Virus record (IMG/VR): IMGVR_UViG_3300020445_001222 | Span: 1 to 57,441 of that record | Origin: a virus | Taxonomy: Duplodnaviria > Caudoviricetes | Length of the DNA stretch: 57,441 nt | Direction: 5' to 3' (one strand) | Shown here: positions 1-57,441 of the stretch, piece by piece | Position numbering within the stretch: the stretch's first letter is position 1 | Layout of the letters: every line of letters begins with the position of its first letter | The notes under the pieces: model-generated | What the model was told of the DNA's origin: nothing | The model's database searches: none | What the model saw: only the letters and a program-made list of their open reading frames with translations | Made by a program: the position numbers and the translations under genes

Positions 1-530
1 GCGAACTCGTCAAGAAAGATGACATTATAGGATCCACCTCGGACAGCAGATGAAGAAGTAGAGTTTGCCGATATTTTACTCCCATTTTCTAACTCCAGTG
101 ATCCTTTGTTCCATGCAATAATACCTTGCTGCATCCAAGTGGGTAAATTTTCATAAGCAAGTTGTAACCTACCAAGTAGATCTCTAGCAGTTGATGCTTT
201 GTTTGCTAGTATTGCTATATTGACATTATCATTAAAAACTGCATAATGCAACAAATACGACACACAAGTTGTAGATTTACCTGTCTGTCTAGGCATTTTA
301 CAGATATTAAATCTGTTTCCATGGAAGTTTTCTAATAACTTCTGCTGAAATGGATATAATTTAAACGGTTGTAACCCATGATCAAGGGTTACTATTTTTA
401 TATAATTTTTCGCAAAATATACAGGATCTTCCCTGCATTTTATAAATTCTAGTATTTGCTCCTCTGTAAAATTAATTGGAGTATTCGCTTTTTTCAGATT
501 TGGATTACCCAAATATACATTATCACTCAT
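1..530 (-). CDS. gp17: Terminase large subunit, N-terminal part (runs off window start)
   Basis: Manual translation from ATG 530: MSDNVYLGNPNLKKAN...MPRQTGKST (Walker A)...VIFLDEFA (Walker B); AGGAGA RBS upstream. Confidence 0.96.
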   Translation of the reverse strand, partial: MSDNVYLGNPNLKKANTPINFTEEQILEFIKCREDPVYFAKNYIKIVTLDHGLQPFKLYPFQQKLLENFHGNRFNICKMPRQTGKSTTCVSYLLHYAVFNDNVNIAILANKASTARDLLGRLQLAYENLPTWMQQGIIAWNKGSLELENGSKISANSTSSSAVRGGSYNVIFLDEF

Positions 531-538
531 AGAATCTC

Positions 539-781
539 CTATGTCATTTCATTGGGAAAATGTTTTACAGGTTTGTGGTTTGGAAGCAAACCATTAGCAT
601 GTTGATCATGCTCTATAGTTTGTTGTGCAAGACTTACCATTTTCTCCAAGTTTTGAATCCTCTTTTCAAGATTCTCTACTTGCGGGTCCAGTCCATCTTT
701 GCCAGATTGTGTTTTCTTGTCCAAGTTTTTCTCTCCAGTCGTAATGCGATAACTGAAGTTTCTCACTAGCAATAAGATCAC
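539..781 (-). CDS. Small hypothetical protein, coiled-coil-like; true start probably downstream of 781
   Basis: Fills gap before gp17; VENLEKRIQNLEKMV heptads; overlaps previous ORF. Confidence 0.45.
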   Translation of the reverse strand: MILLLVRNFSYRITTGEKNLDKKTQSGKDGLDPQVENLEKRIQNLEKMVSLAQQTIEHDQHANGLLPNHKPVKHFPNEMT

Positions 782-1175
782 TACCTATACCTTTTGAAGG
801 TCGCAAGGGTTCAGGAGACACAACATCTATAAATTCTGCATAATGTTTACCATTAGCATCCTCTATTGAAACAGAATTCTCCATATAACTGGATGCAGAA
901 TCCATTTTATCTGTAGTTGTTGTTATTTGTGCTTGAACCCACGCAGGTATATCTTTCTCTTTCTTGCCTAATGCTTTTTTAAGTTTAGCGATGTTTCGTT
1001 CAGTTTTGGATAACTGCTTATGCGCCATTGAAACTTCGTGATCCTTGTTCTCCTTTTCTTCGGAGACATCTTTTTTGACTAAAATTCCATCGGGTTGTAC
1101 CATATATCCCTCTGGAATTAACTTACATTTTTCATCGGTATTACAATAGTAATATCCTTTTTTACAGGACTCCAT
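666..1175 (-). CDS. Hypothetical protein between gp16 and gp17
   Basis: 169-aa ORF in operon; N-terminal CKKGYYYCNTDEKCK Cys motif. Confidence 0.75.
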   Translation of the reverse strand: MESCKKGYYYCNTDEKCKLIPEGYMVQPDGILVKKDVSEEKENKDHEVSMAHKQLSKTERNIAKLKKALGKKEKDIPAWVQAQITTTTDKMDSASSYMENSVSIEDANGKHYAEFIDVVSPEPLRPSKGIGSDLIASEKLQLSHYDWREKLGQENTIWQRWTGPASRES

Positions 1176-1183
1176 TTGTAAGT

Positions 1184-1621
1184 TTAAGTGTCTGATGTAC
1201 TATTATTTATCATTCCTTGCTTTAGTAACTTTGCTAGATCTGAAGTTGACCCCACATATAATGCATTATTTGTTACGTTATTTGTAGTAGTTTTAGGTGT
1301 ATCCTCTTCTAAAACTTTAAGTTTTTTCTGCAAATCTATTAACTTATCTGTAGTATCTGCAACGCTTTTAATTAATTGCCCTGCAACTTCATATGCTCTA
1401 GCACTAGCACCTTCTTCTGCAACCTCCATGATTCCATTGATTGCTTCCTGGCCCTTTTCAATCAAAGAATATAAGTTACCTCTAGTATATTCATAGTCTT
1501 TTTGAATATCTTTATCATCAGATTTTAGACTTTTTACAATCTTCACCTCTTGAGGTTCTGATTTAACGATATCAGAAGCAGTGTTAAGAGCATTATTTAA
1601 ATCTTCAAATTGATCTTTCAT
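1184..1621 (-). CDS. gp16: Terminase small subunit
   Basis: DYEYTRGNL, ARAYEVAGQLIK, YVGSTSDL motifs; synteny gp15-gp16-gp17. Confidence 0.93.
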   Translation of the reverse strand: MKDQFEDLNNALNTASDIVKSEPQEVKIVKSLKSDDKDIQKDYEYTRGNLYSLIEKGQEAINGIMEVAEEGASARAYEVAGQLIKSVADTTDKLIDLQKKLKVLEEDTPKTTTNNVTNNALYVGSTSDLAKLLKQGMINNSTSDT

Positions 1622-2443
1622 TTACTTTCCGTCCTGAAAGAACTCCAATCCTTCGGAGAATCCAAAATCATCTCCAGGACCAAGTAAAGCATCATCTATT
1701 GTATCAATAACACCATCGCTATTTTTATCTTCTGTTGCTTTTGGTGTAACTGTATACCTCATTTCTCTCTTAGCAGTTACTGGATCAGTATTAGTATAGT
1801 AATCAACTTCAACTTTCTTGATAAGACCTTCAGGACTATCAGCGATTTTACCGAATAGATATGTCTTAGCAGTAAAGTTTAGTGTGTAAATAAGTGCTCT
1901 TCTTGTAGAAAAATCTCCTTCATAATCATCTATAAAAGAAACATTATTTAAAACTATTGGAATATCTCTTTTTTCTCCAATAGATTTAACTAGATCAATA
2001 GTTACATTAAGAGATGGTTGAAAGAATGGTAATATCTGTTCTACGATTTGTAATGCATCATCATTTAACTTACAATATACATTCAATTCAAATCCAATAT
2101 TGTATGGAACAGGCATATAAACTTTTCTCATTGTTGAAGATGCTGTATCAACTGCTCTGAATGTTTGAGTCATTCCTGTCTTTCTTGTTCCATCATAAGT
2201 TAAAGATGTCATTTCAAAAGACATTCTTGGTAAAGATATTGCTACTGCCTTATTTAAATCTGATTGTTGAGTTAATCTTGCTAAAAATTTCTGTCTTGGG
2301 GCATATGCTAATGGAACCCTCATTTCATCAACAACATCATCCGTCTGTCCATCATAATGCTTAATATGAATATTATTAAACAATGTTCCGAAAGATACAA
2401 TGCTCTTTCTCATTATTTCGTGGTAGTAATGACTTCCTAACAT
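1622..2443 (-). CDS. gp15: Tail sheath stabilizer / tail completion protein
   Basis: FGTLFNNI, VPLAYAP, LPRMSFE, QIVEQILPFFQP motifs. Confidence 0.95.
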   Translation of the reverse strand: MLGSHYYHEIMRKSIVSFGTLFNNIHIKHYDGQTDDVVDEMRVPLAYAPRQKFLARLTQQSDLNKAVAISLPRMSFEMTSLTYDGTRKTGMTQTFRAVDTASSTMRKVYMPVPYNIGFELNVYCKLNDDALQIVEQILPFFQPSLNVTIDLVKSIGEKRDIPIVLNNVSFIDDYEGDFSTRRALIYTLNFTAKTYLFGKIADSPEGLIKKVEVDYYTNTDPVTAKREMRYTVTPKATEDKNSDGVIDTIDDALLGPGDDFGFSEGLEFFQDGK

Positions 2444-5400
2444 TATACTTCGCCAAATGGGTTAACTTCTGTAAAATCTAAAATCATATCTGCTTCTCCT
2501 TCAAATAGATCATTTTGATTATAATCATCTATATTCTGAACTGAACCTGCTGCAGGTACTTCAGAGAGTAACATATACTTATCTAAAACATATATAGCAC
2601 CCGAAGACTGTCCAATAATATTTTCTCCTACATCAAATGTTCCATTTTCTTGTCCAATTTGAAGAACACCTTCTTCCTGGTCCCAATTCTTAACTCGTGC
2701 ACTTACACTAGAACTTGCACCAATAACAACCTCATTGAACCAGAATGTTCCTATTCCTGCATTTCCACCAAGTGCTGCTGGATCTTGTACCAATACCGTG
2801 CAAGGTCCGAGATAACCTGCACCTGGACTGGTGATATTAATACGTTCAATATCATTTGCTGTATCATCAAGAACAACAACACCAGTGGCAGTTGAGAATC
2901 CAGATTGTCCATCCCTATCACCAATAGTATTAGCAATACTTACTGTAGGTGGCACAGTATATCCAATACCTGTTTTAGTAAATGTTATACTATCAATCAC
3001 TCCATCAAGACCAACATTTCCATATCCCTCTGCTGTTTGTCCAAGTGGAGCATCAATAGTTACACTAGGAGCAGATAGATATCCTCCACCCATAGTTAGA
3101 ATTTCAAATTCGCTTATCTGTCCATAACCATTTAATTTTGCTCTACCTGTTGCTGTAAATTCAGTAGCAGTTCCAGTTGGATCACTAACCACAATAGTAG
3201 GTGTAGTTAGATAACCAGCACCTGAAGATGCGATAGAAACTGTATTTACAAATCCTTCGCTAATAGTTGCTGTTGCTGTTGCTCTAAAATTAGTTGCAAC
3301 ACCAATTGGTGTATCTATAATTGCAGAATTTACAGCAGTTACTATTCCTGTTAAAGTAGAACTACTATTAACAAGAGATGCCACTTCTCCATTTTCAATA
3401 GTTGTATCAATACTTAATTCTTGCTCAGAACCTATTTGATTTTCAAAATCATCATAAGTTACTGTATCAGAATCTACAGTATATGAGGAAATGCCACTAG
3501 ATGGTGGTGTTGATGAAGCAGACCCAATAATAATAGTTGAGAATATATCATCTACAAAAATACCACTATTATAGGAGTTCTTTAAAATAGGTGGTGTTAA
3601 ATTAGCATTAGTTATCAGTTCTTTATCTCCTGCTAATGGGAAGAATACACTTGAATAATCTCCACCATCTACTGATAGAGAAATTTTCTGAGCACCAAAT
3701 TCATTCTTAGATTCTACGTAAGCATAATGCCAAGCATCATCTCTTACAGATCCACCAACAGTAGATGCAACAGATACTGTTCCAATACCCAATTCAACAT
3801 TTCCATTGGTGTTTATTCTTAAATTAGTATCTTCTGCTTTACTACCATTACTATCTTTATTTAATTCTAAGAATGTTGAAACACCTGTTGTAGAACTTTG
3901 AGTTTTAAAGAATAATTGAACAGCACCTTCTGCACCAATAGTAGTTTGATTTCCTTTCCATGTTAAATTTCTATCGCTATCAGCATCAATTAATTTCCAT
4001 GCTACTGTTCCAAATCTTGGAGAAGTGGCATCAAATCCTGCAGATAATGTAAGATATTTGATAGTAAGTGTTGGTGGACTTAGATAATATCTACCTACAC
4101 TAGTTAAACTATAAGAGAATGTAGATATCCCAAGATTTGATGTGAATGTTGTATTAGCAGTTGCTGTAGATGCAATTCCTGTAGGAGAATCAATTGTTAA
4201 TATTGGATTTCCAACGTAGAATTGTCCAGAAGAAGCAATTGATACAGTCTCAAGGTTTTCATTTGCATTTATTGTAGCACTAACGACTGCAGTAGATCCA
4301 ACTCCAGTAGGAGCAGAAAGTGTTACAGTAGGTTCTACACTATATCCTATACCCGCATTACCAACTGAAAGACTTACTAATTTTTCATTTGCAATTGCTG
4401 TATTTGCTGTTGCTTGTACAAATCCAGAACCAGATGGTGGAGTTATTGTAACACCTATCTTCCCATCTGGATCATAGTTACTTCCACCACTACTTAAAGA
4501 TATTCCAGTAACTATATTATTTGCTACTACTGCTGTTCCTGCTGCCCCAGTATAAGTTGGAGATCCAAAGGTTATTAGAGGAACATCAGTATAACCATTT
4601 CCAGAAGAAATAACATTTGCTCTAGTTACACCTTGCCTATAAGTTTCAATACCTGCAGTTGCAGCTGCACCAACACCTCCACCTCCAGAAATAGTAATTG
4701 TAGGTTCTGAAAGATATCCTTTACCAGCATCAGTCAATACAATTTCTTTTATTGACCTCTGTCCTCCGATGGATGTTGTAATAGCAACTGCAGTAGCAGT
4801 TCTACCACTAGCAGGTGCTGCTGAAAATGTTACTGTTGGTGTTGAATAATAACCATATCCATCATTATCCAAATGTACATTTCTTACATAACCAGTTGCC
4901 ATATCAACACCGATAGTAGCAGTATTTCCATAACCAATCATCTTAAGATTGATAATTTCTCCAACATTAGATACTTTAGTATCAATTGCTTCTATACCAG
5001 TATCAATAACCTCATTTTCATATTCAAATAATTCACACTGAAGTTCATAAACATAATTCTTTTGTAATTGGTAGAATGGATTCTCATGTTCTACAAATTT
5101 TACTTCAAAAAATCTACCACCTAATGGGAAGTATATTAAATCACCCTCTCTAGGTCTATGTGCAAGTTCTGTTTCATATGCATCTCCCATTGCTAAAAAT
5201 GGTGCAATATAGTCTTCCCATCTTTCCTTAGATATAGTTACAACCAATTCATCCTTGAGTTGCATACCAAATTTGGTTAATACATCTCCACCACCTGTAT
5301 ATCCATCATATGTGTTTACATATGCTTCTATTAAAAAATTATCATCAAATTCTGAACTTTGTACTTCCTGAAAAACTTGTTTTCTATTTTTTATTTCTCT

Positions 5401-5511
5401 AGGTAAATAATAAACCTCAATACCAAACATCCTCAACTGTTCGTTGATGAGATCTTGTACAAGTCTTTGTTCTGATGCAGATCCTTGAAGGAAGAATGGA
5501 TTTAATGGCAT
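2443..5511 (-). CDS. gp14: Neck protein gp14 with large repeat insertion
   Basis: N-terminal LNPFF..EQRLVQDLINEQL, PREGDLIYFPL, FEVKFVEHENPFYQL; C-terminal DFTEVNPFGE; many GxGY..PTV repeats between. Confidence 0.92.
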   Translation of the reverse strand: MPLNPFFLQGSASEQRLVQDLINEQLRMFGIEVYYLPREIKNRKQVFQEVQSSEFDDNFLIEAYVNTYDGYTGGGDVLTKFGMQLKDELVVTISKERWEDYIAPFLAMGDAYETELAHRPREGDLIYFPLGGRFFEVKFVEHENPFYQLQKNYVYELQCELFEYENEVIDTGIEAIDTKVSNVGEIINLKMIGYGNTATIGVDMATGYVRNVHLDNDGYGYYSTPTVTFSAAPASGRTATAVAITTSIGGQRSIKEIVLTDAGKGYLSEPTITISGGGGVGAAATAGIETYRQGVTRANVISSGNGYTDVPLITFGSPTYTGAAGTAVVANNIVTGISLSSGGSNYDPDGKIGVTITPPSGSGFVQATANTAIANEKLVSLSVGNAGIGYSVEPTVTLSAPTGVGSTAVVSATINANENLETVSIASSGQFYVGNPILTIDSPTGIASTATANTTFTSNLGISTFSYSLTSVGRYYLSPPTLTIKYLTLSAGFDATSPRFGTVAWKLIDADSDRNLTWKGNQTTIGAEGAVQLFFKTQSSTTGVSTFLELNKDSNGSKAEDTNLRINTNGNVELGIGTVSVASTVGGSVRDDAWHYAYVESKNEFGAQKISLSVDGGDYSSVFFPLAGDKELITNANLTPPILKNSYNSGIFVDDIFSTIIIGSASSTPPSSGISSYTVDSDTVTYDDFENQIGSEQELSIDTTIENGEVASLVNSSSTLTGIVTAVNSAIIDTPIGVATNFRATATATISEGFVNTVSIASSGAGYLTTPTIVVSDPTGTATEFTATGRAKLNGYGQISEFEILTMGGGYLSAPSVTIDAPLGQTAEGYGNVGLDGVIDSITFTKTGIGYTVPPTVSIANTIGDRDGQSGFSTATGVVVLDDTANDIERINITSPGAGYLGPCTVLVQDPAALGGNAGIGTFWFNEVVIGASSSVSARVKNWDQEEGVLQIGQENGTFDVGENIIGQSSGAIYVLDKYMLLSEVPAAGSVQNIDDYNQNDLFEGEADMILDFTEVNPFGEV

Positions 5512-6344
5512 TATCCTATCATATCTAGAGGTGGTAATTCATATGTTGATGACATTTGATCTCTGATCTCCTTAACTTCGTCAACACCATCTTGATAGAT
5601 TTCTCTACCGTTAAATTCTATTCCACCAGGTAATTTTACTCCTCTAAATTTAATTAAATTTTGTCCCCATTGCTTTTTGATAAGGGCAGTGCAATATCTC
5701 TTTAAAAAACTATCATTATAAACATTAGTGAAAGTTGAAGGATCTAATACCCTATAACAATCAAGAACAATATATTGATCTTTATCCTGAGATTCCCAAT
5801 CTATATCAAGATATAATCTATTTTGTCTCTTATTAAATCTTATTTGTTTATCAGTTGTAAGTAAAAAATCAATATCTTCCAAATATCTCTTTGTCATTGA
5901 ATATTGCAATAACTGAACTGAGTTAAAGAAATATAAATCATTTAAAAATAACTGATATTTAATACTAAACATACCACCAGATATTGAACTAGTATCAAAT
6001 TTAAATATCTTTTCAACACCAATTACAGAATCTGGAACATTTATATAATTTGCATTTTCATACCAAGTACTACTTCCGTAACCCCCCGCAGCAGTTCCAG
6101 TTGTTGATGTGACACTAGTTCCACTTGGAGGATCCGCCCTTCCTCTATCAAGATCATCTTGAGTAATTAAATATTTTAAATACATCCTCTCGACACCATC
6201 AAAGTGTCTTTCTTGGAAATATTGAATTGCATCATCAACTATATCATCAAGTTGCTCATCCGATACATTAACTTCGAGAACTGGTGCACCAAGTTGCCTT
6301 AAGCAGTGATCTATTAACTCCTGTTTAGTGGTGGGCTTTGCCAT
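5511..6344 (-). CDS. gp13: Neck protein gp13
   Basis: LRQLGAPVLEVNV, KKQWGQNLIKF, LPGGIEFNG motifs. Confidence 0.95.
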   Translation of the reverse strand: MAKPTTKQELIDHCLRQLGAPVLEVNVSDEQLDDIVDDAIQYFQERHFDGVERMYLKYLITQDDLDRGRADPPSGTSVTSTTGTAAGGYGSSTWYENANYINVPDSVIGVEKIFKFDTSSISGGMFSIKYQLFLNDLYFFNSVQLLQYSMTKRYLEDIDFLLTTDKQIRFNKRQNRLYLDIDWESQDKDQYIVLDCYRVLDPSTFTNVYNDSFLKRYCTALIKKQWGQNLIKFRGVKLPGGIEFNGREIYQDGVDEVKEIRDQMSSTYELPPLDMIG

Positions 6345-6347
6345 TAG

Positions 6348-6656
6348 TTAGAAATCTCCTTCATCCTCTCTATTTATTGTTTTCGGTTTAGTTTTCGACT
6401 TTGATTTAGGAGCAGTAACTATTTCCTCTTCTTTATCTGCTCGTTCCAACTCTGCTCTCTTTAATCCTACTACAACTTCTTTTGCATGTTCTAACTCTTT
6501 AAGCAAGTCAGTAACCTGTTTATTCAGTGCGTCTATAGTATTATTATTTTGACCAACTCTTGCTTCAAGTGCTATTACTTGAGCAAGTAAATCCGCAGAT
6601 TTTCGTTGATATGTAGATAACAAAACCTGATAATCTAATTCATTATTCGGCATCAC
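6348..6656 (-). CDS. Hypothetical coiled-coil protein
   Basis: 102-aa ORF with heptad pattern, directly downstream of a late promoter. Confidence 0.75.
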   Translation of the reverse strand: MMPNNELDYQVLLSTYQRKSADLLAQVIALEARVGQNNNTIDALNKQVTDLLKELEHAKEVVVGLKRAELERADKEEEIVTAPKSKSKTKPKTINREDEGDF

Positions 6657-6673
6657 TAATTATTCAATTGTAT

Positions 6674-6681
6674 TATTTATA
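6674..6681 (-). promoter_or_regulatory. T4-type late promoter TATAAATA
   Basis: Exact consensus on minus strand in the intergenic gap. Confidence 0.8.
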
Positions 6682-6684
6682 CTA

Positions 6685-8835
6685 CTAGAAGGAACCTCCG
6701 TCAACAGTTATGTTCTGTAAAACTCTATTACTACCATCGTGCCCAATTACCTGAGACTGTCCTGCAGCATCATTAACCCATAAACCACCAACTTCAAAGT
6801 TTGCGTAAACAATTTCTGTCATAACATTTGAAGATTCAGTAACTGATGATGCAACTGCAACTCTCTGTGCAGAATCATCCCAGTATACTGCAGCAGTTTT
6901 AGCAGCAGATCCTGTATAATAATGCATTATCATACCAACATCAAGGTTACTGTCAGAAGATGGTGCTACTAAGTCGCCACCACTATTAACAAGTCCAAGT
7001 TCAATTATCGGATCTTCAACCTTTAATGCCTCTGTATTAACAATAAACTGAGAACCTAAAACTGTAATATCTCCAGTAACAGTAACACTACTTGCGAAAC
7101 TTACATTACCAGTAGTATTAGCAAGTGTCATTGCATCTGTTCCATCAGACGCTTTAACAGCACCTGCTTGTATATTAGGAACAGTTAGAGTATCTGTGTT
7201 TGCATTATACTTGAGTTGTGGATCAACAAACATGGTCTGTCCAAGACCTGTTGCTGCTAAATCTCCAGCAGATGCATTTACAAATGATAAGTATCTGTCG
7301 TTTGTATCAGCAACTGAACTAACGTCAATAGAACTTGATCTTTGTGCAGTTGAGATAGAACCTGAAATAGTACCGTTAATCTGTCCAGTAACAATTAAGT
7401 CTGAAGTAACTCTTACAGAATCAGATCCAGTAGCAGCTCTTAAATATAAATCTCCAGAATTCGTACTAATAGTATTAGCATCTACTGTAGCAATACCAAT
7501 ATTACCTGCAACAATACCCTTTCCAGGTCCGTGTGTAGCAGTAATACCATTGGTAAATGTAGACATTCCTGTTACATTCTGCTGTGCACTAATATCAATA
7601 GTATTAGAAGAGGCATCTAATTTTAGATTTCCTGCAGAAGTATTGATTGTTGTGTTATCAACAACACCAATTTGAACTTCTGAAATAGTAGCACTACCAT
7701 TAACTGTCTGATTACCTGTTATGGTTTGAGCACCTTGTACTAGTTGAGTTGCATCAACAACAACTTCATTATTCTGAGAATCAAGGATTAAAGGACCATT
7801 ATCAGAGTAAATTGTACGTTCGGAAGTTAATCCAATTTGTACCGTTCCAAAATCAGCACCATTTGTAGCAGTAACAATACCACTTAAACTAGCATTAGCA
7901 AATGTTTTACCTGCTGAAGCATCACCAAGGTTATACGTATTATCAGTTTCAGGTAAGATATTTCCTGCAACATCTGCATTAATAGTAATAACATCAGTTT
8001 CAGCATTACCAAGATTTACGTTACCGTTAATTACGGTAGCACCTTGTAGTGTTGATGTACCAGTAACACTTAAACCTGCACCAATATATGCGTTCTGAGC
8101 TACACTTAATCCACCTTTAATATCTACAGCACCTGTTCCTGCAGCATTTGTTTGTTCTGTACTTGCAAATGTTGTAATTCCAGTAACACTTAATCCTGCA
8201 CCAACATATAAATCTCTAGCAATTCCAGCACCACCATCAACGATTAAAGCACCTGTTTGTGATGAAGATGAAGGAGTAGTTGCATCTATGTTTACAGCAC
8301 CGACAAAAGTACCCATTCCACCAACTTTCAAGTTGGCACCAATATTTGCTGATAGTTCTATACCAAGACCACCTTCTGTTTTTAATGCACCTGTATCTTT
8401 ATCAGATGAATCAGTGGTATTAGTAATATCTACTCTACCTTGGAAAGTTGATAGACCTGTTACATATAAAGCACTTAGAGTAGTCTGTGTTAGTGAACTA
8501 GACCAAGAAAGAGTACCAGCAGCATTCGTTACTAGAGTTCCACCATCTACTGGTGTTTCTGGAAAAACGTATGTTGTAACACCAGATAAAGTATTCGGTG
8601 CTCTTAATGCAATTCTATTGGTTCCGTCTCTATCTACTAAATTTAACCTTAAAGAATCTATACCATCTTCTCTAGTCCAATATCTCGACGCTCCTAAAAA
8701 TTTGTTTCCGTTTGAGGTTCCGTCTAAACCTACATAGAAATCGTACTTGTCAGTTGAAAAACCTGGTTCACCAGCATTTAATGCAGGGAGTCCTGCATAC
8801 GTACCTCGTTTAAACTGAATAACAGCGGCTGCCAT
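6685..8835 (-). CDS. Tail fibre / fibre-like virion protein
   Basis: N-terminal IQFKRGT...LNAGEPGF fibre-type motif; GALxVxGGxGI repeats; G/T/S/A-rich; ends VDGGSF. Confidence 0.8.
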   Translation of the reverse strand: MAAAVIQFKRGTYAGLPALNAGEPGFSTDKYDFYVGLDGTSNGNKFLGASRYWTREDGIDSLRLNLVDRDGTNRIALRAPNTLSGVTTYVFPETPVDGGTLVTNAAGTLSWSSSLTQTTLSALYVTGLSTFQGRVDITNTTDSSDKDTGALKTEGGLGIELSANIGANLKVGGMGTFVGAVNIDATTPSSSSQTGALIVDGGAGIARDLYVGAGLSVTGITTFASTEQTNAAGTGAVDIKGGLSVAQNAYIGAGLSVTGTSTLQGATVINGNVNLGNAETDVITINADVAGNILPETDNTYNLGDASAGKTFANASLSGIVTATNGADFGTVQIGLTSERTIYSDNGPLILDSQNNEVVVDATQLVQGAQTITGNQTVNGSATISEVQIGVVDNTTINTSAGNLKLDASSNTIDISAQQNVTGMSTFTNGITATHGPGKGIVAGNIGIATVDANTISTNSGDLYLRAATGSDSVRVTSDLIVTGQINGTISGSISTAQRSSSIDVSSVADTNDRYLSFVNASAGDLAATGLGQTMFVDPQLKYNANTDTLTVPNIQAGAVKASDGTDAMTLANTTGNVSFASSVTVTGDITVLGSQFIVNTEALKVEDPIIELGLVNSGGDLVAPSSDSNLDVGMIMHYYTGSAAKTAAVYWDDSAQRVAVASSVTESSNVMTEIVYANFEVGGLWVNDAAGQSQVIGHDGSNRVLQNITVDGGSF

Positions 8836-8897
8836 TTAATTATGCCCTCATTTGAGAATATTACATTTATTTCACTTTATTCATTCAATCTAAGATG

Positions 8898-8905
8898 TAT
8901 TTATA
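8898..8905 (-). promoter_or_regulatory. T4-type late promoter TATAAATA
   Basis: Exact consensus upstream of the fibre gene. Confidence 0.75.
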
Positions 8906-8912
8906 ATTTAAA

Positions 8913-9230
8913 CTACCAAACCCCACCATCCATATCAACATTAGCACTTCTGCTAGTATCTGTATCCAATGCATCCAAGAATGCATCGGGCAATCCACTG
9001 CTTCCAATTACTGTTCCAGTAGTAGAAGCTGCTGATGTTAGAACAACATCTGGATCTACAAATTCATATTTTTGAGTATTAGCATTATATGTCAGAACGA
9101 ACCTATGTGCCTGAGTACTAGTATCTACATCAGATACATCTGATAATTTACTCCCCGAACCAGCCAATGAATTTGATGCAATAACTTTAATAGCGTTAGT
9201 TGCTCCAACTCTTGCTCTGATACTTGACAT
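8913..9230 (-). CDS. Small virion-associated protein
   Basis: LSDVSDVD and VLTYNANTQKY fibre-type motifs; ends MDGGVW, like the neighbour's DGGSF. Confidence 0.75.
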   Translation of the reverse strand: MSSIRARVGATNAIKVIASNSLAGSGSKLSDVSDVDTSTQAHRFVLTYNANTQKYEFVDPDVVLTSAASTTGTVIGSSGLPDAFLDALDTDTSRSANVDMDGGVW

Positions 9231-9575
9231 TTAAGTTACCCCTTCTCGTACTAATACACTTCCTTCAATCACTCTTGTTTTTAGAGTTGTGGTATTTGAT
9301 GTTATAACAACGTCATAAACATGTCTTCCTGCTTTTAATGCTGATGTTTGAGTATCAGTTAATGCAAGAGAAACAGTTCCATTAGTAGCATTTTCAATGG
9401 TAGCAGTAAATGAAGTTGCTGTACTATCAGCAGCTCCAGCATGCTTTTTTATAGCAGCTGATATTGAATATCCCGTTAAATTGAAGGAGGTATCACCCTG
9501 TGTATTAGCAAGGTTAAATATCTGACTAAAATCAGCTCCTTGATTGATTTGGAGATTAGCAACGTAGACTGCCAT
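9231..9575 (-). CDS. Small virion structural protein (Ig/BppU-like)
   Basis: INQGADF...LTDTQT..LKAGRHVYDVVI..RVIEG pattern. Confidence 0.8.
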   Translation of the reverse strand: MAVYVANLQINQGADFSQIFNLANTQGDTSFNLTGYSISAAIKKHAGAADSTATSFTATIENATNGTVSLALTDTQTSALKAGRHVYDVVITSNTTTLKTRVIEGSVLVREGVT

Positions 9576-9608
9576 TAATTATGCTCAAATATAATTTCTA
9601 GTTATAAT

Positions 9609-9615
9609 TATTTAG
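9609..9615 (-). promoter_or_regulatory. Probable late promoter (CTAAATA)
   Basis: TAAATA core about 35 nt upstream of the ATG at 9575. Confidence 0.5.
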
Positions 9616-9815
9616 TGTTTAGTCAATTCAGTTAGTAGTTTCTTTATTTCACTTAATTCATTCTTTACGTCATCAAGTTCTTTCTTTTCTAGTATTCTTC
9701 TTTCCTTTTCAGAAACGTATTGTGAATACCCAAAAGTGTCCGTGTTTACAATAGCACCAGACTTTGCATCTCGATACAAATTCCGTTCATTTTCAACTCT
9801 AATCAAATCGGACAT
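9612..9815 (-). CDS. Conserved small hypothetical protein
   Basis: LYRDAKSGAIVN motif plus C-terminal coiled coil; coupled to upstream stop. Confidence 0.8.
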   Translation of the reverse strand: MSDLIRVENERNLYRDAKSGAIVNTDTFGYSQYVSEKERRILEKKELDDVKNELSEIKKLLTELTKH

Positions 9816-12800
9816 TATGCTAATGCAATTGCACGGAGGTCTTTAAATCTAGGTGCTCTTGCTTCATCAGAACCATTAGCAACAATCTTAATTTGATATC
9901 CTGTAAATTGGTCAACGTTATCAATACTAAATTGATATTCATTAAATTCATCCAAATTACTTGAAGCAATTATTGCATCTGCTCTTCCACTATTTTGGGA
10001 AACATTAATTACAGTATCCCCAAATCCATCATTATTAGTATCATTTAAGTTATCATATCCAGGGAATAGTAAGTATGTTTGTTCAACTTCGCTGGAATCT
10101 GCCTTAAACAACCTATACAATACTCTAAAGTCGGCAGTTGCATCTCTATATGATGCAACAAATACTTTGAGAGATGTTGCAGGTTGCTCAAGATTTACTT
10201 GATTGGAAATATAAACAAATGCATGTGGATCTCCAGTAAGTTGATTAGATCTAGAATCATTTACATAATCTGTAATTGGTTTATTTAAACGATTCCTTCC
10301 AAAGATCGCAAATGCAGTTTGAGTGTCAATTGCAGGAGATAAGTTCGTATCATCTGGATCTCTAGACATAGAGACTCCAACAGTTAGAGAACGATTCTTA
10401 GGTAATGCAGTCAATCTAGTTGTTTCATTTACTTGTGAGCAAACTATTCTTGTACTGGAAAGTTCATTTGCATCATTTATTTGAACTGCTTCAAAACCTT
10501 GATCTATGAAGGATGGTTCAGCACCACCTGCACTTGTTCCACTAACAGTTCTAACTGTTCCAGTAACACTAGATGATCTACCAGGTGTAATAATATCAAA
10601 TTGTGGTTGAATTGTATTGAATTGAATATTCCTTGATACTCTAATATCCTTTCCACCTACAGTAGATTCTTCTCTAAAGTTTAGAGTTCTCTCTCCACTT
10701 GATCTGCTAGTTCTATCGAATTCCACCTGATACTTATCAATATCTCTGTAATTCGTTAAACCACTAGACATATTATGTTCAGTGTTTATTCTTGTTAGAG
10801 AAACATCTCCAACTTCATACTTATAGACAGGATCATTTACAAGATGTTTTTGTATTGCAGTTCCATCTACACCACGAGTTGCAATTCCAAGTTGCCCACT
10901 TCCAATACTATCATAGTAAATGATTTCATTATTTACTTTCAAGTATCCTGATGCAGTTGTAATACCTTCAAATGTTGAATATGAAGTTGTATCTGCAAGA
11001 GATATTTGAGTATCTGTTATATCAAGATCAACTGAAAGAGTTGTAGGTACAGTATCTGGTGCTACCCCAGTTATATCAACTAAGTTATTATCTGCACTCA
11101 TACCATGATTATAATGCGTTAACTCAACAACATTACCACTATACAATCCACCAACAGCATCAGAACTTGTAATCTGAGTACTTGCTAATGATACGCCAGG
11201 TGTTTCATTTACATATATTTGTAAATTGCCACCAACAGTAAAGTTATCTCCTTGAACATTAGTTAAAAATAGGGTATCAACATCCATTGTATCCCTAATA
11301 GTCATTCTTGCTCCACTACCTTTACCACCGACATCAGCAGTTGTAATTCCAATCACATCTCCAGCAACCCAACCGTTTCCAGTTTGTAAACCTAATGTGT
11401 TTAATATAACTCCATCTAAGGATCCGTTAGCAGTAAATGTAACTGTTTGAGCAACTAAATTTCTTCCTCTACCCACAATTGGATATAGAGATACATTTCC
11501 ATAAGTTCCTGCTGAATAACCAAGACCAACATTTGAAGTTGTAATACCTGTAAAGGAAACTCCACCACCAACATTTTCAATATAACCATTTGCTAGAGAA
11601 GAACTTCCTTTTACTCGTGCACCTGGTACTAACTGATCCACAACTGAAGTTAATGTTGAACTAGTAATACCTACATCAATCTTTCTAGGATAGGTCTTAA
11701 CTGCATCTGGTTGTAGTCTAGGTACATTTTCATTTACACTCTCTAAAGCAGGATTATAGAAGAACGCTGTTCCAGATTCTGGAACAAAGTTTGCTTTATA
11801 AAGTTTGAATTTCATATCTTCAAACTGACTTGGAGTCCAGATAGTTCCGTTTTGGGACTTGAATAAACTACCACCAATATACTGTCTAGTTACCATTACT
11901 GCTTCAGCATCAGGTAAATTCTGTCCATTTACAGTTCTTTCTCCCATCTGAGCAATCCAGACTTCATAATTATTTGTTGTAGGTGCAAGAAGAACTATTG
12001 CATATTCCCTGTTCTGTTGTAAAAATACTGGAGATGGGAATTTAACGTTTGTTGCAACAGAAGCATCAGTAGATATTGTTATATCTGATGGATATAAAAC
12101 TGCTCTTGCATAATCATGAACTAATCTGTTTGTTGGAGTTCCAAGTTCAACTTCTCTAATCTCAACAAATAATTTTTCATTTTCATCCTTATGTGAGAAG
12201 AATAAATCTACAGATGTTAGGAATGCTCCTGTTTCATCTACAGTAAATGATTGTGCTAGAGGATCCTTTCCACCTCTCCTTCTTCTACGACGTTGACGTA
12301 CTGTTTGAACGACAGTATCTTCTCTAAATGTTTCAACTATTCCACTTGCAGAATATATTCCTTCTCCATGACTTATTATTAAACTACCAGGTAACTGTTC
12401 AGCATCAGATACACTAGTACTTACTCTAAATGTTCTGTCTCCTGTTTTAATTCTAATCGTAGGTGGTGGACTTGTATTAGGATCTCTAATAAAGAATGTT
12501 CCTATTAAGTCCCCAAAGGTATCAGCAACTAACCTTACATCTGTAATGGTCGCTGTAGCACCACTAGTTGCCCCTACAAGACTCATTCCTGTCGTTACAT
12601 ACCCAAAGTATGATCCTTGAGCATTAGCGGACAGAGAGCGAGTGTCAACGTTTAGTGTGGTTCCTGATGCAGAATATTGAGTAGAGAAAGATTCTGATGT
12701 ATTATATGGGTTTGCATTATAGGTTATAGTTGGATCATTATAAGGTCCATCTTTATGATCAGGTCGTGCTGTTCTAAATGTTATTAATTTTTCTGAACCA

Positions 12801-15800
12801 ACAAATCCTTCAACAGTTTCTCCTACATTAAATGTACCAGATGTCATTGAAACTTCAAGTACTTTAGGTACAACATCTATACCTGATATTCCATCCATAA
12901 ATGGATAGAATCTTGCAACAGGTCTTAAACCACCAGCTTGGAACTGAACGTTCCTGGAACGCATGAAAGTATCTGGTTCGCTACTAATTAAGACTTGATC
13001 AAGGAATGTTCTTGCAGTATTTCCTGTAATATTCCTAGTTCCGCCTGGTACAACTACAGTTCTTGTCCAATTATCAGAAGCTGGTGTTACAACAATTCTT
13101 CCAACAAATTCAACCATGTTAAATGGGTTAACATTTTCTGATCTAGATGCTAATGGTTGCTCTAACCAAGTTTTTTCGTCATATTTTAATGTTATTAGAT
13201 CTCCAGTCTTTTGAACATTACTATCAAGTAATTGCAAATCTTGACTTAAATCTGAACTTGTAGTATTAACATTAGTTGCAAAAGCAGGTTCTAATTCTAA
13301 TGAGTAAACATCAATAGGTGTAACTAATTCTTTATCTCCTGCATTTACAGCGACCTTAGTGTCAAAATTACCAAAGTTTATTCTACCACCATCAGCAAAA
13401 TCATCAACAAAGAATCCAGACTTAAATCTGTTTAATCCTTGAGCATCTTGAACTTGTAAAGTAGATGTACTTAACTCAAGTAAACTTAATGAAGTTACAG
13501 ATTCTAGTAAATCAATTCTATCTTCAAGAACACCAATATCTTTCATGGTGAATCTCTTGTTATCAATTACACTTATCTCAGCATCATCTGGATGGAAAAG
13601 ATATGGTGGGAATTTGATAACCGCAAGTGTCATCGAATCATTAACAATTGATGGTTCTTTTGGATTCCTAGCAGATGTTCCTTTAACGACGGATATATTA
13701 CCATCAATGTCTATAATAATTTTATCAATTCTTCCTAAGTAATATTCAACACCTAATATTGAACTTTCATTAGGTGCAGAAACTAACGTTGTATTTACAC
13801 TAGTTGATCCAAAAGTACGACTTGCAAAATCAAAAGGAGATTTATTAGGAGCAGCAGTACTGAAATCAGAAACTCTTGGTCTGAAATCAAGAATATCCGA
13901 TACTCTAGTTCCATCTGTTAATCTTGGTATATCTGTACTATATCTTTCTTCATCATAAGAATTAACAGTATAAAAATCTCCATTATCATTAGCAGGAACG
14001 ACATATCTATCGCAAATAACTAATAATTTCCTAGAAGGTGGAATGGATTGATTATTTCTTACTAATCTCGAATAATCATAATATTGCTCTTTTTGTCCAC
14101 CATCAAGTACGAATCTATCTGTGATATCAAGGTAACTTCCAACAGTAACTCTTTGTACAGAACTTTCAATACCCGAATCTTCAAAGATTACACTTTCTCC
14201 AAGTTGGAATTTATTGGCATTTAGTGAAACATATGAGATATCAGTTGCAGAATTAGCAACTACTATTTGCCCAACAGCATTACTAACTTTACCTATAACC
14301 TTTTCTCCTATTATTGCATTTACATCTAACCCTAAACCACTAACAAATGTGAGTTTGTCTAATACTGGTGCTTCTTTACCTAAAGATTCAAGTACTCTAT
14401 GAACTTTAACAACATCTGGAGTATTTAAAGATACTTCTCTATCTTCTACCCTTAAACCATAGTAGAAACTAGTAGTAAGACCAGTTATAGCAGTGCTAAC
14501 TCCAGTAACACATTTGTCAACAATAACCTGATGACTTCTATCATAATTCTTCTGCTTACTCCTTATACCTTGTCTCTTAATTGTAGTATTGATAGTTACA
14601 TCACTCTTACTAACCTCAAGACCAGCAAAATTAATTGTTGTTCCATTTGCACCAAAAGTAATTTGAGATGAACTTAATGGTTCAAATGTACCATCATCAT
14701 ATGCTACACTGTATGATTTACCCTCATATGGTTCAAAGAATGCACTTGTAAATCCTATATTACCCGTATTTAAACTTAAAGCACCGAGATTACTTGTAGA
14801 TTTACCTGTTTCTTGATGTACAATTGTAAGAGTTGAATCACTTAAATCTACAGAAGCAACACTTTCAGAGGATAATTTAGAATATAAGTAACCATCTTTT
14901 TGATTTTCAATACTTGGTTCTCCTACCGTAAATGTTGTTGTTACAGTATCAATACCAACAACGCCACCATCACAAACTCCAGTTACTGAAGATACACCAG
15001 TTAAAGTCAAAAACTGAAGATCATTTGAAACAGATACAACTCTTGCATATGTTTCTGTTGTAAATTGATCTCTTTGATAACGAATTATACTATTAGTAGA
15101 TATTCCACTGAAAGTTCTTCCTGCACAAGATGCAATTCCTGTTGGTGAAATTGTAATTTTATCAGTTTCTTTGAAATTTCTTGGACTAATATTTTTGAGA
15201 ATTGTATCTGCTGAGAAATCAGTAGTAATACCACCTACAGTTGCAGAAGCTTGATATACTGATTTAATATCTTTTACATTTTTTGATTCAACATCAACAA
15301 TAGTACGAACATATTCTGTACTTCCATTAATAGAAATTTGTTCTCCAACAATAAATTGTCCAGAAGTTTGTGTTAGTTGTATTCCTGTACTTCCTGATCC
15401 TGGTGAAGTAACAACATAACCTGTAGCACCACTACTTAAACCCTGTATGTAACTAGATGCAGGACAATATGCACTTGCAACCGTATTACCTAAAACTATT
15501 TTTGTATATGTTTGAACATCGAATAAGTATAGATCAAATGTAGATGATGCATTACTATATGAAGAATCTGCTAAAGCAAAGTTATATACTCTTGCTTGTC
15601 CTATAGTTTCTCCATCTGCACCAAGACTTTCATCTTTTCTATAACTCTGTAGTGTTACTACGTTATTATTATTGTTAATTCCAACAAATGGACTACCCTG
15701 AACATTATTAACTTTCAGCAAATTACCCATTTTAAAGGGTACAGATGCTCCAACAAGTGTTGTTGTATCTCTAGGTTTGTCTAAATCTAAAATTGTTGTT

Positions 15801-16906
15801 CCAGCAAAATCAACATCATAACCTCTAACGTATGCTGTTCCAGATGATACTCTGGCACAAACTAAATCATCGCTAGGATCATTAAGTTGTTCTGTTTTTT
15901 GATCTGATGTGTATATTCCGTTATTTGATACCTTATCATTTAAAGATTCTTCAAGATCAATAGTAAACTGATTTACTGTATAATCTCCAGATTCATCAAA
16001 AGTTCTCTTAGCAAAATAATCTTTAATTATAGAATAAGTTGTTTTATCCTGTAATTTCTTTATTTCTCCCCTATCAATTCTTACTAACTCTACAAAATTC
16101 TTATCGTCAAAGTCAGTTAATATTTTCTTTCCTAATTTAGCAGTTATCTTTAACCTATCTGCACCAGGTGCAGCAAAGTTAGAGAATCCTCTAGCATTAT
16201 CATATAAATCAGAATCATCCCCTGCAGAAATTAATTCTTCATTTACAACTAATCCAACTCTATAAGAAGAATCATTTTTATATGAATCTAATACAATAGT
16301 ATCTGTTTGAACACTTACAAATGTTCCACGAATGAAATATATTCCACTAGATACATGAACTGCAGCTGCAGTTGCTGTAGCATCTACATCAAGAACAGAA
16401 GCAAAACTATCTCCTGCACTAATTGTAGTATTACCATAAGTTACCGAATCTTCAGCAATTAGAGTTTCTCCATCTGAAAATGGGTTAAATTGGAAACTAT
16501 TGTCAGAATTGAGATATTTTACATAAATTGTTGGATATTCTATTCCATCAGTAGGTGGAAAAACAACTTTTTGAATAGTTCCTGTTACACCAGAAGTTGC
16601 TCCAGATATTCTCTTACCAACAAAATCATTCAAGTATATATTTAAATCTAATCCAAAATGCGTTGGATTGATCTTTACCGCCTCAAAAAATCTATCATAT
16701 GTAACCCCACCTGGAATTACCATAGATCCTTCTTTGAAAATATGGCTACCAAATGATTCAATCTGACCTTGCAGTATTGATTGTAAGGTCGTTAATTCTC
16801 TTGCCTGAATAGGATATCCTGGCTTGAAAAGGACTCGATAAAAATTATTATCCTTATCGAAGTCATCATAATACGGATTTATATTTAAATTAGTCTTTTG
16901 GGGCAT
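9815..16906 (-). CDS. Large virion structural protein, VrlC-like (DUF4815-type)
   Basis: MPQKTNLNINPYYDDF, PGYPIQARELTTLQSILQ, APGADRLKI, RTFDESGDY, DPLAQSF, GSLFKSQNG motifs. Confidence 0.9.
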   Translation of the reverse strand: MPQKTNLNINPYYDDFDKDNNFYRVLFKPGYPIQARELTTLQSILQGQIESFGSHIFKEGSMVIPGGVTYDRFFEAVKINPTHFGLDLNIYLNDFVGKRISGATSGVTGTIQKVVFPPTDGIEYPTIYVKYLNSDNSFQFNPFSDGETLIAEDSVTYGNTTISAGDSFASVLDVDATATAAAVHVSSGIYFIRGTFVSVQTDTIVLDSYKNDSSYRVGLVVNEELISAGDDSDLYDNARGFSNFAAPGADRLKITAKLGKKILTDFDDKNFVELVRIDRGEIKKLQDKTTYSIIKDYFAKRTFDESGDYTVNQFTIDLEESLNDKVSNNGIYTSDQKTEQLNDPSDDLVCARVSSGTAYVRGYDVDFAGTTILDLDKPRDTTTLVGASVPFKMGNLLKVNNVQGSPFVGINNNNNVVTLQSYRKDESLGADGETIGQARVYNFALADSSYSNASSTFDLYLFDVQTYTKIVLGNTVASAYCPASSYIQGLSSGATGYVVTSPGSGSTGIQLTQTSGQFIVGEQISINGSTEYVRTIVDVESKNVKDIKSVYQASATVGGITTDFSADTILKNISPRNFKETDKITISPTGIASCAGRTFSGISTNSIIRYQRDQFTTETYARVVSVSNDLQFLTLTGVSSVTGVCDGGVVGIDTVTTTFTVGEPSIENQKDGYLYSKLSSESVASVDLSDSTLTIVHQETGKSTSNLGALSLNTGNIGFTSAFFEPYEGKSYSVAYDDGTFEPLSSSQITFGANGTTINFAGLEVSKSDVTINTTIKRQGIRSKQKNYDRSHQVIVDKCVTGVSTAITGLTTSFYYGLRVEDREVSLNTPDVVKVHRVLESLGKEAPVLDKLTFVSGLGLDVNAIIGEKVIGKVSNAVGQIVVANSATDISYVSLNANKFQLGESVIFEDSGIESSVQRVTVGSYLDITDRFVLDGGQKEQYYDYSRLVRNNQSIPPSRKLLVICDRYVVPANDNGDFYTVNSYDEERYSTDIPRLTDGTRVSDILDFRPRVSDFSTAAPNKSPFDFASRTFGSTSVNTTLVSAPNESSILGVEYYLGRIDKIIIDIDGNISVVKGTSARNPKEPSIVNDSMTLAVIKFPPYLFHPDDAEISVIDNKRFTMKDIGVLEDRIDLLESVTSLSLLELSTSTLQVQDAQGLNRFKSGFFVDDFADGGRINFGNFDTKVAVNAGDKELVTPIDVYSLELEPAFATNVNTTSSDLSQDLQLLDSNVQKTGDLITLKYDEKTWLEQPLASRSENVNPFNMVEFVGRIVVTPASDNWTRTVVVPGGTRNITGNTARTFLDQVLISSEPDTFMRSRNVQFQAGGLRPVARFYPFMDGISGIDVVPKVLEVSMTSGTFNVGETVEGFVGSEKLITFRTARPDHKDGPYNDPTITYNANPYNTSESFSTQYSASGTTLNVDTRSLSANAQGSYFGYVTTGMSLVGATSGATATITDVRLVADTFGDLIGTFFIRDPNTSPPPTIRIKTGDRTFRVSTSVSDAEQLPGSLIISHGEGIYSASGIVETFREDTVVQTVRQRRRRRRGGKDPLAQSFTVDETGAFLTSVDLFFSHKDENEKLFVEIREVELGTPTNRLVHDYARAVLYPSDITISTDASVATNVKFPSPVFLQQNREYAIVLLAPTTNNYEVWIAQMGERTVNGQNLPDAEAVMVTRQYIGGSLFKSQNGTIWTPSQFEDMKFKLYKANFVPESGTAFFYNPALESVNENVPRLQPDAVKTYPRKIDVGITSSTLTSVVDQLVPGARVKGSSSLANGYIENVGGGVSFTGITTSNVGLGYSAGTYGNVSLYPIVGRGRNLVAQTVTFTANGSLDGVILNTLGLQTGNGWVAGDVIGITTADVGGKGSGARMTIRDTMDVDTLFLTNVQGDNFTVGGNLQIYVNETPGVSLASTQITSSDAVGGLYSGNVVELTHYNHGMSADNNLVDITGVAPDTVPTTLSVDLDITDTQISLADTTSYSTFEGITTASGYLKVNNEIIYYDSIGSGQLGIATRGVDGTAIQKHLVNDPVYKYEVGDVSLTRINTEHNMSSGLTNYRDIDKYQVEFDRTSRSSGERTLNFREESTVGGKDIRVSRNIQFNTIQPQFDIITPGRSSSVTGTVRTVSGTSAGGAEPSFIDQGFEAVQINDANELSSTRIVCSQVNETTRLTALPKNRSLTVGVSMSRDPDDTNLSPAIDTQTAFAIFGRNRLNKPITDYVNDSRSNQLTGDPHAFVYISNQVNLEQPATSLKVFVASYRDATADFRVLYRLFKADSSEVEQTYLLFPGYDNLNDTNNDGFGDTVINVSQNSGRADAIIASSNLDEFNEYQFSIDNVDQFTGYQIKIVANGSDEARAPRFKDLRAIALA

Positions 16907-16908
16907 CT

Positions 16909-18486
16909 CTAGAATTCCAGAATGATCTTAATGTCTTCTTTTTGCCTTGCGTCTCTAGTAACTAATGGTCTATTATCCAAGTATATTAGATCGCCAGATG
17001 TTTTATTTATCTCAGGTTCGGCAAGTCCCTTTGTAAATTGAATCCCAAGGTTGATATTTTTATTACCAGTAGGGTTAGTGGTAATACCAGTAAATCCATT
17101 ATCTATTTTTCCAGAGAACCCATTACTCGTTTTAATTTGTGGACCATCTGAATCAAAATCATATCTCCTACCCTCACTACTTACACCAACATAATCTTGT
17201 TGATTATATTCTGTTGGGTGATAATTTTGGGATCTATCTTGGAAAAACTTAAGGACTTTTGTTTTTTCATCATATGATGCAACATATCCTCCAGCAGTAA
17301 CATCTTTACCATCTACTGTGATACTTTGAGTTATCTTATTACCAACAGTTAAGAAATTTTCTCCTGATATTGTTCCATCATCTAATAATTTAATAGCATT
17401 TGTACCACTAAATTGATTATCATTGAAAATATTAGTAGAACTTCCCCTTAAAGGATTCTTAACTACTGCAATTTGTGCAAATTTGGTATCTGTTGGGAAA
17501 TCCTTATCAGAATCATCAAATCTTGCATATAATAAAACTCTGTCAGTTCCTAATTCCTTATAAAGATCATGCCCATGTCCTTTGGATGGGGGAATGATTG
17601 GAATTAATTTAGCAGGATTAGGTATACTGCCAGTTGGTTGCCTTGTTCCCAAATCAACCATTGCATAAGTATATCCCTTACCACCAGATGAAATAACAGC
17701 ATCTGTTATTCTACCAAGACTATCGACAGTTATTACTGCTTTAGCACCTGTACCATCTCCAACAATAGGAACTTCTCCACCAGAATAACCAGCACCAGGA
17801 TCTTCAATAAAGATGTTTTTTATCTGATTTTCATTTGAATCCGAATTACCATTCTCTCTAACTGCTTGAATTTGAGAGTCGGTTGATGTTGCCCAATCAT
17901 TAGGAACAGAAATATACTCTGTAGAATCAAATTTGATTATATCGCTTGGTGCAACAGTAAACAGATATTTCCAAACATATCCATCTCCACTCTCTCCTGC
18001 TTTAGATGGTTCTAAATCAGTGAAAAATGGTTCATCTTCTGAACCTTTACCAGTTGTATTGATACCAGAAGAACCATTGTTAATACAAACATAGACTCTG
18101 AAATCAGTATTCATTACATAATATCTTGCATCATATAGTCTTGATGAAGAAGTTTCTGGAGATTTATTATCAGGACCATAATCATGCCTGAATATTTCAT
18201 ACGTGGTTCCACGTTTCCAGTCAACTCTTCTTATTAATCTTCTAATATTAGAAGTACCTAATTTTTTACCAAATAGAATAGTATCTTGTGCATGATTAAT
18301 ATAATTAAAATTATCTGTGGGATCAGGCGTTGCAGTATCCCAATTATCAACTCTACCAAATCCAACTGCAGCAGCTGGATTTGCTAAACCCACGGTAATA
18401 TAATACGAGTTACTGGTATTACCTACCGACTCAATAAAATTGTTCGCGTTTAATATTCTAAATTGGTCAGTAATTATTGCCGACAT
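16909..18486 (-). CDS. gp8: Baseplate wedge subunit
   Basis: MSAIITDQFRI, YYVMNTDFRVYVC, DGYVWKYLF, QKEDIKIILEF; synteny. Confidence 0.92.
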   Translation of the reverse strand: MSAIITDQFRILNANNFIESVGNTSNSYYITVGLANPAAAVGFGRVDNWDTATPDPTDNFNYINHAQDTILFGKKLGTSNIRRLIRRVDWKRGTTYEIFRHDYGPDNKSPETSSSRLYDARYYVMNTDFRVYVCINNGSSGINTTGKGSEDEPFFTDLEPSKAGESGDGYVWKYLFTVAPSDIIKFDSTEYISVPNDWATSTDSQIQAVRENGNSDSNENQIKNIFIEDPGAGYSGGEVPIVGDGTGAKAVITVDSLGRITDAVISSGGKGYTYAMVDLGTRQPTGSIPNPAKLIPIIPPSKGHGHDLYKELGTDRVLLYARFDDSDKDFPTDTKFAQIAVVKNPLRGSSTNIFNDNQFSGTNAIKLLDDGTISGENFLTVGNKITQSITVDGKDVTAGGYVASYDEKTKVLKFFQDRSQNYHPTEYNQQDYVGVSSEGRRYDFDSDGPQIKTSNGFSGKIDNGFTGITTNPTGNKNINLGIQFTKGLAEPEINKTSGDLIYLDNRPLVTRDARQKEDIKIILEF

Positions 18487-18505
18487 TGTTTGACAGTTTT
18501 CTTTC

Positions 18506-18513
18506 TATTTATT
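18506..18513 (-). promoter_or_regulatory. Probable late promoter (AATAAATA)
   Basis: ATAAATA in the gp7-gp8 gap. Confidence 0.6.
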
Positions 18514-18516
18514 ACA

Positions 18517-21500
18517 TTAATCTGGGAGAGTTTTTCTGATCGCTCCATTATCCCTCAAACCGTAACCTCTTCTTTGAATTAGAGGGTATGTTGAAAGACC
18601 TGCAGTAACAGTTCTACCAGAGATTCCTATTGCAATTGGTTCAGAATTTCTTACAAGATTAGTAAGTCTTCCCCAAGAATAGTATCCGTTAGGATTATAT
18701 ATCGAAGTTCCAAGTGTCTGTATTCCAGTTGTTACTGTATCAGACTTAATATTGCACACAATTTCATTTGCAACAGGGATTTGATGAACCCGATAAACGT
18801 TATCAGCAAATTCTGTTCCTACTCCGATAATATCATTATCATGAGTGTAAATTGAGGTAACACCACTTCCAACTGCGGTATCGGTAACAACAATATGATA
18901 ACCAACCTGTAAATCAAGAGTGTTGTTAGTAAAGAACTTGATTGCTAAATCAGTTCCAATACCAGCAACTGTTGAAATACCAGTTATTATTCCAGTGTTA
19001 CCTTGGACAGATTGAATGTTTGTTACTTCCTCTTTTATTAACCTTGGTTGAGGTATGATTATTTGAGGAGGAACAGGTGTATTAAGTGAATTAGTGTATC
19101 CAAGACCTACATTAGTAACACTTATTGATGCAACTGATCCATTTGTGATGGTAGCAGTTCCTATTGCTGTTGTACCAATACCAACTCCAATGAATTTAGG
19201 AGCAGAGAATTTAATATCAACAGTTGCTGTTGTGTATCCAGAACCCACATTGGTTATATCAATTGTTGATGTATCAACCCTTCCGAGAGCATCAACTCCT
19301 ACAGTTGCAGCAGCAGAAACGATATTAATATCATCCAATACAACAGCATCAACATATGCGGTTACTACACTAGACTCATTTTCTTCATAATTGAAGAATT
19401 GTCCATTATCAACAAGTATGTCAGTATCTCCAACATTAACATCTCTGATAATTCTTGAAGTTGGGAATACCATTCCCTCAATAGAATCTCTTGCTTTAGA
19501 AACTAACCTTCCATTTATAAAGATATCTCTCTTTTGCTTAGTCCAATTAACATTTCTATCATTGAACTCATCAATACCAACATCGCTGTAAATATTAGTT
19601 TCAATTTTATCTGATGATGATACATCATAAATTGTTCTGCCTTCTGATTGATTTACAGAAGTGTCAATACCAGCTGCTTTTCTAACTGATAGAATATCTC
19701 CAACCTTTACTGTTTCTGGAACATCAGTTTCTACACTATCAATCAATCTTGTTCCATTATAGAAGAATATAGAAACATGATCTTCTGGTTTAGGTGCTTC
19801 AATGAATTGTACTGATGATCCACCATCAAAAATGTATGCTTTCTTAGGTTCTTGTAAAATACCATTTATGAATATTAATAATACCGCATCAATATCAATC
19901 AATGTTGAATCGTTATCAGTGGCATCTTTTTGGAAACTAACCAATTCAGCATTATAGAACAGTGGGAATACTGATCTAACTCCATCTTGAAGAGTGCTAA
20001 TAGGATCAATAAAGTCTAATTGTCCAAACTGCCAAGAAGCAAATCTGTCAGAGAATACATCAACAACTTCCAATTCAAATGGTTTTATTGGTTTTTTCAA
20101 TCCTTTTGCTGTTACCAATCCAACGGGTGCAAATACATCTCCAAGTTGGAATGAATATCCTGCACCTTTAACTGAGAAATCAGAAACTTCAAAGAACTTA
20201 GCAGGAGCAAATGATTTTTTAGATGTTACTGTACCAAAACCAATAGCACTAGTAACAATACCAATAAATGAATTTACTGAAGACCTTACATTTGCACATC
20301 CATTAGCATCTGTATTGAATCCAACAACAGGATCTGCTGTAATTGTTAGATCAAAGACTTGATCTCTTGTTGTGTAATCGGACTTAGCAATTGCTACGTT
20401 GTTAATAACTTTATTTGCTAAATCGCGAGCAGCATGGAATACAAAGATTGATTCTTGTTCTTCTCCAGCAACATGTGCTCCAGTAATATAAAGATTAGCA
20501 GCATCCCATGTTTCATCGTTACCACCAAATCTTAAGTTAAATGAAACTGATTCAAGAACATCAATAACATCATCCTTACAATTTTGACTTCCACCAGCAA
20601 CAGTGAATGATGGATATACATCCAACATCTCTCCAACAGAAACATCAGCAATAAATTCTTTGTTTGCTTCTATTAAATCTGCAGCATCTGCAAATCTGTT
20701 TCCAAATATTGGATTAGTATTAGATCCTACTTTAAGATTAATTAATTCGTTTATACCAGTTTCGCTTGTTTGTCCTATACCTCTTCTTGATACACCTGTG
20801 ATATCCAAGTCTGTATATGTTGGTTCATCAACCAATACATCTGGATTAACATACCCAGTACCACCATCTACAATAGTAAACTTAAGTTGTCCACCTGTTC
20901 CATTTACAGATGTTCCTGCGTTAATTGTAATTGTATCAGTTGTTGTTGCACCTATACCTAAAACTGCACCATATATTGGATCCGATGCTCTTGGGTATGC
21001 ATGGAATGATCCATGATTATCTTGAGCACAAGTAAAGGTTAAACTTCTTGTGTGTATACCAACTGAACCACCTGGATCATCAGTTCTAATATTAGCAAGT
21101 TCTGCCCTAACAAAAGTATGTGTAGATGTGTCTGAAGATTCACCTACGAATACAGTAAATGAGTCTGCATCAACTTTAGTTATTGCTAACCATTTAGCAC
21201 TAGAAGGATCATCTTCTCTTGGATAATAATGTTCGGTTAAATTATTATCTTTCGCACATTTAAATGTAAATGATTCATTTGCAAGTTGAACTCTTTCACC
21301 AGTTACCATACCATGATTAGTGGTGGTATTTACTGTCAATAAACCCGTAGATGGGTTATAAGACGCAGTATTGGTTGTTAATATACCTGCAGCTATAAAT
21401 CCATGACCAGCACCAACATTCAATACAAGATCGCCTGTGGATGGTTCGTAAGATGCTGTGGATATTGATACACTAGAATTTAAACTTCTTCCAACATTAA

Positions 21501-24500
21501 TAGTAAAACTAGTCGTTGTGTCAACAGTAACAGCAGTAGTTATTCCTGCAATTGGATCATGAGGACGAGGATAAGCATGAACAGTAGCAAAATTATCTCT
21601 TGCACATTTAAACTTAAGACTACCCTCATCAATAGTAATAGTATCGTTAGTGCTCATTCCATGTACACCAGCAAATATTAATCTTAATGCACCAGTTGCT
21701 GGATTATATTCTGCACCATTAGGTGTCTTCTGACTTCCTACCTCTGAACCACTTTGGACATTTAAAGTACCTGTAGTGGCAGAATCAAAGGTATGTGCAT
21801 ATTGTCCACCATAATGAATATTATTTGCTGTACTGGACCAGAACTTATGTTCGTTAGTTAGAACTTCTGCAGTTATATTTGCAGAATCTCCTGTATGTCC
21901 AGGTTCGTATACACTAATACCAATTGCTACTCTTCCATTATAACCAGATCCAAATGCTCTAGAAGTAGAATTGTAATATGGATATACAGTTCCAAATCCA
22001 ACATAAGTTTGATCGAATGTGGAGATTCCAATTTTTACTTTAATATTTGTGGAATCAACAATTTGAGTTATTGGGAATATATTACCTAATGTAGTATTTC
22101 CATATGTCGTAATACCCAATGCACTAGTAAACTTCATACCATCTATGAAGACATCTTGATTCTGTGCATTTAAATTATGAGCAGTTCCTGTGGTTATGTC
22201 TAATATTCCAGTTTGATAATCAAAAGAAGCAGTACTTATTGATTTTCCAGGTGTAGTATAAGTTGGAATACCAATTATTCCTGAAATAGAACCACCTGCA
22301 CCAATAACAGGTAATACATCAGCACCTAATAGAGGAGCAAATCCTAAACCAGTCGTAGAACCTAGAGAAATAATTAATCCACCTTTAGGGAAAGCATTTT
22401 GATTAGGATCCTCTAATGAAACTACAGGAGTACCATCAGTAGATGTTATACCTGTGAATACAATTTCAGAATTTGATCCAGATTCATTATAGTAGAAATT
22501 ATTTCCTGCATTATTATCTGTTGTTGGAGTTTGGAATATTCCATTTATTAATACTAAACCATTTCCAGTCTCTATACCAGTTGTACTAATTCCTGATTGT
22601 GTAACTGTAAATGTTTGGGCAATTCCTGTAAATTCGCTAGAAATATCATCATATATTAAATTATTTGTATAATCTTTTCTTAAGAAAACCCTTCCATTAA
22701 ATTCAGAGAATCCTTTAGGAAGATTACTTTCGTTAACAGTTAACAAACCACTTCCTTTTGGAGGTTCGCTAAAGAATATATTTTGTCCAGAGAAGTTATA
22801 AGAACCTCTATAAATTCTTGCTGCTGTTCCATCAGTATGTAATGTTGCTGCAGTACCAACATGACCTCTTACAACCTCAACAAGTTTTACATCACCATTG
22901 CTTATTGGCCCTATTGATGTTGTTCCTAAACCAACACCACCAACTTTCATAAATTCATTATCAACTTTTAGTATATCTCCATTACGTATAGAAGTAATAC
23001 CAGACATTGAGAATACTGTTGTTGCTGTTCCTATTTGACCACCATTTGCTTCTAAATCATAAACAATTGGTGTATATGAAAGTGGAGATTGTATTACATC
23101 ATCAATTGAAATTACTGCTTTCTCCAACTTTTTAACCATTTCAAATGAATGATAATTACCACTTCCTTCATCTATAAATGTTACTGCAATTCCAGCAGAT
23201 GCATATTCAGGTCTTGTAGCAATTTGGAATTTTTCATTATTAGTTCTAATTGCATAAACTTGATATGGTAGTTTGTTAGTTACAACACCAACTGAATCTG
23301 CAGTTAATCCAATACCAATAGAAGTAGATGTAAGACCAGATACTGATGATCCTGCTCTGTAAATCAATTCTTCTCCAGTTTCAAAGAAGTGATTGGTTAT
23401 TGAAAATTCGCCAGTTGTCTTGTTTAAAACTGCAGTATCTGCTGGATCCCAGAATTTTTGGAATATAGGAGTATCCTTATATTCCATTTTAAAGAATTTC
23501 TTATTAATTCTATCGCTATTAGTTGCATCAAATAAACCAATATTATATTCTTGCGTTTTTATAGAACCATAATTAATATTTTGATATGCATTTTCGGTCT
23601 CTAACTCTTGGTATAAAACTTCATTGAATGATTTAATAGTAACAATACCTGTTACAGAAGAGTCGGGATAGAATTTAAGTGCAACATCTGAACCATCAAT
23701 AATAGTACCAAATGTTCCTATTCCAGTTGTACTTCCTATTGATAAGAAAGGATATTGAGTAGAGTAGGTATTTGTACTATCAGGACTCAATGTTAATATT
23801 TGGTGTAATGCGTATGTTGAACCATAACTTACACTAACTAAAGATTTGATAGAATTAGTTAATGTTGAATCTGCACTAAAGATTGTAGTTTCTCCAGTAC
23901 CAACTACAGAATTACCTGAGAAATATGCACTTCTTTCATTACCATCTGGTTGAGATGTTCCTATCTTAAACCTTAAAGCACCATCAGCATTTGATGTAGC
24001 ACCAAATCCAACAGCATTTGCTCTAACAGTTACTGGAACGGTAAGTGGGTTTGTATAAGATAATGTAAGTTTTCCATTTGCTATAGAAGCATCAAAGTTT
24101 GAGAAATCATTTCCACTAAATCCTTGAGCTGAATCGGAATCAAAATAGTAATCACTTACATAAGTGTTAGTCCCATCATGATGAACATATAGTTCTGTAT
24201 AGTTTTGAGTATACAAATCATTTGCATTTAGATGTAAATGAACGTGCATAGCATCAAAGTTATCAGAACTATATTCAAGTATAGTATTAGTAGAACCAAC
24301 TCCTACAATGGCATTTGTAGACTGATTTTTTATTAAACCAATAGATGTAGATGCTAATCCAACTATGTTGCCATTAAATGTGTCTTTAACGAATTTAATA
24401 TCATAATCAATATTAAACACATCATATGGCGTAAATCTTAGAGATAGAATATCAAACTCATCAACATGTCCTGTTACATCAGCAAATTCCTGTTCAGTCC

Positions 24501-27500
24501 AACCATATTCATTAGTTGTTGTGTTTGCTACACCTGTATTTGATAGATATCCTTTCTTCAAAACAAATGCAGATTCAAATTGTGGATCATGGAGTACTAT
24601 AACTTCATGAATTGCATTTTGTAGTTCCGCAGCACCATTGCTTCTAACTTGAACCAAATATCTTGCAAAATCTTTTCCAGATTCATCTAGATCTATAAAG
24701 GTATCACTTACATTTTCTTTATTTGTAAATTGCTTACTTACATCATCTATTACAAGAACTCTATTTGTTTTACAAATAACACTATCAACAAAACTTTTAC
24801 CTCTAAATTGAAGGAATTTAGAAGAGTTCTGAGCATCTATTACCTCTGTATCAAAATCTCTTGCTTGAGCATATCCATATATTGTATCTACTCTGTTATC
24901 TTCAATAATATCAGCATATTGCAAAGATTGTACAGTTGTCATTCCAAAACTAACTGTAGTGTTAGTTGCTAATCCAACATCAACAAAGTTTTTCAATCCT
25001 GTAGTATGAACTAAACGATTAATTGCATCAATAGAATCTTTAAACAGAATAGGACTCTTAACTGAATATGATAGATTTTGATAGTAATCATTATCAGGTA
25101 GAACCTGTATATCATTATTAAGTTGTCCTGTATTCTTCTTCCAACCTCTGTTTGATCTTACAGAGAAGTCAATATCAAACTTACCATCACTCTTTATAAT
25201 CTTAGATATATCTCCCGTTGAACCAGACTGTACACCTCTAACAGAATCTCCAGATTTAACTTCATAGTTCCCAGAAGTTTTAATATAATCTGGTAAAACT
25301 GTAGTTACATTTAAATCTGTTGATTCTCCATTTACGAATAATTGCTCTCCATCTATAAATGAACTCTTTCCTTGAGTAACTTTAAATGTTGGATACTCGC
25401 TTCTTTTTACGATATTTGCAAATGATCCTTGAGTAGTATTTGCTAGACCTGGATTAGTAGTTAATCCTGCTACACTAAATTTAAGTTTTGCAGGGATAAA
25501 ATTCTCATATGAAATAACCTTAAAGAAATTAAATTGATAGTCTTCAGAGTTAAATCCACTACCCTCTGTACCAGATTTAGTTATTCCCTCTACAAATATT
25601 TCATCACCAACAGTAAAGATAGAAGTACTGAATCCAAGTAAAGGTGTAGTTAAGAAACATGTAACAATTCCACTGGTTGATGTTTGCATAGTGGATATAC
25701 CAACACCATTAGTATTATTGATAGCAAATAATGTCTTAGTATTAAAGTTGAGTCCTCTTGGTTGTTCAAAAATATTAACAGCAGAAATTGAACTTGATTG
25801 AACTTCTGTTGTTAATATACCATCATCAATTTTTTCTCCTGTTATTGAATCTACAATTGCAAGATTTGGTGGTGATGTATAATTATTTCCACCATTTAAT
25901 ATTTCTACATCTGTTATTGTTAAATTAGATCTTAATTCAAGTGTAGGTGCTACATTTGCTTCAGGTCTAAGTGTTTTATCTGAATTATACTCAAATGCTT
26001 GATCAATAACTCTTATTTCTTTTATACTACCTACAGTGTTAGATTGTGCAAATAATACAGCATCAGTACCATTTACAGTTGTAATACTAGAAATACCAGG
26101 TAATTGTTTATAATCATTACCCTCTGAAACCATTTGAACGTTAGCAATAGCACCAGAAGCAGTCTTTGAAGTAGTAGTATACTTCAAAGTTTCGGTATTA
26201 TCTGTAGTATAAAGTTCTAATTCTGGATCTTTAAGTAAAGATACAATAAACGAAGTTGAAGCTACACCAACAACTGAATATGTTCCATCATATTTACTAT
26301 CATTAAATGTAATTTGGTTATAATCAACAACTGTTGAATCTGCTGTAGATATAAATCCACCCTTTTCTACGTTATAGAACAATGGTTGTGTAGGATCTGG
26401 TACTACATCAATTAAAGAATCTGTGTAAGTTAGGGTAAATGAAGCAGTTGATGTTACACCAACAGTTCCTACACCAGAAGTTGAAAATGTTGTTGTATTT
26501 GCAACAGATACAAACTGATTTTGGAATGTTTGATCCGTATATAAATTAAACTTAAATCCCTGTAATGTAGAATCTGATAAATCAAATACAACATCATTAC
26601 CTCTAGTTGGATATAATCTTGGATTAATTGCTGAGAACTCTTGTTCTGCTCCTCCTGTAGACCCTATAGAAATAATTTTAGGAGGTGATGCAATAGCATC
26701 TTCATAAGTAAGACCAAGTTTAAATCTATTTTTATCAATCTTATAAACATAGAATAGACCAGGTTCCAATCCAGTTGCTACTTCATCTGTAGCATTATAA
26801 TAAATTTTTTCTCCAGTTATAAATGGATGGTTATTAAGTGTTATTACATTTTCTATAGTATCAATAGCAGTTGAAGTAAATCCTATAGGATCTATAACAA
26901 GTTTTTCTATATCAAAATTATACTTAACTCTGACTTTAGTGGATGTTCCAATACCAACACTTCTATCTGGTACAACTTTTAATGAAATTTTATCATTTGG
27001 TTGTAAATTATGTGCAGTTGATACAGATACTACTGCATCATTTTTCTGAACTACACATACAATTTGATTTTTAGTTGGTTCTAAAGAGTATTCATAATTA
27101 TCAGAACCATTACTATAGAAATATAAACCATTTGTTGATGTAGTTAATCCAATTTGAGTTACAATTCCAATGGAATCTTGAGATTTATTAATAACATATA
27201 AAGTTTCAGCAGTATCTCCAATATCAAATGTTGCAGATGACTCTGTATTTGCCACAGAAATGGAATTACCACCACCATTTTTTCTAAATGTTACTCTTTC
27301 TCCTGTTTTAAAAGAATGACTAGGTAAGTATATACTTTGTGTAGGTATAGAAATATCATAATTTTTATCCCCTAAAGGATATTCTACTGCAATACCAATA
27401 CCAGGTGTAGATCCAACACCAACAGATTCGGTTGGATTGAAGTATACCTTTTCATTTAATGAAGATTCAAAGAATGGAGAATCTACTGGAATTTTAATTG

Positions 27501-30500
27501 TATTAGTATAAACATACCCTACAACAGAAGTTGTATGTGCTGATCCAGTAATACCTCTCTTTGCCCTAATTATACTTTTATCTGCAAATATATTCAATAC
27601 CGATAATACTTCCGTACCAATTCCAATAGTAGATCCAATTGATAATATAGATGGTATATTAGACACATAGATGTCTGTCATAATACCAGAAGAACTATTA
27701 GCAGGTAAATCCCTATACAAATTAAAGGTTGCTGTAGATATAGCGACTTTTCTTAATCCAGAAATTTTATCAACAAATGTTGAAAGACCACTTATAGAAA
27801 TTATGTCATCTTTTTGGAAATCATGGAAAGGACTTATTTTAATGTCTATACTACCTTTGTCCCAAAGTAAAACAGATCCTGTATATTCTCTAAAGGATGA
27901 TGCTATAGAAGTTACTGATGCTCCATCAACTTTAACAACTCTTGCACTAGCACCACCACCATTAGTACCAGTATTATCAAAATTAATTAAATCGTCTACT
28001 TGATAATTTACTCCTGGATTTCTAATATCTACACTAGTTATAGATCCCTTAGTTGTAGATTCAACAGATGCTTCCTGATTAAACAAACTTTGAGATTCAA
28101 TAATAAAATCATTTCTTGATCCAGTTACACTTAATTGATGAGGGAAAGTATTTCTAACTATACCTGAAGAATTTAAATTAAAATCTTGATCTTTACTATC
28201 TAATTGATTCAGAGATCTAAATCTCTTACCAACAAAGTAAGGGAATTTGGGAGTAAAAGTACCATCAGTTGTTATACCTGCAAAGTAAGCATAAGTTCCA
28301 TTTGGATATTCTGGTGTTTTGCAGAATCTTGTATTATGTACATCTAAATCTCCAGTAGCATCATAAGTATAATCCTCAACAAAGAATCCATCTAAGAACC
28401 CACTAGGACGATCTACAACAGTAGATGAATCTAATTTATAACCAGTTTTTAATACTTGTATACCTGATGAACTATCAAGAGGATCTACAAATCCATAAGG
28501 ACCATATATTGGATGGCCATCATAAGCATATCCAATTATTGGAGAGTGTGTTGATCCTGTATCATTGAATTCTCCAGATGCTATTTCATTTGAATATGAA
28601 ATATTAACATATTCTAAACCCCTCTTAAGAGTAGGATGTAAATATTCAGATCCATATCTTACACCATCATTTAATGTTAAAGATCTAATTTTTGTAGAGA
28701 ATTTAGCATTTCTACCTGCAGGTGTAACACTAATACTAGTTTTTTCTTGGGTATAATTAGTTCCTTCCGAGATAACAACTACTTCAGTTATTTGCCCATT
28801 AACAATAACAGGACGAACGACTGCACCTGTTCCATTTCCATTTACTGCCAATTCAGGAATAGAGAAATATTCACTTCCTCTTGATCTAACATCGACTCTT
28901 ATTAATTTACCACCTACAACAACAGGATATAAAGATGCTCCCTTACCATTTTTAATGGTAACACCTGGAGATCTTTCAAAATTTAATGTAGTACTTCCAT
29001 AACCTGTACCAGTTTCATATAGATAAGAATCTATAATATTACCCCTAACATAAGGTGTTGCTGTGATAACCCCAGAGGTTCCAGAACCGTATGAAACATT
29101 AATGTTTAACTTTATATCTGGATACTTAAATTGGTGATATCCAGACCCAACAGAGTCTAGTTTAATATGAAGTCTGCTATCATAATTATCTGTAATAGTT
29201 CCACCAATACCAGCATCTGCAACTCTAAATTGATCTTTATTCTTTTCAAAGATATAATATTGGTTAGTAGTAACTAATCCAGATATAACAGTTCCTGTAT
29301 TTTGATATTCAACTAAATCTCCTTCTTTAAATCCATGATCTTTAAAATTAACGAGATGATCTATGGTTGAAATACCAACTGCTTTAACATTTAACTGTCT
29401 ATTTTGATAATTAGAACCACCTTCAATAACTTTAATTGATTTTAAAGTCTTCTTACCATTAAATGTTCTAAATCTATGAATACCAGAATTAGAAGTAGTA
29501 GTAAATCCAATTGTATTGATTCCTGCTTGGAAATCACTTTTAGAAAAATATAATCTAACTGTTTGTGAGTTTACAAATTCTGCGATATATTTTGTATTTT
29601 CAACTAAAAATCTATTCTGATCCGCATTAGAAGCAGCAAATGTTCCAATACCTAATGCAACATTACCTTCTGTTCGATATACAACTTCCTCTCCATCAGT
29701 AAAGTTATGATCCCCCAAAAATGTAATAGTTTCTGCATTTTCTCCTATACCACCACCAAATGTTAATAATCTAGCATCAAAACTAGCACTTAAAAACTTA
29801 TCTTCAACAACTGGTTCTAAAGCAACACCATCACCAGGACCTCCGCCAGTTATACTAACAGAAAGAACTTTATCCAACTCTCTTGTCTGAGGATCTACTA
29901 AGATTTTCTCAACAGATCCACTAAGAACAGGTGTTACTAGTGCTGTTGTTCCTGATCCAGTATTAGCAACTTCAATAAGTGGTGGATTTATAACATCATA
30001 TCCAGTTCCTGAATTTAATACATCCGCAGAAAGTAATGGCCCTGAATAAATCTTATCTTTAGACCTATAATTCTTAATTTCAACACCATTTACCATCATA
30101 CCAACAGTTTCAGTTGTGGTATCTGTCCCATCATTCTCTCTAGGTATTAATGGGAACTTTCTAAGAAGTTTTTGTGGTTGAATTTGCTTTTGATGTACGG
30201 ATTTTACAGTAAAAGTATGTTTACCACCAATTCCAACAAGTAAAGGTTCAAATTCAAGATTTAAATCCCCTTGAATAAAAGAGTTAGATGCATATAATTT
30301 AATCTGTTGCTTGTTAGATAATACTCTAACATAATATGATTTACCTGTATCTAATCCTGTGATTGCGGTAGTTTCTGGTTCATAAACAACTTCATCACCA
30401 GTTAAGAATGGGACCTCTGTAGGGAAATTAATAATAGAATATGCTAATTCTCCTACCTCTGTTTGTATAGCATTAGATTCAGTGTTTCCTGCACCAATAA

Positions 30501-32289
30501 AAGTTATACCAGTTCCAACCACTATAGATGGTGTTGAAGGTGTAGTATCTTGTCTAAAAGTGTATGATGGGAGAGAGTTAGATGCAACATACATAAACTC
30601 TTCGCCATAGAATCCATAATCTAGGTCTTCGCTATAAACGTTCTGTACGTCCGCAAAAAGGTCTGAATATTGTAGAGGTACAAATTGACTTGTAGTCTTT
30701 TTAGGAACCCTTCTGATGGCGTGTGGGATACTCTCATCAGTAGAGAATCCAACAAACTCTAAAGTTACTTGTTTAAGTGAAGAATCAATAGCAGTAACTT
30801 TAGCATTTTCTACTTCTACATTTTTAGTAATATCGTTTATAATATCAACACGATCATCTATTTTTAAAAATGCATTATCAATTGAAGATTTTAGGGTTAA
30901 TTGTTTTGTGCTTGTATTAATACCAGAACACTCAAAAGTAGAACTAGTATTATAAACCCATGAATTGGCAAATCTTTCTTTGTCTGTTCTATCGGAGGCA
31001 ATGCCTGGATTATTAATTATATCTCCTAATTCTTTAATTCTAATTTTTTCATTAGGTAATGCAAGACCTGCATCTTTTGCTAATTTTAAATCAGATATTA
31101 TTCCTGCTACTCTTAAATTAACTGGTTTTGTAACATCTCCATTCTCATAACCAAATATAATATCATCTGATCTAATATCATCAGTTGCTGTAATAGGATT
31201 ATCAATACCAGAACAATTTAAAAATTGATTTAGAGTCTTATCAGTATATGTTATGGTGTTAATGCCACTTATAATAGTACCAGATCCATTAAATCCAACA
31301 GTAGAATCAACAGTAATTACAGAAGATCCAGCTGAAACATTAGTTATTGATTTTGTATTTGGAGTTACTTGAAACTCCCCTTCTATAAGATCCTTATTAC
31401 TGTAACCAATGAATAATGATAACTTATAATAAGTCTTATTGTTTCTAGTTACTATTTCAATTTCAGATATTGCTGCTTTTGTTCTAGGATTAGACTTGCT
31501 ATAAATTGTCTGCCCTACTAATTGATTTACGTCTCCTGTTATTTTTTCTACTAAAACAACTTCTCTTCTGATGTATTCAGCATCAGATGGTTTTAACAAA
31601 TACTTTTCTAAGTCGATAACAGAAGGTGTTACTCCAAAAAGAACTTTATAGAGTATTCTAAATGATTCTTCTGTACCTTTTGCTTGATAAAATGACCTTG
31701 CTTCCTTTATAAAATTACCAGCATCTAATTCTGGAACAAAATTTACATCTTCTAACCCAGGTGCAAGAGAGTATTTTACTTTTTTATAAAACTCTTTTAA
31801 AAATAAAGAACTTAAATTTTGTACTGGAGATTCATTATCATGATTTGCACTAGTTGAAGTATTAAATACTAACTCTTCTGAATCAAGAATATTATGATAT
31901 GATGTTATACCACTAAAACCACGAACACATCCTGTAAATGTATTAGTAGTTAAACCAGTGTATGTAATTATCTCATCATCTATCTTTAAAAGACCATACT
32001 CATTAGGAAATCCTCTTGTACTTTCAACACTTACAGTCTTACCTATTGAGGTTACAGATGCAGTAAGGGAAGTAACACCTACAACAACCTGTGGTGTTAA
32101 TTGGTCAAGACTTAAATATTGATCAAGATTATCAACTAAATCGACAGGACCTCCCTGATACTCCTGAGAACGGTAGTATTGTTGAAATAACTCTACTGTC
32201 TTAGGACTTTGATCTAAAATATACTCAGGTAATTGTCCCTCTATCAGTTGATGAACCTTTACTCTCGATTCGATACCAGTTTGTATCAT
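18517..32289 (-). CDS. gp7: Baseplate wedge initiator, giant (4590 aa)
   Basis: FYQAKGTEESFRILYKVLFG; HSPIIGYAYDGHPIYGPYG; DNDYYQNLSYSVKS; lies between gp6 and gp8. Confidence 0.88.
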   Translation of the reverse strand: MIQTGIESRVKVHQLIEGQLPEYILDQSPKTVELFQQYYRSQEYQGGPVDLVDNLDQYLSLDQLTPQVVVGVTSLTASVTSIGKTVSVESTRGFPNEYGLLKIDDEIITYTGLTTNTFTGCVRGFSGITSYHNILDSEELVFNTSTSANHDNESPVQNLSSLFLKEFYKKVKYSLAPGLEDVNFVPELDAGNFIKEARSFYQAKGTEESFRILYKVLFGVTPSVIDLEKYLLKPSDAEYIRREVVLVEKITGDVNQLVGQTIYSKSNPRTKAAISEIEIVTRNNKTYYKLSLFIGYSNKDLIEGEFQVTPNTKSITNVSAGSSVITVDSTVGFNGSGTIISGINTITYTDKTLNQFLNCSGIDNPITATDDIRSDDIIFGYENGDVTKPVNLRVAGIISDLKLAKDAGLALPNEKIRIKELGDIINNPGIASDRTDKERFANSWVYNTSSTFECSGINTSTKQLTLKSSIDNAFLKIDDRVDIINDITKNVEVENAKVTAIDSSLKQVTLEFVGFSTDESIPHAIRRVPKKTTSQFVPLQYSDLFADVQNVYSEDLDYGFYGEEFMYVASNSLPSYTFRQDTTPSTPSIVVGTGITFIGAGNTESNAIQTEVGELAYSIINFPTEVPFLTGDEVVYEPETTAITGLDTGKSYYVRVLSNKQQIKLYASNSFIQGDLNLEFEPLLVGIGGKHTFTVKSVHQKQIQPQKLLRKFPLIPRENDGTDTTTETVGMMVNGVEIKNYRSKDKIYSGPLLSADVLNSGTGYDVINPPLIEVANTGSGTTALVTPVLSGSVEKILVDPQTRELDKVLSVSITGGGPGDGVALEPVVEDKFLSASFDARLLTFGGGIGENAETITFLGDHNFTDGEEVVYRTEGNVALGIGTFAASNADQNRFLVENTKYIAEFVNSQTVRLYFSKSDFQAGINTIGFTTTSNSGIHRFRTFNGKKTLKSIKVIEGGSNYQNRQLNVKAVGISTIDHLVNFKDHGFKEGDLVEYQNTGTVISGLVTTNQYYIFEKNKDQFRVADAGIGGTITDNYDSRLHIKLDSVGSGYHQFKYPDIKLNINVSYGSGTSGVITATPYVRGNIIDSYLYETGTGYGSTTLNFERSPGVTIKNGKGASLYPVVVGGKLIRVDVRSRGSEYFSIPELAVNGNGTGAVVRPVIVNGQITEVVVISEGTNYTQEKTSISVTPAGRNAKFSTKIRSLTLNDGVRYGSEYLHPTLKRGLEYVNISYSNEIASGEFNDTGSTHSPIIGYAYDGHPIYGPYGFVDPLDSSSGIQVLKTGYKLDSSTVVDRPSGFLDGFFVEDYTYDATGDLDVHNTRFCKTPEYPNGTYAYFAGITTDGTFTPKFPYFVGKRFRSLNQLDSKDQDFNLNSSGIVRNTFPHQLSVTGSRNDFIIESQSLFNQEASVESTTKGSITSVDIRNPGVNYQVDDLINFDNTGTNGGGASARVVKVDGASVTSIASSFREYTGSVLLWDKGSIDIKISPFHDFQKDDIISISGLSTFVDKISGLRKVAISTATFNLYRDLPANSSSGIMTDIYVSNIPSILSIGSTIGIGTEVLSVLNIFADKSIIRAKRGITGSAHTTSVVGYVYTNTIKIPVDSPFFESSLNEKVYFNPTESVGVGSTPGIGIAVEYPLGDKNYDISIPTQSIYLPSHSFKTGERVTFRKNGGGNSISVANTESSATFDIGDTAETLYVINKSQDSIGIVTQIGLTTSTNGLYFYSNGSDNYEYSLEPTKNQIVCVVQKNDAVVSVSTAHNLQPNDKISLKVVPDRSVGIGTSTKVRVKYNFDIEKLVIDPIGFTSTAIDTIENVITLNNHPFITGEKIYYNATDEVATGLEPGLFYVYKIDKNRFKLGLTYEDAIASPPKIISIGSTGGAEQEFSAINPRLYPTRGNDVVFDLSDSTLQGFKFNLYTDQTFQNQFVSVANTTTFSTSGVGTVGVTSTASFTLTYTDSLIDVVPDPTQPLFYNVEKGGFISTADSTVVDYNQITFNDSKYDGTYSVVGVASTSFIVSLLKDPELELYTTDNTETLKYTTTSKTASGAIANVQMVSEGNDYKQLPGISSITTVNGTDAVLFAQSNTVGSIKEIRVIDQAFEYNSDKTLRPEANVAPTLELRSNLTITDVEILNGGNNYTSPPNLAIVDSITGEKIDDGILTTEVQSSSISAVNIFEQPRGLNFNTKTLFAINNTNGVGISTMQTSTSGIVTCFLTTPLLGFSTSIFTVGDEIFVEGITKSGTEGSGFNSEDYQFNFFKVISYENFIPAKLKFSVAGLTTNPGLANTTQGSFANIVKRSEYPTFKVTQGKSSFIDGEQLFVNGESTDLNVTTVLPDYIKTSGNYEVKSGDSVRGVQSGSTGDISKIIKSDGKFDIDFSVRSNRGWKKNTGQLNNDIQVLPDNDYYQNLSYSVKSPILFKDSIDAINRLVHTTGLKNFVDVGLATNTTVSFGMTTVQSLQYADIIEDNRVDTIYGYAQARDFDTEVIDAQNSSKFLQFRGKSFVDSVICKTNRVLVIDDVSKQFTNKENVSDTFIDLDESGKDFARYLVQVRSNGAAELQNAIHEVIVLHDPQFESAFVLKKGYLSNTGVANTTTNEYGWTEQEFADVTGHVDEFDILSLRFTPYDVFNIDYDIKFVKDTFNGNIVGLASTSIGLIKNQSTNAIVGVGSTNTILEYSSDNFDAMHVHLHLNANDLYTQNYTELYVHHDGTNTYVSDYYFDSDSAQGFSGNDFSNFDASIANGKLTLSYTNPLTVPVTVRANAVGFGATSNADGALRFKIGTSQPDGNERSAYFSGNSVVGTGETTIFSADSTLTNSIKSLVSVSYGSTYALHQILTLSPDSTNTYSTQYPFLSIGSTTGIGTFGTIIDGSDVALKFYPDSSVTGIVTIKSFNEVLYQELETENAYQNINYGSIKTQEYNIGLFDATNSDRINKKFFKMEYKDTPIFQKFWDPADTAVLNKTTGEFSITNHFFETGEELIYRAGSSVSGLTSTSIGIGLTADSVGVVTNKLPYQVYAIRTNNEKFQIATRPEYASAGIAVTFIDEGSGNYHSFEMVKKLEKAVISIDDVIQSPLSYTPIVYDLEANGGQIGTATTVFSMSGITSIRNGDILKVDNEFMKVGGVGLGTTSIGPISNGDVKLVEVVRGHVGTAATLHTDGTAARIYRGSYNFSGQNIFFSEPPKGSGLLTVNESNLPKGFSEFNGRVFLRKDYTNNLIYDDISSEFTGIAQTFTVTQSGISTTGIETGNGLVLINGIFQTPTTDNNAGNNFYYNESGSNSEIVFTGITSTDGTPVVSLEDPNQNAFPKGGLIISLGSTTGLGFAPLLGADVLPVIGAGGSISGIIGIPTYTTPGKSISTASFDYQTGILDITTGTAHNLNAQNQDVFIDGMKFTSALGITTYGNTTLGNIFPITQIVDSTNIKVKIGISTFDQTYVGFGTVYPYYNSTSRAFGSGYNGRVAIGISVYEPGHTGDSANITAEVLTNEHKFWSSTANNIHYGGQYAHTFDSATTGTLNVQSGSEVGSQKTPNGAEYNPATGALRLIFAGVHGMSTNDTITIDEGSLKFKCARDNFATVHAYPRPHDPIAGITTAVTVDTTTSFTINVGRSLNSSVSISTASYEPSTGDLVLNVGAGHGFIAAGILTTNTASYNPSTGLLTVNTTTNHGMVTGERVQLANESFTFKCAKDNNLTEHYYPREDDPSSAKWLAITKVDADSFTVFVGESSDTSTHTFVRAELANIRTDDPGGSVGIHTRSLTFTCAQDNHGSFHAYPRASDPIYGAVLGIGATTTDTITINAGTSVNGTGGQLKFTIVDGGTGYVNPDVLVDEPTYTDLDITGVSRRGIGQTSETGINELINLKVGSNTNPIFGNRFADAADLIEANKEFIADVSVGEMLDVYPSFTVAGGSQNCKDDVIDVLESVSFNLRFGGNDETWDAANLYITGAHVAGEEQESIFVFHAARDLANKVINNVAIAKSDYTTRDQVFDLTITADPVVGFNTDANGCANVRSSVNSFIGIVTSAIGFGTVTSKKSFAPAKFFEVSDFSVKGAGYSFQLGDVFAPVGLVTAKGLKKPIKPFELEVVDVFSDRFASWQFGQLDFIDPISTLQDGVRSVFPLFYNAELVSFQKDATDNDSTLIDIDAVLLIFINGILQEPKKAYIFDGGSSVQFIEAPKPEDHVSIFFYNGTRLIDSVETDVPETVKVGDILSVRKAAGIDTSVNQSEGRTIYDVSSSDKIETNIYSDVGIDEFNDRNVNWTKQKRDIFINGRLVSKARDSIEGMVFPTSRIIRDVNVGDTDILVDNGQFFNYEENESSVVTAYVDAVVLDDINIVSAAATVGVDALGRVDTSTIDITNVGSGYTTATVDIKFSAPKFIGVGIGTTAIGTATITNGSVASISVTNVGLGYTNSLNTPVPPQIIIPQPRLIKEEVTNIQSVQGNTGIITGISTVAGIGTDLAIKFFTNNTLDLQVGYHIVVTDTAVGSGVTSIYTHDNDIIGVGTEFADNVYRVHQIPVANEIVCNIKSDTVTTGIQTLGTSIYNPNGYYSWGRLTNLVRNSEPIAIGISGRTVTAGLSTYPLIQRRGYGLRDNGAIRKTLPD

Positions 32290-32291
32290 AT

Positions 32292-34190
32292 TTATCCTCT
32301 TTTTAGCTCTCCGTTGCTATAACTAGATGTTACTTTAAATCCAACGCCAGAAATCTTCTCACCTGAAGATATTGTGTCTTTAACCATATTTATCGTACTT
32401 TTTGAAACATCAAACTCAAGATATAAATCTTTTAATCCAACTACATCATTGGATTCTGGGAATGCTTGAATTTCAATGACATCATCTGCTACAACAGTAC
32501 TTGTAATTAGAGTCGTTGATAAAATAACTTCTCCTTTTTCATAATCAACAACACCTGCAGATTTTATAACAACTCTATTTTCTCCAGTTTCTTCGATTGG
32601 TTTAACAATTGAAAGAACACCTTTCTTTTTGTCTGGGTTTGGAATATCTGTCAAATAAACAACGTCTGATTCGTTAACAATCTTAAATCCACTACTTTTT
32701 ATGTTAAATCCTGCAGGATTTACATGGAATTTGTTACCAAAACACAATTCATACTGTGCTTCTTGATTTATAAGTGCTCTTAAATTTCTTCTGACTATAA
32801 CTCTAGTAATATTAGAGGTTATAGAGCGATCTACATCATCAACTACATTCAAAATCTTACTATATTTAAATCTACCACCAAATTTACTCAATTCTACTGA
32901 ATCTGAGTAAGATTGGAGAGCATTTACAACATTTGTTTTTAGATTATTAACATTTGTAACTTGAGATGAGTTATAATAGACTGAAGAATCCACTTCAACA
33001 TAAAGAATTTTAATATCAACAAGTTTTTGGTTGATTCCTGTTAATGAATAACTCTTTAATTTACTTAAAATAAAATCTTTATCAAAATCAGACACAAAAT
33101 CGCCATTTTTTGGTTTAATACTGATTTTAACAGTACCAAATTCAGGTGGATCTAACTCTTCACCACCTACAACTGAGATAGATTCGGTGTTTGGGTAGAT
33201 GTTTTGTATAATTGCCTCATAATCTCTTGCTGTAACTGCTCTAAATTGTGCAGCATACAGTCTTGGAGCAAAATATTTAACAGATTCTATTGGTTCTATG
33301 TCTGTTCCACTTGTACTTTTTGTAAGTGTGGTTAATTTTGCTGTTGTTACAGTAACAGGATTGTTTAAATTGTCTTTAAATGTACCTGAAAAAGAGAAAT
33401 TAGCAGCACCATTACCTCCTGATCCATCTGTAACTATGTAAGAAATGAATATTTCTGTACCATTTTCCAATTTTTTACCAAAAATACCATCACCAAAGAG
33501 TAATTCATACTTTTCATCTTGTACTTCTTGAATTAAATATATCTCTGAATCGCTATCAATGCCAATAATGTTGTCTACGAGAGAATATTCTCTCCCAGGA
33601 CCAGTTTCTCCATCACCTCTTACCGTAACAACGATGGTTTGTATGTCTATAAATGAGTTATCAAGTAAAAAACGTTGATCTAAACTACCATCAACCTTAA
33701 ATTTCTTCCTTAAAAGCGATCCCTGATACACTAAAACTGGATTTTCAATGGTTCCAAACTGTGCTTTACCATTTACTACTGATGTAGTAATAGTTTCTGG
33801 TATTGAAAATATATAAGAACTATCATTTGTTGCACCAACACACACAGGTCCTCTTGCTTCAAGTGTTATTGATGGTAAACTTGTAGAACATTCTACATCT
33901 AATAGTATACTTGCCCTAGAAGCTGTTCTAGAACGAGGAACATATCCTATTCCTCTTGCTAAAGAGACAACATTTTCCCTTAAAGTTGCAGAATCTAAGA
34001 AAGATTCATTAACAATCATATTCGCATTAAACGAATTTATGTAAGTATTATATGCTAAAGTGTTTAAAAGAACCGAAAAGTTGGATCCTTCAAAATCAAA
34101 ATCAGTAAAAGTAGAGTTTGCTCTCAGATAATCTTTTAACTGGGTCTTGATTTGATCAAAATCTAAGTTTGTAAATTTAGTAAAAGGCAT
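32292..34190 (-). CDS. gp6: Baseplate wedge subunit
   Basis: LDFDQIK, DFDFEGSN, ESFLDSATLRENVVSLA, RAVTARDYE motifs. Confidence 0.95.
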   Translation of the reverse strand: MPFTKFTNLDFDQIKTQLKDYLRANSTFTDFDFEGSNFSVLLNTLAYNTYINSFNANMIVNESFLDSATLRENVVSLARGIGYVPRSRTASRASILLDVECSTSLPSITLEARGPVCVGATNDSSYIFSIPETITTSVVNGKAQFGTIENPVLVYQGSLLRKKFKVDGSLDQRFLLDNSFIDIQTIVVTVRGDGETGPGREYSLVDNIIGIDSDSEIYLIQEVQDEKYELLFGDGIFGKKLENGTEIFISYIVTDGSGGNGAANFSFSGTFKDNLNNPVTVTTAKLTTLTKSTSGTDIEPIESVKYFAPRLYAAQFRAVTARDYEAIIQNIYPNTESISVVGGEELDPPEFGTVKISIKPKNGDFVSDFDKDFILSKLKSYSLTGINQKLVDIKILYVEVDSSVYYNSSQVTNVNNLKTNVVNALQSYSDSVELSKFGGRFKYSKILNVVDDVDRSITSNITRVIVRRNLRALINQEAQYELCFGNKFHVNPAGFNIKSSGFKIVNESDVVYLTDIPNPDKKKGVLSIVKPIEETGENRVVIKSAGVVDYEKGEVILSTTLITSTVVADDVIEIQAFPESNDVVGLKDLYLEFDVSKSTINMVKDTISSGEKISGVGFKVTSSYSNGELKRG

Positions 34191-34191
34191 A

Positions 34192-34593
34192 TTATCTTGT
34201 TGCTTCTAATAGGAATGTGTAATTTTGTACTGGTGCCGATAATCCAACTAACGCAAACGAAATATGTACCTCAAAAGCATTATCATCTGGTTGTGCGTCT
34301 ACTTTAACTCTTAAATTGGATACTCTTGGCTCAAAATTAAGTATTGATTCTTTAATTTCACGTTCAATTACCGATGCTGTAGCAAAATCGACGAAGTCAA
34401 ACAATGATTTACGAACATTTGATCCGAAGAGACTATCAAAAAATCTTTCTCCACGAATAGTTTGAACGATATTACTTACTGATTTACGAATACACGCAGT
34501 ATCTTTTAATACAACTAGGTCTTTTGTAACAGGGTGTGGTTCAAAAGACAAACTTATATCTCTAAATCCTCGTGATACTAATTGATCAGGCAT
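34192..34593 (-). CDS. gp25: Baseplate wedge subunit
   Basis: FRDISLSF..HPVT, GERFF, FEPRV motifs. Confidence 0.93.
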   Translation of the reverse strand: MPDQLVSRGFRDISLSFEPHPVTKDLVVLKDTACIRKSVSNIVQTIRGERFFDSLFGSNVRKSLFDFVDFATASVIEREIKESILNFEPRVSNLRVKVDAQPDDNAFEVHISFALVGLSAPVQNYTFLLEATR

Positions 34594-34650
34594 TTATACA
34601 ATGATTTATACAATACTTCTTCATTGTATTTAGCATGGTTTTACAATAAG

Positions 34651-35157
34651 TTAGAAAGGCCAATGATTATTTGGTTGTTCCCACCAAAAATGGAGGTCAA
34701 ATTGCTCATTATCATAGTATAAAGATACAAAATCGCTCTTAAAACTACTATGTATGTTCTCACAAAGAGCAACAGACCATATATCAGCACCTGATGCCTT
34801 AGTCATAACATCACACATCCAAGTATAGTTACTTCCACGAATTACTCCTGCTTCAATTAAGACGAATTTATCCCATCTATTCTGCCATTTCATGAAGTTT
34901 TGAGTAAATTCAGTACGATATTCTCGTATATCTTCATCAGGAAAGGGTACATTAACTGCTTCAACATGAAAAATCTCCCTATCCACTGAAAGCGAATGAG
35001 AGAGATGTTGCGTTACTATAGCAGAATAATCAGGAGAGACCATTAAAAAGCAGGTATCAGAAGGATTAATAGGCAAATTCGCCATTTTTATCCTATAGGT
35101 CATCTCTTGGATGAGTGCCCTTTCTTTATCTTCCGATATAAAGAGCAGATTCTTCAT
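34651..35157 (-). CDS. Hypothetical protein, possible phosphoribosyltransferase fold
   Basis: FVLIEAGVIRGSNY resembles a PRPP-binding loop; C-terminal HFWWE. Confidence 0.6.
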   Translation of the reverse strand: MKNLLFISEDKERALIQEMTYRIKMANLPINPSDTCFLMVSPDYSAIVTQHLSHSLSVDREIFHVEAVNVPFPDEDIREYRTEFTQNFMKWQNRWDKFVLIEAGVIRGSNYTWMCDVMTKASGADIWSVALCENIHSSFKSDFVSLYYDNEQFDLHFWWEQPNNHWPF

Positions 35158-35276
35158 TTTTTACCCTGTCCTCTATATCTTTTACGAGCCGAGTTACGCG
35201 AGGATGCAGCAAATTTTGAGTGTTTTCCTCTTCCTTGCCGAGATTTTTTCGGGTGTGCTTCGATTTTGTTTGCCAT
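35154..35276 (-). CDS. Small very basic protein (40 aa)
   Basis: MANKIEAHPKKSRQGRGKHSKFAASSRNSARKRYRGQGKK; ATGA overlap with next gene. Confidence 0.7.
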   Translation of the reverse strand: MANKIEAHPKKSRQGRGKHSKFAASSRNSARKRYRGQGKK

Positions 35277-35279
35277 AAG

Positions 35280-35438
35280 TTAATGTCTTACTGTTTCAAG
35301 TGTTTCAGGTCGAGGGGTTCCCTCGCTATAAAATTTCTGAGAAAGATCCATCATAGTATCGAAGTATTCTTCCTCAGTTAAGTCTTGGTAGACGAGTTTC
35401 CCGCCCACCTTGATATCAAATAATTCTACTCTTTTCAT
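35280..35438 (-). CDS. Small hypothetical protein (52 aa)
   Basis: MKRVELFDIKVGGKLVYQDLTEEEYFDTMMDLSQKFYSEG...; fills the gap. Confidence 0.65.
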   Translation of the reverse strand: MKRVELFDIKVGGKLVYQDLTEEEYFDTMMDLSQKFYSEGTPRPETLETVRH

Positions 35439-36315
35439 GTCCTACACGAATACGAGGATCGCACCAGATTTCAAAACCTGCTTCTTTCGCATCAAGACAG
35501 AAAGATACATCCTCCCCGCACATATCCTGCACTTCTCCTGAATCAAAGACTTGCATCTTAGGTGCGAACCATGGATAAGGCATTTCCTTATGCTCAAATA
35601 CTCCATTTTTAATCAGTAACCATCCAAAACCTGTATAGTCTACTGTAAAAGGTTTGCGTCTCTTCTGTATAGTTTCAAGAGTTTCATGATTCATAACTCC
35701 ACCATTGTTGCGGAAATCATCTTCCTCCAACCAGTGTGCAACTGAAGTAGTATGACCATCTTCAGTACAATACCAACCACCACAGATAGATCTTTCCTTA
35801 GTTGGATCAACATTAAGTTTCTCTCCAACTTTCTGTTTTGATACGTTTCCGTCTGCATCTAATACTGGATTACCATCCTTATCAATTATTTCCTGAATTA
35901 CATCTTCTCTAGTGACTGCTTCTTCTGGTACAGACATCAATACTAATTGATAGAACTTCTCAGAGTTGAAAACAATATCACTATCAATCCATAATTGATA
36001 ATCATATTTTAATTTACCATCCCAAGGTATCTGATCAGGACCACGAAGAACGTTTGCTCCTAAACATTTACATCTTGCAAAGTTCACCATTGAACTATAG
36101 TCTTGAGAAATCTGAATACTTGCTCCTGCTTGTACTAGATCAAAACATAGTTGAACGAATGACTTTAAAAAGATATAACTTACACCTCTACCAGGTAAAC
36201 AGAATACTACTGTTTTTCCTTTTATTAATTGTCTTGCTAAAGCATAATCCCATTCTTCCTTCTTTGGTTTAGACTTGACAGGGGTCTTTGCTTTAACGGT
36301 AAATCCTTTAGCCAT
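35416..36315 (-). CDS. Glycosyltransferase-like protein (GT-A fold)
   Basis: LWIDSDIVF DxD motif, YTGFGWLLIK, GEDVSFC, RVGHEK. Confidence 0.8.
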   Translation of the reverse strand: MAKGFTVKAKTPVKSKPKKEEWDYALARQLIKGKTVVFCLPGRGVSYIFLKSFVQLCFDLVQAGASIQISQDYSSMVNFARCKCLGANVLRGPDQIPWDGKLKYDYQLWIDSDIVFNSEKFYQLVLMSVPEEAVTREDVIQEIIDKDGNPVLDADGNVSKQKVGEKLNVDPTKERSICGGWYCTEDGHTTSVAHWLEEDDFRNNGGVMNHETLETIQKRRKPFTVDYTGFGWLLIKNGVFEHKEMPYPWFAPKMQVFDSGEVQDMCGEDVSFCLDAKEAGFEIWCDPRIRVGHEKSRII

Positions 36316-36367
36316 AATTACGTAACTGTTACATACACATCATACACTATTATATAGTGGTTGTCAA

Positions 36368-36580
36368 TCAATAAGAATGTTCATCTAAAGAGGGTTTTTC
36401 TTTATGCATTTCTTTTACTTCGGTATATGATAAGTCTTCTTCTTTATATGATGTATGCATTAGACCAACCATTGCTTTAAGTGTAATCCAAGTTATTCTA
36501 AAATCCTCTTCTTTTACTGAATGTAGTATGCATTCATCCTTTGCATAGAAATGATATACAGTTTCAGTGTCTTTAACCAT
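36368..36580 (-). CDS. Hypothetical protein
   Basis: 70-aa ORF coupled to upstream gene. Confidence 0.7.
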   Translation of the reverse strand: MVKDTETVYHFYAKDECILHSVKEEDFRITWITLKAMVGLMHTSYKEEDLSYTEVKEMHKEKPSLDEHSY

Positions 36581-36752
36581 CTTTCTTTTCTGATAAAATT
36601 ATTTCATCCTGATCGGATAAGTCTAATTGTAGCACAGTTCCTTCATACCAACCCATATCGTTAACCATCCACTCAGGTAAATCAATCATAAAGTTTCCAG
36701 TTATAGGATCGACTTCTACGGGCGAAAAATTTTCTGCGGAATTTTTTTGCAT
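36573..36752 (-). CDS. AbrB/MazE-like small DNA-binding protein (59 aa)
   Basis: MQKNSAENFSPVEVDPITGNFMIDLPEWMVNDMGWYEGTVLQLDL...; swapped-hairpin pattern; AGGAG upstream. Confidence 0.65.
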   Translation of the reverse strand: MQKNSAENFSPVEVDPITGNFMIDLPEWMVNDMGWYEGTVLQLDLSDQDEIILSEKKDG

Positions 36753-36876
36753 ATCATGTAATTCTCCTTAAGGTTTCGTAGAGTATTTGACTTTATGTAT
36801 AATGTTCAATATTTACCTCTCGAATCGGGTCGTTTATAGCTTAATGGTACCTATGGATTTTATATACGGGGGGCAT

Positions 36877-36900
36877 AAACAAACCCCCGATCAACGGGGG
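36877..36900 (-). terminator. Probable intrinsic terminator ending the early array
   Basis: Minus strand CCCCCG-TTGAT-CGGGGG followed by TTTGTTT. Confidence 0.65.
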
Positions 36901-36927
36901 ACTGCTGTTCCACGAACTAATAAACTT

Positions 36928-37116
36928 TCATGGTTCGTAGACGTAACCTGATACAGGACACTTAGGAAGTGAAGAACCTGTATAATGAGGAGACCAATAA
37001 CCTGCAAGTTCAACGGTTGGGAGTGCGGGTTGATCAGTTACATAGTTTCCCGTATTGGAAAGAGTAACCCATTTACGACCCCTGCTTTTGAGGTCGCTTG
37101 CCATAATCAATCTCAT
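36928..37116 (-). CDS. Hypothetical early protein
   Basis: 62 aa; ATGA overlap with upstream gene. Confidence 0.65.
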   Translation of the reverse strand: MRLIMASDLKSRGRKWVTLSNTGNYVTDQPALPTVELAGYWSPHYTGSSLPKCPVSGYVYEP

Positions 37117-37541
37117 ACTGCAAACCTCTTAACGCTGTGGTACGAATTGTACTGTCTGCAGATCCCACGAATCTGTTGATCAGTATCCCACTTGGTGTCG
37201 TCGGGGAACTGATTATCTAACGTTCTGATTCTGCTGATTTTCTGCCAAACGGATGCAGTACTGTGTTTTGTCTCTGGGAAGAACTTGAAGAAAACTGCCC
37301 GTGCTTTTTCCATGTCTGCCTGATTCAGTAAGTACGCATTCAACAGGCACTCTGTTTCTTCATCCGTGTAAGGTGTCTTTTTAGCAGATGCTGCTTTCTT
37401 TGCATCCTCTAAAAGTTGCCTTCCTTTTTTGAATAGCAGTCTCTCCTCCCTATCAAAATTGTGGAGACCGAATGCTTTAACCTGATTCTGTAGATCGTTG
37501 AAAGTGTCTACTGCGTACTGTTCGGTTTCAGAAAATGGCAT
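37113..37541 (-). CDS. Hypothetical early protein with Myb/SANT-like segment
   Basis: PYTDEETECLLNAY...HSTASVWQKISRI; directly downstream of a repeat promoter. Confidence 0.7.
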   Translation of the reverse strand: MPFSETEQYAVDTFNDLQNQVKAFGLHNFDREERLLFKKGRQLLEDAKKAASAKKTPYTDEETECLLNAYLLNQADMEKARAVFFKFFPETKHSTASVWQKISRIRTLDNQFPDDTKWDTDQQIRGICRQYNSYHSVKRFAV

Positions 37542-37610
37542 GATGAATGTTTTTGTGTATAGAACTATTATAAGGGAGGAACCCTACGAATAGAATGGAA
37601 AGTGGACGGT

Positions 37611-37778
37611 TTAAGAAACTGGCACTTCCCAACTTGATTTTTCTATGTATCCACTACACTCTGTGCAGTAGAGTGCCGACCAACTAAAATGGTAGACCTT
37701 GGAAACTGTGGAGCAATCAGGGCAAGTGATTTCTTTTCCACTCTGCCCTGCTCTGGTGTAACGATCAACTTTTCTCAT
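37611..37778 (-). CDS. Small zinc-ribbon protein (55 aa)
   Basis: CPDC...CTEC; ATGA overlap upstream; stop inside the 37602 palindrome. Confidence 0.75.
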   Translation of the reverse strand: MRKVDRYTRAGQSGKEITCPDCSTVSKVYHFSWSALYCTECSGYIEKSSWEVPVS

Positions 37779-38011
37779 ACCAAAGAATCCAAACGTGATT
37801 GAGGAACCTCTTTAAATTCTGGTAGGTCATCATGCCCATCTTTAAACCACTTGTTGATATGGCGGGAGGTCGTTACAGACCAGAATTTCTCAGTCTTTAC
37901 AAATCCTTCACCGAAGATGTATGCTGCAACAGGTGTGCGGTATGAAAACAAAATCCGTGCGTCGGGTGTTTCTACCTCTGTCATGTTGGAAGCGATTGGT
38001 GTAAGTTGCAT
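37775..38011 (-). CDS. Conserved phage early hypothetical protein
   Basis: LFSYRTPVAA...WSVTTSRHINKW; AGGAG RBS; promoter upstream. Confidence 0.8.
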   Translation of the reverse strand: MQLTPIASNMTEVETPDARILFSYRTPVAAYIFGEGFVKTEKFWSVTTSRHINKWFKDGHDDLPEFKEVPQSRLDSLV

Positions 38012-38080
38012 TGATGCTCCTATTGGTGTATGTATTCATTATACTAAAAAACCCCCAGAGGTTGGGGGTTGTGTGTGCCA

Positions 38081-38485
38081 TTATTTGAATTGGTTGCTGG
38101 TTGCCAATTTTGAAGGAAGTTCGACCAACTGCTGAACTTTTGGTTTTGCCTGTTCTACAAGTTGAAGAGCGTGGGGTCTTACAAGGTTGAATCCTTTTAC
38201 AAGATCAGAAACCAGTGCATTGATTTCATACTCATGAATTGCCCATCTTTGCTTTACATCTTGAAGATAGCGTTGGGGGGTAATCAGTCCTCTTGCACTT
38301 GGGCGTTTTGGTGCTTTGGGTGCTGCTGATTTTTTGGAGACTTTCTTCAGAGGTGTTTTGTTTGCCTCTGGTAGATTTACCGTAACACCCCCTGAGAGTT
38401 CAACGGTTTGTCTCTTTACTGCTGTTGCCTTTGGTTTGCGAGTTCTGGTCTTGCGTACCGTAGGTGCTTTAGCAGATGCTGTCAT
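38081..38485 (-). CDS. Basic hypothetical protein with K/R/A/P-rich N-terminus
   Basis: 134 aa, bounded by two repeat elements. Confidence 0.75.
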   Translation of the reverse strand: MTASAKAPTVRKTRTRKPKATAVKRQTVELSGGVTVNLPEANKTPLKKVSKKSAAPKAPKRPSARGLITPQRYLQDVKQRWAIHEYEINALVSDLVKGFNLVRPHALQLVEQAKPKVQQLVELPSKLATSNQFK

Positions 38486-38595
38486 AGGAATTGATTCCGA
38501 TGTTTACTTTTATATTATAGACATTAAAAAACCCCTTTAGGGGGTTTAGTGTGCAGTTTGGTAACTGTCTTTAAAAATCATTGAGGATTGATGAT

Positions 38596-38799
38596 TTACG
38601 CATCCTCAACTGTGTTCCAGACGGAGATGAATTCGCTGATCCACAACGCTTGACGTTCTGGGAGTAATCCAAGGTCTTGCTCATCAGCACTGCATGCTGG
38701 AAGGTTGTGTTTTTTGCAGTAGTCTGAATAGACGTCACAGAGGAAGGCGATTGCATCATACTGGTTGTTTGGGATTTGAAAAGGGTTGTTTGTTGCCAT
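38596..38799 (-). CDS. Hypothetical early protein
   Basis: 67 aa; ATG only a few nt after the -10 box, possibly leaderless. Confidence 0.7.
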   Translation of the reverse strand: MATNNPFQIPNNQYDAIAFLCDVYSDYCKKHNLPACSADEQDLGLLPERQALWISEFISVWNTVEDA

Positions 38800-38860
38800 G
38801 TCTGTATTATAAGCAAAAAAGAGACCCCTGTTAAGGGGTCTTGTACCACTTATTCAATTG

Positions 38861-38971
38861 TCATAGAACTGTGCCTTCTTCGGATACTTCAACAATATCC
38901 TCAAGAACTGCAAGGATTTCATTTCCATTGTCAGCGTTGTCAAGAAGGAATTCTGCGAATGCTTGTGACAT
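38861..38971 (-). CDS. Small acidic peptide (36 aa)
   Basis: MSQAFAEFLLDNADNGNEILAVLEDIVEVSEEGTVL; stop at edge of palindrome. Confidence 0.6.
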   Translation of the reverse strand: MSQAFAEFLLDNADNGNEILAVLEDIVEVSEEGTVL

Positions 38972-38996
38972 GATAATAGGAGTGTCGGTTTACAAG

Positions 38997-39189
38997 GTGG
39001 GACTTACAGGACGTAATTTCTCTGCTGAACAGAGACAACCATAGATCCTTGCCCTGAAAAAATGATGTGGGACTTACATCTTCAAAACTCGCAATGAGTA
39101 CAAGAGGTTCGTCTTAAAGAGATTTCCACAGCGTCACCAAAAATGGAATTACTGAATTGGTTCTCACCCGTGCCTTGCGTTTGCCCACA
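38997..39189 (-). ncRNA. Candidate two-domain structured RNA / long 5' leader
   Basis: Starts at predicted TSS; GTGGG...CCCAC closing stem; two units each GGGCAA...TGTAAGTCCCAC. Confidence 0.55.
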
Positions 39190-39238
39190 ATGTTATTATA
39201 CAAGTTTTAAGGGGACTTGTAACCCCAATTGTGCCAGT

Positions 39239-39367
39239 TTAAGAAATGTCCTCCTGTAGTCTGAAGGTTGAACGTGGTCTGATACAATCTACAATGAGAT
39301 GATACTCATCTCTGTCCTCGTAGATTTTAAGTAGTGCTTCATACACTTTAGGATCAAGCGGTTGCAT
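39239..39367 (-). CDS. Small hypothetical protein (42 aa)
   Basis: MQPLDPKVYEALLKIYEDRDEY...; stop inside palindrome. Confidence 0.5.
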   Translation of the reverse strand: MQPLDPKVYEALLKIYEDRDEYHLIVDCIRPRSTFRLQEDIS

Positions 39368-39626
39368 AAGACCTCCCGAATCTTTCTGCGTAGTATGAGA
39401 TGTTAACATAGTCCCTCTTCAGAGTACAGATTTGGACGATTTCCGCCAATGCCAACCAATGGTCTGATGAATAGACATCTGGATTGCCCCATTCAGAAAC
39501 TGCTATTTCATTTTCAATATCGAAAGATCCATTCTCTAAAGCGGGACAACTCATAAGAGTTCCATCTTCAGATATCCAGAATCCCATTCCAAATGAGTGG
39601 GAGAAAACGATTTCAGGTTTTGGCAT
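39354..39626 (-). CDS. Hypothetical early protein
   Basis: 90 aa; GGAGG RBS; promoter upstream. Confidence 0.75.
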   Translation of the reverse strand: MPKPEIVFSHSFGMGFWISEDGTLMSCPALENGSFDIENEIAVSEWGNPDVYSSDHWLALAEIVQICTLKRDYVNISYYAERFGRSYATA

Positions 39627-39690
39627 TTACCTCCGTGTGTATGGTCTTATTATAACCCCCACCAGTAGCAGTGGGGGAAAAAGTGGACAG

Positions 39691-40611
39691 TTATGCAACT
39701 GGTACAAATCGTCCACTGTTGAAGTTCGCATATGAGAAAATATGCCTATAAACTAATTTGTGCATCCCGTACTGATTAGTCTTTACAAACCCTTCACCTA
39801 TATGCTTATCATATCCTAGGTATGCCTGAACAGAATCATTATGGGTCAACCTACTCATGACCTCCCCTTTAATCGATTGTACTAATTGCCAGTACTTCAT
39901 TAACCCTGCATGGATCCCGTAATTTTTGGGATCCACTTCTCTACCTTCCCTATAATCTTTATTTATTTTTTTCTTTAACTCCTTCGCCGTTTTCTCATCT
40001 ACAAACTGGACCCCCTTCGCCATGTACCTGACAAAGTCAATTGACTTTTCCAACTCACTAATCGGTTCTCTTTCTCTGACCTCAGTGCCAACAAACAGAC
40101 ACTCATCCTGCTTTTCCCAATTATAAAAATAGGGAAACGACTTCATAGGGTGTGCTTCGGCATTTGCAAGATTGCCTTCACACTGCGTGGTAATGTACTG
40201 GGTATGTGGTGCAATTATTATTTTCTGCTCTACCACGTCGGGGAATTTATAGGTAAGGGTATTGGGTTTATATTCGTCAGAACCCCCGAACCCTATGAAG
40301 TCACCTTGAAAAACCATGTAACCTAAGCGGTGTGGTATGTGGTCTAAACACGCATGGAGAATTCTTGCAACTTCTCCACTGTGATTTGCGTCTATGTCCT
40401 CGTGTGAGTAATTGATCTTGATTTTGATCTTATTAAAGACGCTTTTAGTTCCCACAAAGAATTTGTGAGTTTTGGGATGATTGCCCCATACCACGGCGGG
40501 TGCACCATCATATTTCAATGAGGTATGCCCACCCCCTGTGAACCAATCCAACACGGATAAATCCCCTGTTAGGATTGTATCTTCGGGATGCTCTAGGTGT
40601 GTGTTTTTCAT
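39691..40611 (-). CDS. Ligase-like covalent nucleotidyltransferase-fold protein
   Basis: MKNTHLEHPED start; motif I KYDG, FQGDF, EGFV and KLV in ligase order. Confidence 0.75.
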   Translation of the reverse strand: MKNTHLEHPEDTILTGDLSVLDWFTGGGHTSLKYDGAPAVVWGNHPKTHKFFVGTKSVFNKIKIKINYSHEDIDANHSGEVARILHACLDHIPHRLGYMVFQGDFIGFGGSDEYKPNTLTYKFPDVVEQKIIIAPHTQYITTQCEGNLANAEAHPMKSFPYFYNWEKQDECLFVGTEVREREPISELEKSIDFVRYMAKGVQFVDEKTAKELKKKINKDYREGREVDPKNYGIHAGLMKYWQLVQSIKGEVMSRLTHNDSVQAYLGYDKHIGEGFVKTNQYGMHKLVYRHIFSYANFNSGRFVPVA

Positions 40612-40676
40612 ACTCTTAGTATAGCAATAAAAAACCCCCTCTTGGGGGTTGAGTGTGCCACTTTAAAGACTGTCCT

Positions 40677-40826
40677 CTATTGGAGTAATGAGAGATGAGA
40701 ACGAAGGAAATCCTTTGTGAATACATCTGTACCAAAGAATTCTTCAATGAAATAATCAACTGTTATTTCTTCCCTAGCACAGAAAATCTCAACGACTTTC
40801 CACTCAAGGTCAGTTAGTTCAGGCAT
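40677..40826 (-). CDS. Small acidic protein (49 aa)
   Basis: MPELTDLEWKVVEIFCAREEITVDYFIEEFF...; AGGAG RBS. Confidence 0.65.
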   Translation of the reverse strand: MPELTDLEWKVVEIFCAREEITVDYFIEEFFGTDVFTKDFLRSHLSLLQ

Positions 40827-40948
40827 AAGACTCCTTTGGGGTGTACTCTTTTAATATAAGCGATCTTATGCACGAATGGGAATTATGGGTGCCACTTTGC
40901 CAACTGGATTCAGGCTGGAATTTTTGCCAATAAAAAAGGACAGTTGGG

Positions 40949-41110
40949 TTACTGTCCGTTTGTGTAAGATCCCATCAGGCAATTGCCGTATCTTACTTCT
41001 GCGTATCCGTACTCTTCGGATAAGTCGAGGCATAATCCCCAACAGTCGTCAAGGTCAACAAATGAGGAATTCTCATAAGGTGCGGATGGGCAGTGAACTG
41101 AATATCTCAT
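40949..41110 (-). CDS. Small hypothetical protein (53 aa)
   Basis: MRYSVHCPSAPYENSSFVDLDDCWGLCLDLSEEYGYAEVRYG...; promoter upstream; stop inside palindrome. Confidence 0.7.
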   Translation of the reverse strand: MRYSVHCPSAPYENSSFVDLDDCWGLCLDLSEEYGYAEVRYGNCLMGSYTNGQ

Positions 41111-41180
41111 AGTTTTAAATTCGTGTGTATGCTATTATTATAGACACGCAACCCCCCCATTTGGGGGATTGGTGTACACT

Positions 41181-41369
41181 TTACGAATTGACCCTAGGTG
41201 GGTCAACCTTACAGTCGCCCGATGCAATCCCCAAAAGGACTTTATCAGATAACGAATCAAATGCCTTAAAATCGAAATCAGGTGGCAGACCTTGATCGAC
41301 AAAATATGCGATGATGTCTGTTAGACACTCATCCTCAGAGGATGAAAAAGAGTAATTGAATTTTGGCAT
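41181..41369 (-). CDS. Hypothetical early protein
   Basis: 62 aa; TGATG coupling; stop inside palindrome. Confidence 0.65.
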   Translation of the reverse strand: MPKFNYSFSSSEDECLTDIIAYFVDQGLPPDFDFKAFDSLSDKVLLGIASGDCKVDPPRVNS

Positions 41370-41524
41370 CAGTTCAACTCCTCGAATCTTTCAAGAGCAA
41401 ATTCTTCTGCCAATGAATTCAGAGTTTCAACGGATTCCTGAAGTCCAATTTGACTTGCTTGTAAATCTGCAAGCATCTCATCAAAAAAATCCTCTTTGAT
41501 GATTTCATTTTCTAGGCAACTCAT
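41369..41524 (-). CDS. Small highly acidic protein (51 aa)
   Basis: MSCLENEIIKEDFFDEMLADLQ...EEFALERFEELN; AAGGAG RBS. Confidence 0.7.
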   Translation of the reverse strand: MSCLENEIIKEDFFDEMLADLQASQIGLQESVETLNSLAEEFALERFEELN

Positions 41525-41644
41525 TCAGAACTCCTTTGGTGTACTTTTAAATTATAGTCCCCCAACCCTACGAATTGGGGGTTTAGTGGACAGTCTGGAA
41601 ACTGTCCATGGGCAGCTGGAATTTTTTACAATTCCAGTTTATAA

Positions 41645-42157
41645 TCATAAGTATCCTGCGAACTCCATTCCTGGTTCATCATAGAACCATTGAATTGAAA
41701 CCCTATCATATTTCTCTTTCAATTCTGCTGCAATCTCTTCGGGTGGACTCCATGCAGTATCAAAATGAATTACGCAGTAATCTTCATCATCATCCCCCCA
41801 TTCTATATGATCTCTGTGTACATCCCATTTAGTTCCCCAATTTTCAACTTGCCAATTATACCATCTATCATCATGAACACCAGTTGATTCAAATACTAAA
41901 GTCTTACTTTCAATCGGGTTCCCATTTGGGTGGAAGTACTGTTTTTCAACTGGTAATTCTCCAACTTCGCCACGCTTGCGTCCTAAGTATTCAAGATCTT
42001 CTTCACTTAAAGGTAGGTTCTTCCAATCGGGTGGTGGGAGAATCTTTTGAAAAATATTGTCTGATAGGAACAATTCCTTGATTTCTTTAAGTTGTTCTAG
42101 TGCCTCTTCGCTATCTTGACAGGAAAAGGTTACTCTATTGCTGCACCAATTTGGCAT
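41645..42157 (-). CDS. DUF1281/YubB-like ferredoxin-fold protein
   Basis: MPNWCSNRV, WYNWQVENWGTKWD, FDTAWSPP, YDEPGMEFAG; GGAGG RBS supports start 42157. Confidence 0.8.
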   Translation of the reverse strand: MPNWCSNRVTFSCQDSEEALEQLKEIKELFLSDNIFQKILPPPDWKNLPLSEEDLEYLGRKRGEVGELPVEKQYFHPNGNPIESKTLVFESTGVHDDRWYNWQVENWGTKWDVHRDHIEWGDDDEDYCVIHFDTAWSPPEEIAAELKEKYDRVSIQWFYDEPGMEFAGYL

Positions 42158-42393
42158 TAGTTTAACCTCCAATCAATTTTTAGATGATCATCATCATGGC
42201 AACGATCTAATGCATCTAGGTCTTCATTGCCATCTTCATCATAACAAGCAAAGACGAACTCTTCGCAGAAATACTCAACAGAGATGCCACCTAGTCGTTC
42301 ACATGCCCTGAGTATGTCACCAATTTCATCATTGGAGAGTTCAAGGTCATCAATGCAGAATGCAATGTCTTTTTCAAGTTGTTCAGTACTCAT
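42157..42393 (-). CDS. Small highly acidic protein
   Basis: 78 aa, D/E-rich; GGAGG RBS; ISVEYFCEEF motif. Confidence 0.75.
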   Translation of the reverse strand: MSTEQLEKDIAFCIDDLELSNDEIGDILRACERLGGISVEYFCEEFVFACYDEDGNEDLDALDRCHDDDHLKIDWRLN

Positions 42394-42474
42394 GATCCTC
42401 CTTGATTGTGTACATTCTTATTATAAGGGTAAAAGGGGGTCATGTAACCCCCTAGTGGACACTTTGGTTACTGT

Positions 42475-42945
42475 CTATCTTAGGTAAAGATATCCTCCTG
42501 CCCAATCTACGAAATTTGGATCTAGTAACTTACGTAGATCTGTTGGTTCGCAGAATGAGAATCTAACGTATTTTGTGTGTGGTGCCCTCCATGATGCGGG
42601 TTTGTATACGTTACCTAGGACAGATTTCTCTTTTCCTACGAACGAATGAACAGACCCATCGCGCCACTCATTCCTATCTCGGAAGGTGTCGAATTCTTGT
42701 TGTATGATCTTATAATACTTTCTTCCCACTTCAAAGCGGAACTTCATTAGGTTAGCAGTCCCGTTTGCAATTTCGTCTAATTGCTGCTGTGCAAAACTTT
42801 TCTCTATATCCCCACGCTCTTGATCAAGATTTCTTTCCAAGCACCTTTTATGGTAGTTCAGATAGTTTTGAGTAATGGCATTGCAGTAATCCTTTACGTA
42901 CTCCAAAAGGAAGTTTTGGTCTGTAGTTTCAGTGAGAAGAGTCAT
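42475..42945 (-). CDS. Conserved phage early hypothetical protein
   Basis: GRKYYKI, GSVHSFV, YKPASWRAP; start placed at ATG 42945, downstream of the promoter. Confidence 0.8.
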   Translation of the reverse strand: MTLLTETTDQNFLLEYVKDYCNAITQNYLNYHKRCLERNLDQERGDIEKSFAQQQLDEIANGTANLMKFRFEVGRKYYKIIQQEFDTFRDRNEWRDGSVHSFVGKEKSVLGNVYKPASWRAPHTKYVRFSFCEPTDLRKLLDPNFVDWAGGYLYLR

Positions 42946-43016
42946 GGGTGTGTTTGTTAACTTAGTTTTATTATAAGCGCGGTAGTTTAAATCCGCACTG
43001 AGTTGTATGCCAGTTT

Positions 43017-43223
43017 CTAATCTGTCCCTTCCCAACCCGTTACATTTTTTACTATCGTATCATATGATGTAATCTCATTATTATCTGCCACTCTATTCTC
43101 TTCCTCTTCAGTCTCGCACGGTACCGAGAAATTTACCTCAAACTCATCAGTGTAATCTTTGTAGTTGGTAATTTCCACAGGGCACTGGTCTAACCATTCC
43201 TGAAATTGCTCATATTTGGTCAT
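43017..43223 (-). CDS. Small acidic protein
   Basis: 68 aa; ATGA overlap; stop inside palindrome. Confidence 0.7.
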   Translation of the reverse strand: MTKYEQFQEWLDQCPVEITNYKDYTDEFEVNFSVPCETEEEENRVADNNEITSYDTIVKNVTGWEGTD

Positions 43224-43366
43224 GGTGAAATAATCTCCTCATAAAGATCATCAAATTCCTGAGAGTCCCAACCCTTGGCATCGGGCACGTCCATCTCATA
43301 TGCAAACCCAACTAGTTCAACAAGCATTTCTAATTGGGAATCGGTGAAGGTCTTAATGTGTTTCAT
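43220..43366 (-). CDS. Small acidic protein (48 aa)
   Basis: MKHIKTFTDSQLEMLVELVGFAYEMDVPDAKGWDSQEFDDLYEEIISP. Confidence 0.7.
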   Translation of the reverse strand: MKHIKTFTDSQLEMLVELVGFAYEMDVPDAKGWDSQEFDDLYEEIISP

Positions 43367-43417
43367 AATTCCATTGTATACTAAAAATCCCCCTTGAAGG
43401 GGGATTATGGGACACTT

Positions 43418-43672
43418 CTAGAAGTGGACTAATGCAGACTTCCAATATTGAAAGTCGGTTGTTGCTTTCATCTCATTGAACATTGACTGGACCTCAGAGT
43501 AATCAGCATCACCCCATTTAACCCCGTCGCCAGTTACTGGACACCCACACCCGATCATGTCATTCATGAAATCTTGAAATCCCGCAGATGCAAGGGCAAG
43601 GTTGTAAAGGGTCTCATCATTCTGAATCCAGAGAGAAACGTTCCAGGTCTCGTAGTTTTTCCAACCGTTCAT
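43418..43672 (-). CDS. Conserved phage early hypothetical protein
   Basis: NGWKNYETWNVSLWIQNDE motif; stop inside palindrome. Confidence 0.8.
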   Translation of the reverse strand: MNGWKNYETWNVSLWIQNDETLYNLALASAGFQDFMNDMIGCGCPVTGDGVKWGDADYSEVQSMFNEMKATTDFQYWKSALVHF

Positions 43673-43773
43673 GATGAATCCCGTAGAGTGTGATGTGTGG
43701 AAGTCCTTCCACTTCTTTATAATACCAATAAAAAACCCCCTGTGGGGGTTTAGTGGACAGTTTCTCAGGTGGT

Positions 43774-44043
43774 CTACCTGATATCAAAATGATTTACCCT
43801 GTCTTGTTGGGATGCATACTCATACCCATAGATCTCCATCAGATAATCACGGACCCTTTCTCTGTCGAGACTGTCGCCATTGCCCCATGTCATCCCAGGG
43901 AATCTAGTGTCTGGATTTTCCAAATCATCAAGATACTTGAGTGTGGCAAATGCTATCTCTTCCTTGCTGCATCCAAAATCATACAGACCACCTGCCCCAT
44001 AGAATGAGAACACGTAATCAACGAATTCCTGAAAGTTGTGCAT
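43774..44043 (-). CDS. Hypothetical early protein
   Basis: MHNFQEFVDYVFSFYG...GDSLDRERVRD; start set downstream of promoter. Confidence 0.75.
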   Translation of the reverse strand: MHNFQEFVDYVFSFYGAGGLYDFGCSKEEIAFATLKYLDDLENPDTRFPGMTWGNGDSLDRERVRDYLMEIYGYEYASQQDRVNHFDIR

Positions 44044-44191
44044 AGAGATTTGTGTATCTAGAACCAATATAGCAAATCCTCCAACGAATGGGACAAATTT
44101 GTGCCAGTTTGATCTTTGGCACATCTAGATCATCGATTGCATGCTGCGCAGCTGCGATTGTTGTAATTCTTATTATATTCTATCTCTTTTT

Positions 44192-44249
44192 CATCCAATT
44201 CTCGTACTGGCACACTCGCTGTTGCCCTTTTCTAGTATCATGATATAAT
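44192..44249 (+). promoter_or_regulatory. Inverted copy of the array promoter
   Basis: CCAATTCTCGTACTGGCACA, 29 nt, then TATAAT (44244-44249) with extended TG. Confidence 0.7.
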
Positions 44250-44282
44250 CTCGGTTAAACCCATACAAAGGTATGTATAATA

Positions 44283-44339
44283 TTCCAATTTTTAAAGTGT
44301 CATAATGTGCCAGATACCTAGGTGCACATATGATATCAT
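44283..44339 (+). promoter_or_regulatory. Second inverted copy of the array promoter
   Basis: CCAATTTTTAAAGTGTCATA, 29 nt, then TATCAT (44334-44339) with extended TG. Confidence 0.5.
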
Positions 44340-44539
44340 GTATACATGTAATCTAGATGCGACGTATCATATTATACATGCGCAGGCTCGTCGAGATGCA
44401 TGCAGTATATGTGCGCAGATATGTGCGCGTTCTCGTCGAGATGTACATACGTGACGCACATGGGCTCGTCGAGATTACATGTGTATATGCAGGCTCGCTC
44501 GACTAGATGCACGTATGTGTGCAAGCTCGTCGAGATTCA

Positions 44540-44707
44540 TCATGCATAATACTGTAATGAGAGCTCGTAGAAATCTTGAGAGTCTCGTCGAGAGTAATAT
44601 TCCTCGTCGAGATCATGTAAGTTATCGTGATTAGATCTAGAAGTCTCGTCGAGATCACCTTGAGTAGTATAGTCGAGATCGTACCAGTCGCAACAGTCGT
44701 CGTACAT
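44540..44707 (-). CDS. Acidic 55-aa peptide overlapping the repeats
   Basis: MYDDCCDWYDLDYTTQGDLDETS...; 16 D/E; sigma70-like promoter just upstream. Confidence 0.5.
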   Translation of the reverse strand: MYDDCCDWYDLDYTTQGDLDETSRSNHDNLHDLDEEYYSRRDSQDFYELSLQYYA

Positions 44708-44732
44708 AGTCGAGATGAATTAGAATACTTAT

Positions 44733-44761
44733 AGTATAGCAGGTTCTCGACTAGATTGCAA
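44733..44761 (-). promoter_or_regulatory. Sigma70-type promoter
   Basis: TTGCAA-17 nt-TATACT with extended TG; a repeat variant lies in the spacer. Confidence 0.6.
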
Positions 44762-44890
44762 GCTCTTCGAGAAAACTCATAGTAGTATATATGTACATAC
44801 CAGATCTTTGTGTTACAATTTAGTAACATTGTACTTATAAGATTACAAGTACTTTCCGATCCTGTGTGTTACGAAATCGCGACCCGTGGG

Positions 44891-44919
44891 TTGACAAACT
44901 CCGCGTCTCATGGTACGCT
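44891..44919 (+). promoter_or_regulatory. Sigma70-type promoter
   Basis: TTGACA-17 nt-TACGCT with extended TG. Confidence 0.55.
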
Positions 44920-45004
44920 CGCTAAGTCAACATAATATCTGAACATTAAATCATAATACTTTTTACCTTCTTTATGCACATATTATAACACACTATAAAC
45001 AATA

Positions 45005-45033
45005 TTGCAATGTACTTGTACTTATGGTATAAT
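45005..45033 (+). promoter_or_regulatory. Sigma70-type promoter for the plus-strand operon
   Basis: TTGCAA-17 nt-TATAAT with extended TG. Confidence 0.75.
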
Positions 45034-45126
45034 TAAAAGAACCAGTTATTTAGTCAGTTTACCAAAACCTATTCTCAATGTACTTGTACTTATAAAATAC
45101 TAATAAGTACAATCTATAAGTACAAT
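45008..45126. repeat. TGTACTT operator/iteron-like repeats
   Basis: CAATGTACTTGTACTTAT at 45008 and 45076; inverted ATAAGTACAAT at 45103 and 45116; further copy at 44828. Confidence 0.85.
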
Positions 45127-45195
45127 GATGGGTTCATCGGTAGAAGTTATTGGTATAACTGGGTTTTGCCCTTTTATTATGTGTTGCTCTCTAAG

Positions 45196-45714
45196 ATGAG
45201 AAAGCATAAAGTATTGAATGAAATAGAAGACTTAGAGGACTTCAGTGGTTATTCCATTGATACTGATGGAAACCTTTGGTCTCTTAAGTATAAGGTTCCT
45301 AAGTTAAGAAAACCTGTATGGTCTGGTAAAGATGAGTGTGCATATCTTACCTGTAGACTTAGAGATGATAACGGTAAAGCAAAGACTCTCTATATTCATA
45401 AGTTAGTTGCATTAGCATTTCTTCCTTGCGATGATCCTACCCGAAGGGTGATTCATAAAGATAAGAATCGAAGTAATAATCGCCTTGAGAATTTAGAGTG
45501 GGTTGCCAATATAAAAGAGAAGAAGAAAGCATTAGACTTTGTATTACAAGAAGAACTGGTAAATAAGATACAACGTATACATGTAGTTGCTCAAAAGAAA
45601 GGACTTCGTAATGTGTCGTCTGATTCATATCAGTTTACCACGAAGATGATCGAAGATGCTATTGAAGCATACATTAAAGAGTATGGACTACGTAAAATAG
45701 ATCGCAGTTTGTAA
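45196..45714 (+). CDS. NUMOD4/HNH-family protein with degenerate active site and extra C-terminal domain
   Basis: YSIDTDGNLWS, YIHKLVALAFL, VIHKDKNRSNNRLENLEWV; ATG 45196 preferred over TTG 45166. Confidence 0.85.
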   Translation: MRKHKVLNEIEDLEDFSGYSIDTDGNLWSLKYKVPKLRKPVWSGKDECAYLTCRLRDDNGKAKTLYIHKLVALAFLPCDDPTRRVIHKDKNRSNNRLENLEWVANIKEKKKALDFVLQEELVNKIQRIHVVAQKKGLRNVSSDSYQFTTKMIEDAIEAYIKEYGLRKIDRSL

Positions 45715-45736
45715 AACAAGATTGGTATAGAGACTT

Positions 45737-45831
45737 ATGATAGATACATCCCCAGAATCGATTAGAATATTTTTTATAATTGTATTGGCACTTGCAGGTT
45801 AATTGTCTTTAATACTCCGACTGAAGATTAA
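45737..45831 (+). pseudogene. Small membrane peptide with apparent 1-nt deletion
   Basis: MIDTSPESIRIFFIIVLALA then stop; shifted frame continues LIVFNTPTED* with TAATG overlap to next gene. Confidence 0.4.
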
Positions 45832-45977
45832 TGTCATTACAAGATTATATTAAGGAACCACGTAAGGATTGGAATGATAAGCAATGGTTACAACATGCCC
45901 ATATAATGGTTCATTCTCCTTGGATTACTAGTGCTGATAAGGAGTATTGGGCAGATATGATAAAGAGACTTACTTAG
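45831..45977 (+). CDS. Small Trp-rich hypothetical protein (48 aa)
   Basis: MSLQDYIKEPRKDWNDKQWLQHAHIMVHSPWITSADKEYWADMIKRLT. Confidence 0.65.
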   Translation: MSLQDYIKEPRKDWNDKQWLQHAHIMVHSPWITSADKEYWADMIKRLT

Positions 45978-46146
45978 TATCATATTATACAAAATTGCTC
46001 CCTTCAGAATCGCCTGTGAGGTGCTTGAAATTAGTTGCCCTTATGGTAGTAACCCCCTTATAAGACTTATATTAGACAAAAAAATTTCCTCGCGCCTCTC
46101 GATGGGGGAGAACCATAGAGAAGTGGGAAGAAGAGAAGATATAGAG

Positions 46147-46440
46147 TTAGGTTATAGAATATGAATATCCATCGAACCTCTCCATAATATTAAGCATCGT
46201 TTCTTTACCGTAGCAGATTATAGTATACTTTGGGTATGGGGGTTTTTCGCTTCCATTATGATCTTGATATGTAAAGGTATACTTTTCTTGATCTTGGCAC
46301 CAATAACAATCTGTTACAGTGCTATCTGTTTCAACCGTAACTGTACCATTAATCTCTTGGGGGATTTCTTCTTCAAGCTTTAAGGGTTTCATAGATTCTA
46401 CTAGGTGATCGACACAGGATGCGTATTCTGAATCATTCAT
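46147..46440 (-). CDS. Hypothetical protein
   Basis: Start moved to ATG 46440, coupled to the upstream stop. Confidence 0.65.
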   Translation of the reverse strand: MNDSEYASCVDHLVESMKPLKLEEEIPQEINGTVTVETDSTVTDCYWCQDQEKYTFTYQDHNGSEKPPYPKYTIICYGKETMLNIMERFDGYSYSIT

Positions 46441-46930
46441 ATTTAAGTGCGACTGTGAATCGGTGTTTGTTACGGAAAGCAGTTGCTCTGTGCAATATGG
46501 ATGCATCAAAGAAACATAATCGATTTGGTTCGGGTGCAACTGCATAGGACTTGTCGTTTACATAGAACTCTGTCTGTCCTAAGAAGTTAGGTGTCCACAT
46601 TTGTTGATGTGGATAGTATAGGAAGGTCATTCCTTGATCTGCATCTGTATGGAAGTATGGTACTTCATTCTGTGCGAACAGATTAACATACATTCTAACC
46701 AGACAAAGATCTGGCACAAGGGATTGAGTCTTCTCATAGAAAAAACGGTACATTAGTTCTGAAGATTTAATTTCAGCACTCATACCTGTAGGGGCTACAT
46801 CATTATCATCTTTTTCTCCAAAGGTGTAGTTTGCATGTTGGCAATACATCAAAACATTCTTTTGTTCTTCTGCAGTTAACCAATTGTCCCGTATATGAAT
46901 TGGAACATCCTTACCATAAACAAAATCCAT
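46433..46930 (-). CDS. 2OG-Fe(II) oxygenase
   Basis: FHTD, ILHRA, RFTVA facial triad plus Arg. Confidence 0.88.
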   Translation of the reverse strand: MDFVYGKDVPIHIRDNWLTAEEQKNVLMYCQHANYTFGEKDDNDVAPTGMSAEIKSSELMYRFFYEKTQSLVPDLCLVRMYVNLFAQNEVPYFHTDADQGMTFLYYPHQQMWTPNFLGQTEFYVNDKSYAVAPEPNRLCFFDASILHRATAFRNKHRFTVALKYE

Positions 46931-47538
46931 TACCTTGTTCCGTATGAAGTTACTGCGAAGTTAAATGAAATGGTAATACGTGGATTACCTGGTGTTGGTT
47001 TACTTGCCTTAACCTCATGCATTAAGTATGAAGGGAACATTAATAGGTCTCCTTCATTAATATCAGGAGAAATTGCTTCCTCATAATTATGGGAATCTAA
47101 CTCTAATGAATGAGATCTGGTAATTCCCATTGGATCTGTAAAGGTCAATGGACTGTGTACCTTCTTATCATAGCATAGAAAATGAACACATGCAAAATGA
47201 TTTGGATCTAAAGAATCGCCAATATGATTATGGGATTCTTGCCACTCCTCATCTTCATAACAATTATACCAACATTCATCGACCTCCAATTGAAACTTCT
47301 TATCAAAGAAAGTTTTAATTAGATCATGGTATTGTCTTTGTAGTTCTCCTTGAGATATGAAGAACCGATTAATATCGTCTCTCTCATGACTTGTCTTAAT
47401 TTTTGTTGTTAACCATCCTTCTGGTGGTGTTAACGTATTCTTTGTACTATTAATGAAAGGTAAAAGATCAGTCTTCAACCTTTCATTGTTCTCAACCTGT
47501 CCTTGATAATAAGATACAGGAAATATTGTATGTCGCAT
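46930..47538 (-). CDS. Putative 2OG-Fe(II) oxygenase (TIGR02466-like)
   Basis: QESHNH, FPSYLMHEV, RITISFN. Confidence 0.88.
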   Translation of the reverse strand: MRHTIFPVSYYQGQVENNERLKTDLLPFINSTKNTLTPPEGWLTTKIKTSHERDDINRFFISQGELQRQYHDLIKTFFDKKFQLEVDECWYNCYEDEEWQESHNHIGDSLDPNHFACVHFLCYDKKVHSPLTFTDPMGITRSHSLELDSHNYEEAISPDINEGDLLMFPSYLMHEVKASKPTPGNPRITISFNFAVTSYGTR

Positions 47539-47556
47539 TACTGTCCTCTATGTGTT

Positions 47557-47904
47557 TTAACTGTCGTTACCAGAAATGTTATCATACTCTGCATAATGAT
47601 CTGGTGCCTTTTTATCTCTCCTCTTGACAAACTTCAATTCATGCCAAGAAGCTTCACAACATAACAATAATGTATGAATATATTTGTGCGGATCATTATT
47701 AGCATGCACACAGGATGGTTTTCTTCTAATACCAGTTTCTATCGTAATATAACGTGGAACTGGATTCCATCCAAACTTAACTCTTTTCTCATTGTCTACT
47801 GGATCTCCTTTAAAATAGACCCAACCTTCATCCTTACCATACTCACCTCGATCCCAGATTACGTAGTCATCAACTTCTGGTTCGTATTGTATGTTATCAT
47901 CCAT
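47557..47904 (-). CDS. Hypothetical protein
   Basis: YEPEVDDYVIW, EGWVYFK, YITIETG. Confidence 0.75.
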   Translation of the reverse strand: MDDNIQYEPEVDDYVIWDRGEYGKDEGWVYFKGDPVDNEKRVKFGWNPVPRYITIETGIRRKPSCVHANNDPHKYIHTLLLCCEASWHELKFVKRRDKKAPDHYAEYDNISGNDS

Positions 47905-48107
47905 CAGTCGGGAACTGCTTTAAGGTCATTAGGATTGAATCCTTCATTCATCAATTGTTCTAATCTAACCTTACATTGTTCCTTAGTGAGTCCAGTACAA
48001 TTTGGCTCATCTATTTTAGTCCATCCCATTGTGGTTTCTTGGATGATCTGCCATGTTTTAATTGCTGCCATGTTATGAAAATCGAATTGGTGCGGTGCGG
48101 GTGTCAA
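47904..48107 (-). CDS. Small hypothetical protein; likely start at the MAAIK Met
   Basis: LTKEQCKVRLEQLMNEGFNPNDLK. Confidence 0.7.
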   Translation of the reverse strand: MTPAPHQFDFHNMAAIKTWQIIQETTMGWTKIDEPNCTGLTKEQCKVRLEQLMNEGFNPNDLKAVPD

Positions 48108-48894
48108 TATTTCCTACCATCATTGCATTAAATGCAATGGTGATGCGAGGAATACCATTATAATCACGATATGAATTTGCATTTACTCCATGTGGCAACC
48201 ACGATGGAAATATAAACAAACTACCATTATTTACAATTGGTGAAACTATACCTGAATTATGAGCAGCAAAGTCTTTATTGACATTTGGTTCAATAACTCT
48301 TGCTCCAGGTCTTGGATCACTAAAAGTTGTTGTTTGGCAAAATTGTGTTCCAACATTTGGACAACTTATATGCCATACTCCACTAAAGAGAGAATTTGGG
48401 TGGGTATGATTCATATGAGCATAGTATGGTTTAAATCCAACATTTGCCCACATTGAAGTCAAATAGACTTGTTCTACCTTATAATCATAATATTGAAAGA
48501 CCTGTGCAGCTTCTCTAAGTAAAAAGTTATGTACATCTTCAAAACCTTCTTTTTGATGAAGATCATCGAAACTGTACCAACCTACAGGATCTGGTGCTCC
48601 AGGTTCTCCTGAAAAAGTTCCTGCTTTCTCATCTTTTGTTGCTGCTATGATTCTCTCTTTAACAGAATCAATGAATTCTGTATCATCAACTCTTGATTTA
48701 AAGAGTAAAGATGGAAAAAGAACACCGATATCTCTATCAGTTACTTTTATTTCTTTTTCCTCCTCAAAGGGAGATACTGGTCTTTCATTATGTATTTCAT
48801 TAATTCCAGTATTAATGGTAAATCCTCCAGCAGGACCACCATTCGGAACTTTTGAATCACTATTCCATGATAATTTATTATCTTTAGATGTCAA
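48073..48894 (-). CDS. Putative 2OG-Fe(II) oxygenase (TIGR02466-like)
   Basis: MWANV, HTHPNSLFSGVW, FSDPRP, FPSWLPHGV, RITIAFN. Confidence 0.88.
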   Translation of the reverse strand: MTSKDNKLSWNSDSKVPNGGPAGGFTINTGINEIHNERPVSPFEEEKEIKVTDRDIGVLFPSLLFKSRVDDTEFIDSVKERIIAATKDEKAGTFSGEPGAPDPVGWYSFDDLHQKEGFEDVHNFLLREAAQVFQYYDYKVEQVYLTSMWANVGFKPYYAHMNHTHPNSLFSGVWHISCPNVGTQFCQTTTFSDPRPGARVIEPNVNKDFAAHNSGIVSPIVNNGSLFIFPSWLPHGVNANSYRDYNGIPRITIAFNAMMVGNIDTRTAPIRFS

Positions 48895-48937
48895 TTATGT
48901 ATCTCCGAATGTAATTATTGTAGCATAAAAAATTAAT

Positions 48938-49111
48938 TTAAACAAGGAACTCATCCTTGTAGTAATCAACTGTAACCTGCATTTTGGTAGCCTCCTTAAC
49001 TAAACTGTTATAATATTCTTGTCTCTGGTTCCACTTGATAATTTCAAGTTCAGATCGAATCATATAACTCCTCATTAGTTCTACAAATTGTTCAATTTCT
49101 TCATCATTCAT
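48938..49111 (-). CDS. Small hypothetical protein (57 aa)
   Basis: MNDEEIEQFVELMRSYM...KMQVTVDYYKDEFLV. Confidence 0.6.
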   Translation of the reverse strand: MNDEEIEQFVELMRSYMIRSELEIIKWNQRQEYYNSLVKEATKMQVTVDYYKDEFLV

Positions 49112-50876
49112 AAGTAACGAAACCTTTGGGTCTTTGTTTCCATTTTTGTTTCTTATCTCTCTGAGACAATGGAATACCTTTTCTCTTTTCTTTTTTTACC
49201 TTTTCTTTAATACGATTAGGCATTTGATCATATATCCCTTGTGGCACATTATCTTCTGTCCCAACAAAAGTCATATCCTCATTTGATCCGTGTATATTCT
49301 TAGATAAGTATTCATAAAGAGATGGACAAGTATCTGCATAAATTATATATTTTTGTTGAGTATCTTTATATAATTGATCTAACCTATCACAATGCGTATC
49401 TGGATCAAATTCTTTCAAGACTCCCAATGCTCTATGTAATTTCGCATCAATTGGAGAATAATTCATTCCTGCAGCAATAACAGGGAACCCTGCGTTACCC
49501 TCAGTATACTGATGATACTTATGTGTAGATATAGCATAGTATAACAATTCAAGATTCTCTCCCATGTCAGTTTCATAGTTTAATGAATTATTAACTGTTG
49601 GGTCAATTCTTACTCTCTCTGTTACATCCTGCCAGTATGGTGTATCATCTCTTGAACTCAATGCATAGTGCATACCAACAAAGTTTGCATGTCCATAGAA
49701 AACATTTGTAAGTGCATGGTTAAGTGAATCTCTATCCCACTGATTAACAAAACCTTTACGTAATATGGAGATTAATGATAACAACCATTCATATGTGGTC
49801 ATTAATCCTGTACTCTCTAATGGTTCAACAAATCCACTTGATAAACCAATTGCAACTACATTCTTCTCCCATACCTTTTCATGTATTCCATTTCTCATTG
49901 TAATGGGTTTGAATTCAAGATCCTCAATAGGGATATTATCATAACGTGTGCGGATGTAATCCTTGAACTCATCAAGAGCTTCATCATCACTAATATACTT
50001 ATCACTATAAACATACCCTGCACCAATACGTGACCATAAAGGTATGTTCCATGCCCATCCATTGTTGAGAGCAGTACAATTAGTATATGGTTGTAACTGA
50101 TTATTTTTATCTGTATATGGTATATGAGTTGCCCATGCTTTATTATTTGGAATTATATTCTCAATAGTATTAAATTTAACTCCCAATGCCTCCTCTAACA
50201 ACAAACTCTTGAAACCAGTGCAATCAATGTATAAATCAGCAGTTAATTTCTGTTTATCTGATAAAACCAGAGACTCTACTCCATCATCATTTGTATTAAC
50301 CTCTTCAACTGTAGAATTAATTAACTTTACACCCTTTGGAAGACATACTTTCTTTTTAAGATATTGTCCAAATGCGGTAGCATCAAAATGAAATGCAGTA
50401 TCAGTTGCAAAGGAAAAACCAGGTGTCTTACCAGTGCTATCATCAGACATTTTATTGCTCTCTGCAACTGCTGTAATAGGATAATGGCAACGTGAGTATG
50501 AATTACTATCAAGACCACCTCTATTTCCTTTTAAAAACCACCAATCGTTTGGTCCTACTTGTTCTATTGGTCTTTGGAACTCTCCAAATGGATAATGAAA
50601 TCCTCCTGTATCTTTTCCCAACCAATCTGTAAATTTAATGCTTAATTTATAACTACCATCTATCTCTGTTAGAAAATCTTTATCAGTAAGACCTATCAAT
50701 GATGTCCAATGTTTTATACCACCAAGAGTACTCTCTCCAACCCCCAATGTAGGAAAGTCGGGACTCTCAATGATGGTAACATCCATCTTTGGAAACTGTG
50801 TTGCAAATGTTGCAGCAGCCATCCAACCAGATGATCCACCACCTACGATGCATACACTCTTAATCTTTTTGCTCAT
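49104..50876 (-). CDS. prnA: Flavin-dependent (tryptophan) halogenase, PrnA family
   Basis: GGGSSG FAD motif, GVGEST, SYKLSIKF catalytic Lys, WAWNIPL, FVEPLESTG. Confidence 0.92.
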   Translation of the reverse strand: MSKKIKSVCIVGGGSSGWMAAATFATQFPKMDVTIIESPDFPTLGVGESTLGGIKHWTSLIGLTDKDFLTEIDGSYKLSIKFTDWLGKDTGGFHYPFGEFQRPIEQVGPNDWWFLKGNRGGLDSNSYSRCHYPITAVAESNKMSDDSTGKTPGFSFATDTAFHFDATAFGQYLKKKVCLPKGVKLINSTVEEVNTNDDGVESLVLSDKQKLTADLYIDCTGFKSLLLEEALGVKFNTIENIIPNNKAWATHIPYTDKNNQLQPYTNCTALNNGWAWNIPLWSRIGAGYVYSDKYISDDEALDEFKDYIRTRYDNIPIEDLEFKPITMRNGIHEKVWEKNVVAIGLSSGFVEPLESTGLMTTYEWLLSLISILRKGFVNQWDRDSLNHALTNVFYGHANFVGMHYALSSRDDTPYWQDVTERVRIDPTVNNSLNYETDMGENLELLYYAISTHKYHQYTEGNAGFPVIAAGMNYSPIDAKLHRALGVLKEFDPDTHCDRLDQLYKDTQQKYIIYADTCPSLYEYLSKNIHGSNEDMTFVGTEDNVPQGIYDQMPNRIKEKVKKEKRKGIPLSQRDKKQKWKQRPKGFVTYE

Positions 50877-51000
50877 TCATTCTCTCTTCAATTTTTCTTA
50901 AGAACTCCTCATCTGGAGTGAATATAATAGGACCTTGTGCAATTGCTTCATCTAAATCATCCAATAATGGATCTCTCTCTTCATTTGATTGTGTAGTCAT
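50860..51000 (-). CDS. Small acidic hypothetical protein (46 aa)
   Basis: MTTQSNEERDPLLDDLDEAIAQGPIIFTPDEEFL...; AGGAGG RBS. Confidence 0.55.
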   Translation of the reverse strand: MTTQSNEERDPLLDDLDEAIAQGPIIFTPDEEFLRKIEERMNEQKD

Positions 51001-51102
51001 TTGTCCTCCTTAGGCCATTTTTCTTTACTGCGAATGATCCTTTCTAGTCTCTCAGGATATTTTGGAAGTGGTGGTTCAGTCATTTTAAAAATAAGTTAGT
51101 TG

Positions 51103-51504
51103 TTAATTACATCCATAAGATGATCCTCCTATAAATGCTCCTAAAGGTATTGCCCACCAACGACCATCTCCTCTACTTAAAGCAGCTCCAAGACCACCTC
51201 CACCGATGGCACCAAGAGTTGTTTTATTTGAATCACATTTACCTGAATGTTTGGTAGGAGTATGCTCATGATGACGATAAATCTTTGTTCCATAAGTGGA
51301 ATTTGTCCTTCTACAAGGCACTTCAAACTTATCAAGTGTTACATACCCACGCATCCACATTCCATCATCACGAAATCTACCAGGAATATATTCTTCTCTA
51401 GTCTGATAACATCTTGATCCATCTACATGTCTCCATGAAGCATAAGACGGTGCAGCAGATAATAATACTGCTGCTGTTGTCGTAAGTAGGATTGATTTTT
51501 TCAT
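51103..51504 (-). CDS. Exported protein with glycine zipper
   Basis: Signal peptide-like N-terminus; GAIGGGGLGAALSRGDGRWWAIPLGA. Confidence 0.8.
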   Translation of the reverse strand: MKKSILLTTTAAVLLSAAPSYASWRHVDGSRCYQTREEYIPGRFRDDGMWMRGYVTLDKFEVPCRRTNSTYGTKIYRHHEHTPTKHSGKCDSNKTTLGAIGGGGLGAALSRGDGRWWAIPLGAFIGGSSYGCN

Positions 51505-51508
51505 ATCT

Positions 51509-51766
51509 CTATGATAACAGGTCTAAGTCCTTTCCATGTCGTTCTCTATCCACTTTAAGAGGTGGCACATAGGTATTGAAATTATTTTTAATTTCTTCTA
51601 ATCTATCTGCCTGAGCACCTAATTTTTTCAAAACTGTTCGAGCATTAACATCAAACTTTTGTTTAGATGCATCAATATCTTTTCCTAAGAGAACATCAAT
51701 TAGGAAATCGCATTCAGATTCATTTAAATCTGATTCCATTCTATGTATGGTTCCCATAATACTCAT
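51509..51766 (-). CDS. Hypothetical protein
   Basis: 85 aa; AAGGAGG RBS. Confidence 0.7.
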   Translation of the reverse strand: MSIMGTIHRMESDLNESECDFLIDVLLGKDIDASKQKFDVNARTVLKKLGAQADRLEEIKNNFNTYVPPLKVDRERHGKDLDLLS

Positions 51767-51910
51767 TTGGATACCTCCTTTAGTTTACTGATTAACTCAA
51801 GTACTTCCTGATCACTATGACCTGAAGGATCATCGAACAAAATTCTATAAACTCTGTCCTTAAAGTTTGCATCTCTTTGTGCATAGAACTTTTCATCAGA
51901 AATACTCAAT

Positions 51911-52801
51911 TTAAATACCTCTATCCTGTGTACTTTCATCTACGATGGTATCTAATTCAGATAACTTTGGATACATTCCTTTAAATGTATCTGCATTTTG
52001 TTTCTGTTTTTTCATAGCATCGTCCAGTTCTATTCTACCTGTAGTTTGATTAAATTGCAATAGCATTTTTCTACCTGCTGATTTAGCATCTTTTCTAAAC
52101 TGTTCTGATAAACCAGTTGTATCATTTGAAAATGTAGTTACATGATCACTTAACCATCCAGTACATACATACTTACTACCCTTAGTAACAATATCTCCTC
52201 TATGGTGAAAATACCATGAAGCAGGGAAACAAATTAATTTACCCTGTTTTGGTGCCACACTGAATATATCATCCTTTCCTGGTCCTACTCTAAATTGTGT
52301 TTCTCCACCAGAAAAATCATCATTCAGATACCACATATATGTGAATAATCTTCTTGCACATAGAACACTTCCAGAATCTGTGTATCCTCTTAAAGGGAAT
52401 ACAATTGTATCTAAAATTGGAGAAACATCATCATCAGCATGCCACCCATATCCTTCTCCAACATTAGTCCTTTGTATTTGATATCCAGAGTCAACTAAAT
52501 CTCCTTTTGATTGAACATCATCACCTAATCTTTCTTTTATGAACATTAGATATTGTTTTACATGGGGAGAAAGTTTCTCAAAAAAGTAATGATCATATTC
52601 TTCCCACTCTGGCCATTGAGATATCCATAAATCAGTTGATTTTTTGATGCTCTCTTGGGTAGCTTTTCCCTCAGTATCAGCTGCTGTAATACCCTTACTC
52701 TTACGCTGATCATATTCAAACTTATCAATGATCTCTTTACATTTATCTGCAGGTATTACATCATCATACTCTGCTATCATGTCAGAAAAATTAGTTATCA
52801 T
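51911..52801 (-). CDS. 2OG-Fe(II) oxygenase, prolyl-4-hydroxylase-like
   Basis: YGWHAD, YMWYLNDDFSGGETQF, HHRG, KYVCTGW. Confidence 0.9.
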   Translation of the reverse strand: MITNFSDMIAEYDDVIPADKCKEIIDKFEYDQRKSKGITAADTEGKATQESIKKSTDLWISQWPEWEEYDHYFFEKLSPHVKQYLMFIKERLGDDVQSKGDLVDSGYQIQRTNVGEGYGWHADDDVSPILDTIVFPLRGYTDSGSVLCARRLFTYMWYLNDDFSGGETQFRVGPGKDDIFSVAPKQGKLICFPASWYFHHRGDIVTKGSKYVCTGWLSDHVTTFSNDTTGLSEQFRKDAKSAGRKMLLQFNQTTGRIELDDAMKKQKQNADTFKGMYPKLSELDTIVDESTQDRGI

Positions 52802-53322
52802 GTTAATGTATCACCTTTTGTTAAATTAAATGCTAAAATTATTCTTCTTTCCATTACAGGTGGACTGAAATGATATATTTCTGGATCCCAAATCAATACA
52901 TCACCACATTCAACTTTAGAAGTTGTTGTATTACATCGATGTAATGGATCTTGAAAATAAGTAGATTGTCCTTCTGTTAAGAACAAACAACCAGAACCAC
53001 TTATATTTGTTCCTGCATGATTATGTATTGGATGAAATCCACCAGGTTCATATACTTGAACCCAAGAATTATCAAATGCTTCTGGGGGAGCTAAAGGTTC
53101 TAACACTTTGTAAATCCAAGGAACTACATGTGCTCGGTTATTTGAACCATAAGTTGTCCAAAGTCTGCCATGATCAATGTACTTCCCATACTTCTTACAC
53201 CATTCCTCACATTTATCAATCCACCCCTCTGGGATGGAAATGTTATCCTTAATAATAATTGAAGGTGGGAAAAGTTGATGATGCTTTGTACCTTCTTTCT
53301 TTTCTTCAATTTCTTCAGTCAT
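52798..53322 (-). CDS. Putative 2OG-Fe(II) oxygenase
   Basis: SWVQVY, HPIHNH, YHFSPP, RIILAFN. Confidence 0.82.
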   Translation of the reverse strand: MTEEIEEKKEGTKHHQLFPPSIIIKDNISIPEGWIDKCEEWCKKYGKYIDHGRLWTTYGSNNRAHVVPWIYKVLEPLAPPEAFDNSWVQVYEPGGFHPIHNHAGTNISGSGCLFLTEGQSTYFQDPLHRCNTTTSKVECGDVLIWDPEIYHFSPPVMERRIILAFNLTKGDTLT

Positions 53323-53719
53323 AAAATACCTCTAATCCAACTGGTTCTCCGAAACTATAATCATAAGTTAATGCATCATGACAAACATAATGCGGATGAT
53401 CGGATTCTACACCCAATCTCTTACACAATTCAAGATGATTATCCTCCATAAGTTCTACTGCATACAACATATTGTTTAATATGTGTTCCTCATCATGATA
53501 CTGCAGTAATATATTTTTAAGAGTAACTAAAAAGTTACCACTACCTGCTGAATTATCTATGAAAGTAGAATTGGGGTTCTTTTTTATATCATCTGGTATA
53601 TCATTTATTATTCTAACACAAATATCCATAGGTGTAAACACTTCGCTAGTAGCGTTTATCCTATCATCCGATCTCTCAATTGCAGATCCTACACTTTTAT
53701 TATGGTCGTTTCTCTTCAT
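53315..53719 (-). CDS. Stand-alone SAM-binding half of an N6-adenine DNA methyltransferase
   Basis: EVFTP (motif X), FIDNSAGSGNFL (motif I), LYAVEL (II), DAL (III); no NPPY. Confidence 0.85.
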   Translation of the reverse strand: MKRNDHNKSVGSAIERSDDRINATSEVFTPMDICVRIINDIPDDIKKNPNSTFIDNSAGSGNFLVTLKNILLQYHDEEHILNNMLYAVELMEDNHLELCKRLGVESDHPHYVCHDALTYDYSFGEPVGLEVFYD

Positions 53720-56700
53720 AAAATATCAGGAATAGTTCTGAATAATTCTTTTGAGTTAGTATTAACTATTCTGTTCTTTAGAACCATTTGATGTACCTTA
53801 TCAGATCTTAAATAATCTGCAAGTTTGTTACTATCTTCTTCCGAAGATGTTTTTATAATAACTGTAGATCCACTGATAGCATGATCATATGGTTTAATAC
53901 GAACTTGTCCAAAACCTTGTCCACCATATTTACTATTCATTACAACTCCATGTTGATTAACACAACAAGTATACTGAGACTTATCAACATTAGTAACTTG
54001 CATCTCTCCATTTTTACCACCCATTGTGGTTATCATAGGATACTCCCCCTCAATCAACTGATTTAAGTTCAAATCTCCACGTTGATAACGATGTCCCATA
54101 TTGTTAGGAACATCTGAAACAAAATCTGGATTAGTAAATCTAATGCAAGTATCAGCAGTAATTTGAATATTCTTTACTGTACCATCAAGATAGGTTAATT
54201 TTGTTGTACCAGTATACCCACGTTTCCATGTACAGATACATGTTTCTGTCATTGATATAGATGGAAATGTATCAGGAGATAATGCTTCAATAGAAACAAT
54301 ACCTGGTGTTGAAAACAAAGTTCTTCTAAACTTTGATGTGGATTTGGCAAAGTGTTTTGATCTGATTACTTCTGATACATAATCAGACCTATTCATTGCA
54401 TTTAGATAGAAATGTGTATCTAAAGTTTTTGCACATCCACCTGTGGTTGCACCTGTTACTGTAGATGTATCCGTATATGGTGGATTGCCAACTGTCGCAC
54501 TAAATTGCATATTGTAATTAGAAAGATCGTCAGTTACATTAATTTTAGCATTAATCTGCTTTATTGCATAGTGATGTGTAGGATCATTCTCCCATACCAC
54601 TATATCATCAGGTTCCCAATCCTTATTCTCTATTGCATATAAAGAATGAAGTCCAGAGGGATCTCCATGTATATACAACTTTTCAGTTGTATACTTTTTT
54701 AAAGGAATTATTCTATCAAGAATATCTAATGAAAGTGTCTTTTGATTCTTCCTAGTAGTTGCAAGTTTCTGTAAAGTTCCACATTCATCTTTAGACATAG
54801 AATGTTCTATATCTACAATCCCTTGATCGATTCTATTAATCCATGATTTAGGTATAACCTTCTGATCTAAACAAGTCTTAATAATACCAGTAGTATCTCC
54901 TGTATCATGTTTATAATATTCTGAATTAAGAATACTATCCACACTTTTAGGTGTTGATTTATTCTTAATCATATGAAAGATGACTAATCCTATTCTCTCC
55001 ATATATGCTTGAATAGTCTCTGTCTTCTGTGCTATCTCAGACTTATCATAGTGTGTAGAAAATTTAGATGAACTGGTAAGTTTCTTATTACTCTTTGCGT
55101 TAGCATTGTTCTCATTTACTGTAAAAGAACTCCATGAAGATAACTTTGCACTCTTCTGAAAGTTATCAAATTCAATGTCTCCTAACTTAAGAAAATCTAA
55201 TTGAGATACAATACCTGATATTAAAGATACTGCACTGTCTACATCATTAGATAAGATTTCATTTAGACGTTCTGGAGTTACTTCTTCAAAATCAGAGAAG
55301 TATTCAAAGATAGGAACTAAATCAAGAAGTTCATACTCAGATTCTGTTAACTCATGATTCAAATCACATGCAGTAAAATACATGTTTCTGATTGTAGTAA
55401 AACAACGTTCTGGACAAAAATCAATTACATCCCAAGAGTTTCTCTTTGTGGATCCACCACGAAAAGCAAACTGTGTCCATTGTTCTCTTGATGATCCTTC
55501 TGCACAATTCATAACAGTATCAATACCTTCTGCAGTTAAACCAAGAACATTTGCAGTTTTAGTTAAAATAACTGTAGATGTATTAGTATCAATATGTGAT
55601 CGGATTGTATCAGAATTTTCTCTAGTATCTGAAGTTACAACTAATGGTTTAAATCTTGTTGATTTAAAATAATCTACAAGTGCATGACATGATGCCATAG
55701 AAGGCAAAGTTATCATTATATGTCTAGAATTCTTTAATATTCTTTTGTTATACTTTATTCCATCTTGAGTAAAAACTTTACTCATAAATTCATCAACTAA
55801 TATTGGTTCAACAAAATCATCTTCATCCTTGTTTACCCTAAAAATGTTACCCATCGCATCAGGATCATCTCCATACAAATCTTGATATTTACTAGACTCA
55901 TACTTTGCAAGAATCAATCTCATCTGTGGAGAATTTGCATACTCTTTTATACCTTGCAGTCTATACAACTGCTCCTCAAAGTATGAATATACAAATCTAA
56001 ATCTAGGAAAATCCTCTAAGATTTTATTTGCAGTTCCTGAGACATACAATACTTTTGTATCAAAGTGATCTCTAAGACTTATCCATTGATCTCCCTCATA
56101 TCCAAGATGTGCTTCATCAAATACTATCAGATCAATATTACAAGGTAAGTTTTTATATCTGTTAGGAGCTTGAATAGTTGAATATAAAACTATCTGTTTA
56201 TTAGTTCCCATCCAATACTCTATCTCACTCTTAAACTGATCTACCTCTCCATCACGAATATCAATGAATACAATATTATCAAAGTTTTTAAACTCTTGGG
56301 AATCATCTCTCCATGATTGTTTAGGAGAGTTTCTATATGAAACAACTAAGGATACTTTAACACCACTCTCTACAATAGAGGAAAGAACCATTGTAGATTT
56401 ACCTGCACGACACTTAGCAAATAACAAATACTCTTTCCATTCATCCCATGTTGAAGTTATCTCAGATACAAACTCTTCCTGATGTTTGCGAAGTTTACGA
56501 TATTCTTTTTCCTCTACATTATCTGTAAAGAACTCTTCTTCAATAAGATCCTTAACAACGTCGATACTTAAACCATAACCTTCTTCAATTCTAAAGGTCT
56601 CTCTACCAGTTTGTGTAATACCACGTTGTTTTTTTAACCATCTATGTATCTTATGATCTCTACCATCAAAATCTGTCCACCATCCTCTCTTTATTCTTGC

Positions 56701-56835
56701 ACTACCAACTGCTGCTAAATCTTGCTTTGACTTACCATAATCTCTACCTTTATGTCTATCTTTATATGTGGTTGTGGTTTCTCCTAAACCAAAGGCAGAC
56801 GGATTACCTTTAAACCCGTCAAGGTAAATGTTCAT
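53716..56835 (-). CDS. SF2 helicase-methyltransferase fusion with putative N-terminal nuclease (RM-like)
   Basis: AKCRAGKST, VFDEAH, SGTA, QFAFRGG; C-terminal VGNPPY; N-terminal IY..GET..R..DHKIH..RETF. Confidence 0.85.
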   Translation of the reverse strand: MNIYLDGFKGNPSAFGLGETTTTYKDRHKGRDYGKSKQDLAAVGSARIKRGWWTDFDGRDHKIHRWLKKQRGITQTGRETFRIEEGYGLSIDVVKDLIEEEFFTDNVEEKEYRKLRKHQEEFVSEITSTWDEWKEYLLFAKCRAGKSTMVLSSIVESGVKVSLVVSYRNSPKQSWRDDSQEFKNFDNIVFIDIRDGEVDQFKSEIEYWMGTNKQIVLYSTIQAPNRYKNLPCNIDLIVFDEAHLGYEGDQWISLRDHFDTKVLYVSGTANKILEDFPRFRFVYSYFEEQLYRLQGIKEYANSPQMRLILAKYESSKYQDLYGDDPDAMGNIFRVNKDEDDFVEPILVDEFMSKVFTQDGIKYNKRILKNSRHIMITLPSMASCHALVDYFKSTRFKPLVVTSDTRENSDTIRSHIDTNTSTVILTKTANVLGLTAEGIDTVMNCAEGSSREQWTQFAFRGGSTKRNSWDVIDFCPERCFTTIRNMYFTACDLNHELTESEYELLDLVPIFEYFSDFEEVTPERLNEILSNDVDSAVSLISGIVSQLDFLKLGDIEFDNFQKSAKLSSWSSFTVNENNANAKSNKKLTSSSKFSTHYDKSEIAQKTETIQAYMERIGLVIFHMIKNKSTPKSVDSILNSEYYKHDTGDTTGIIKTCLDQKVIPKSWINRIDQGIVDIEHSMSKDECGTLQKLATTRKNQKTLSLDILDRIIPLKKYTTEKLYIHGDPSGLHSLYAIENKDWEPDDIVVWENDPTHHYAIKQINAKINVTDDLSNYNMQFSATVGNPPYTDTSTVTGATTGGCAKTLDTHFYLNAMNRSDYVSEVIRSKHFAKSTSKFRRTLFSTPGIVSIEALSPDTFPSISMTETCICTWKRGYTGTTKLTYLDGTVKNIQITADTCIRFTNPDFVSDVPNNMGHRYQRGDLNLNQLIEGEYPMITTMGGKNGEMQVTNVDKSQYTCCVNQHGVVMNSKYGGQGFGQVRIKPYDHAISGSTVIIKTSSEEDSNKLADYLRSDKVHQMVLKNRIVNTNSKELFRTIPDIL

Positions 56836-56858
56836 TGTCTCCTAATAAAAAACACGTG

Positions 56859-57011
56859 GGATGTTAGTTCTTTCTTCGGTTGCGAACCGAGAGGCACATC
56901 CATCTCCTCGTTTATTGGTGGAGGAAAACAAAACTGAGGGGACAGTGCATTACCTTAACATCATGTCTCTGCTTCTAAGTCAGAGTAGTTAGGAACCTCG
57001 TTTGTTTTCCT
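56859..57011 (-). ncRNA. Candidate structured 5' leader RNA (two domains)
   Basis: AGGAAAACAAA/TTTGTTTTCCT 11-bp stem starting at predicted TSS; second GGATGT/ACATCC stem enclosing TCGGTT-CGC-AACCGA. Confidence 0.6.
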
Positions 57012-57017
57012 GTAAAT

Positions 57018-57073
57018 ATTATAGCATTAAAAAACCCCCTGTAAAGGGGGTTGTGACACTTTTTAAACTGTCT
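57018..57073 (-). promoter_or_regulatory. Isolated copy of the early-array promoter element
   Basis: Minus strand GACAGTTTAAAAAGTGTCACA, AACCCC..GGGGTT hairpin, TATAAT 28 nt away. Confidence 0.85.
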
Positions 57074-57332
57074 TAGATCTTCGCATTCTTGTCTTACTTT
57101 CAGTGTAATTTACAGGTGCCCATTCAACTTCCTTTGATTTGGTTTTTCTTAAATTAGCACTCTCTTTTTTTACAAAGGTACTAGACTCTTCCCTAACATT
57201 TTTTGCAAGGGATTGTCCACCATTTAATTCTTTCTCAACTGTTGGTGATTCAAACTGTTTTAGATAACCTTTTCTACTAAAAAGTTTATTCGATTGTACA
57301 GCATCCTCAGATGTTATTGGTTCATCATTCAT
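57063..57332 (-). CDS. Hypothetical protein
   Basis: 89 aa; overlaps cp12 stop; its own stop lies inside the palindrome. Confidence 0.55.
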   Translation of the reverse strand: MNDEPITSEDAVQSNKLFSRKGYLKQFESPTVEKELNGGQSLAKNVREESSTFVKKESANLRKTKSKEVEWAPVNYTESKTRMRRSKTV

Positions 57333-57441
57333 CGTATACTCTACACTCTAATGCGTCTGGATGGTTGTCACAATAAATTTCAAGTTTTGAATCTTGATGT
57401 CTTGTATGCCAGTCATTAATGGTAGCACCACCTTCATTCTC
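57325..57441 (-). CDS. cp12: CP12 Calvin-cycle inhibitor, C-terminal part (runs off window end)
   Basis: ...SKLEIYCDNHPDALECRVYDE*, the CP12 C-terminal Cys pair motif. Confidence 0.9.
   Translation of the reverse strand, partial: ENEGGATINDWHTRHQDSKLEIYCDNHPDALECRVYDE

Follow-up and report, generated by a model that had tools for sequence, protein, structure and literature searches.

The window, that is, the whole stretch of 57,441 nt that was analysed, is a contig of a T4-like cyanomyovirus in which homologues of gp15, neck, gp6, gp8, and gp25 are present, and a tblastn search with its DUF6267 protein matched 466 phage records (367 Synechococcus, 61 'Cyanophage', and 24 Prochlorococcus among them). 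A dyad of approximately GTGnCAsTT-N4-AAsTGnCAC is found in 16 copies 3' of minus-strand genes, in a variable region at 37.6-43.8 kb, where the mobile units consist of a promoter and one or two genes, and at 57.05 kb. On the sense (minus) strand, the units are ordered as the end of the upstream gene, the dyad, usually an intrinsic terminator of high GC content, a -10 box, and the next gene. The pattern GGACAGT-N6-ACTGTCC, with at most 3 mismatches allowed, was matched 10 times in the window compared with 1.48 +/- 1.41 times in shuffled sequences, none of 100 shuffles reaching 10, and nine of these matches lie within 38551-43027 or at 57054. The 18-mer GnCAsTT-N4-AAsTGnC (at least 10 of 12 positions) was found 22 times in the window, against a mean of 5.1 and a maximum of 11 in 30 first-order random sequences. 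Abundance across genomes was determined with the 22-mer at up to 3 mismatches, using the reversed pattern as the control, which gave 10 versus 1 matches in the window, 7 versus 1 in G001 (105 kb), 33 versus 1 in the complete genome G002 (234 kb), and 18 versus 1 in P-SSM2. Syn9 was poor in dyads, with 1 strict match and, at a relaxed threshold, 13 matches versus 4 for the control.

An earlier, sequence-only reading had placed the stop codons of unrelated genes within or near the palindrome, and this was borne out by nine stops in the dyad centre and four at its 5' edge (positions -5 to -1), all on the minus strand, so that each gene ends at its lower coordinate. Stops in the centre were found in the dyad at 37602..37625 (5-6 nt spacer; score 13/16; -10 box 37567-37572; gene 37611-37778), the weak dyad at 38075..38096 (score 10/16; terminator hairpin 38050-38070; -10 box 38038-38043; gene 38081-38485), and the modules at 39195..39252 (dyad 39231-39252; -10 box 39195-39200; gene 39239-39409), 39649..39705 (dyad 39684-39705; -10 box 39649-39654; DUF6267 gene, 39691-40611), 41137..41194 (dyad 41173-41194; -10 box 41137-41142; gene 41181-41369), 42970..43028 (dyad 43007-43028; -10 box 42970-42975; gene 43017-43223), and 43373..43430 (dyad 43409-43430; hairpin 43386-43406; -10 box TACAAT, 43373-43378; gene 43418-43672). 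The copy at 40937..40958, a perfect 7-bp palindrome followed by T6 and lacking a -10 box, holds the stop of gene 40949-41110 and itself scored as terminator-like, and the isolated module at 57018..57074, outside the variable region (dyad 57053-57074; GC hairpin; -10 box 57018-57023; score 14/16), has a stop at 57063 in its centre. Stops at the edge belong to the modules at 38806..38864 (dyad 38843-38864; hairpin 38822-38841 with a -35-like TTAACA in its loop; -10 box 38806-38811; gene 38861-38971), 40618..40676, upstream of the DUF6267 gene (dyad 40655-40676; hairpin 40633-40650; -10 box TATACT, 40618-40623, 6 nt before the ATG; gene 40677-40826), 42420..42477 (dyad 42456-42477; -35-like GTTACA in the hairpin loop; -10 box 42420-42425; gene 42475-42945), and 43719..43775 (dyad 43754-43775; hairpin 43733-43751; -10 box TATTAT, 43719-43724; gene 43774-44124). 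Two further stops, absent from the earlier list, lie upstream of the dyad, by 29 nt for gene 38596 and by 41 nt for gene 41645, the latter at the module at 41551..41608 (dyad 41587-41608; hairpin 41559-41581; -10 box 41551-41556). The other copies are the full module at 38514..38571 (dyad 38550-38571; terminator hairpin 38529-38547; -10 box 38514-38519) and a module at 40853..40910 without a GC hairpin (dyad 40889-40910; -10 box TATATT, 40853-40858).

Stop positions in related contigs were surveyed using 130 dyad-plus-promoter elements preceded by an ORF of 35 codons or more, the frame being that of the longest ORF, and the pattern proved general. Within the 20-mer, 50 stops fell at positions 6-12; a further 31 fell at -8 to 0, 10 lay upstream of that, and 39 lay downstream, some of these 39 possibly reflecting wrong frames because the longest ORF had been chosen. 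Among the annotated genes of P-SSM2, PSSM2_100 has its stop inside a dyad and PSSM2_153 at a dyad edge. The dyad was rejected as a built-in three-frame stop, as the two unused frames were closed at 0.35 per frame, equal to the antisense control (0.35); genome compaction, which had been offered as an alternative at the outset, is consistent with stop codons of this kind. In a packed genome, TAA, TAG, or TGA would fit only into the spacer of 4 nt or immediately ahead of the first conserved G, so that the left arm would encode the last residues of the upstream protein, and the C-termini EVPVS, FVPVA, LVHF, EDIS, and EGTD read earlier agree with the gene calls.

The position of the dyad relative to the promoter is fixed, the -10 box lying 33-35 nt after the dyad ACTG in all 13 window dyads that carry one. 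A spacing survey of the window and 80 related contigs covered 432 orientation-unique dyad instances and used TATAAT with at most 1 mismatch; the box started 33 nt after ACTG in 39 instances, 34 nt in 55, and 35 nt in 40, with 0-10 instances at each other offset. In the same sequences, a good -10 box at the right distance was present for only 134 of ~216 palindromes. Upstream of the DUF6267 gene, CAsTT-N4-AAsTG (at least 8 of 10 positions) was found in 91 of 108 unique regions, in 82 of which the dyad is located 59-61 nt before the ATG despite a protein identity of only ~50%. Terminator-like sites numbered 18 compared with 5.8 +/- 2.4 in shuffles, most of them between the dyad and the -10 box, and the spacer joining these two folded with a mean of -8.5 kcal/mol versus -4.1 kcal/mol for shuffled sequence, 43 of the 134 spacers being weaker than -5 kcal/mol. 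Canonical -35/-10 promoter matches were not enriched (26 versus 23.5 +/- 4.3), and a -35-like hexamer is supplied by the hairpin loop in three copies.

Exact 24-mers in cyanobacterial genomes were found to adjoin Rfam Cyano-1 genes, at least four of which were above the gathering score. Among the matches listed, the same 24-mer also often preceded unrelated small ORFs in Acidobacteriota, and the pattern is therefore not unique to cyanobacteria. Of 45 unique sequences preceding Cyano-1 genes, 20 had GTGnCAsTT (at least 7 of 8 positions) starting at -63 to -57, against a background of 3 in 2520 positions, and the reverse half-site peaked at -51 to -45; a clear inverted partner was present in only seven of these 20 host promoters and an everted partner in five. 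The distance from the half-site to the -10 box was ~52 nt in phage versus 53 nt in Anabaena. Small picocyanobacteria-like genomes have the arrangement AACTGTCAC-N1-2-GTGACAGTT, which agrees with CGRE1 as worded in PMC6191309. The relevant passages of that paper (Lambrecht 2018, PMC6191309) describe CGRE1 as an element of 21 or 22 nt with GTTG or GTTA flanks 13-14 nt apart, to which the GntR-type PMM1637 (PlmA family) binds in EMSA and through which it activates a GFP reporter, and yfr2 as driven by high light and late nitrogen starvation; according to the authors, CGRE1 is apparently confined to marine picocyanobacteria and has no further occurrence in the MED4 genome. As described there, CGRE1 resembles the phage dyad in being palindromic (~21-24 bp), in having the half-site GTGACAGTT, and in its place upstream of a sigma-70-type promoter; its published factor is a transcription activator, a role that the binder of the phage dyad may share. 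It differs in being everted, whereas the half-sites of the phage dyad are inverted around a spacer of 4 nt, and in being reported in those passages at yfr2 genes alone and never in phages. No GntR domain was encoded by the phages examined, and one was found in a 1.6-Mb host-like genome.

We consider that the palindrome is probably an operator for a host factor, placed upstream of a phage promoter family in a compact dyad-terminator-promoter module, and not a crossover site. The dyad resembles a binding site taken over from the promoter of a host small RNA and set tightly against the gene before it. Because it shares its half-site, position, and orientation with the element upstream of host Cyano-1 (Yfr2-family) genes, a host factor is the presumed binder; this may be the host's PlmA-type regulator or a different factor sharing its specificity, and the dyad may serve in activation. 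If a PlmA-type regulator binds, expression of the variable-region genes would be tied to the host state that drives yfr2. An operator with a binder other than a PlmA-type GntR protein, such as a different host factor or a phage protein that is made early or injected, with an activating or a shut-off repressor role, is rather unlikely, although the phage arrangement is inverted with N4 and the CGRE1 that was tested is everted. The activators of the P2 Ogr type in phages use a dyad near -55, with which the dyad centre here, at about -53.5 as calculated from the -10 spacing, may be compared. The dyad geometry also occurs at chromosomal Cyano-1 promoters of uninfected cyanobacteria, however, which indicates that a host factor for it exists. 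Among the small uncharacterised proteins encoded in the region are a 55-aa zinc-ribbon protein and, as a weak lead, a possible Myb-like protein, but the Myb-like candidate had no homologue in 50,697 phage records, whereas the dyad is widespread, and a homologue of the zinc-ribbon protein was found in only two of the eight closest loci (L001 and L005).

It is improbable that the palindrome works at the RNA level, by forming a stem-loop at the 3' terminus of the upstream message that would stabilise it, be processed, or belong to the terminator, the DNA symmetry then being secondary. The dyad is transcribed just before the terminator, its 26-mers fold at -5.6 kcal/mol compared with -2.4 kcal/mol for shuffled sequence, and the copy at 40938-40957, with a perfect 7-bp stem and then T6, has a terminator score; nevertheless, two variable arm positions form Watson-Crick pairs less often than expected from independence, with 28 versus 41.4 and 23 versus 36.5 in regions upstream of the DUF6267 gene and 62 versus 74.6 and 58 versus 69.5 in a second data set. 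The arms are conserved in sequence without covariation, and pairing is not under selection. The two halves also differ systematically, GACAG being favoured distally and the GCCAC type proximally, and in the host the element precedes sRNA promoters rather than lying at the 3' ends of mRNAs.

Promoter-plus-gene units are gained, lost, and moved, as the sequence-only reading had proposed; its further proposal, that the palindrome is their tyrosine-recombinase or attC-like crossover point, was not supported. L001, which is 97-99% identical to the window, has one extra 52-codon cassette between two element copies, and homologues of genes 41181-41369, 38596-38799, and 37611-37778 are found at other positions in L003 and L005. 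The site of the L001 indel is the module at 38514..38571, a chimeric element whose dyad and -10 side derive from different parents, in which the crossover falls within a 10-nt stretch of the 5' arm of the terminator hairpin. Indel breakpoints among close relatives, the mapping of which had been suggested as a check, were scattered: among 24 clean junction contexts (~19 events), six touch the dyad, two of these, of 28 nt and 14 nt, falling wholly within it, six lie elsewhere in the element, and 11 are at stop/start or Shine-Dalgarno junctions without any element, so that 18 of 24 are off the dyad. No recombinase had been seen in the window before, and a profile search for tyrosine and serine recombinases (PF00589 and PF00239) likewise found none in the window or, looking elsewhere, in G001, the complete G002, and P-SSM2, while the controls gave matches in 14/14 and 12/14 reference genomes. 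The central 8-mers of 14 window dyads were all different, none being common to two copies, and strand exchange between copies would thus proceed without spacer homology. A site-specific recombination site, attC-like or with a dif/lox-like core, at which a recombinase encoded elsewhere excises and inserts cassettes, is therefore largely refuted and very improbable, even though inverted arms flank a short variable spacer, stops overlap as in many integron cassettes, and the hairpin at 40638 and the dyad at 40941 are brought together in a contig from run X2, separated by 19 other letters, since neither the fixed -10 spacing nor the conservation at one orthologous promoter is expected of such a site, and the units, in contrast to integron cassettes, each carry a promoter.

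The module recurs every ~0.3-1 kb, so that its copies could act as short homology patches for the general recombination of the phage, and cassettes may be gained, lost, and moved as in the PeSL elements of other T4-like phages.

Promoter-early stem-loop (PeSL) cassettes of T4-like phages, as presented in the relevant sections of Arbiol 2010 (PMC2839356) and Comeau 2014 (PMC4122927), are likewise terminator-plus-promoter composites between small ORFs in hyperplastic regions, with indels of close relatives flanked by elements and crossovers spread across the element, including the stem-loop, and their authors themselves liken the arrangement to integrons. The PeSL stem-loop lies upstream of an AT-rich tract and the -35 box, whereas the hairpin here lies between the dyad and the -10 box, and the element here also includes a conserved dyad of 22-24 bp, of which those sections give no description. 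For cyanophage S-PM2, the corresponding part of PMC4503421 gives only a low density of PeSL-type elements. Integron attC sites are also imperfect palindromes 3' of small unrelated genes, often overlapping the stop, and integron cassettes also vary in presence and order; unlike integrons, the units here have their own promoters, junctions at no fixed point, and no integrase that was found, and, unlike attC, it is sequence and not structure that is conserved. Cyanophages are known to borrow sites of host regulators, namely PhoB boxes and NtcA sites. The likeness proposed here is that of a phage promoter combined with the binding site of a host nutrient-status regulator; in the present case the regulator and the motif would be different, and more than a dozen promoters of uncharacterised genes carry the site, which is fused to a terminator.

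The window, 57.4 kb long, represents part of a T4-like cyanomyovirus genome. Homologues of gp15, a neck protein, gp6, gp8, and gp25 were found among the tail and baseplate genes at 1-34.6 kb, and the DUF6267 protein (39691-40611) had tblastn matches in 466 phage records, almost exclusively from Synechococcus or Prochlorococcus phages; no close cultured phage was found for the window at the DNA level. Small minus-strand ORFs, nearly all without known function, stand as a block at about 35-44 kb, and the G+C content is 39-41% at 36000-44000, whereas the structural part of the window and its downstream part have 31-36%. This block is a typical hyperplastic region. No match to Rfam at gathering scores was obtained over the whole window, and a tRNA scan of it found none; a sub-threshold twister-P3 hit (Rfam at an E-value threshold, 38900-39260) overlaps a terminator and was treated as chance. 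Direct repeats of 14-28 nt around CTCGTCGAGAT, with at least five copies spaced at 19-61 nt, lie at 44300-44800 and 45166-45714; this cluster adjoins a plus-strand HNH endonuclease gene, and small insertions are present there in relatives.

The pattern GGACAGT-N6-ACTGTCC was matched, with up to three mismatches, 10 times in the window as against 1.48 +/- 1.41 times in shuffled sequences (10 matches were reached in 0 of 100 shuffles), and a degenerate 18-mer was matched 22 times, random sequences averaging 5.1. Sixteen copies of the dyad were located; all but the one at 57.05 kb fall within 37.6-43.8 kb. The stop codon of the upstream gene falls in the dyad centre at nine copies, at its 5' edge at four, and 29-41 nt ahead of it at two. 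The sequence-only reading had listed stop codons of unrelated genes inside or near this palindrome, and its list agrees with our own gene calls. The feature is real, regular, and far above chance. At 130 elements of related contigs, 50 stops were in the dyad centre and 31 at the edge, and annotated genes of the cultured cyanophage P-SSM2 likewise end at dyads.

Compaction, which had been offered as the alternative to an integron-like arrangement, explains these stop codons: the upstream gene is tightly packed against a fixed promoter element. Since no stop codon can be formed from the conserved letters of the arms, the stops are confined to the spacer or to the position just before the first conserved G. 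Within the dyad zone, the two frames unused by the gene contain 0.35 stops per frame, which equals the figure for the antisense control, so the dyad is not designed as a stop; a role as a universal three-frame stop was ruled out by the same figures.

On the sense strand, the gene end is followed by the dyad and usually by a GC-rich hairpin plus T-run; then come a -10 box, a short leader that contains a Shine-Dalgarno sequence, and the next ATG. An own -10 box was present 33-35 nt downstream in 13 of the 14 strong window dyads, and dyad-to--10 offsets of 33, 34, and 35 nt were represented by 39, 55, and 40 instances, with 0-10 at each other offset. The distance is fixed with or without the hairpin. 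Terminator-like sites numbered 18 versus 5.8 +/- 2.4 in shuffles, and the hairpin is not universal, as 65 of 134 spacers had a folding energy at or below -8 kcal/mol and 43 of 134 folded more weakly than -5 kcal/mol. Canonical -35/-10 pairs were not enriched (26 versus 23.5 +/- 4.3); a weak TTG motif is found at a -35-appropriate place in orthologous promoters, and a -35-like hexamer lies in the hairpin loop of three window copies.

A conserved sequence, CATACAC(A), starts 5-6 nt past the -10 box in 25-31 of the 134 elements, approximately at the expected transcription start (e.g. 39630-39648, 41118-41136, and 42401-42419). The DUF6267 gene has a -10 box (TATACT, CATACT, or TATAAT) six nt before its ATG and no Shine-Dalgarno sequence, both in the window (40611-40623) and at 108 related loci that include very distant relatives, an arrangement that suggests a leaderless mRNA. 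Between a promoter at 39195 and the 36-codon gene after it lie about 200 nt (38975-39194) that contain no ORF. At 39000-39067 the sequence shares 94-98% identity with intergenic DNA from P-SSM2 and from single-cell marine virus records; this stretch has a depth of 155 in run X2 versus about 13 nearby, and differs in sequence between the window and L001, a relative that is 97-99% identical to the window. It matched no Rfam family; possible identities are a small RNA, a conserved leader, and a small mobile piece.

Among 108 unique regions upstream of the DUF6267 gene, taken from viral and metagenomic contigs, 91 keep the dyad (consensus tgtGaCAgTT-N4-AAgTGgCACA), and in 82 of these 91 it is located 59-61 nt from the ATG; the proteins are only about 50% identical. 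Pairing at the two variable arm positions was below independence (28 versus 41.4 expected and 23 versus 36.5 expected), as it was in a second data set (62 pairs versus 74.6 expected and 58 versus 69.5 expected). Given this deficit of pairs, base pairing is not selected, and the two dyad halves differ systematically. On these sequence comparisons, the dyad is best read as a protein site, neither a hairpin nor a recombination site. A LexA, NtcA, or CRP box was rejected on comparison of the motif with their consensus sequences.

Many Acidobacteriota and several cyanobacteria were among the matches listed for the exact 24-mer in bacterial genomes. The cyanobacterial 24-mers among the matches listed lie upstream of the -35/-10 promoter of the Rfam Cyano-1 RNA, for which there were four hits above the gathering score. 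We take Cyano-1 to be the Yfr2 sRNA family. Upstream regions of Cyano-1 from 151 genomes of the class sampled, together with further copies, gave 45 unique regions; in 20 of these the forward half-site GTGnCAsTT is present at -63 to -57 (background, 3 of 2520 positions), and the peak for the reverse half-site is at -51 to -45. The distance from the start of the forward half-site to the -10 box is about 52 nt in the phage and 53 nt in Anabaena. Cyano-1 RNA genes were located directly downstream of purH in Anabaena (contig L187, 7006-7297) and Nodularia (contig L210, 1304-1443), and the Anabaena contig contains a tandem pair, both members of which have a dyad and a promoter of their own. Among the matches listed, the exact dyad occurs frequently in Acidobacteriota (Terracidiphilus, Pyrinomonadaceae, and others), often 36-45 nt upstream of small ORFs without a Pfam match; 16 ORFs beside these listed acidobacterial dyads included two OMP beta-barrels and no regulator. 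In these bacteria the dyad may serve an unrelated regulon as its operator.

The half-site GTGACAGTT is common to the phage consensus and the host promoters. At yfr2 genes of picocyanobacteria-like small genomes it occurs as AACTGTCAC-N1-2-GTGACAGTT, which fits the lengths, flanks, and spacings given for CGRE1, the element at picocyanobacterial yfr2 promoters, in the accessible text of PMC6191309, as distinct from its logos. Because this arrangement fits that text, the half-site counts as shared. CGRE1 is an everted palindrome of 21-22 nt with GTTG/GTTA flanks 13-14 nt apart, whereas the phage dyad is inverted with a 4-nt spacer; the inverted form is also found at Cyano-1 promoters of many other cyanobacteria. 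CGRE1 immediately precedes the -35 region of a sigma-70-type promoter, and the phage half-site likewise (about 52 nt before the -10 box). According to the accessible part of PMC6191309 (Lambrecht et al. 2018), binding and activation by the PlmA-family GntR protein PMM1637 were demonstrated by EMSA and reporter only for yfr2 and yfr4 of MED4, and yfr2 expression rises under high light and in late nitrogen starvation.

Dyad sites outnumbered control sites by 33 to 1 in the complete 234-kb relative and by 18 to 1 in P-SSM2, and were fewer in the cultured cyanophage Syn9 (13 versus 4). No GntR domain is encoded by the phages examined. A 142-aa protein (37113-37541) was considered as a phage-encoded binder, with language-model leads to viral Myb-like DNA-binding clusters (scores 0.78-0.80) and a presence in four close metagenomic relatives; it had no Pfam or PHROG match and no homologue in 50,697 phage records, and was dropped on account of the weak Myb-like leads and the lack of a homologue in cultured phages. 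The palindrome is best read as an operator shared with host yfr2 promoters, probably for the host PlmA-type regulator.

In the mechanism proposed, the phage would copy the dyad that activates the host yfr2 sRNA promoter from upstream, dozens of variable-region genes would be wired through the copied dyad to the host PII-PipX-PlmA status regulator, and the dyad-terminator-promoter module would double as a portable linker for cassette exchange. Taken jointly, the regulatory tie and the linking of exchanged cassettes are put forward tentatively, as a proposal that falls slightly short of an even chance. If it is true, host sensing and genome plasticity would therefore be carried on one element of 60-75 nt.

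Gene units are gained, lost, and moved, as had been suspected; L001 has an extra cassette, and relatives differ in their cassettes, with some homologues elsewhere. The extra 52-codon ORF of L001, whose stop is in a dyad centre, lies between two module copies, and the single window module at that site is a chimera of the two. On the dyad side, 28 of 30 positions agree with the first L001 copy and 14 of 30 with the second; the -10 side agrees with the second copy, and the crossover falls within a 10-nt stretch of the terminator hairpin's 5' arm. Among relatives at about 80% identity, the backbone order is kept and the cassettes between backbone genes vary, some homologues being relocated. An indel survey of 235 sequence pairs with long matches of at least 92% identity yielded 84 indels and 24 clean junction contexts, representing about 19 events. 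Twelve of the 24 contexts are within the module, 11 are without a module and at stop/start or Shine-Dalgarno overlaps, and one is ambiguous. Contigs from four runs were also aligned to 36000-45500; most of their joints were short-sided (21-30 letters, 90% likeness), a class that is often foreign, and only the 40638/40941 variant was used, solely as a presence/absence polymorphism. Parts lacking coverage and the RNA run (share 0.05) were given no weight. No circular junction was apparent in these assembled contigs, which are not a reliable guide to such junctions.

The further proposal of the sequence-only reading, that the palindrome is the crossover point for such units, did not hold. Breakpoints of close relatives were not concentrated at the palindrome (6 of 24 contexts touch the dyad), and junction overlaps were 0-66 nt, which, judged from sequence, is the pattern of homology- or microhomology-driven exchange; cassettes appear to move via homology in the whole module, with no special part for the palindrome. 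The search for a recombinase was extended beyond the window. PF00589 (tyrosine recombinase) had 0 matches in the window, in the 105-kb relative G001, in the complete 234-kb relative G002 (100% complete), and in P-SSM2, as compared with 14 of 14 reference genomes in the control, and no serine recombinase domain was found in the same four sequences.

The T4 regulators MotA, AsiA, Alt, and Mod are absent from T4-like cyanophages according to the accessible part of PMC2984593. A dyad common to host yfr2 promoters bears on early/middle gene control in these phages by supplying a concrete candidate regulator. If the reading is true, phage gene expression would be linked to host light and nitrogen status, and the reach of PMM1637/PlmA, so far tied only to yfr2, would be extended. 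The results also indicate that cassette shuffling of the PeSL (promoter-early stem-loop) type is active at high density in a marine cyanophage lineage. A literature search, in sources accessible in part, found no link of CGRE1, PlmA, or PMM1637 to phage promoters and nothing on the dyad itself, of which an earlier description is possible; the cyanophage transcription studies of Doron (2016) and Weigele (2007) and supplements were outside its coverage.

Compared with known systems, an integron encodes IntI with its array, whereas none was found for the phage array in the window, G001, G002, or P-SSM2. In attC sites the folded structure is conserved and not the sequence; in the phage dyad the arm sequence is conserved and pairing is below chance. 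Integron cassettes are promoterless and served by one common promoter, whereas the phage units have their own -10 box at 13 of 14 strong dyads, and integron crossover occurs at one fixed site position, whereas the phage junctions are scattered, with the L001/window crossover in a hairpin arm. Partner sites of a dif/lox-type core share an identical spacer, but the 14 central 8-mers of the window dyads are all different; a common central 4-mer was found in one pair of the 14 copies compared. The exchange pattern agrees with the PeSL model of other T4-like phages (PMC2839356, accessible part; PMC4122927). As in PeSLs, a terminator stem-loop and an early-type promoter lie between small hyperplastic ORFs in the window, and the elements flank indels that separate close relatives and contain the crossover (L001; 12 of 24 contexts), although the order of the module parts differs from that of published PeSLs. 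Mini-circles during infection are a further feature of PeSL cassettes, and the PeSL authors themselves compared the arrangement with integrons (PMC2839356, accessible part; PMC4122927).

Follow-up and report, generated by a model that had tools for sequence, protein, structure and literature searches.

A noncoding stretch of a phage genome fragment is best read as the ~220-nt leader of a small early gene, and within it we find two autonomous structured RNA modules, referred to here as domains A and B. It is very probable that these are conserved structured RNA modules of a new family, and comparison of their sequences suggests that the two are members of a phage-restricted, so far undescribed superfamily of modules with a common closing base. 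The evidence that they are more than a chance occurrence is conservation and covariation in ~100 related phage loci and not folding energy, which we rejected as support because its z-scores were unremarkable and not significant (-0.40 for the whole stretch, -1.53 for domain B, and -0.11 for domain A).

The window (the whole stretch of DNA analyzed, which is the entire 57,441-nt viral record) has an estimated completeness of 27% and carries nearly all of its coding sequence on the minus strand, on which the RNA cassette also reads. Its products, as assigned by Pfam and PHROGs, include a gp6-like baseplate protein, 2OG-Fe(II) oxygenases, a tryptophan halogenase, and several cyanophage families whose function is unknown. 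The best DNA matches are to Prochlorococcus phages P-SSM2 and P-SSM5 and to marine viruses from single amplified cells, and together with the gene families these matches identify the window as part of a T4-like cyanomyovirus genome. The region that contains the cassette is variable and consists of small genes, each equipped with a promoter and a terminator of its own.

Organization of the locus

The features of the locus are listed below, from upstream to downstream on the minus strand, with the plus-strand reading frames last.

39409-39239, minus strand: ORF of the upstream gene, terminated by the GGGG-UUACAAGU-CCCC hairpin
39211..39226, minus strand: hairpin GGGG-UUACAAGU-CCCC, read from the sequence, at the end of the upstream gene and in overlap with the -35 hexamer
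39195..39223, minus strand: predicted sigma-70-type early promoter, GTTACA-17-TATAAT
39067..39188, minus strand: domain A, a 122-nt multihelix RNA module (conservation and covariation)
39067..39078, minus strand: 12-mer UGUAAGUCCCAC, copy 1, the 3' strand of the domain A base
39057..39066, minus strand: single-stranded spacer AUCAUUUUUU from A to B, read from the sequence
38999..39054, minus strand: domain B, a 56-nt motif (covariance model R1 and covariation)
38997..39008, minus strand: 12-mer, copy 2, the 3' strand of the domain B base
38940-39038, minus strand: ORF of 32 aa with a TTG start, touching the stretch
38861..38971, minus strand: acidic 36-aa ORF (MSQAFAEFLLDNADNGNEILAVLEDIVEV...) downstream of the leader, from the ORF list, starting 27 nt past domain B
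38822..38841, minus strand: intrinsic-terminator-like hairpin and U-tract at the end of the cassette, from the terminator scan
38841-39044, plus strand: ORF of 67 aa touching the stretch
39143-39259, plus strand: ORF of 38 aa touching the stretch

An earlier note on this DNA, made from the sequence alone, had placed a promoter here with its -10 element at 39195-39200, and we agree: the hexamer TATAAT (39200-39195) and, 17 nt upstream of it, GTTACA together match 10 of 12 consensus positions. The assignment as a sigma-70-type promoter is a consensus match, from which the transcription start is predicted, and promoter-like sites in the region numbered 6, compared to 2.5 ± 1.8 in shuffled sequences. 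By its sequence, the hairpin at 39211..39226 appears to form a composite terminator/promoter with the -35 hexamer that it overlaps. G39188 is the seventh base past the -10 hexamer, and P1 of domain A begins there, with the opening GUGGG at 39188-39184 and the closing CCCAC at 39071-39067. A run of six U residues (39062-39057) lies 3' of domain A within the spacer, so the closure from the predicted +1 and the U-tract behind it are as previously described. Comparable U-rich spacers are present in three related loci (L023, L030, and L083).

A terminator scan of 38400-39700 on the minus strand returned four sites (38841-38822, 38837-38825, 38547-38529, and 39267-39250). It made no call at the hairpin at 39211..39226 and none at 39057-39071; the U-tract after domain A was thus not called a terminator, and we discarded the idea that domain A and its U-tract form an intrinsic terminator. 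The next promoter adjoins the cassette-ending hairpin, at 38834-38806.

The window has exactly two copies of the 12-mer GTGGGACTTACA, which lie at 38997 and 39067, as the note had reported, with a spacing of 70 nt. Because it was expected 0.26 times and at least two matches were seen in 2 of 100 shuffles, the repeat taken alone is only mildly unusual.

No credible ORF had been seen across the stretch, and our results are in line with this. None of the three ORFs of at least 30 aa that touch it was supported by related loci, and no conserved ORF was found. A protein-coding gene over the stretch was also rejected on alignment A4, which has indels of 1 to 2 nt and apices of 7 to 35 nt; furthermore, the changes in P3 of domain B are compensatory and not synonymous. 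Downstream of the leader, tblastn detected homologues of the 36-aa ORF in 23 of the 102 loci that carry the elements, and all of these homologues lie on the same strand.

Structure and covariation of domain B

Domain B is a three-helix motif of 54 to 56 nt. In the window, P1 (GGG/CCC, 39054-39052 with 39001-38999) is followed by CA and then by P2 (AGGAU/GUCCU, 39049-39045 with 39012-39008). The 9-nt J2/3 segment, CUAUGGUUG, leads into P3 (UCUCUG/CAGAGA, 39035-39030 with 39024-39019), which is capped by the loop UUCAG, and the 6-nt J3/2 segment, AAUUAC, leads back out, with a 3' bulge, GUAAGU, before the motif closes. The order of elements is P1 (3 to 4 bp)/CA/P2 (5 bp)/9-nt J2/3/P3 (6 bp, UUCAG)/6-nt J3/2/P2'/NUAAGU/P1'. 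Both of the stems earlier proposed for this domain, AGGAT/GTCCT and TCTCTG/CAGAGA, are present on the minus strand.

Covariance model R1 scored domain B at 91.5 bits (E = 5e-25), and the runner-up in the window reached 11.3 bits (E = 0.72), which makes domain B single-copy in the window. A blastn search of 50,697 phage records gave nine matching records, and in eight of these the match was limited to window positions 38997-39060, at 87.7 to 98.2% identity, with unmatched flanks. The matches in P-SSM2 and P-SSM5 are unannotated intergenic DNA; the P-SSM2 copy of domain B is at 55972-56041 of NC_006883, and this phage has at least one further module with the shared base. Domain B was also found, at 88 to 98% identity and with unrelated flanks, in ~100 uncultured marine phage contigs: an 18-mer from its 5' half had exact matches in 82 IMG/VR stretches, and an independent pattern from its 3' half had matches in 93. 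The 88 copies collected first comprised 21 sequence variants.

Among 48 distinct copies, 95.3% of cells were paired. Two-sided changes were seen at 6 of 15 pairs, with compensatory changes in all three helices, and the number of double-sided cells was 55 compared to 14.7 ± 5.3 in shuffles, none of which (0 of 500) reached the observed value. Sliding the partner columns lowered pairing to 40 to 55%, and RNAalifold recovered the same helices independently. The variants illustrate how the pairing is kept: P3 occurs as UCUCUG/CAGAGA, UCUCAA/UUGAGA, UCUGGA/UUCAGA, and UCUUUA/UAAGGA; P2 as GGAU/GUCC and GGGU/GCCC; and P1 as GGG/CCC, AGG/CCU, UUGG/CCAA, and GAGAGG/CCUCUC. The wobble U17-G50 is invariant and G-U pairs are frequent, where the opposite strand would have A-C mismatches; the folded strand is therefore the gene-sense strand.

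The unpaired segments CUAUGGUUG, AAUUAC, and UAAGU are almost invariant, which is partly due to the way in which copies were collected; nonetheless, copies found via the 3' half had only five variants of the 5' half. A long form of domain B carries 39 extra nucleotides in the P3 apex, and the apex is thus dispensable. A pseudoknot formed through the P3 loop was rejected, as the loop variants UUCAG and UCCAG, read by eye, covary with no core position.

Domain A is a second module

A 23-mer from the core of domain A matched 28 IMG/VR stretches, from which we obtained 23 distinct full copies of 122 to 150 nt. The domain is built from P1 (GUGGG/CCCAC), the shared base GGCA...UGUAAGUCC, a conserved core, and two variable hairpins. 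P1 occurs as GUGGG/CCCAC, GAGG/CCUC, GAGAGG/CCUCUC, CUGGG/CCCAG, CCUAGG/CCUAGG, and UUGGGG/CCCCAA, and covariation is found in P1, in helices 5 and 6, and in the helix ACU-S...S-AGU. The last of these has G-C in 15 copies and C-G in 8, under four unrelated apices of 7 to 35 nt. Two inner helices have one covarying pair apiece, and three inner helices are predicted only, because they never vary. Overall, 99.2% of cells were paired across the 23 copies, and none of 500 shuffles attained the observed score for covariation.

The likeness of A to B is limited to the closing helix and to 5'-GGCA and UGUAAGUCC-3'. Domain A is an independent module in its own right, not another copy of domain B. The earlier description of tandem structured domains thus holds in that there are two structured RNA domains, but they are two different modules, which also occur singly or in reverse order.

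A common closing base

The base that A and B have in common also closes at least 10 other small hairpins and can be written NN-GGCR...UAAGUCC-N'N'; it consists of a short covarying helix and an internal loop, 5'-GGCR/UAAGUCC-3'. In a set of 103 oriented loci totaling 912,869 nt, we counted GTAAGTCC 120 times in the sense and 14 times in the antisense direction, and TAAGTCCCAC 26 times and once, respectively. With A and B masked and a GGCR partner sought 18 to 74 nt upstream of TAAGTCC, a partner with at least two outward pairs was found at 21 of 47 distinct sense sites; the same test on the antisense strand found one at 1 of 52 sites. The sites with the shared base close at least 10 unrelated apical sequences, some with a covarying P1. 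One example, GGCGUACAUCAAYGAUUCGCUCUUAUUGUUR-UAAGUCC, is found in L121, L043, and L072.

With many unrelated apices on one base, the combination of a conserved base and a variable apex, which had been inferred earlier from the window, is a real and general feature of these elements. It does not extend to the apices of A and B themselves, which are highly conserved.

Distribution and modular shuffling

Domain B was single-copy in all five of the large phage records searched (P-SSM2, P-SSM5, and three from IMG/VR, one of which is 100% complete). Model R1 gave no significant match in P-TIM68, P-SSM4, P-TIM40, S-SSM7, or S-PM2 (best E = 0.238). In 185,579 prokaryote species genomes, neither an exact 20-mer nor a degenerate pattern specifying 20 bases had a match, and a host origin was rejected on this result. 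Domain B is thus phage-restricted, usually single-copy, and confined to a subset of cyanomyoviruses.

The two modules are combined in different ways. A precedes B in the window and in L023, L030, L083, and L120; B precedes A in L055; and A occurs without B in L042, L003, and L125. These last three lack exactly the 70 nt between the 12-mers, that is, the spacer and B. Domain A lies directly past a promoter in L114 and L119 and between a stop codon and a terminator in L112 and L113, and the long form of domain B in L021, L053, and L060 follows an ORF and not a promoter.

We also considered whether a neighboring gene might be a partner of domain B. The DUF7717 gene is single-copy and lies within ~1.2 kb of B in four of the five large records, at 13 kb in the fifth, and at 3.4 kb in the window. 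It is present in 149 phage records, as against 9 for domain B, so the proximity reflects shared synteny and no specific link, and with distances that vary in this way its product was rejected as a specific partner. The DUF6267 gene was rejected as well, as it adjoins domain B in only 12 of 102 loci.

Tests against known families

The RNA motif had not been recognized by the earlier reader, who proposed a comparison with Rfam. None of the 4227 models of Rfam 15 matched anywhere in the window at gathering scores, so A and B, conserved with compensatory changes across many phage contigs, indeed fall outside the families of that release. At E ≤10 over 38700-39500, the only matches were twister-P3 (23.4 bits compared to a gathering score of 39.9) and STnc50 (17.3 compared to 55), neither of them on A or B. 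At E ≤1 over eight related loci (25,567 nt), the only match was DUF805 (26.1 compared to 51.1), elsewhere in L009. The twister-P3 ribozyme (RF03154; E = 0.036, 39186-39233) was rejected: in addition to the low score, the P3 of the match is cut from 32 to 6 nt, and the match is made up of the promoter and, in part, the terminator hairpin at 39211..39226, upstream of the predicted transcription start. Hammerhead, hairpin, pistol, hatchet, twister-sister, and HDV ribozymes had no match at E ≤10.

ARAGORN found no tRNA or tmRNA genes in the window or in 60 related loci, and domain B is a linear succession of stem, loop, stem, loop, and hairpin; this class was rejected. The earlier note had also raised an antitoxin mimic. 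For a type III (ToxI-like) antitoxin, TRF found no arrays in 38700-39400, with only the 12-mer in common between the domains, and Pfam at E ≤0.01 found no toxin family among 17 window ORFs, neighbors included. In view of the absence of both tandem repeats and a toxin family, this function is unlikely. No description of the motifs was found in full-text searches of the literature, in which the sequence strings gave only two unrelated primer matches.

Genomic context and presence in RNA libraries

In 22 of 79 distinct contexts, an exact TATAAT ends 10 to 24 nt upstream of domain B, and in 66 of them an ORF of at least 25 aa on the same strand begins with ATG no more than 210 nt downstream. These downstream ORFs belong to many different small families and lie 10 to 433 nt from the motif. 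None of the 79 contexts has a long antisense ORF over domain B; in nine, a stop-free sense stretch of at least 450 nt spans B, which is the frame of the downstream ORF running open.

When predicted transcripts were folded from the seventh base past TATAAT, 18 of 21 had at most three unpaired 5' nucleotides in the minimum-energy fold, compared to 436 of 1,011 control TATAAT sites; the 21 cases are not independent, as 12 have one common leader, and many of the control sites are probably not promoters.

A small share of sampled words was present in 20 of the 24 listed RNA runs. All four of the marine RNA-library runs whose contigs were compared with the window, from four studies, yielded contigs with 39001-39052 and differing flanks, and three of the four yielded contigs with parts of domain A. 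Such contigs are blind to strand and ends and may derive from contaminating DNA, and their presence fits transcription in many phage backgrounds. No contig of the four runs covered 38800-38884, 39184-39260, or the spacer together with both modules, which does not amount to absence of transcription.

What the modules may do

On balance, we lean toward a cis-acting leader over the other readings, with a probability only somewhat above even. Host RNA polymerase would initiate at the sigma-70-type promoter, and the first transcribed nucleotides would form the closing helix of the first module, giving a base-paired 5' end followed by compact folded domains. The modules would then influence, in cis, what becomes of the early transcript, shielding it from 5'-end-dependent decay, and the shared base could serve as a defined site for a nuclease or binding protein, possibly freeing A and B as stable small RNAs. 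This specific mechanism of stability and processing in cis is more tentative, and we would put it at rather less than an even chance; a protein partner of the modules would be part of it by inference. Several points speak against the cis-leader reading. Folding energies are unexceptional, the five other cyanomyovirus isolates have no domain B, and some copies follow an ORF and not a promoter. A general stabilizer would be expected on many early transcripts, and domain B is single-copy in the five large records. The invariant loops of B suggest that it binds a specific ligand or protein or acts in trans, rather than simply protecting the end. Taken together, the single-copy status, the loop invariance, and the copies away from promoters disfavor a simple stabilizer and keep trans-acting and factor-binding readings open. 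In a bolder form, which we hold to be rather unlikely, the shared base would be the handle of a novel RNA-processing or RNA-binding activity, or a catalytic center, with which cyanophages would mount exchangeable payload domains (A, B, and at least 10 others) on early transcripts, with the loops of B seizing a conserved host factor early in infection.

The same loop invariance and the single copy of B in all five large records, at a position independent of the downstream gene, would suit trans-acting small RNAs or decoys, cut from the leader to bind a protein or pair with host RNAs, with the shared base as their processing and stability handle. The position of domain A between stop codon and terminator in L112 and L113, like that of a 3'-end-derived small RNA, and the tRNA cluster in the variable region of S-PM2 also agree with this. 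On the other hand, neither A nor B is followed in the window by a terminator or a defined 3' end, no target or protein partner was found, and RNA-library contigs cannot reveal processed ends; we regard trans action as unlikely. The modules might instead be recombination cassettes at the DNA level, similar to PeSLs, with the 12-mer and base as joints for homologous recombination and the RNA without function. Relatives either have or lack exactly the 70 nt that separate the 12-mers, module order varies, and the modules lie in a variable region whose small genes each have a promoter and terminator, all as this would predict. It does not explain why compensatory changes keep the helices of both A and B, why the invariant G-U pair and a base found in the sense direction (21 of 47 sites compared to 1 of 52) both indicate that a single strand folds, in one polarity, or why P1 covaries outside the conserved block, for which a pure joint has no need, and we think it quite improbable. 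The put RNA of phage HK022 acts in processive antitermination, and a nascent module could likewise bind host RNA polymerase and permit read-through of terminators. The modules stand just past early promoters, co-oriented with a long, terminator-punctuated run of genes; their position is independent of the downstream gene; B is single-copy in the five large records; and the very strong conservation of its loops is what contact with a conserved host enzyme would lead one to expect. However, every downstream gene of the window is served by a promoter of its own, which makes read-through unnecessary, and some copies are not close to a promoter, which leaves antitermination very unlikely.

A riboswitch aptamer, in which the two invariant internal loops of B form a pocket that controls the downstream ORF, has the same very low probability in our estimation. 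The compact core of conserved internal loops, the dispensable apex with its 39-nt insert, and the occurrence of B in 5' untranslated regions are all compatible with an aptamer, and the cyanophage orphan motifs manA and wcaG likewise precede diverse genes, according to the available text of PMC2864571. Membership in a riboswitch class was nevertheless rejected, as the genes downstream come from many small families, unrelated to one another and of unknown function, and have start codons 10 to 433 nt away; moreover, no conserved expression platform was seen, and no Rfam riboswitch matched. Cleavage at the shared base (UAAGU) by a self-cleaving ribozyme of a new class would process the leader and would make sense of a conserved base around variable apices, of the invariant unpaired nucleotides, and of the weak twister-P3-like match beside domain A. 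That match is off A and B, below its gathering score, and over the terminator hairpin and promoter; the six other self-cleaving classes named above gave nothing at E ≤10; and hairpins of only 31 to 45 nt have this base too, which seems too little structure to house a catalytic core, so we see a ribozyme as highly improbable. Finally, domain B could encode a 12-codon leader peptide (AAGGA-N3-AUG GUU GUC UCU GUU CAG CAG AGA AAU UAC GUC CUG UAA), in which the variable base before UAA would be synonymous, with CUG, CUU, and CUC all encoding Leu. This was rejected and carries next to no weight: the frame is interrupted by a stop at codon 7 in L098 and at codon 12 in the long form, most P3 changes alter the amino acid yet keep the pairing, and the Shine-Dalgarno-like AAGGA is paired in P2.

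Significance and comparison with known systems

Cyanomyoviruses kill a large share of oceanic Prochlorococcus and Synechococcus, and to our knowledge the control of their early gene expression is poorly understood. The present analysis adds two new RNA families backed by covariation, phage-restricted and not in Rfam, along with a common closing motif through which they are connected to a broader range of modules. The cultured phages P-SSM2 and P-SSM5 carry the modules, which makes the RNAs directly testable. If the base is a processing or binding handle, it would represent a new layer of posttranscriptional control in marine phages and a portable RNA part, and if it also carries payloads, a modular cassette system for phage noncoding RNAs. 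If it is not a handle, A and B still are well-supported orphan motifs, and RNA structures, not only genes, are shuffled as cassettes.

Stem-loops at the 5' terminus stabilize bacterial and phage mRNAs, and RNase III hairpins process the early mRNA of T7. Like the modules described here, these elements are located at 5' ends or between cistrons, are irregular with an asymmetric internal loop, and are independent of the downstream gene. They differ in that P1 here, at 3 to 6 bp, is short for RNase III and that the apices have invariant loops for which a stabilizer has no need; B is also single-copy in the five large records. The stable RNAs C and D of T4 are small RNAs of unknown function in the tRNA region, among small early and middle genes. 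The syntenic variable region of S-PM2, downstream of the DUF7717 gene, similarly holds a tRNA cluster, whereas neither the window nor the 60 related loci have tRNA genes; this comparison is by description only.

PeSLs are promoter/stem-loop cassettes of other T4-like phages (PMC2839356 and PMC4122927), with no mention of cyanophages in the available portions of these papers; in the 2014 paper (PMC4122927), that portion contains none of the terms cyano, Prochlorococcus, and Synechococcus. As described there, PeSLs resemble the present locus in occupying variable T4-like regions in which every small ORF has an early promoter and a terminator hairpin, and in placing short conserved noncoding sequences at the joints of modular indels. 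The hairpin at 39226-39211, which overlaps the -35 hexamer, gives an arrangement that, going by published descriptions, may be PeSL-like. However, PeSLs are, in those accounts, promoter-terminator composites thought to be substrates for DNA recombination, whereas A and B would be modules of a transcribed leader, downstream of the promoter, with covarying RNA helices and a polarity.

Among surveys of structured RNAs, Steglich et al. (2008; PMC2518516) refer to cyanophages, in the available part of the text, only for ORF homologues. Fremin et al. (2023; PMC10690425) predicted, as the accessible text states, 10,006 unnamed candidate structured RNAs from IMG/VR, and motifs A and B may be among them. 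The closest parallels are the cyanophage-associated motifs of Weinberg et al. (2010; PMC2864571), which in the available text are manA, wcaG, and PhotoRC-II. As far as they are described there, these resemble A and B in being backed by covariation, in coming nearly all from marine metagenomes or cyanomyoviruses, in lying usually in 5' untranslated regions, and in having no known function, and manA precedes diverse genes, as do the modules here. All three are in Rfam, and none matches here. In contrast to those motifs, with which they have neither sequence nor structure in common, the two different modules of this leader have the same closing motif as many small hairpins, and these elements are shuffled as whole units.

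Further hairpins with the shared base

The base that closes both RNA domains A and B, a short helix with GGCR...UAAGUCC, also closes at least 10 further small hairpins, in which the stretch from GGCR to UAAGUCC spans 31 to 74 nt. These were seen in related phage loci (L121 2282-2327, L043, L072, L125/L001, L016/L069, and L054/L118), and P-SSM2 (L001) has one, which reads UUGGCAUUAAGC...UAUGUAAGUCCAA. For some of the hairpins found in several contigs, the outermost helix, P1, covaries.

At the promoter, a match to twister-P3 (window 39186-39233, minus strand) was sub-threshold, with 23.4 bits against a gathering score of 39.9 (E = 0.036). It combines the terminator hairpin GGGGUUACAAGUCCCC with the palindromic sequences CACAAUUG/CAUUGUG that lie on either side of the promoter. 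The loop and 3' arm of this terminator hairpin (ACAAGUCCCC) are similar to the shared base UAAGUCCC.

Elements flanking A and B

Many predicted early transcripts start with GGGAAACAAAAC, which was seen in the flanks of B (L009, L012, L020, L026, L050, and others) and also in P-SSM2. This sequence pairs with GUUUUUGUUUCUC(UCACC) further downstream to form a long-range helix, and in some phages B lies inside it. In P-SSM2 (L001 1575-1715), the helix holds a different insert and B is placed after it.

In L023, L030, L042, L083, and L118, domain A is preceded at a distance of about 50 nt by a conserved hairpin, GGUAGUUUC-AGGAUUAGGGGCGAUA-GGAAACUACC. The window lacks it, and A there directly adjoins the promoter.

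Located after A or B in many loci is a conserved block, GAGGAGAUGGAUGUGCCUCUCGGUUCGCAACCGAAGAAAGAACUAACAUCC (P-SSM2, L001 1440-1495; L002, L055, L107, L108, L118, and L121). A mini-ORF, MDVPLGSQPKKELTS, is readable in it, with the frame lost past 15 codons; the block is also able to fold through GGAUGU...ACAUCC and CGGUU-CGC-AACCG. It may be a leader peptide or an additional RNA module.

Distant and neighboring genes

The protein-coding features of the window include the following.

9815-16906, minus strand: giant ORF, 2363 aa, upstream of the gp6-like baseplate gene
18517-32289, minus strand: giant ORF, 4590 aa, upstream of the same gene
32292-34190: gp6-like baseplate gene
39691-40611, minus strand: DUF6267/phrog_455 protein, 306 aa (E = 1.8e-74)
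53716-56835, minus strand: 1039-aa ORF with a ResIII helicase-like domain

The 1039-aa ORF also matched the Eco57I methylase family weakly, under the Pfam cut-off (E = 6.9e-4), and may be a cyanophage gene of fused restriction-modification-like or anti-defence type.

In 12 of the 102 loci, a homolog of the DUF6267/phrog_455 protein is encoded no more than 6 kb from B. The window protein contains LKYDGAP, which we take to resemble motif I (KxDG) of ATP-dependent ligases.

In S-PM2 (L131, NC_006820 17030-17693), a tRNA cluster (Ile, Met, Leu) directly follows the DUF7717 gene (T4-like gene cluster 68), the annotated CDS of which overlaps the first tRNA. This is the variable region that carries RNA modules in P-SSM2-like phages.
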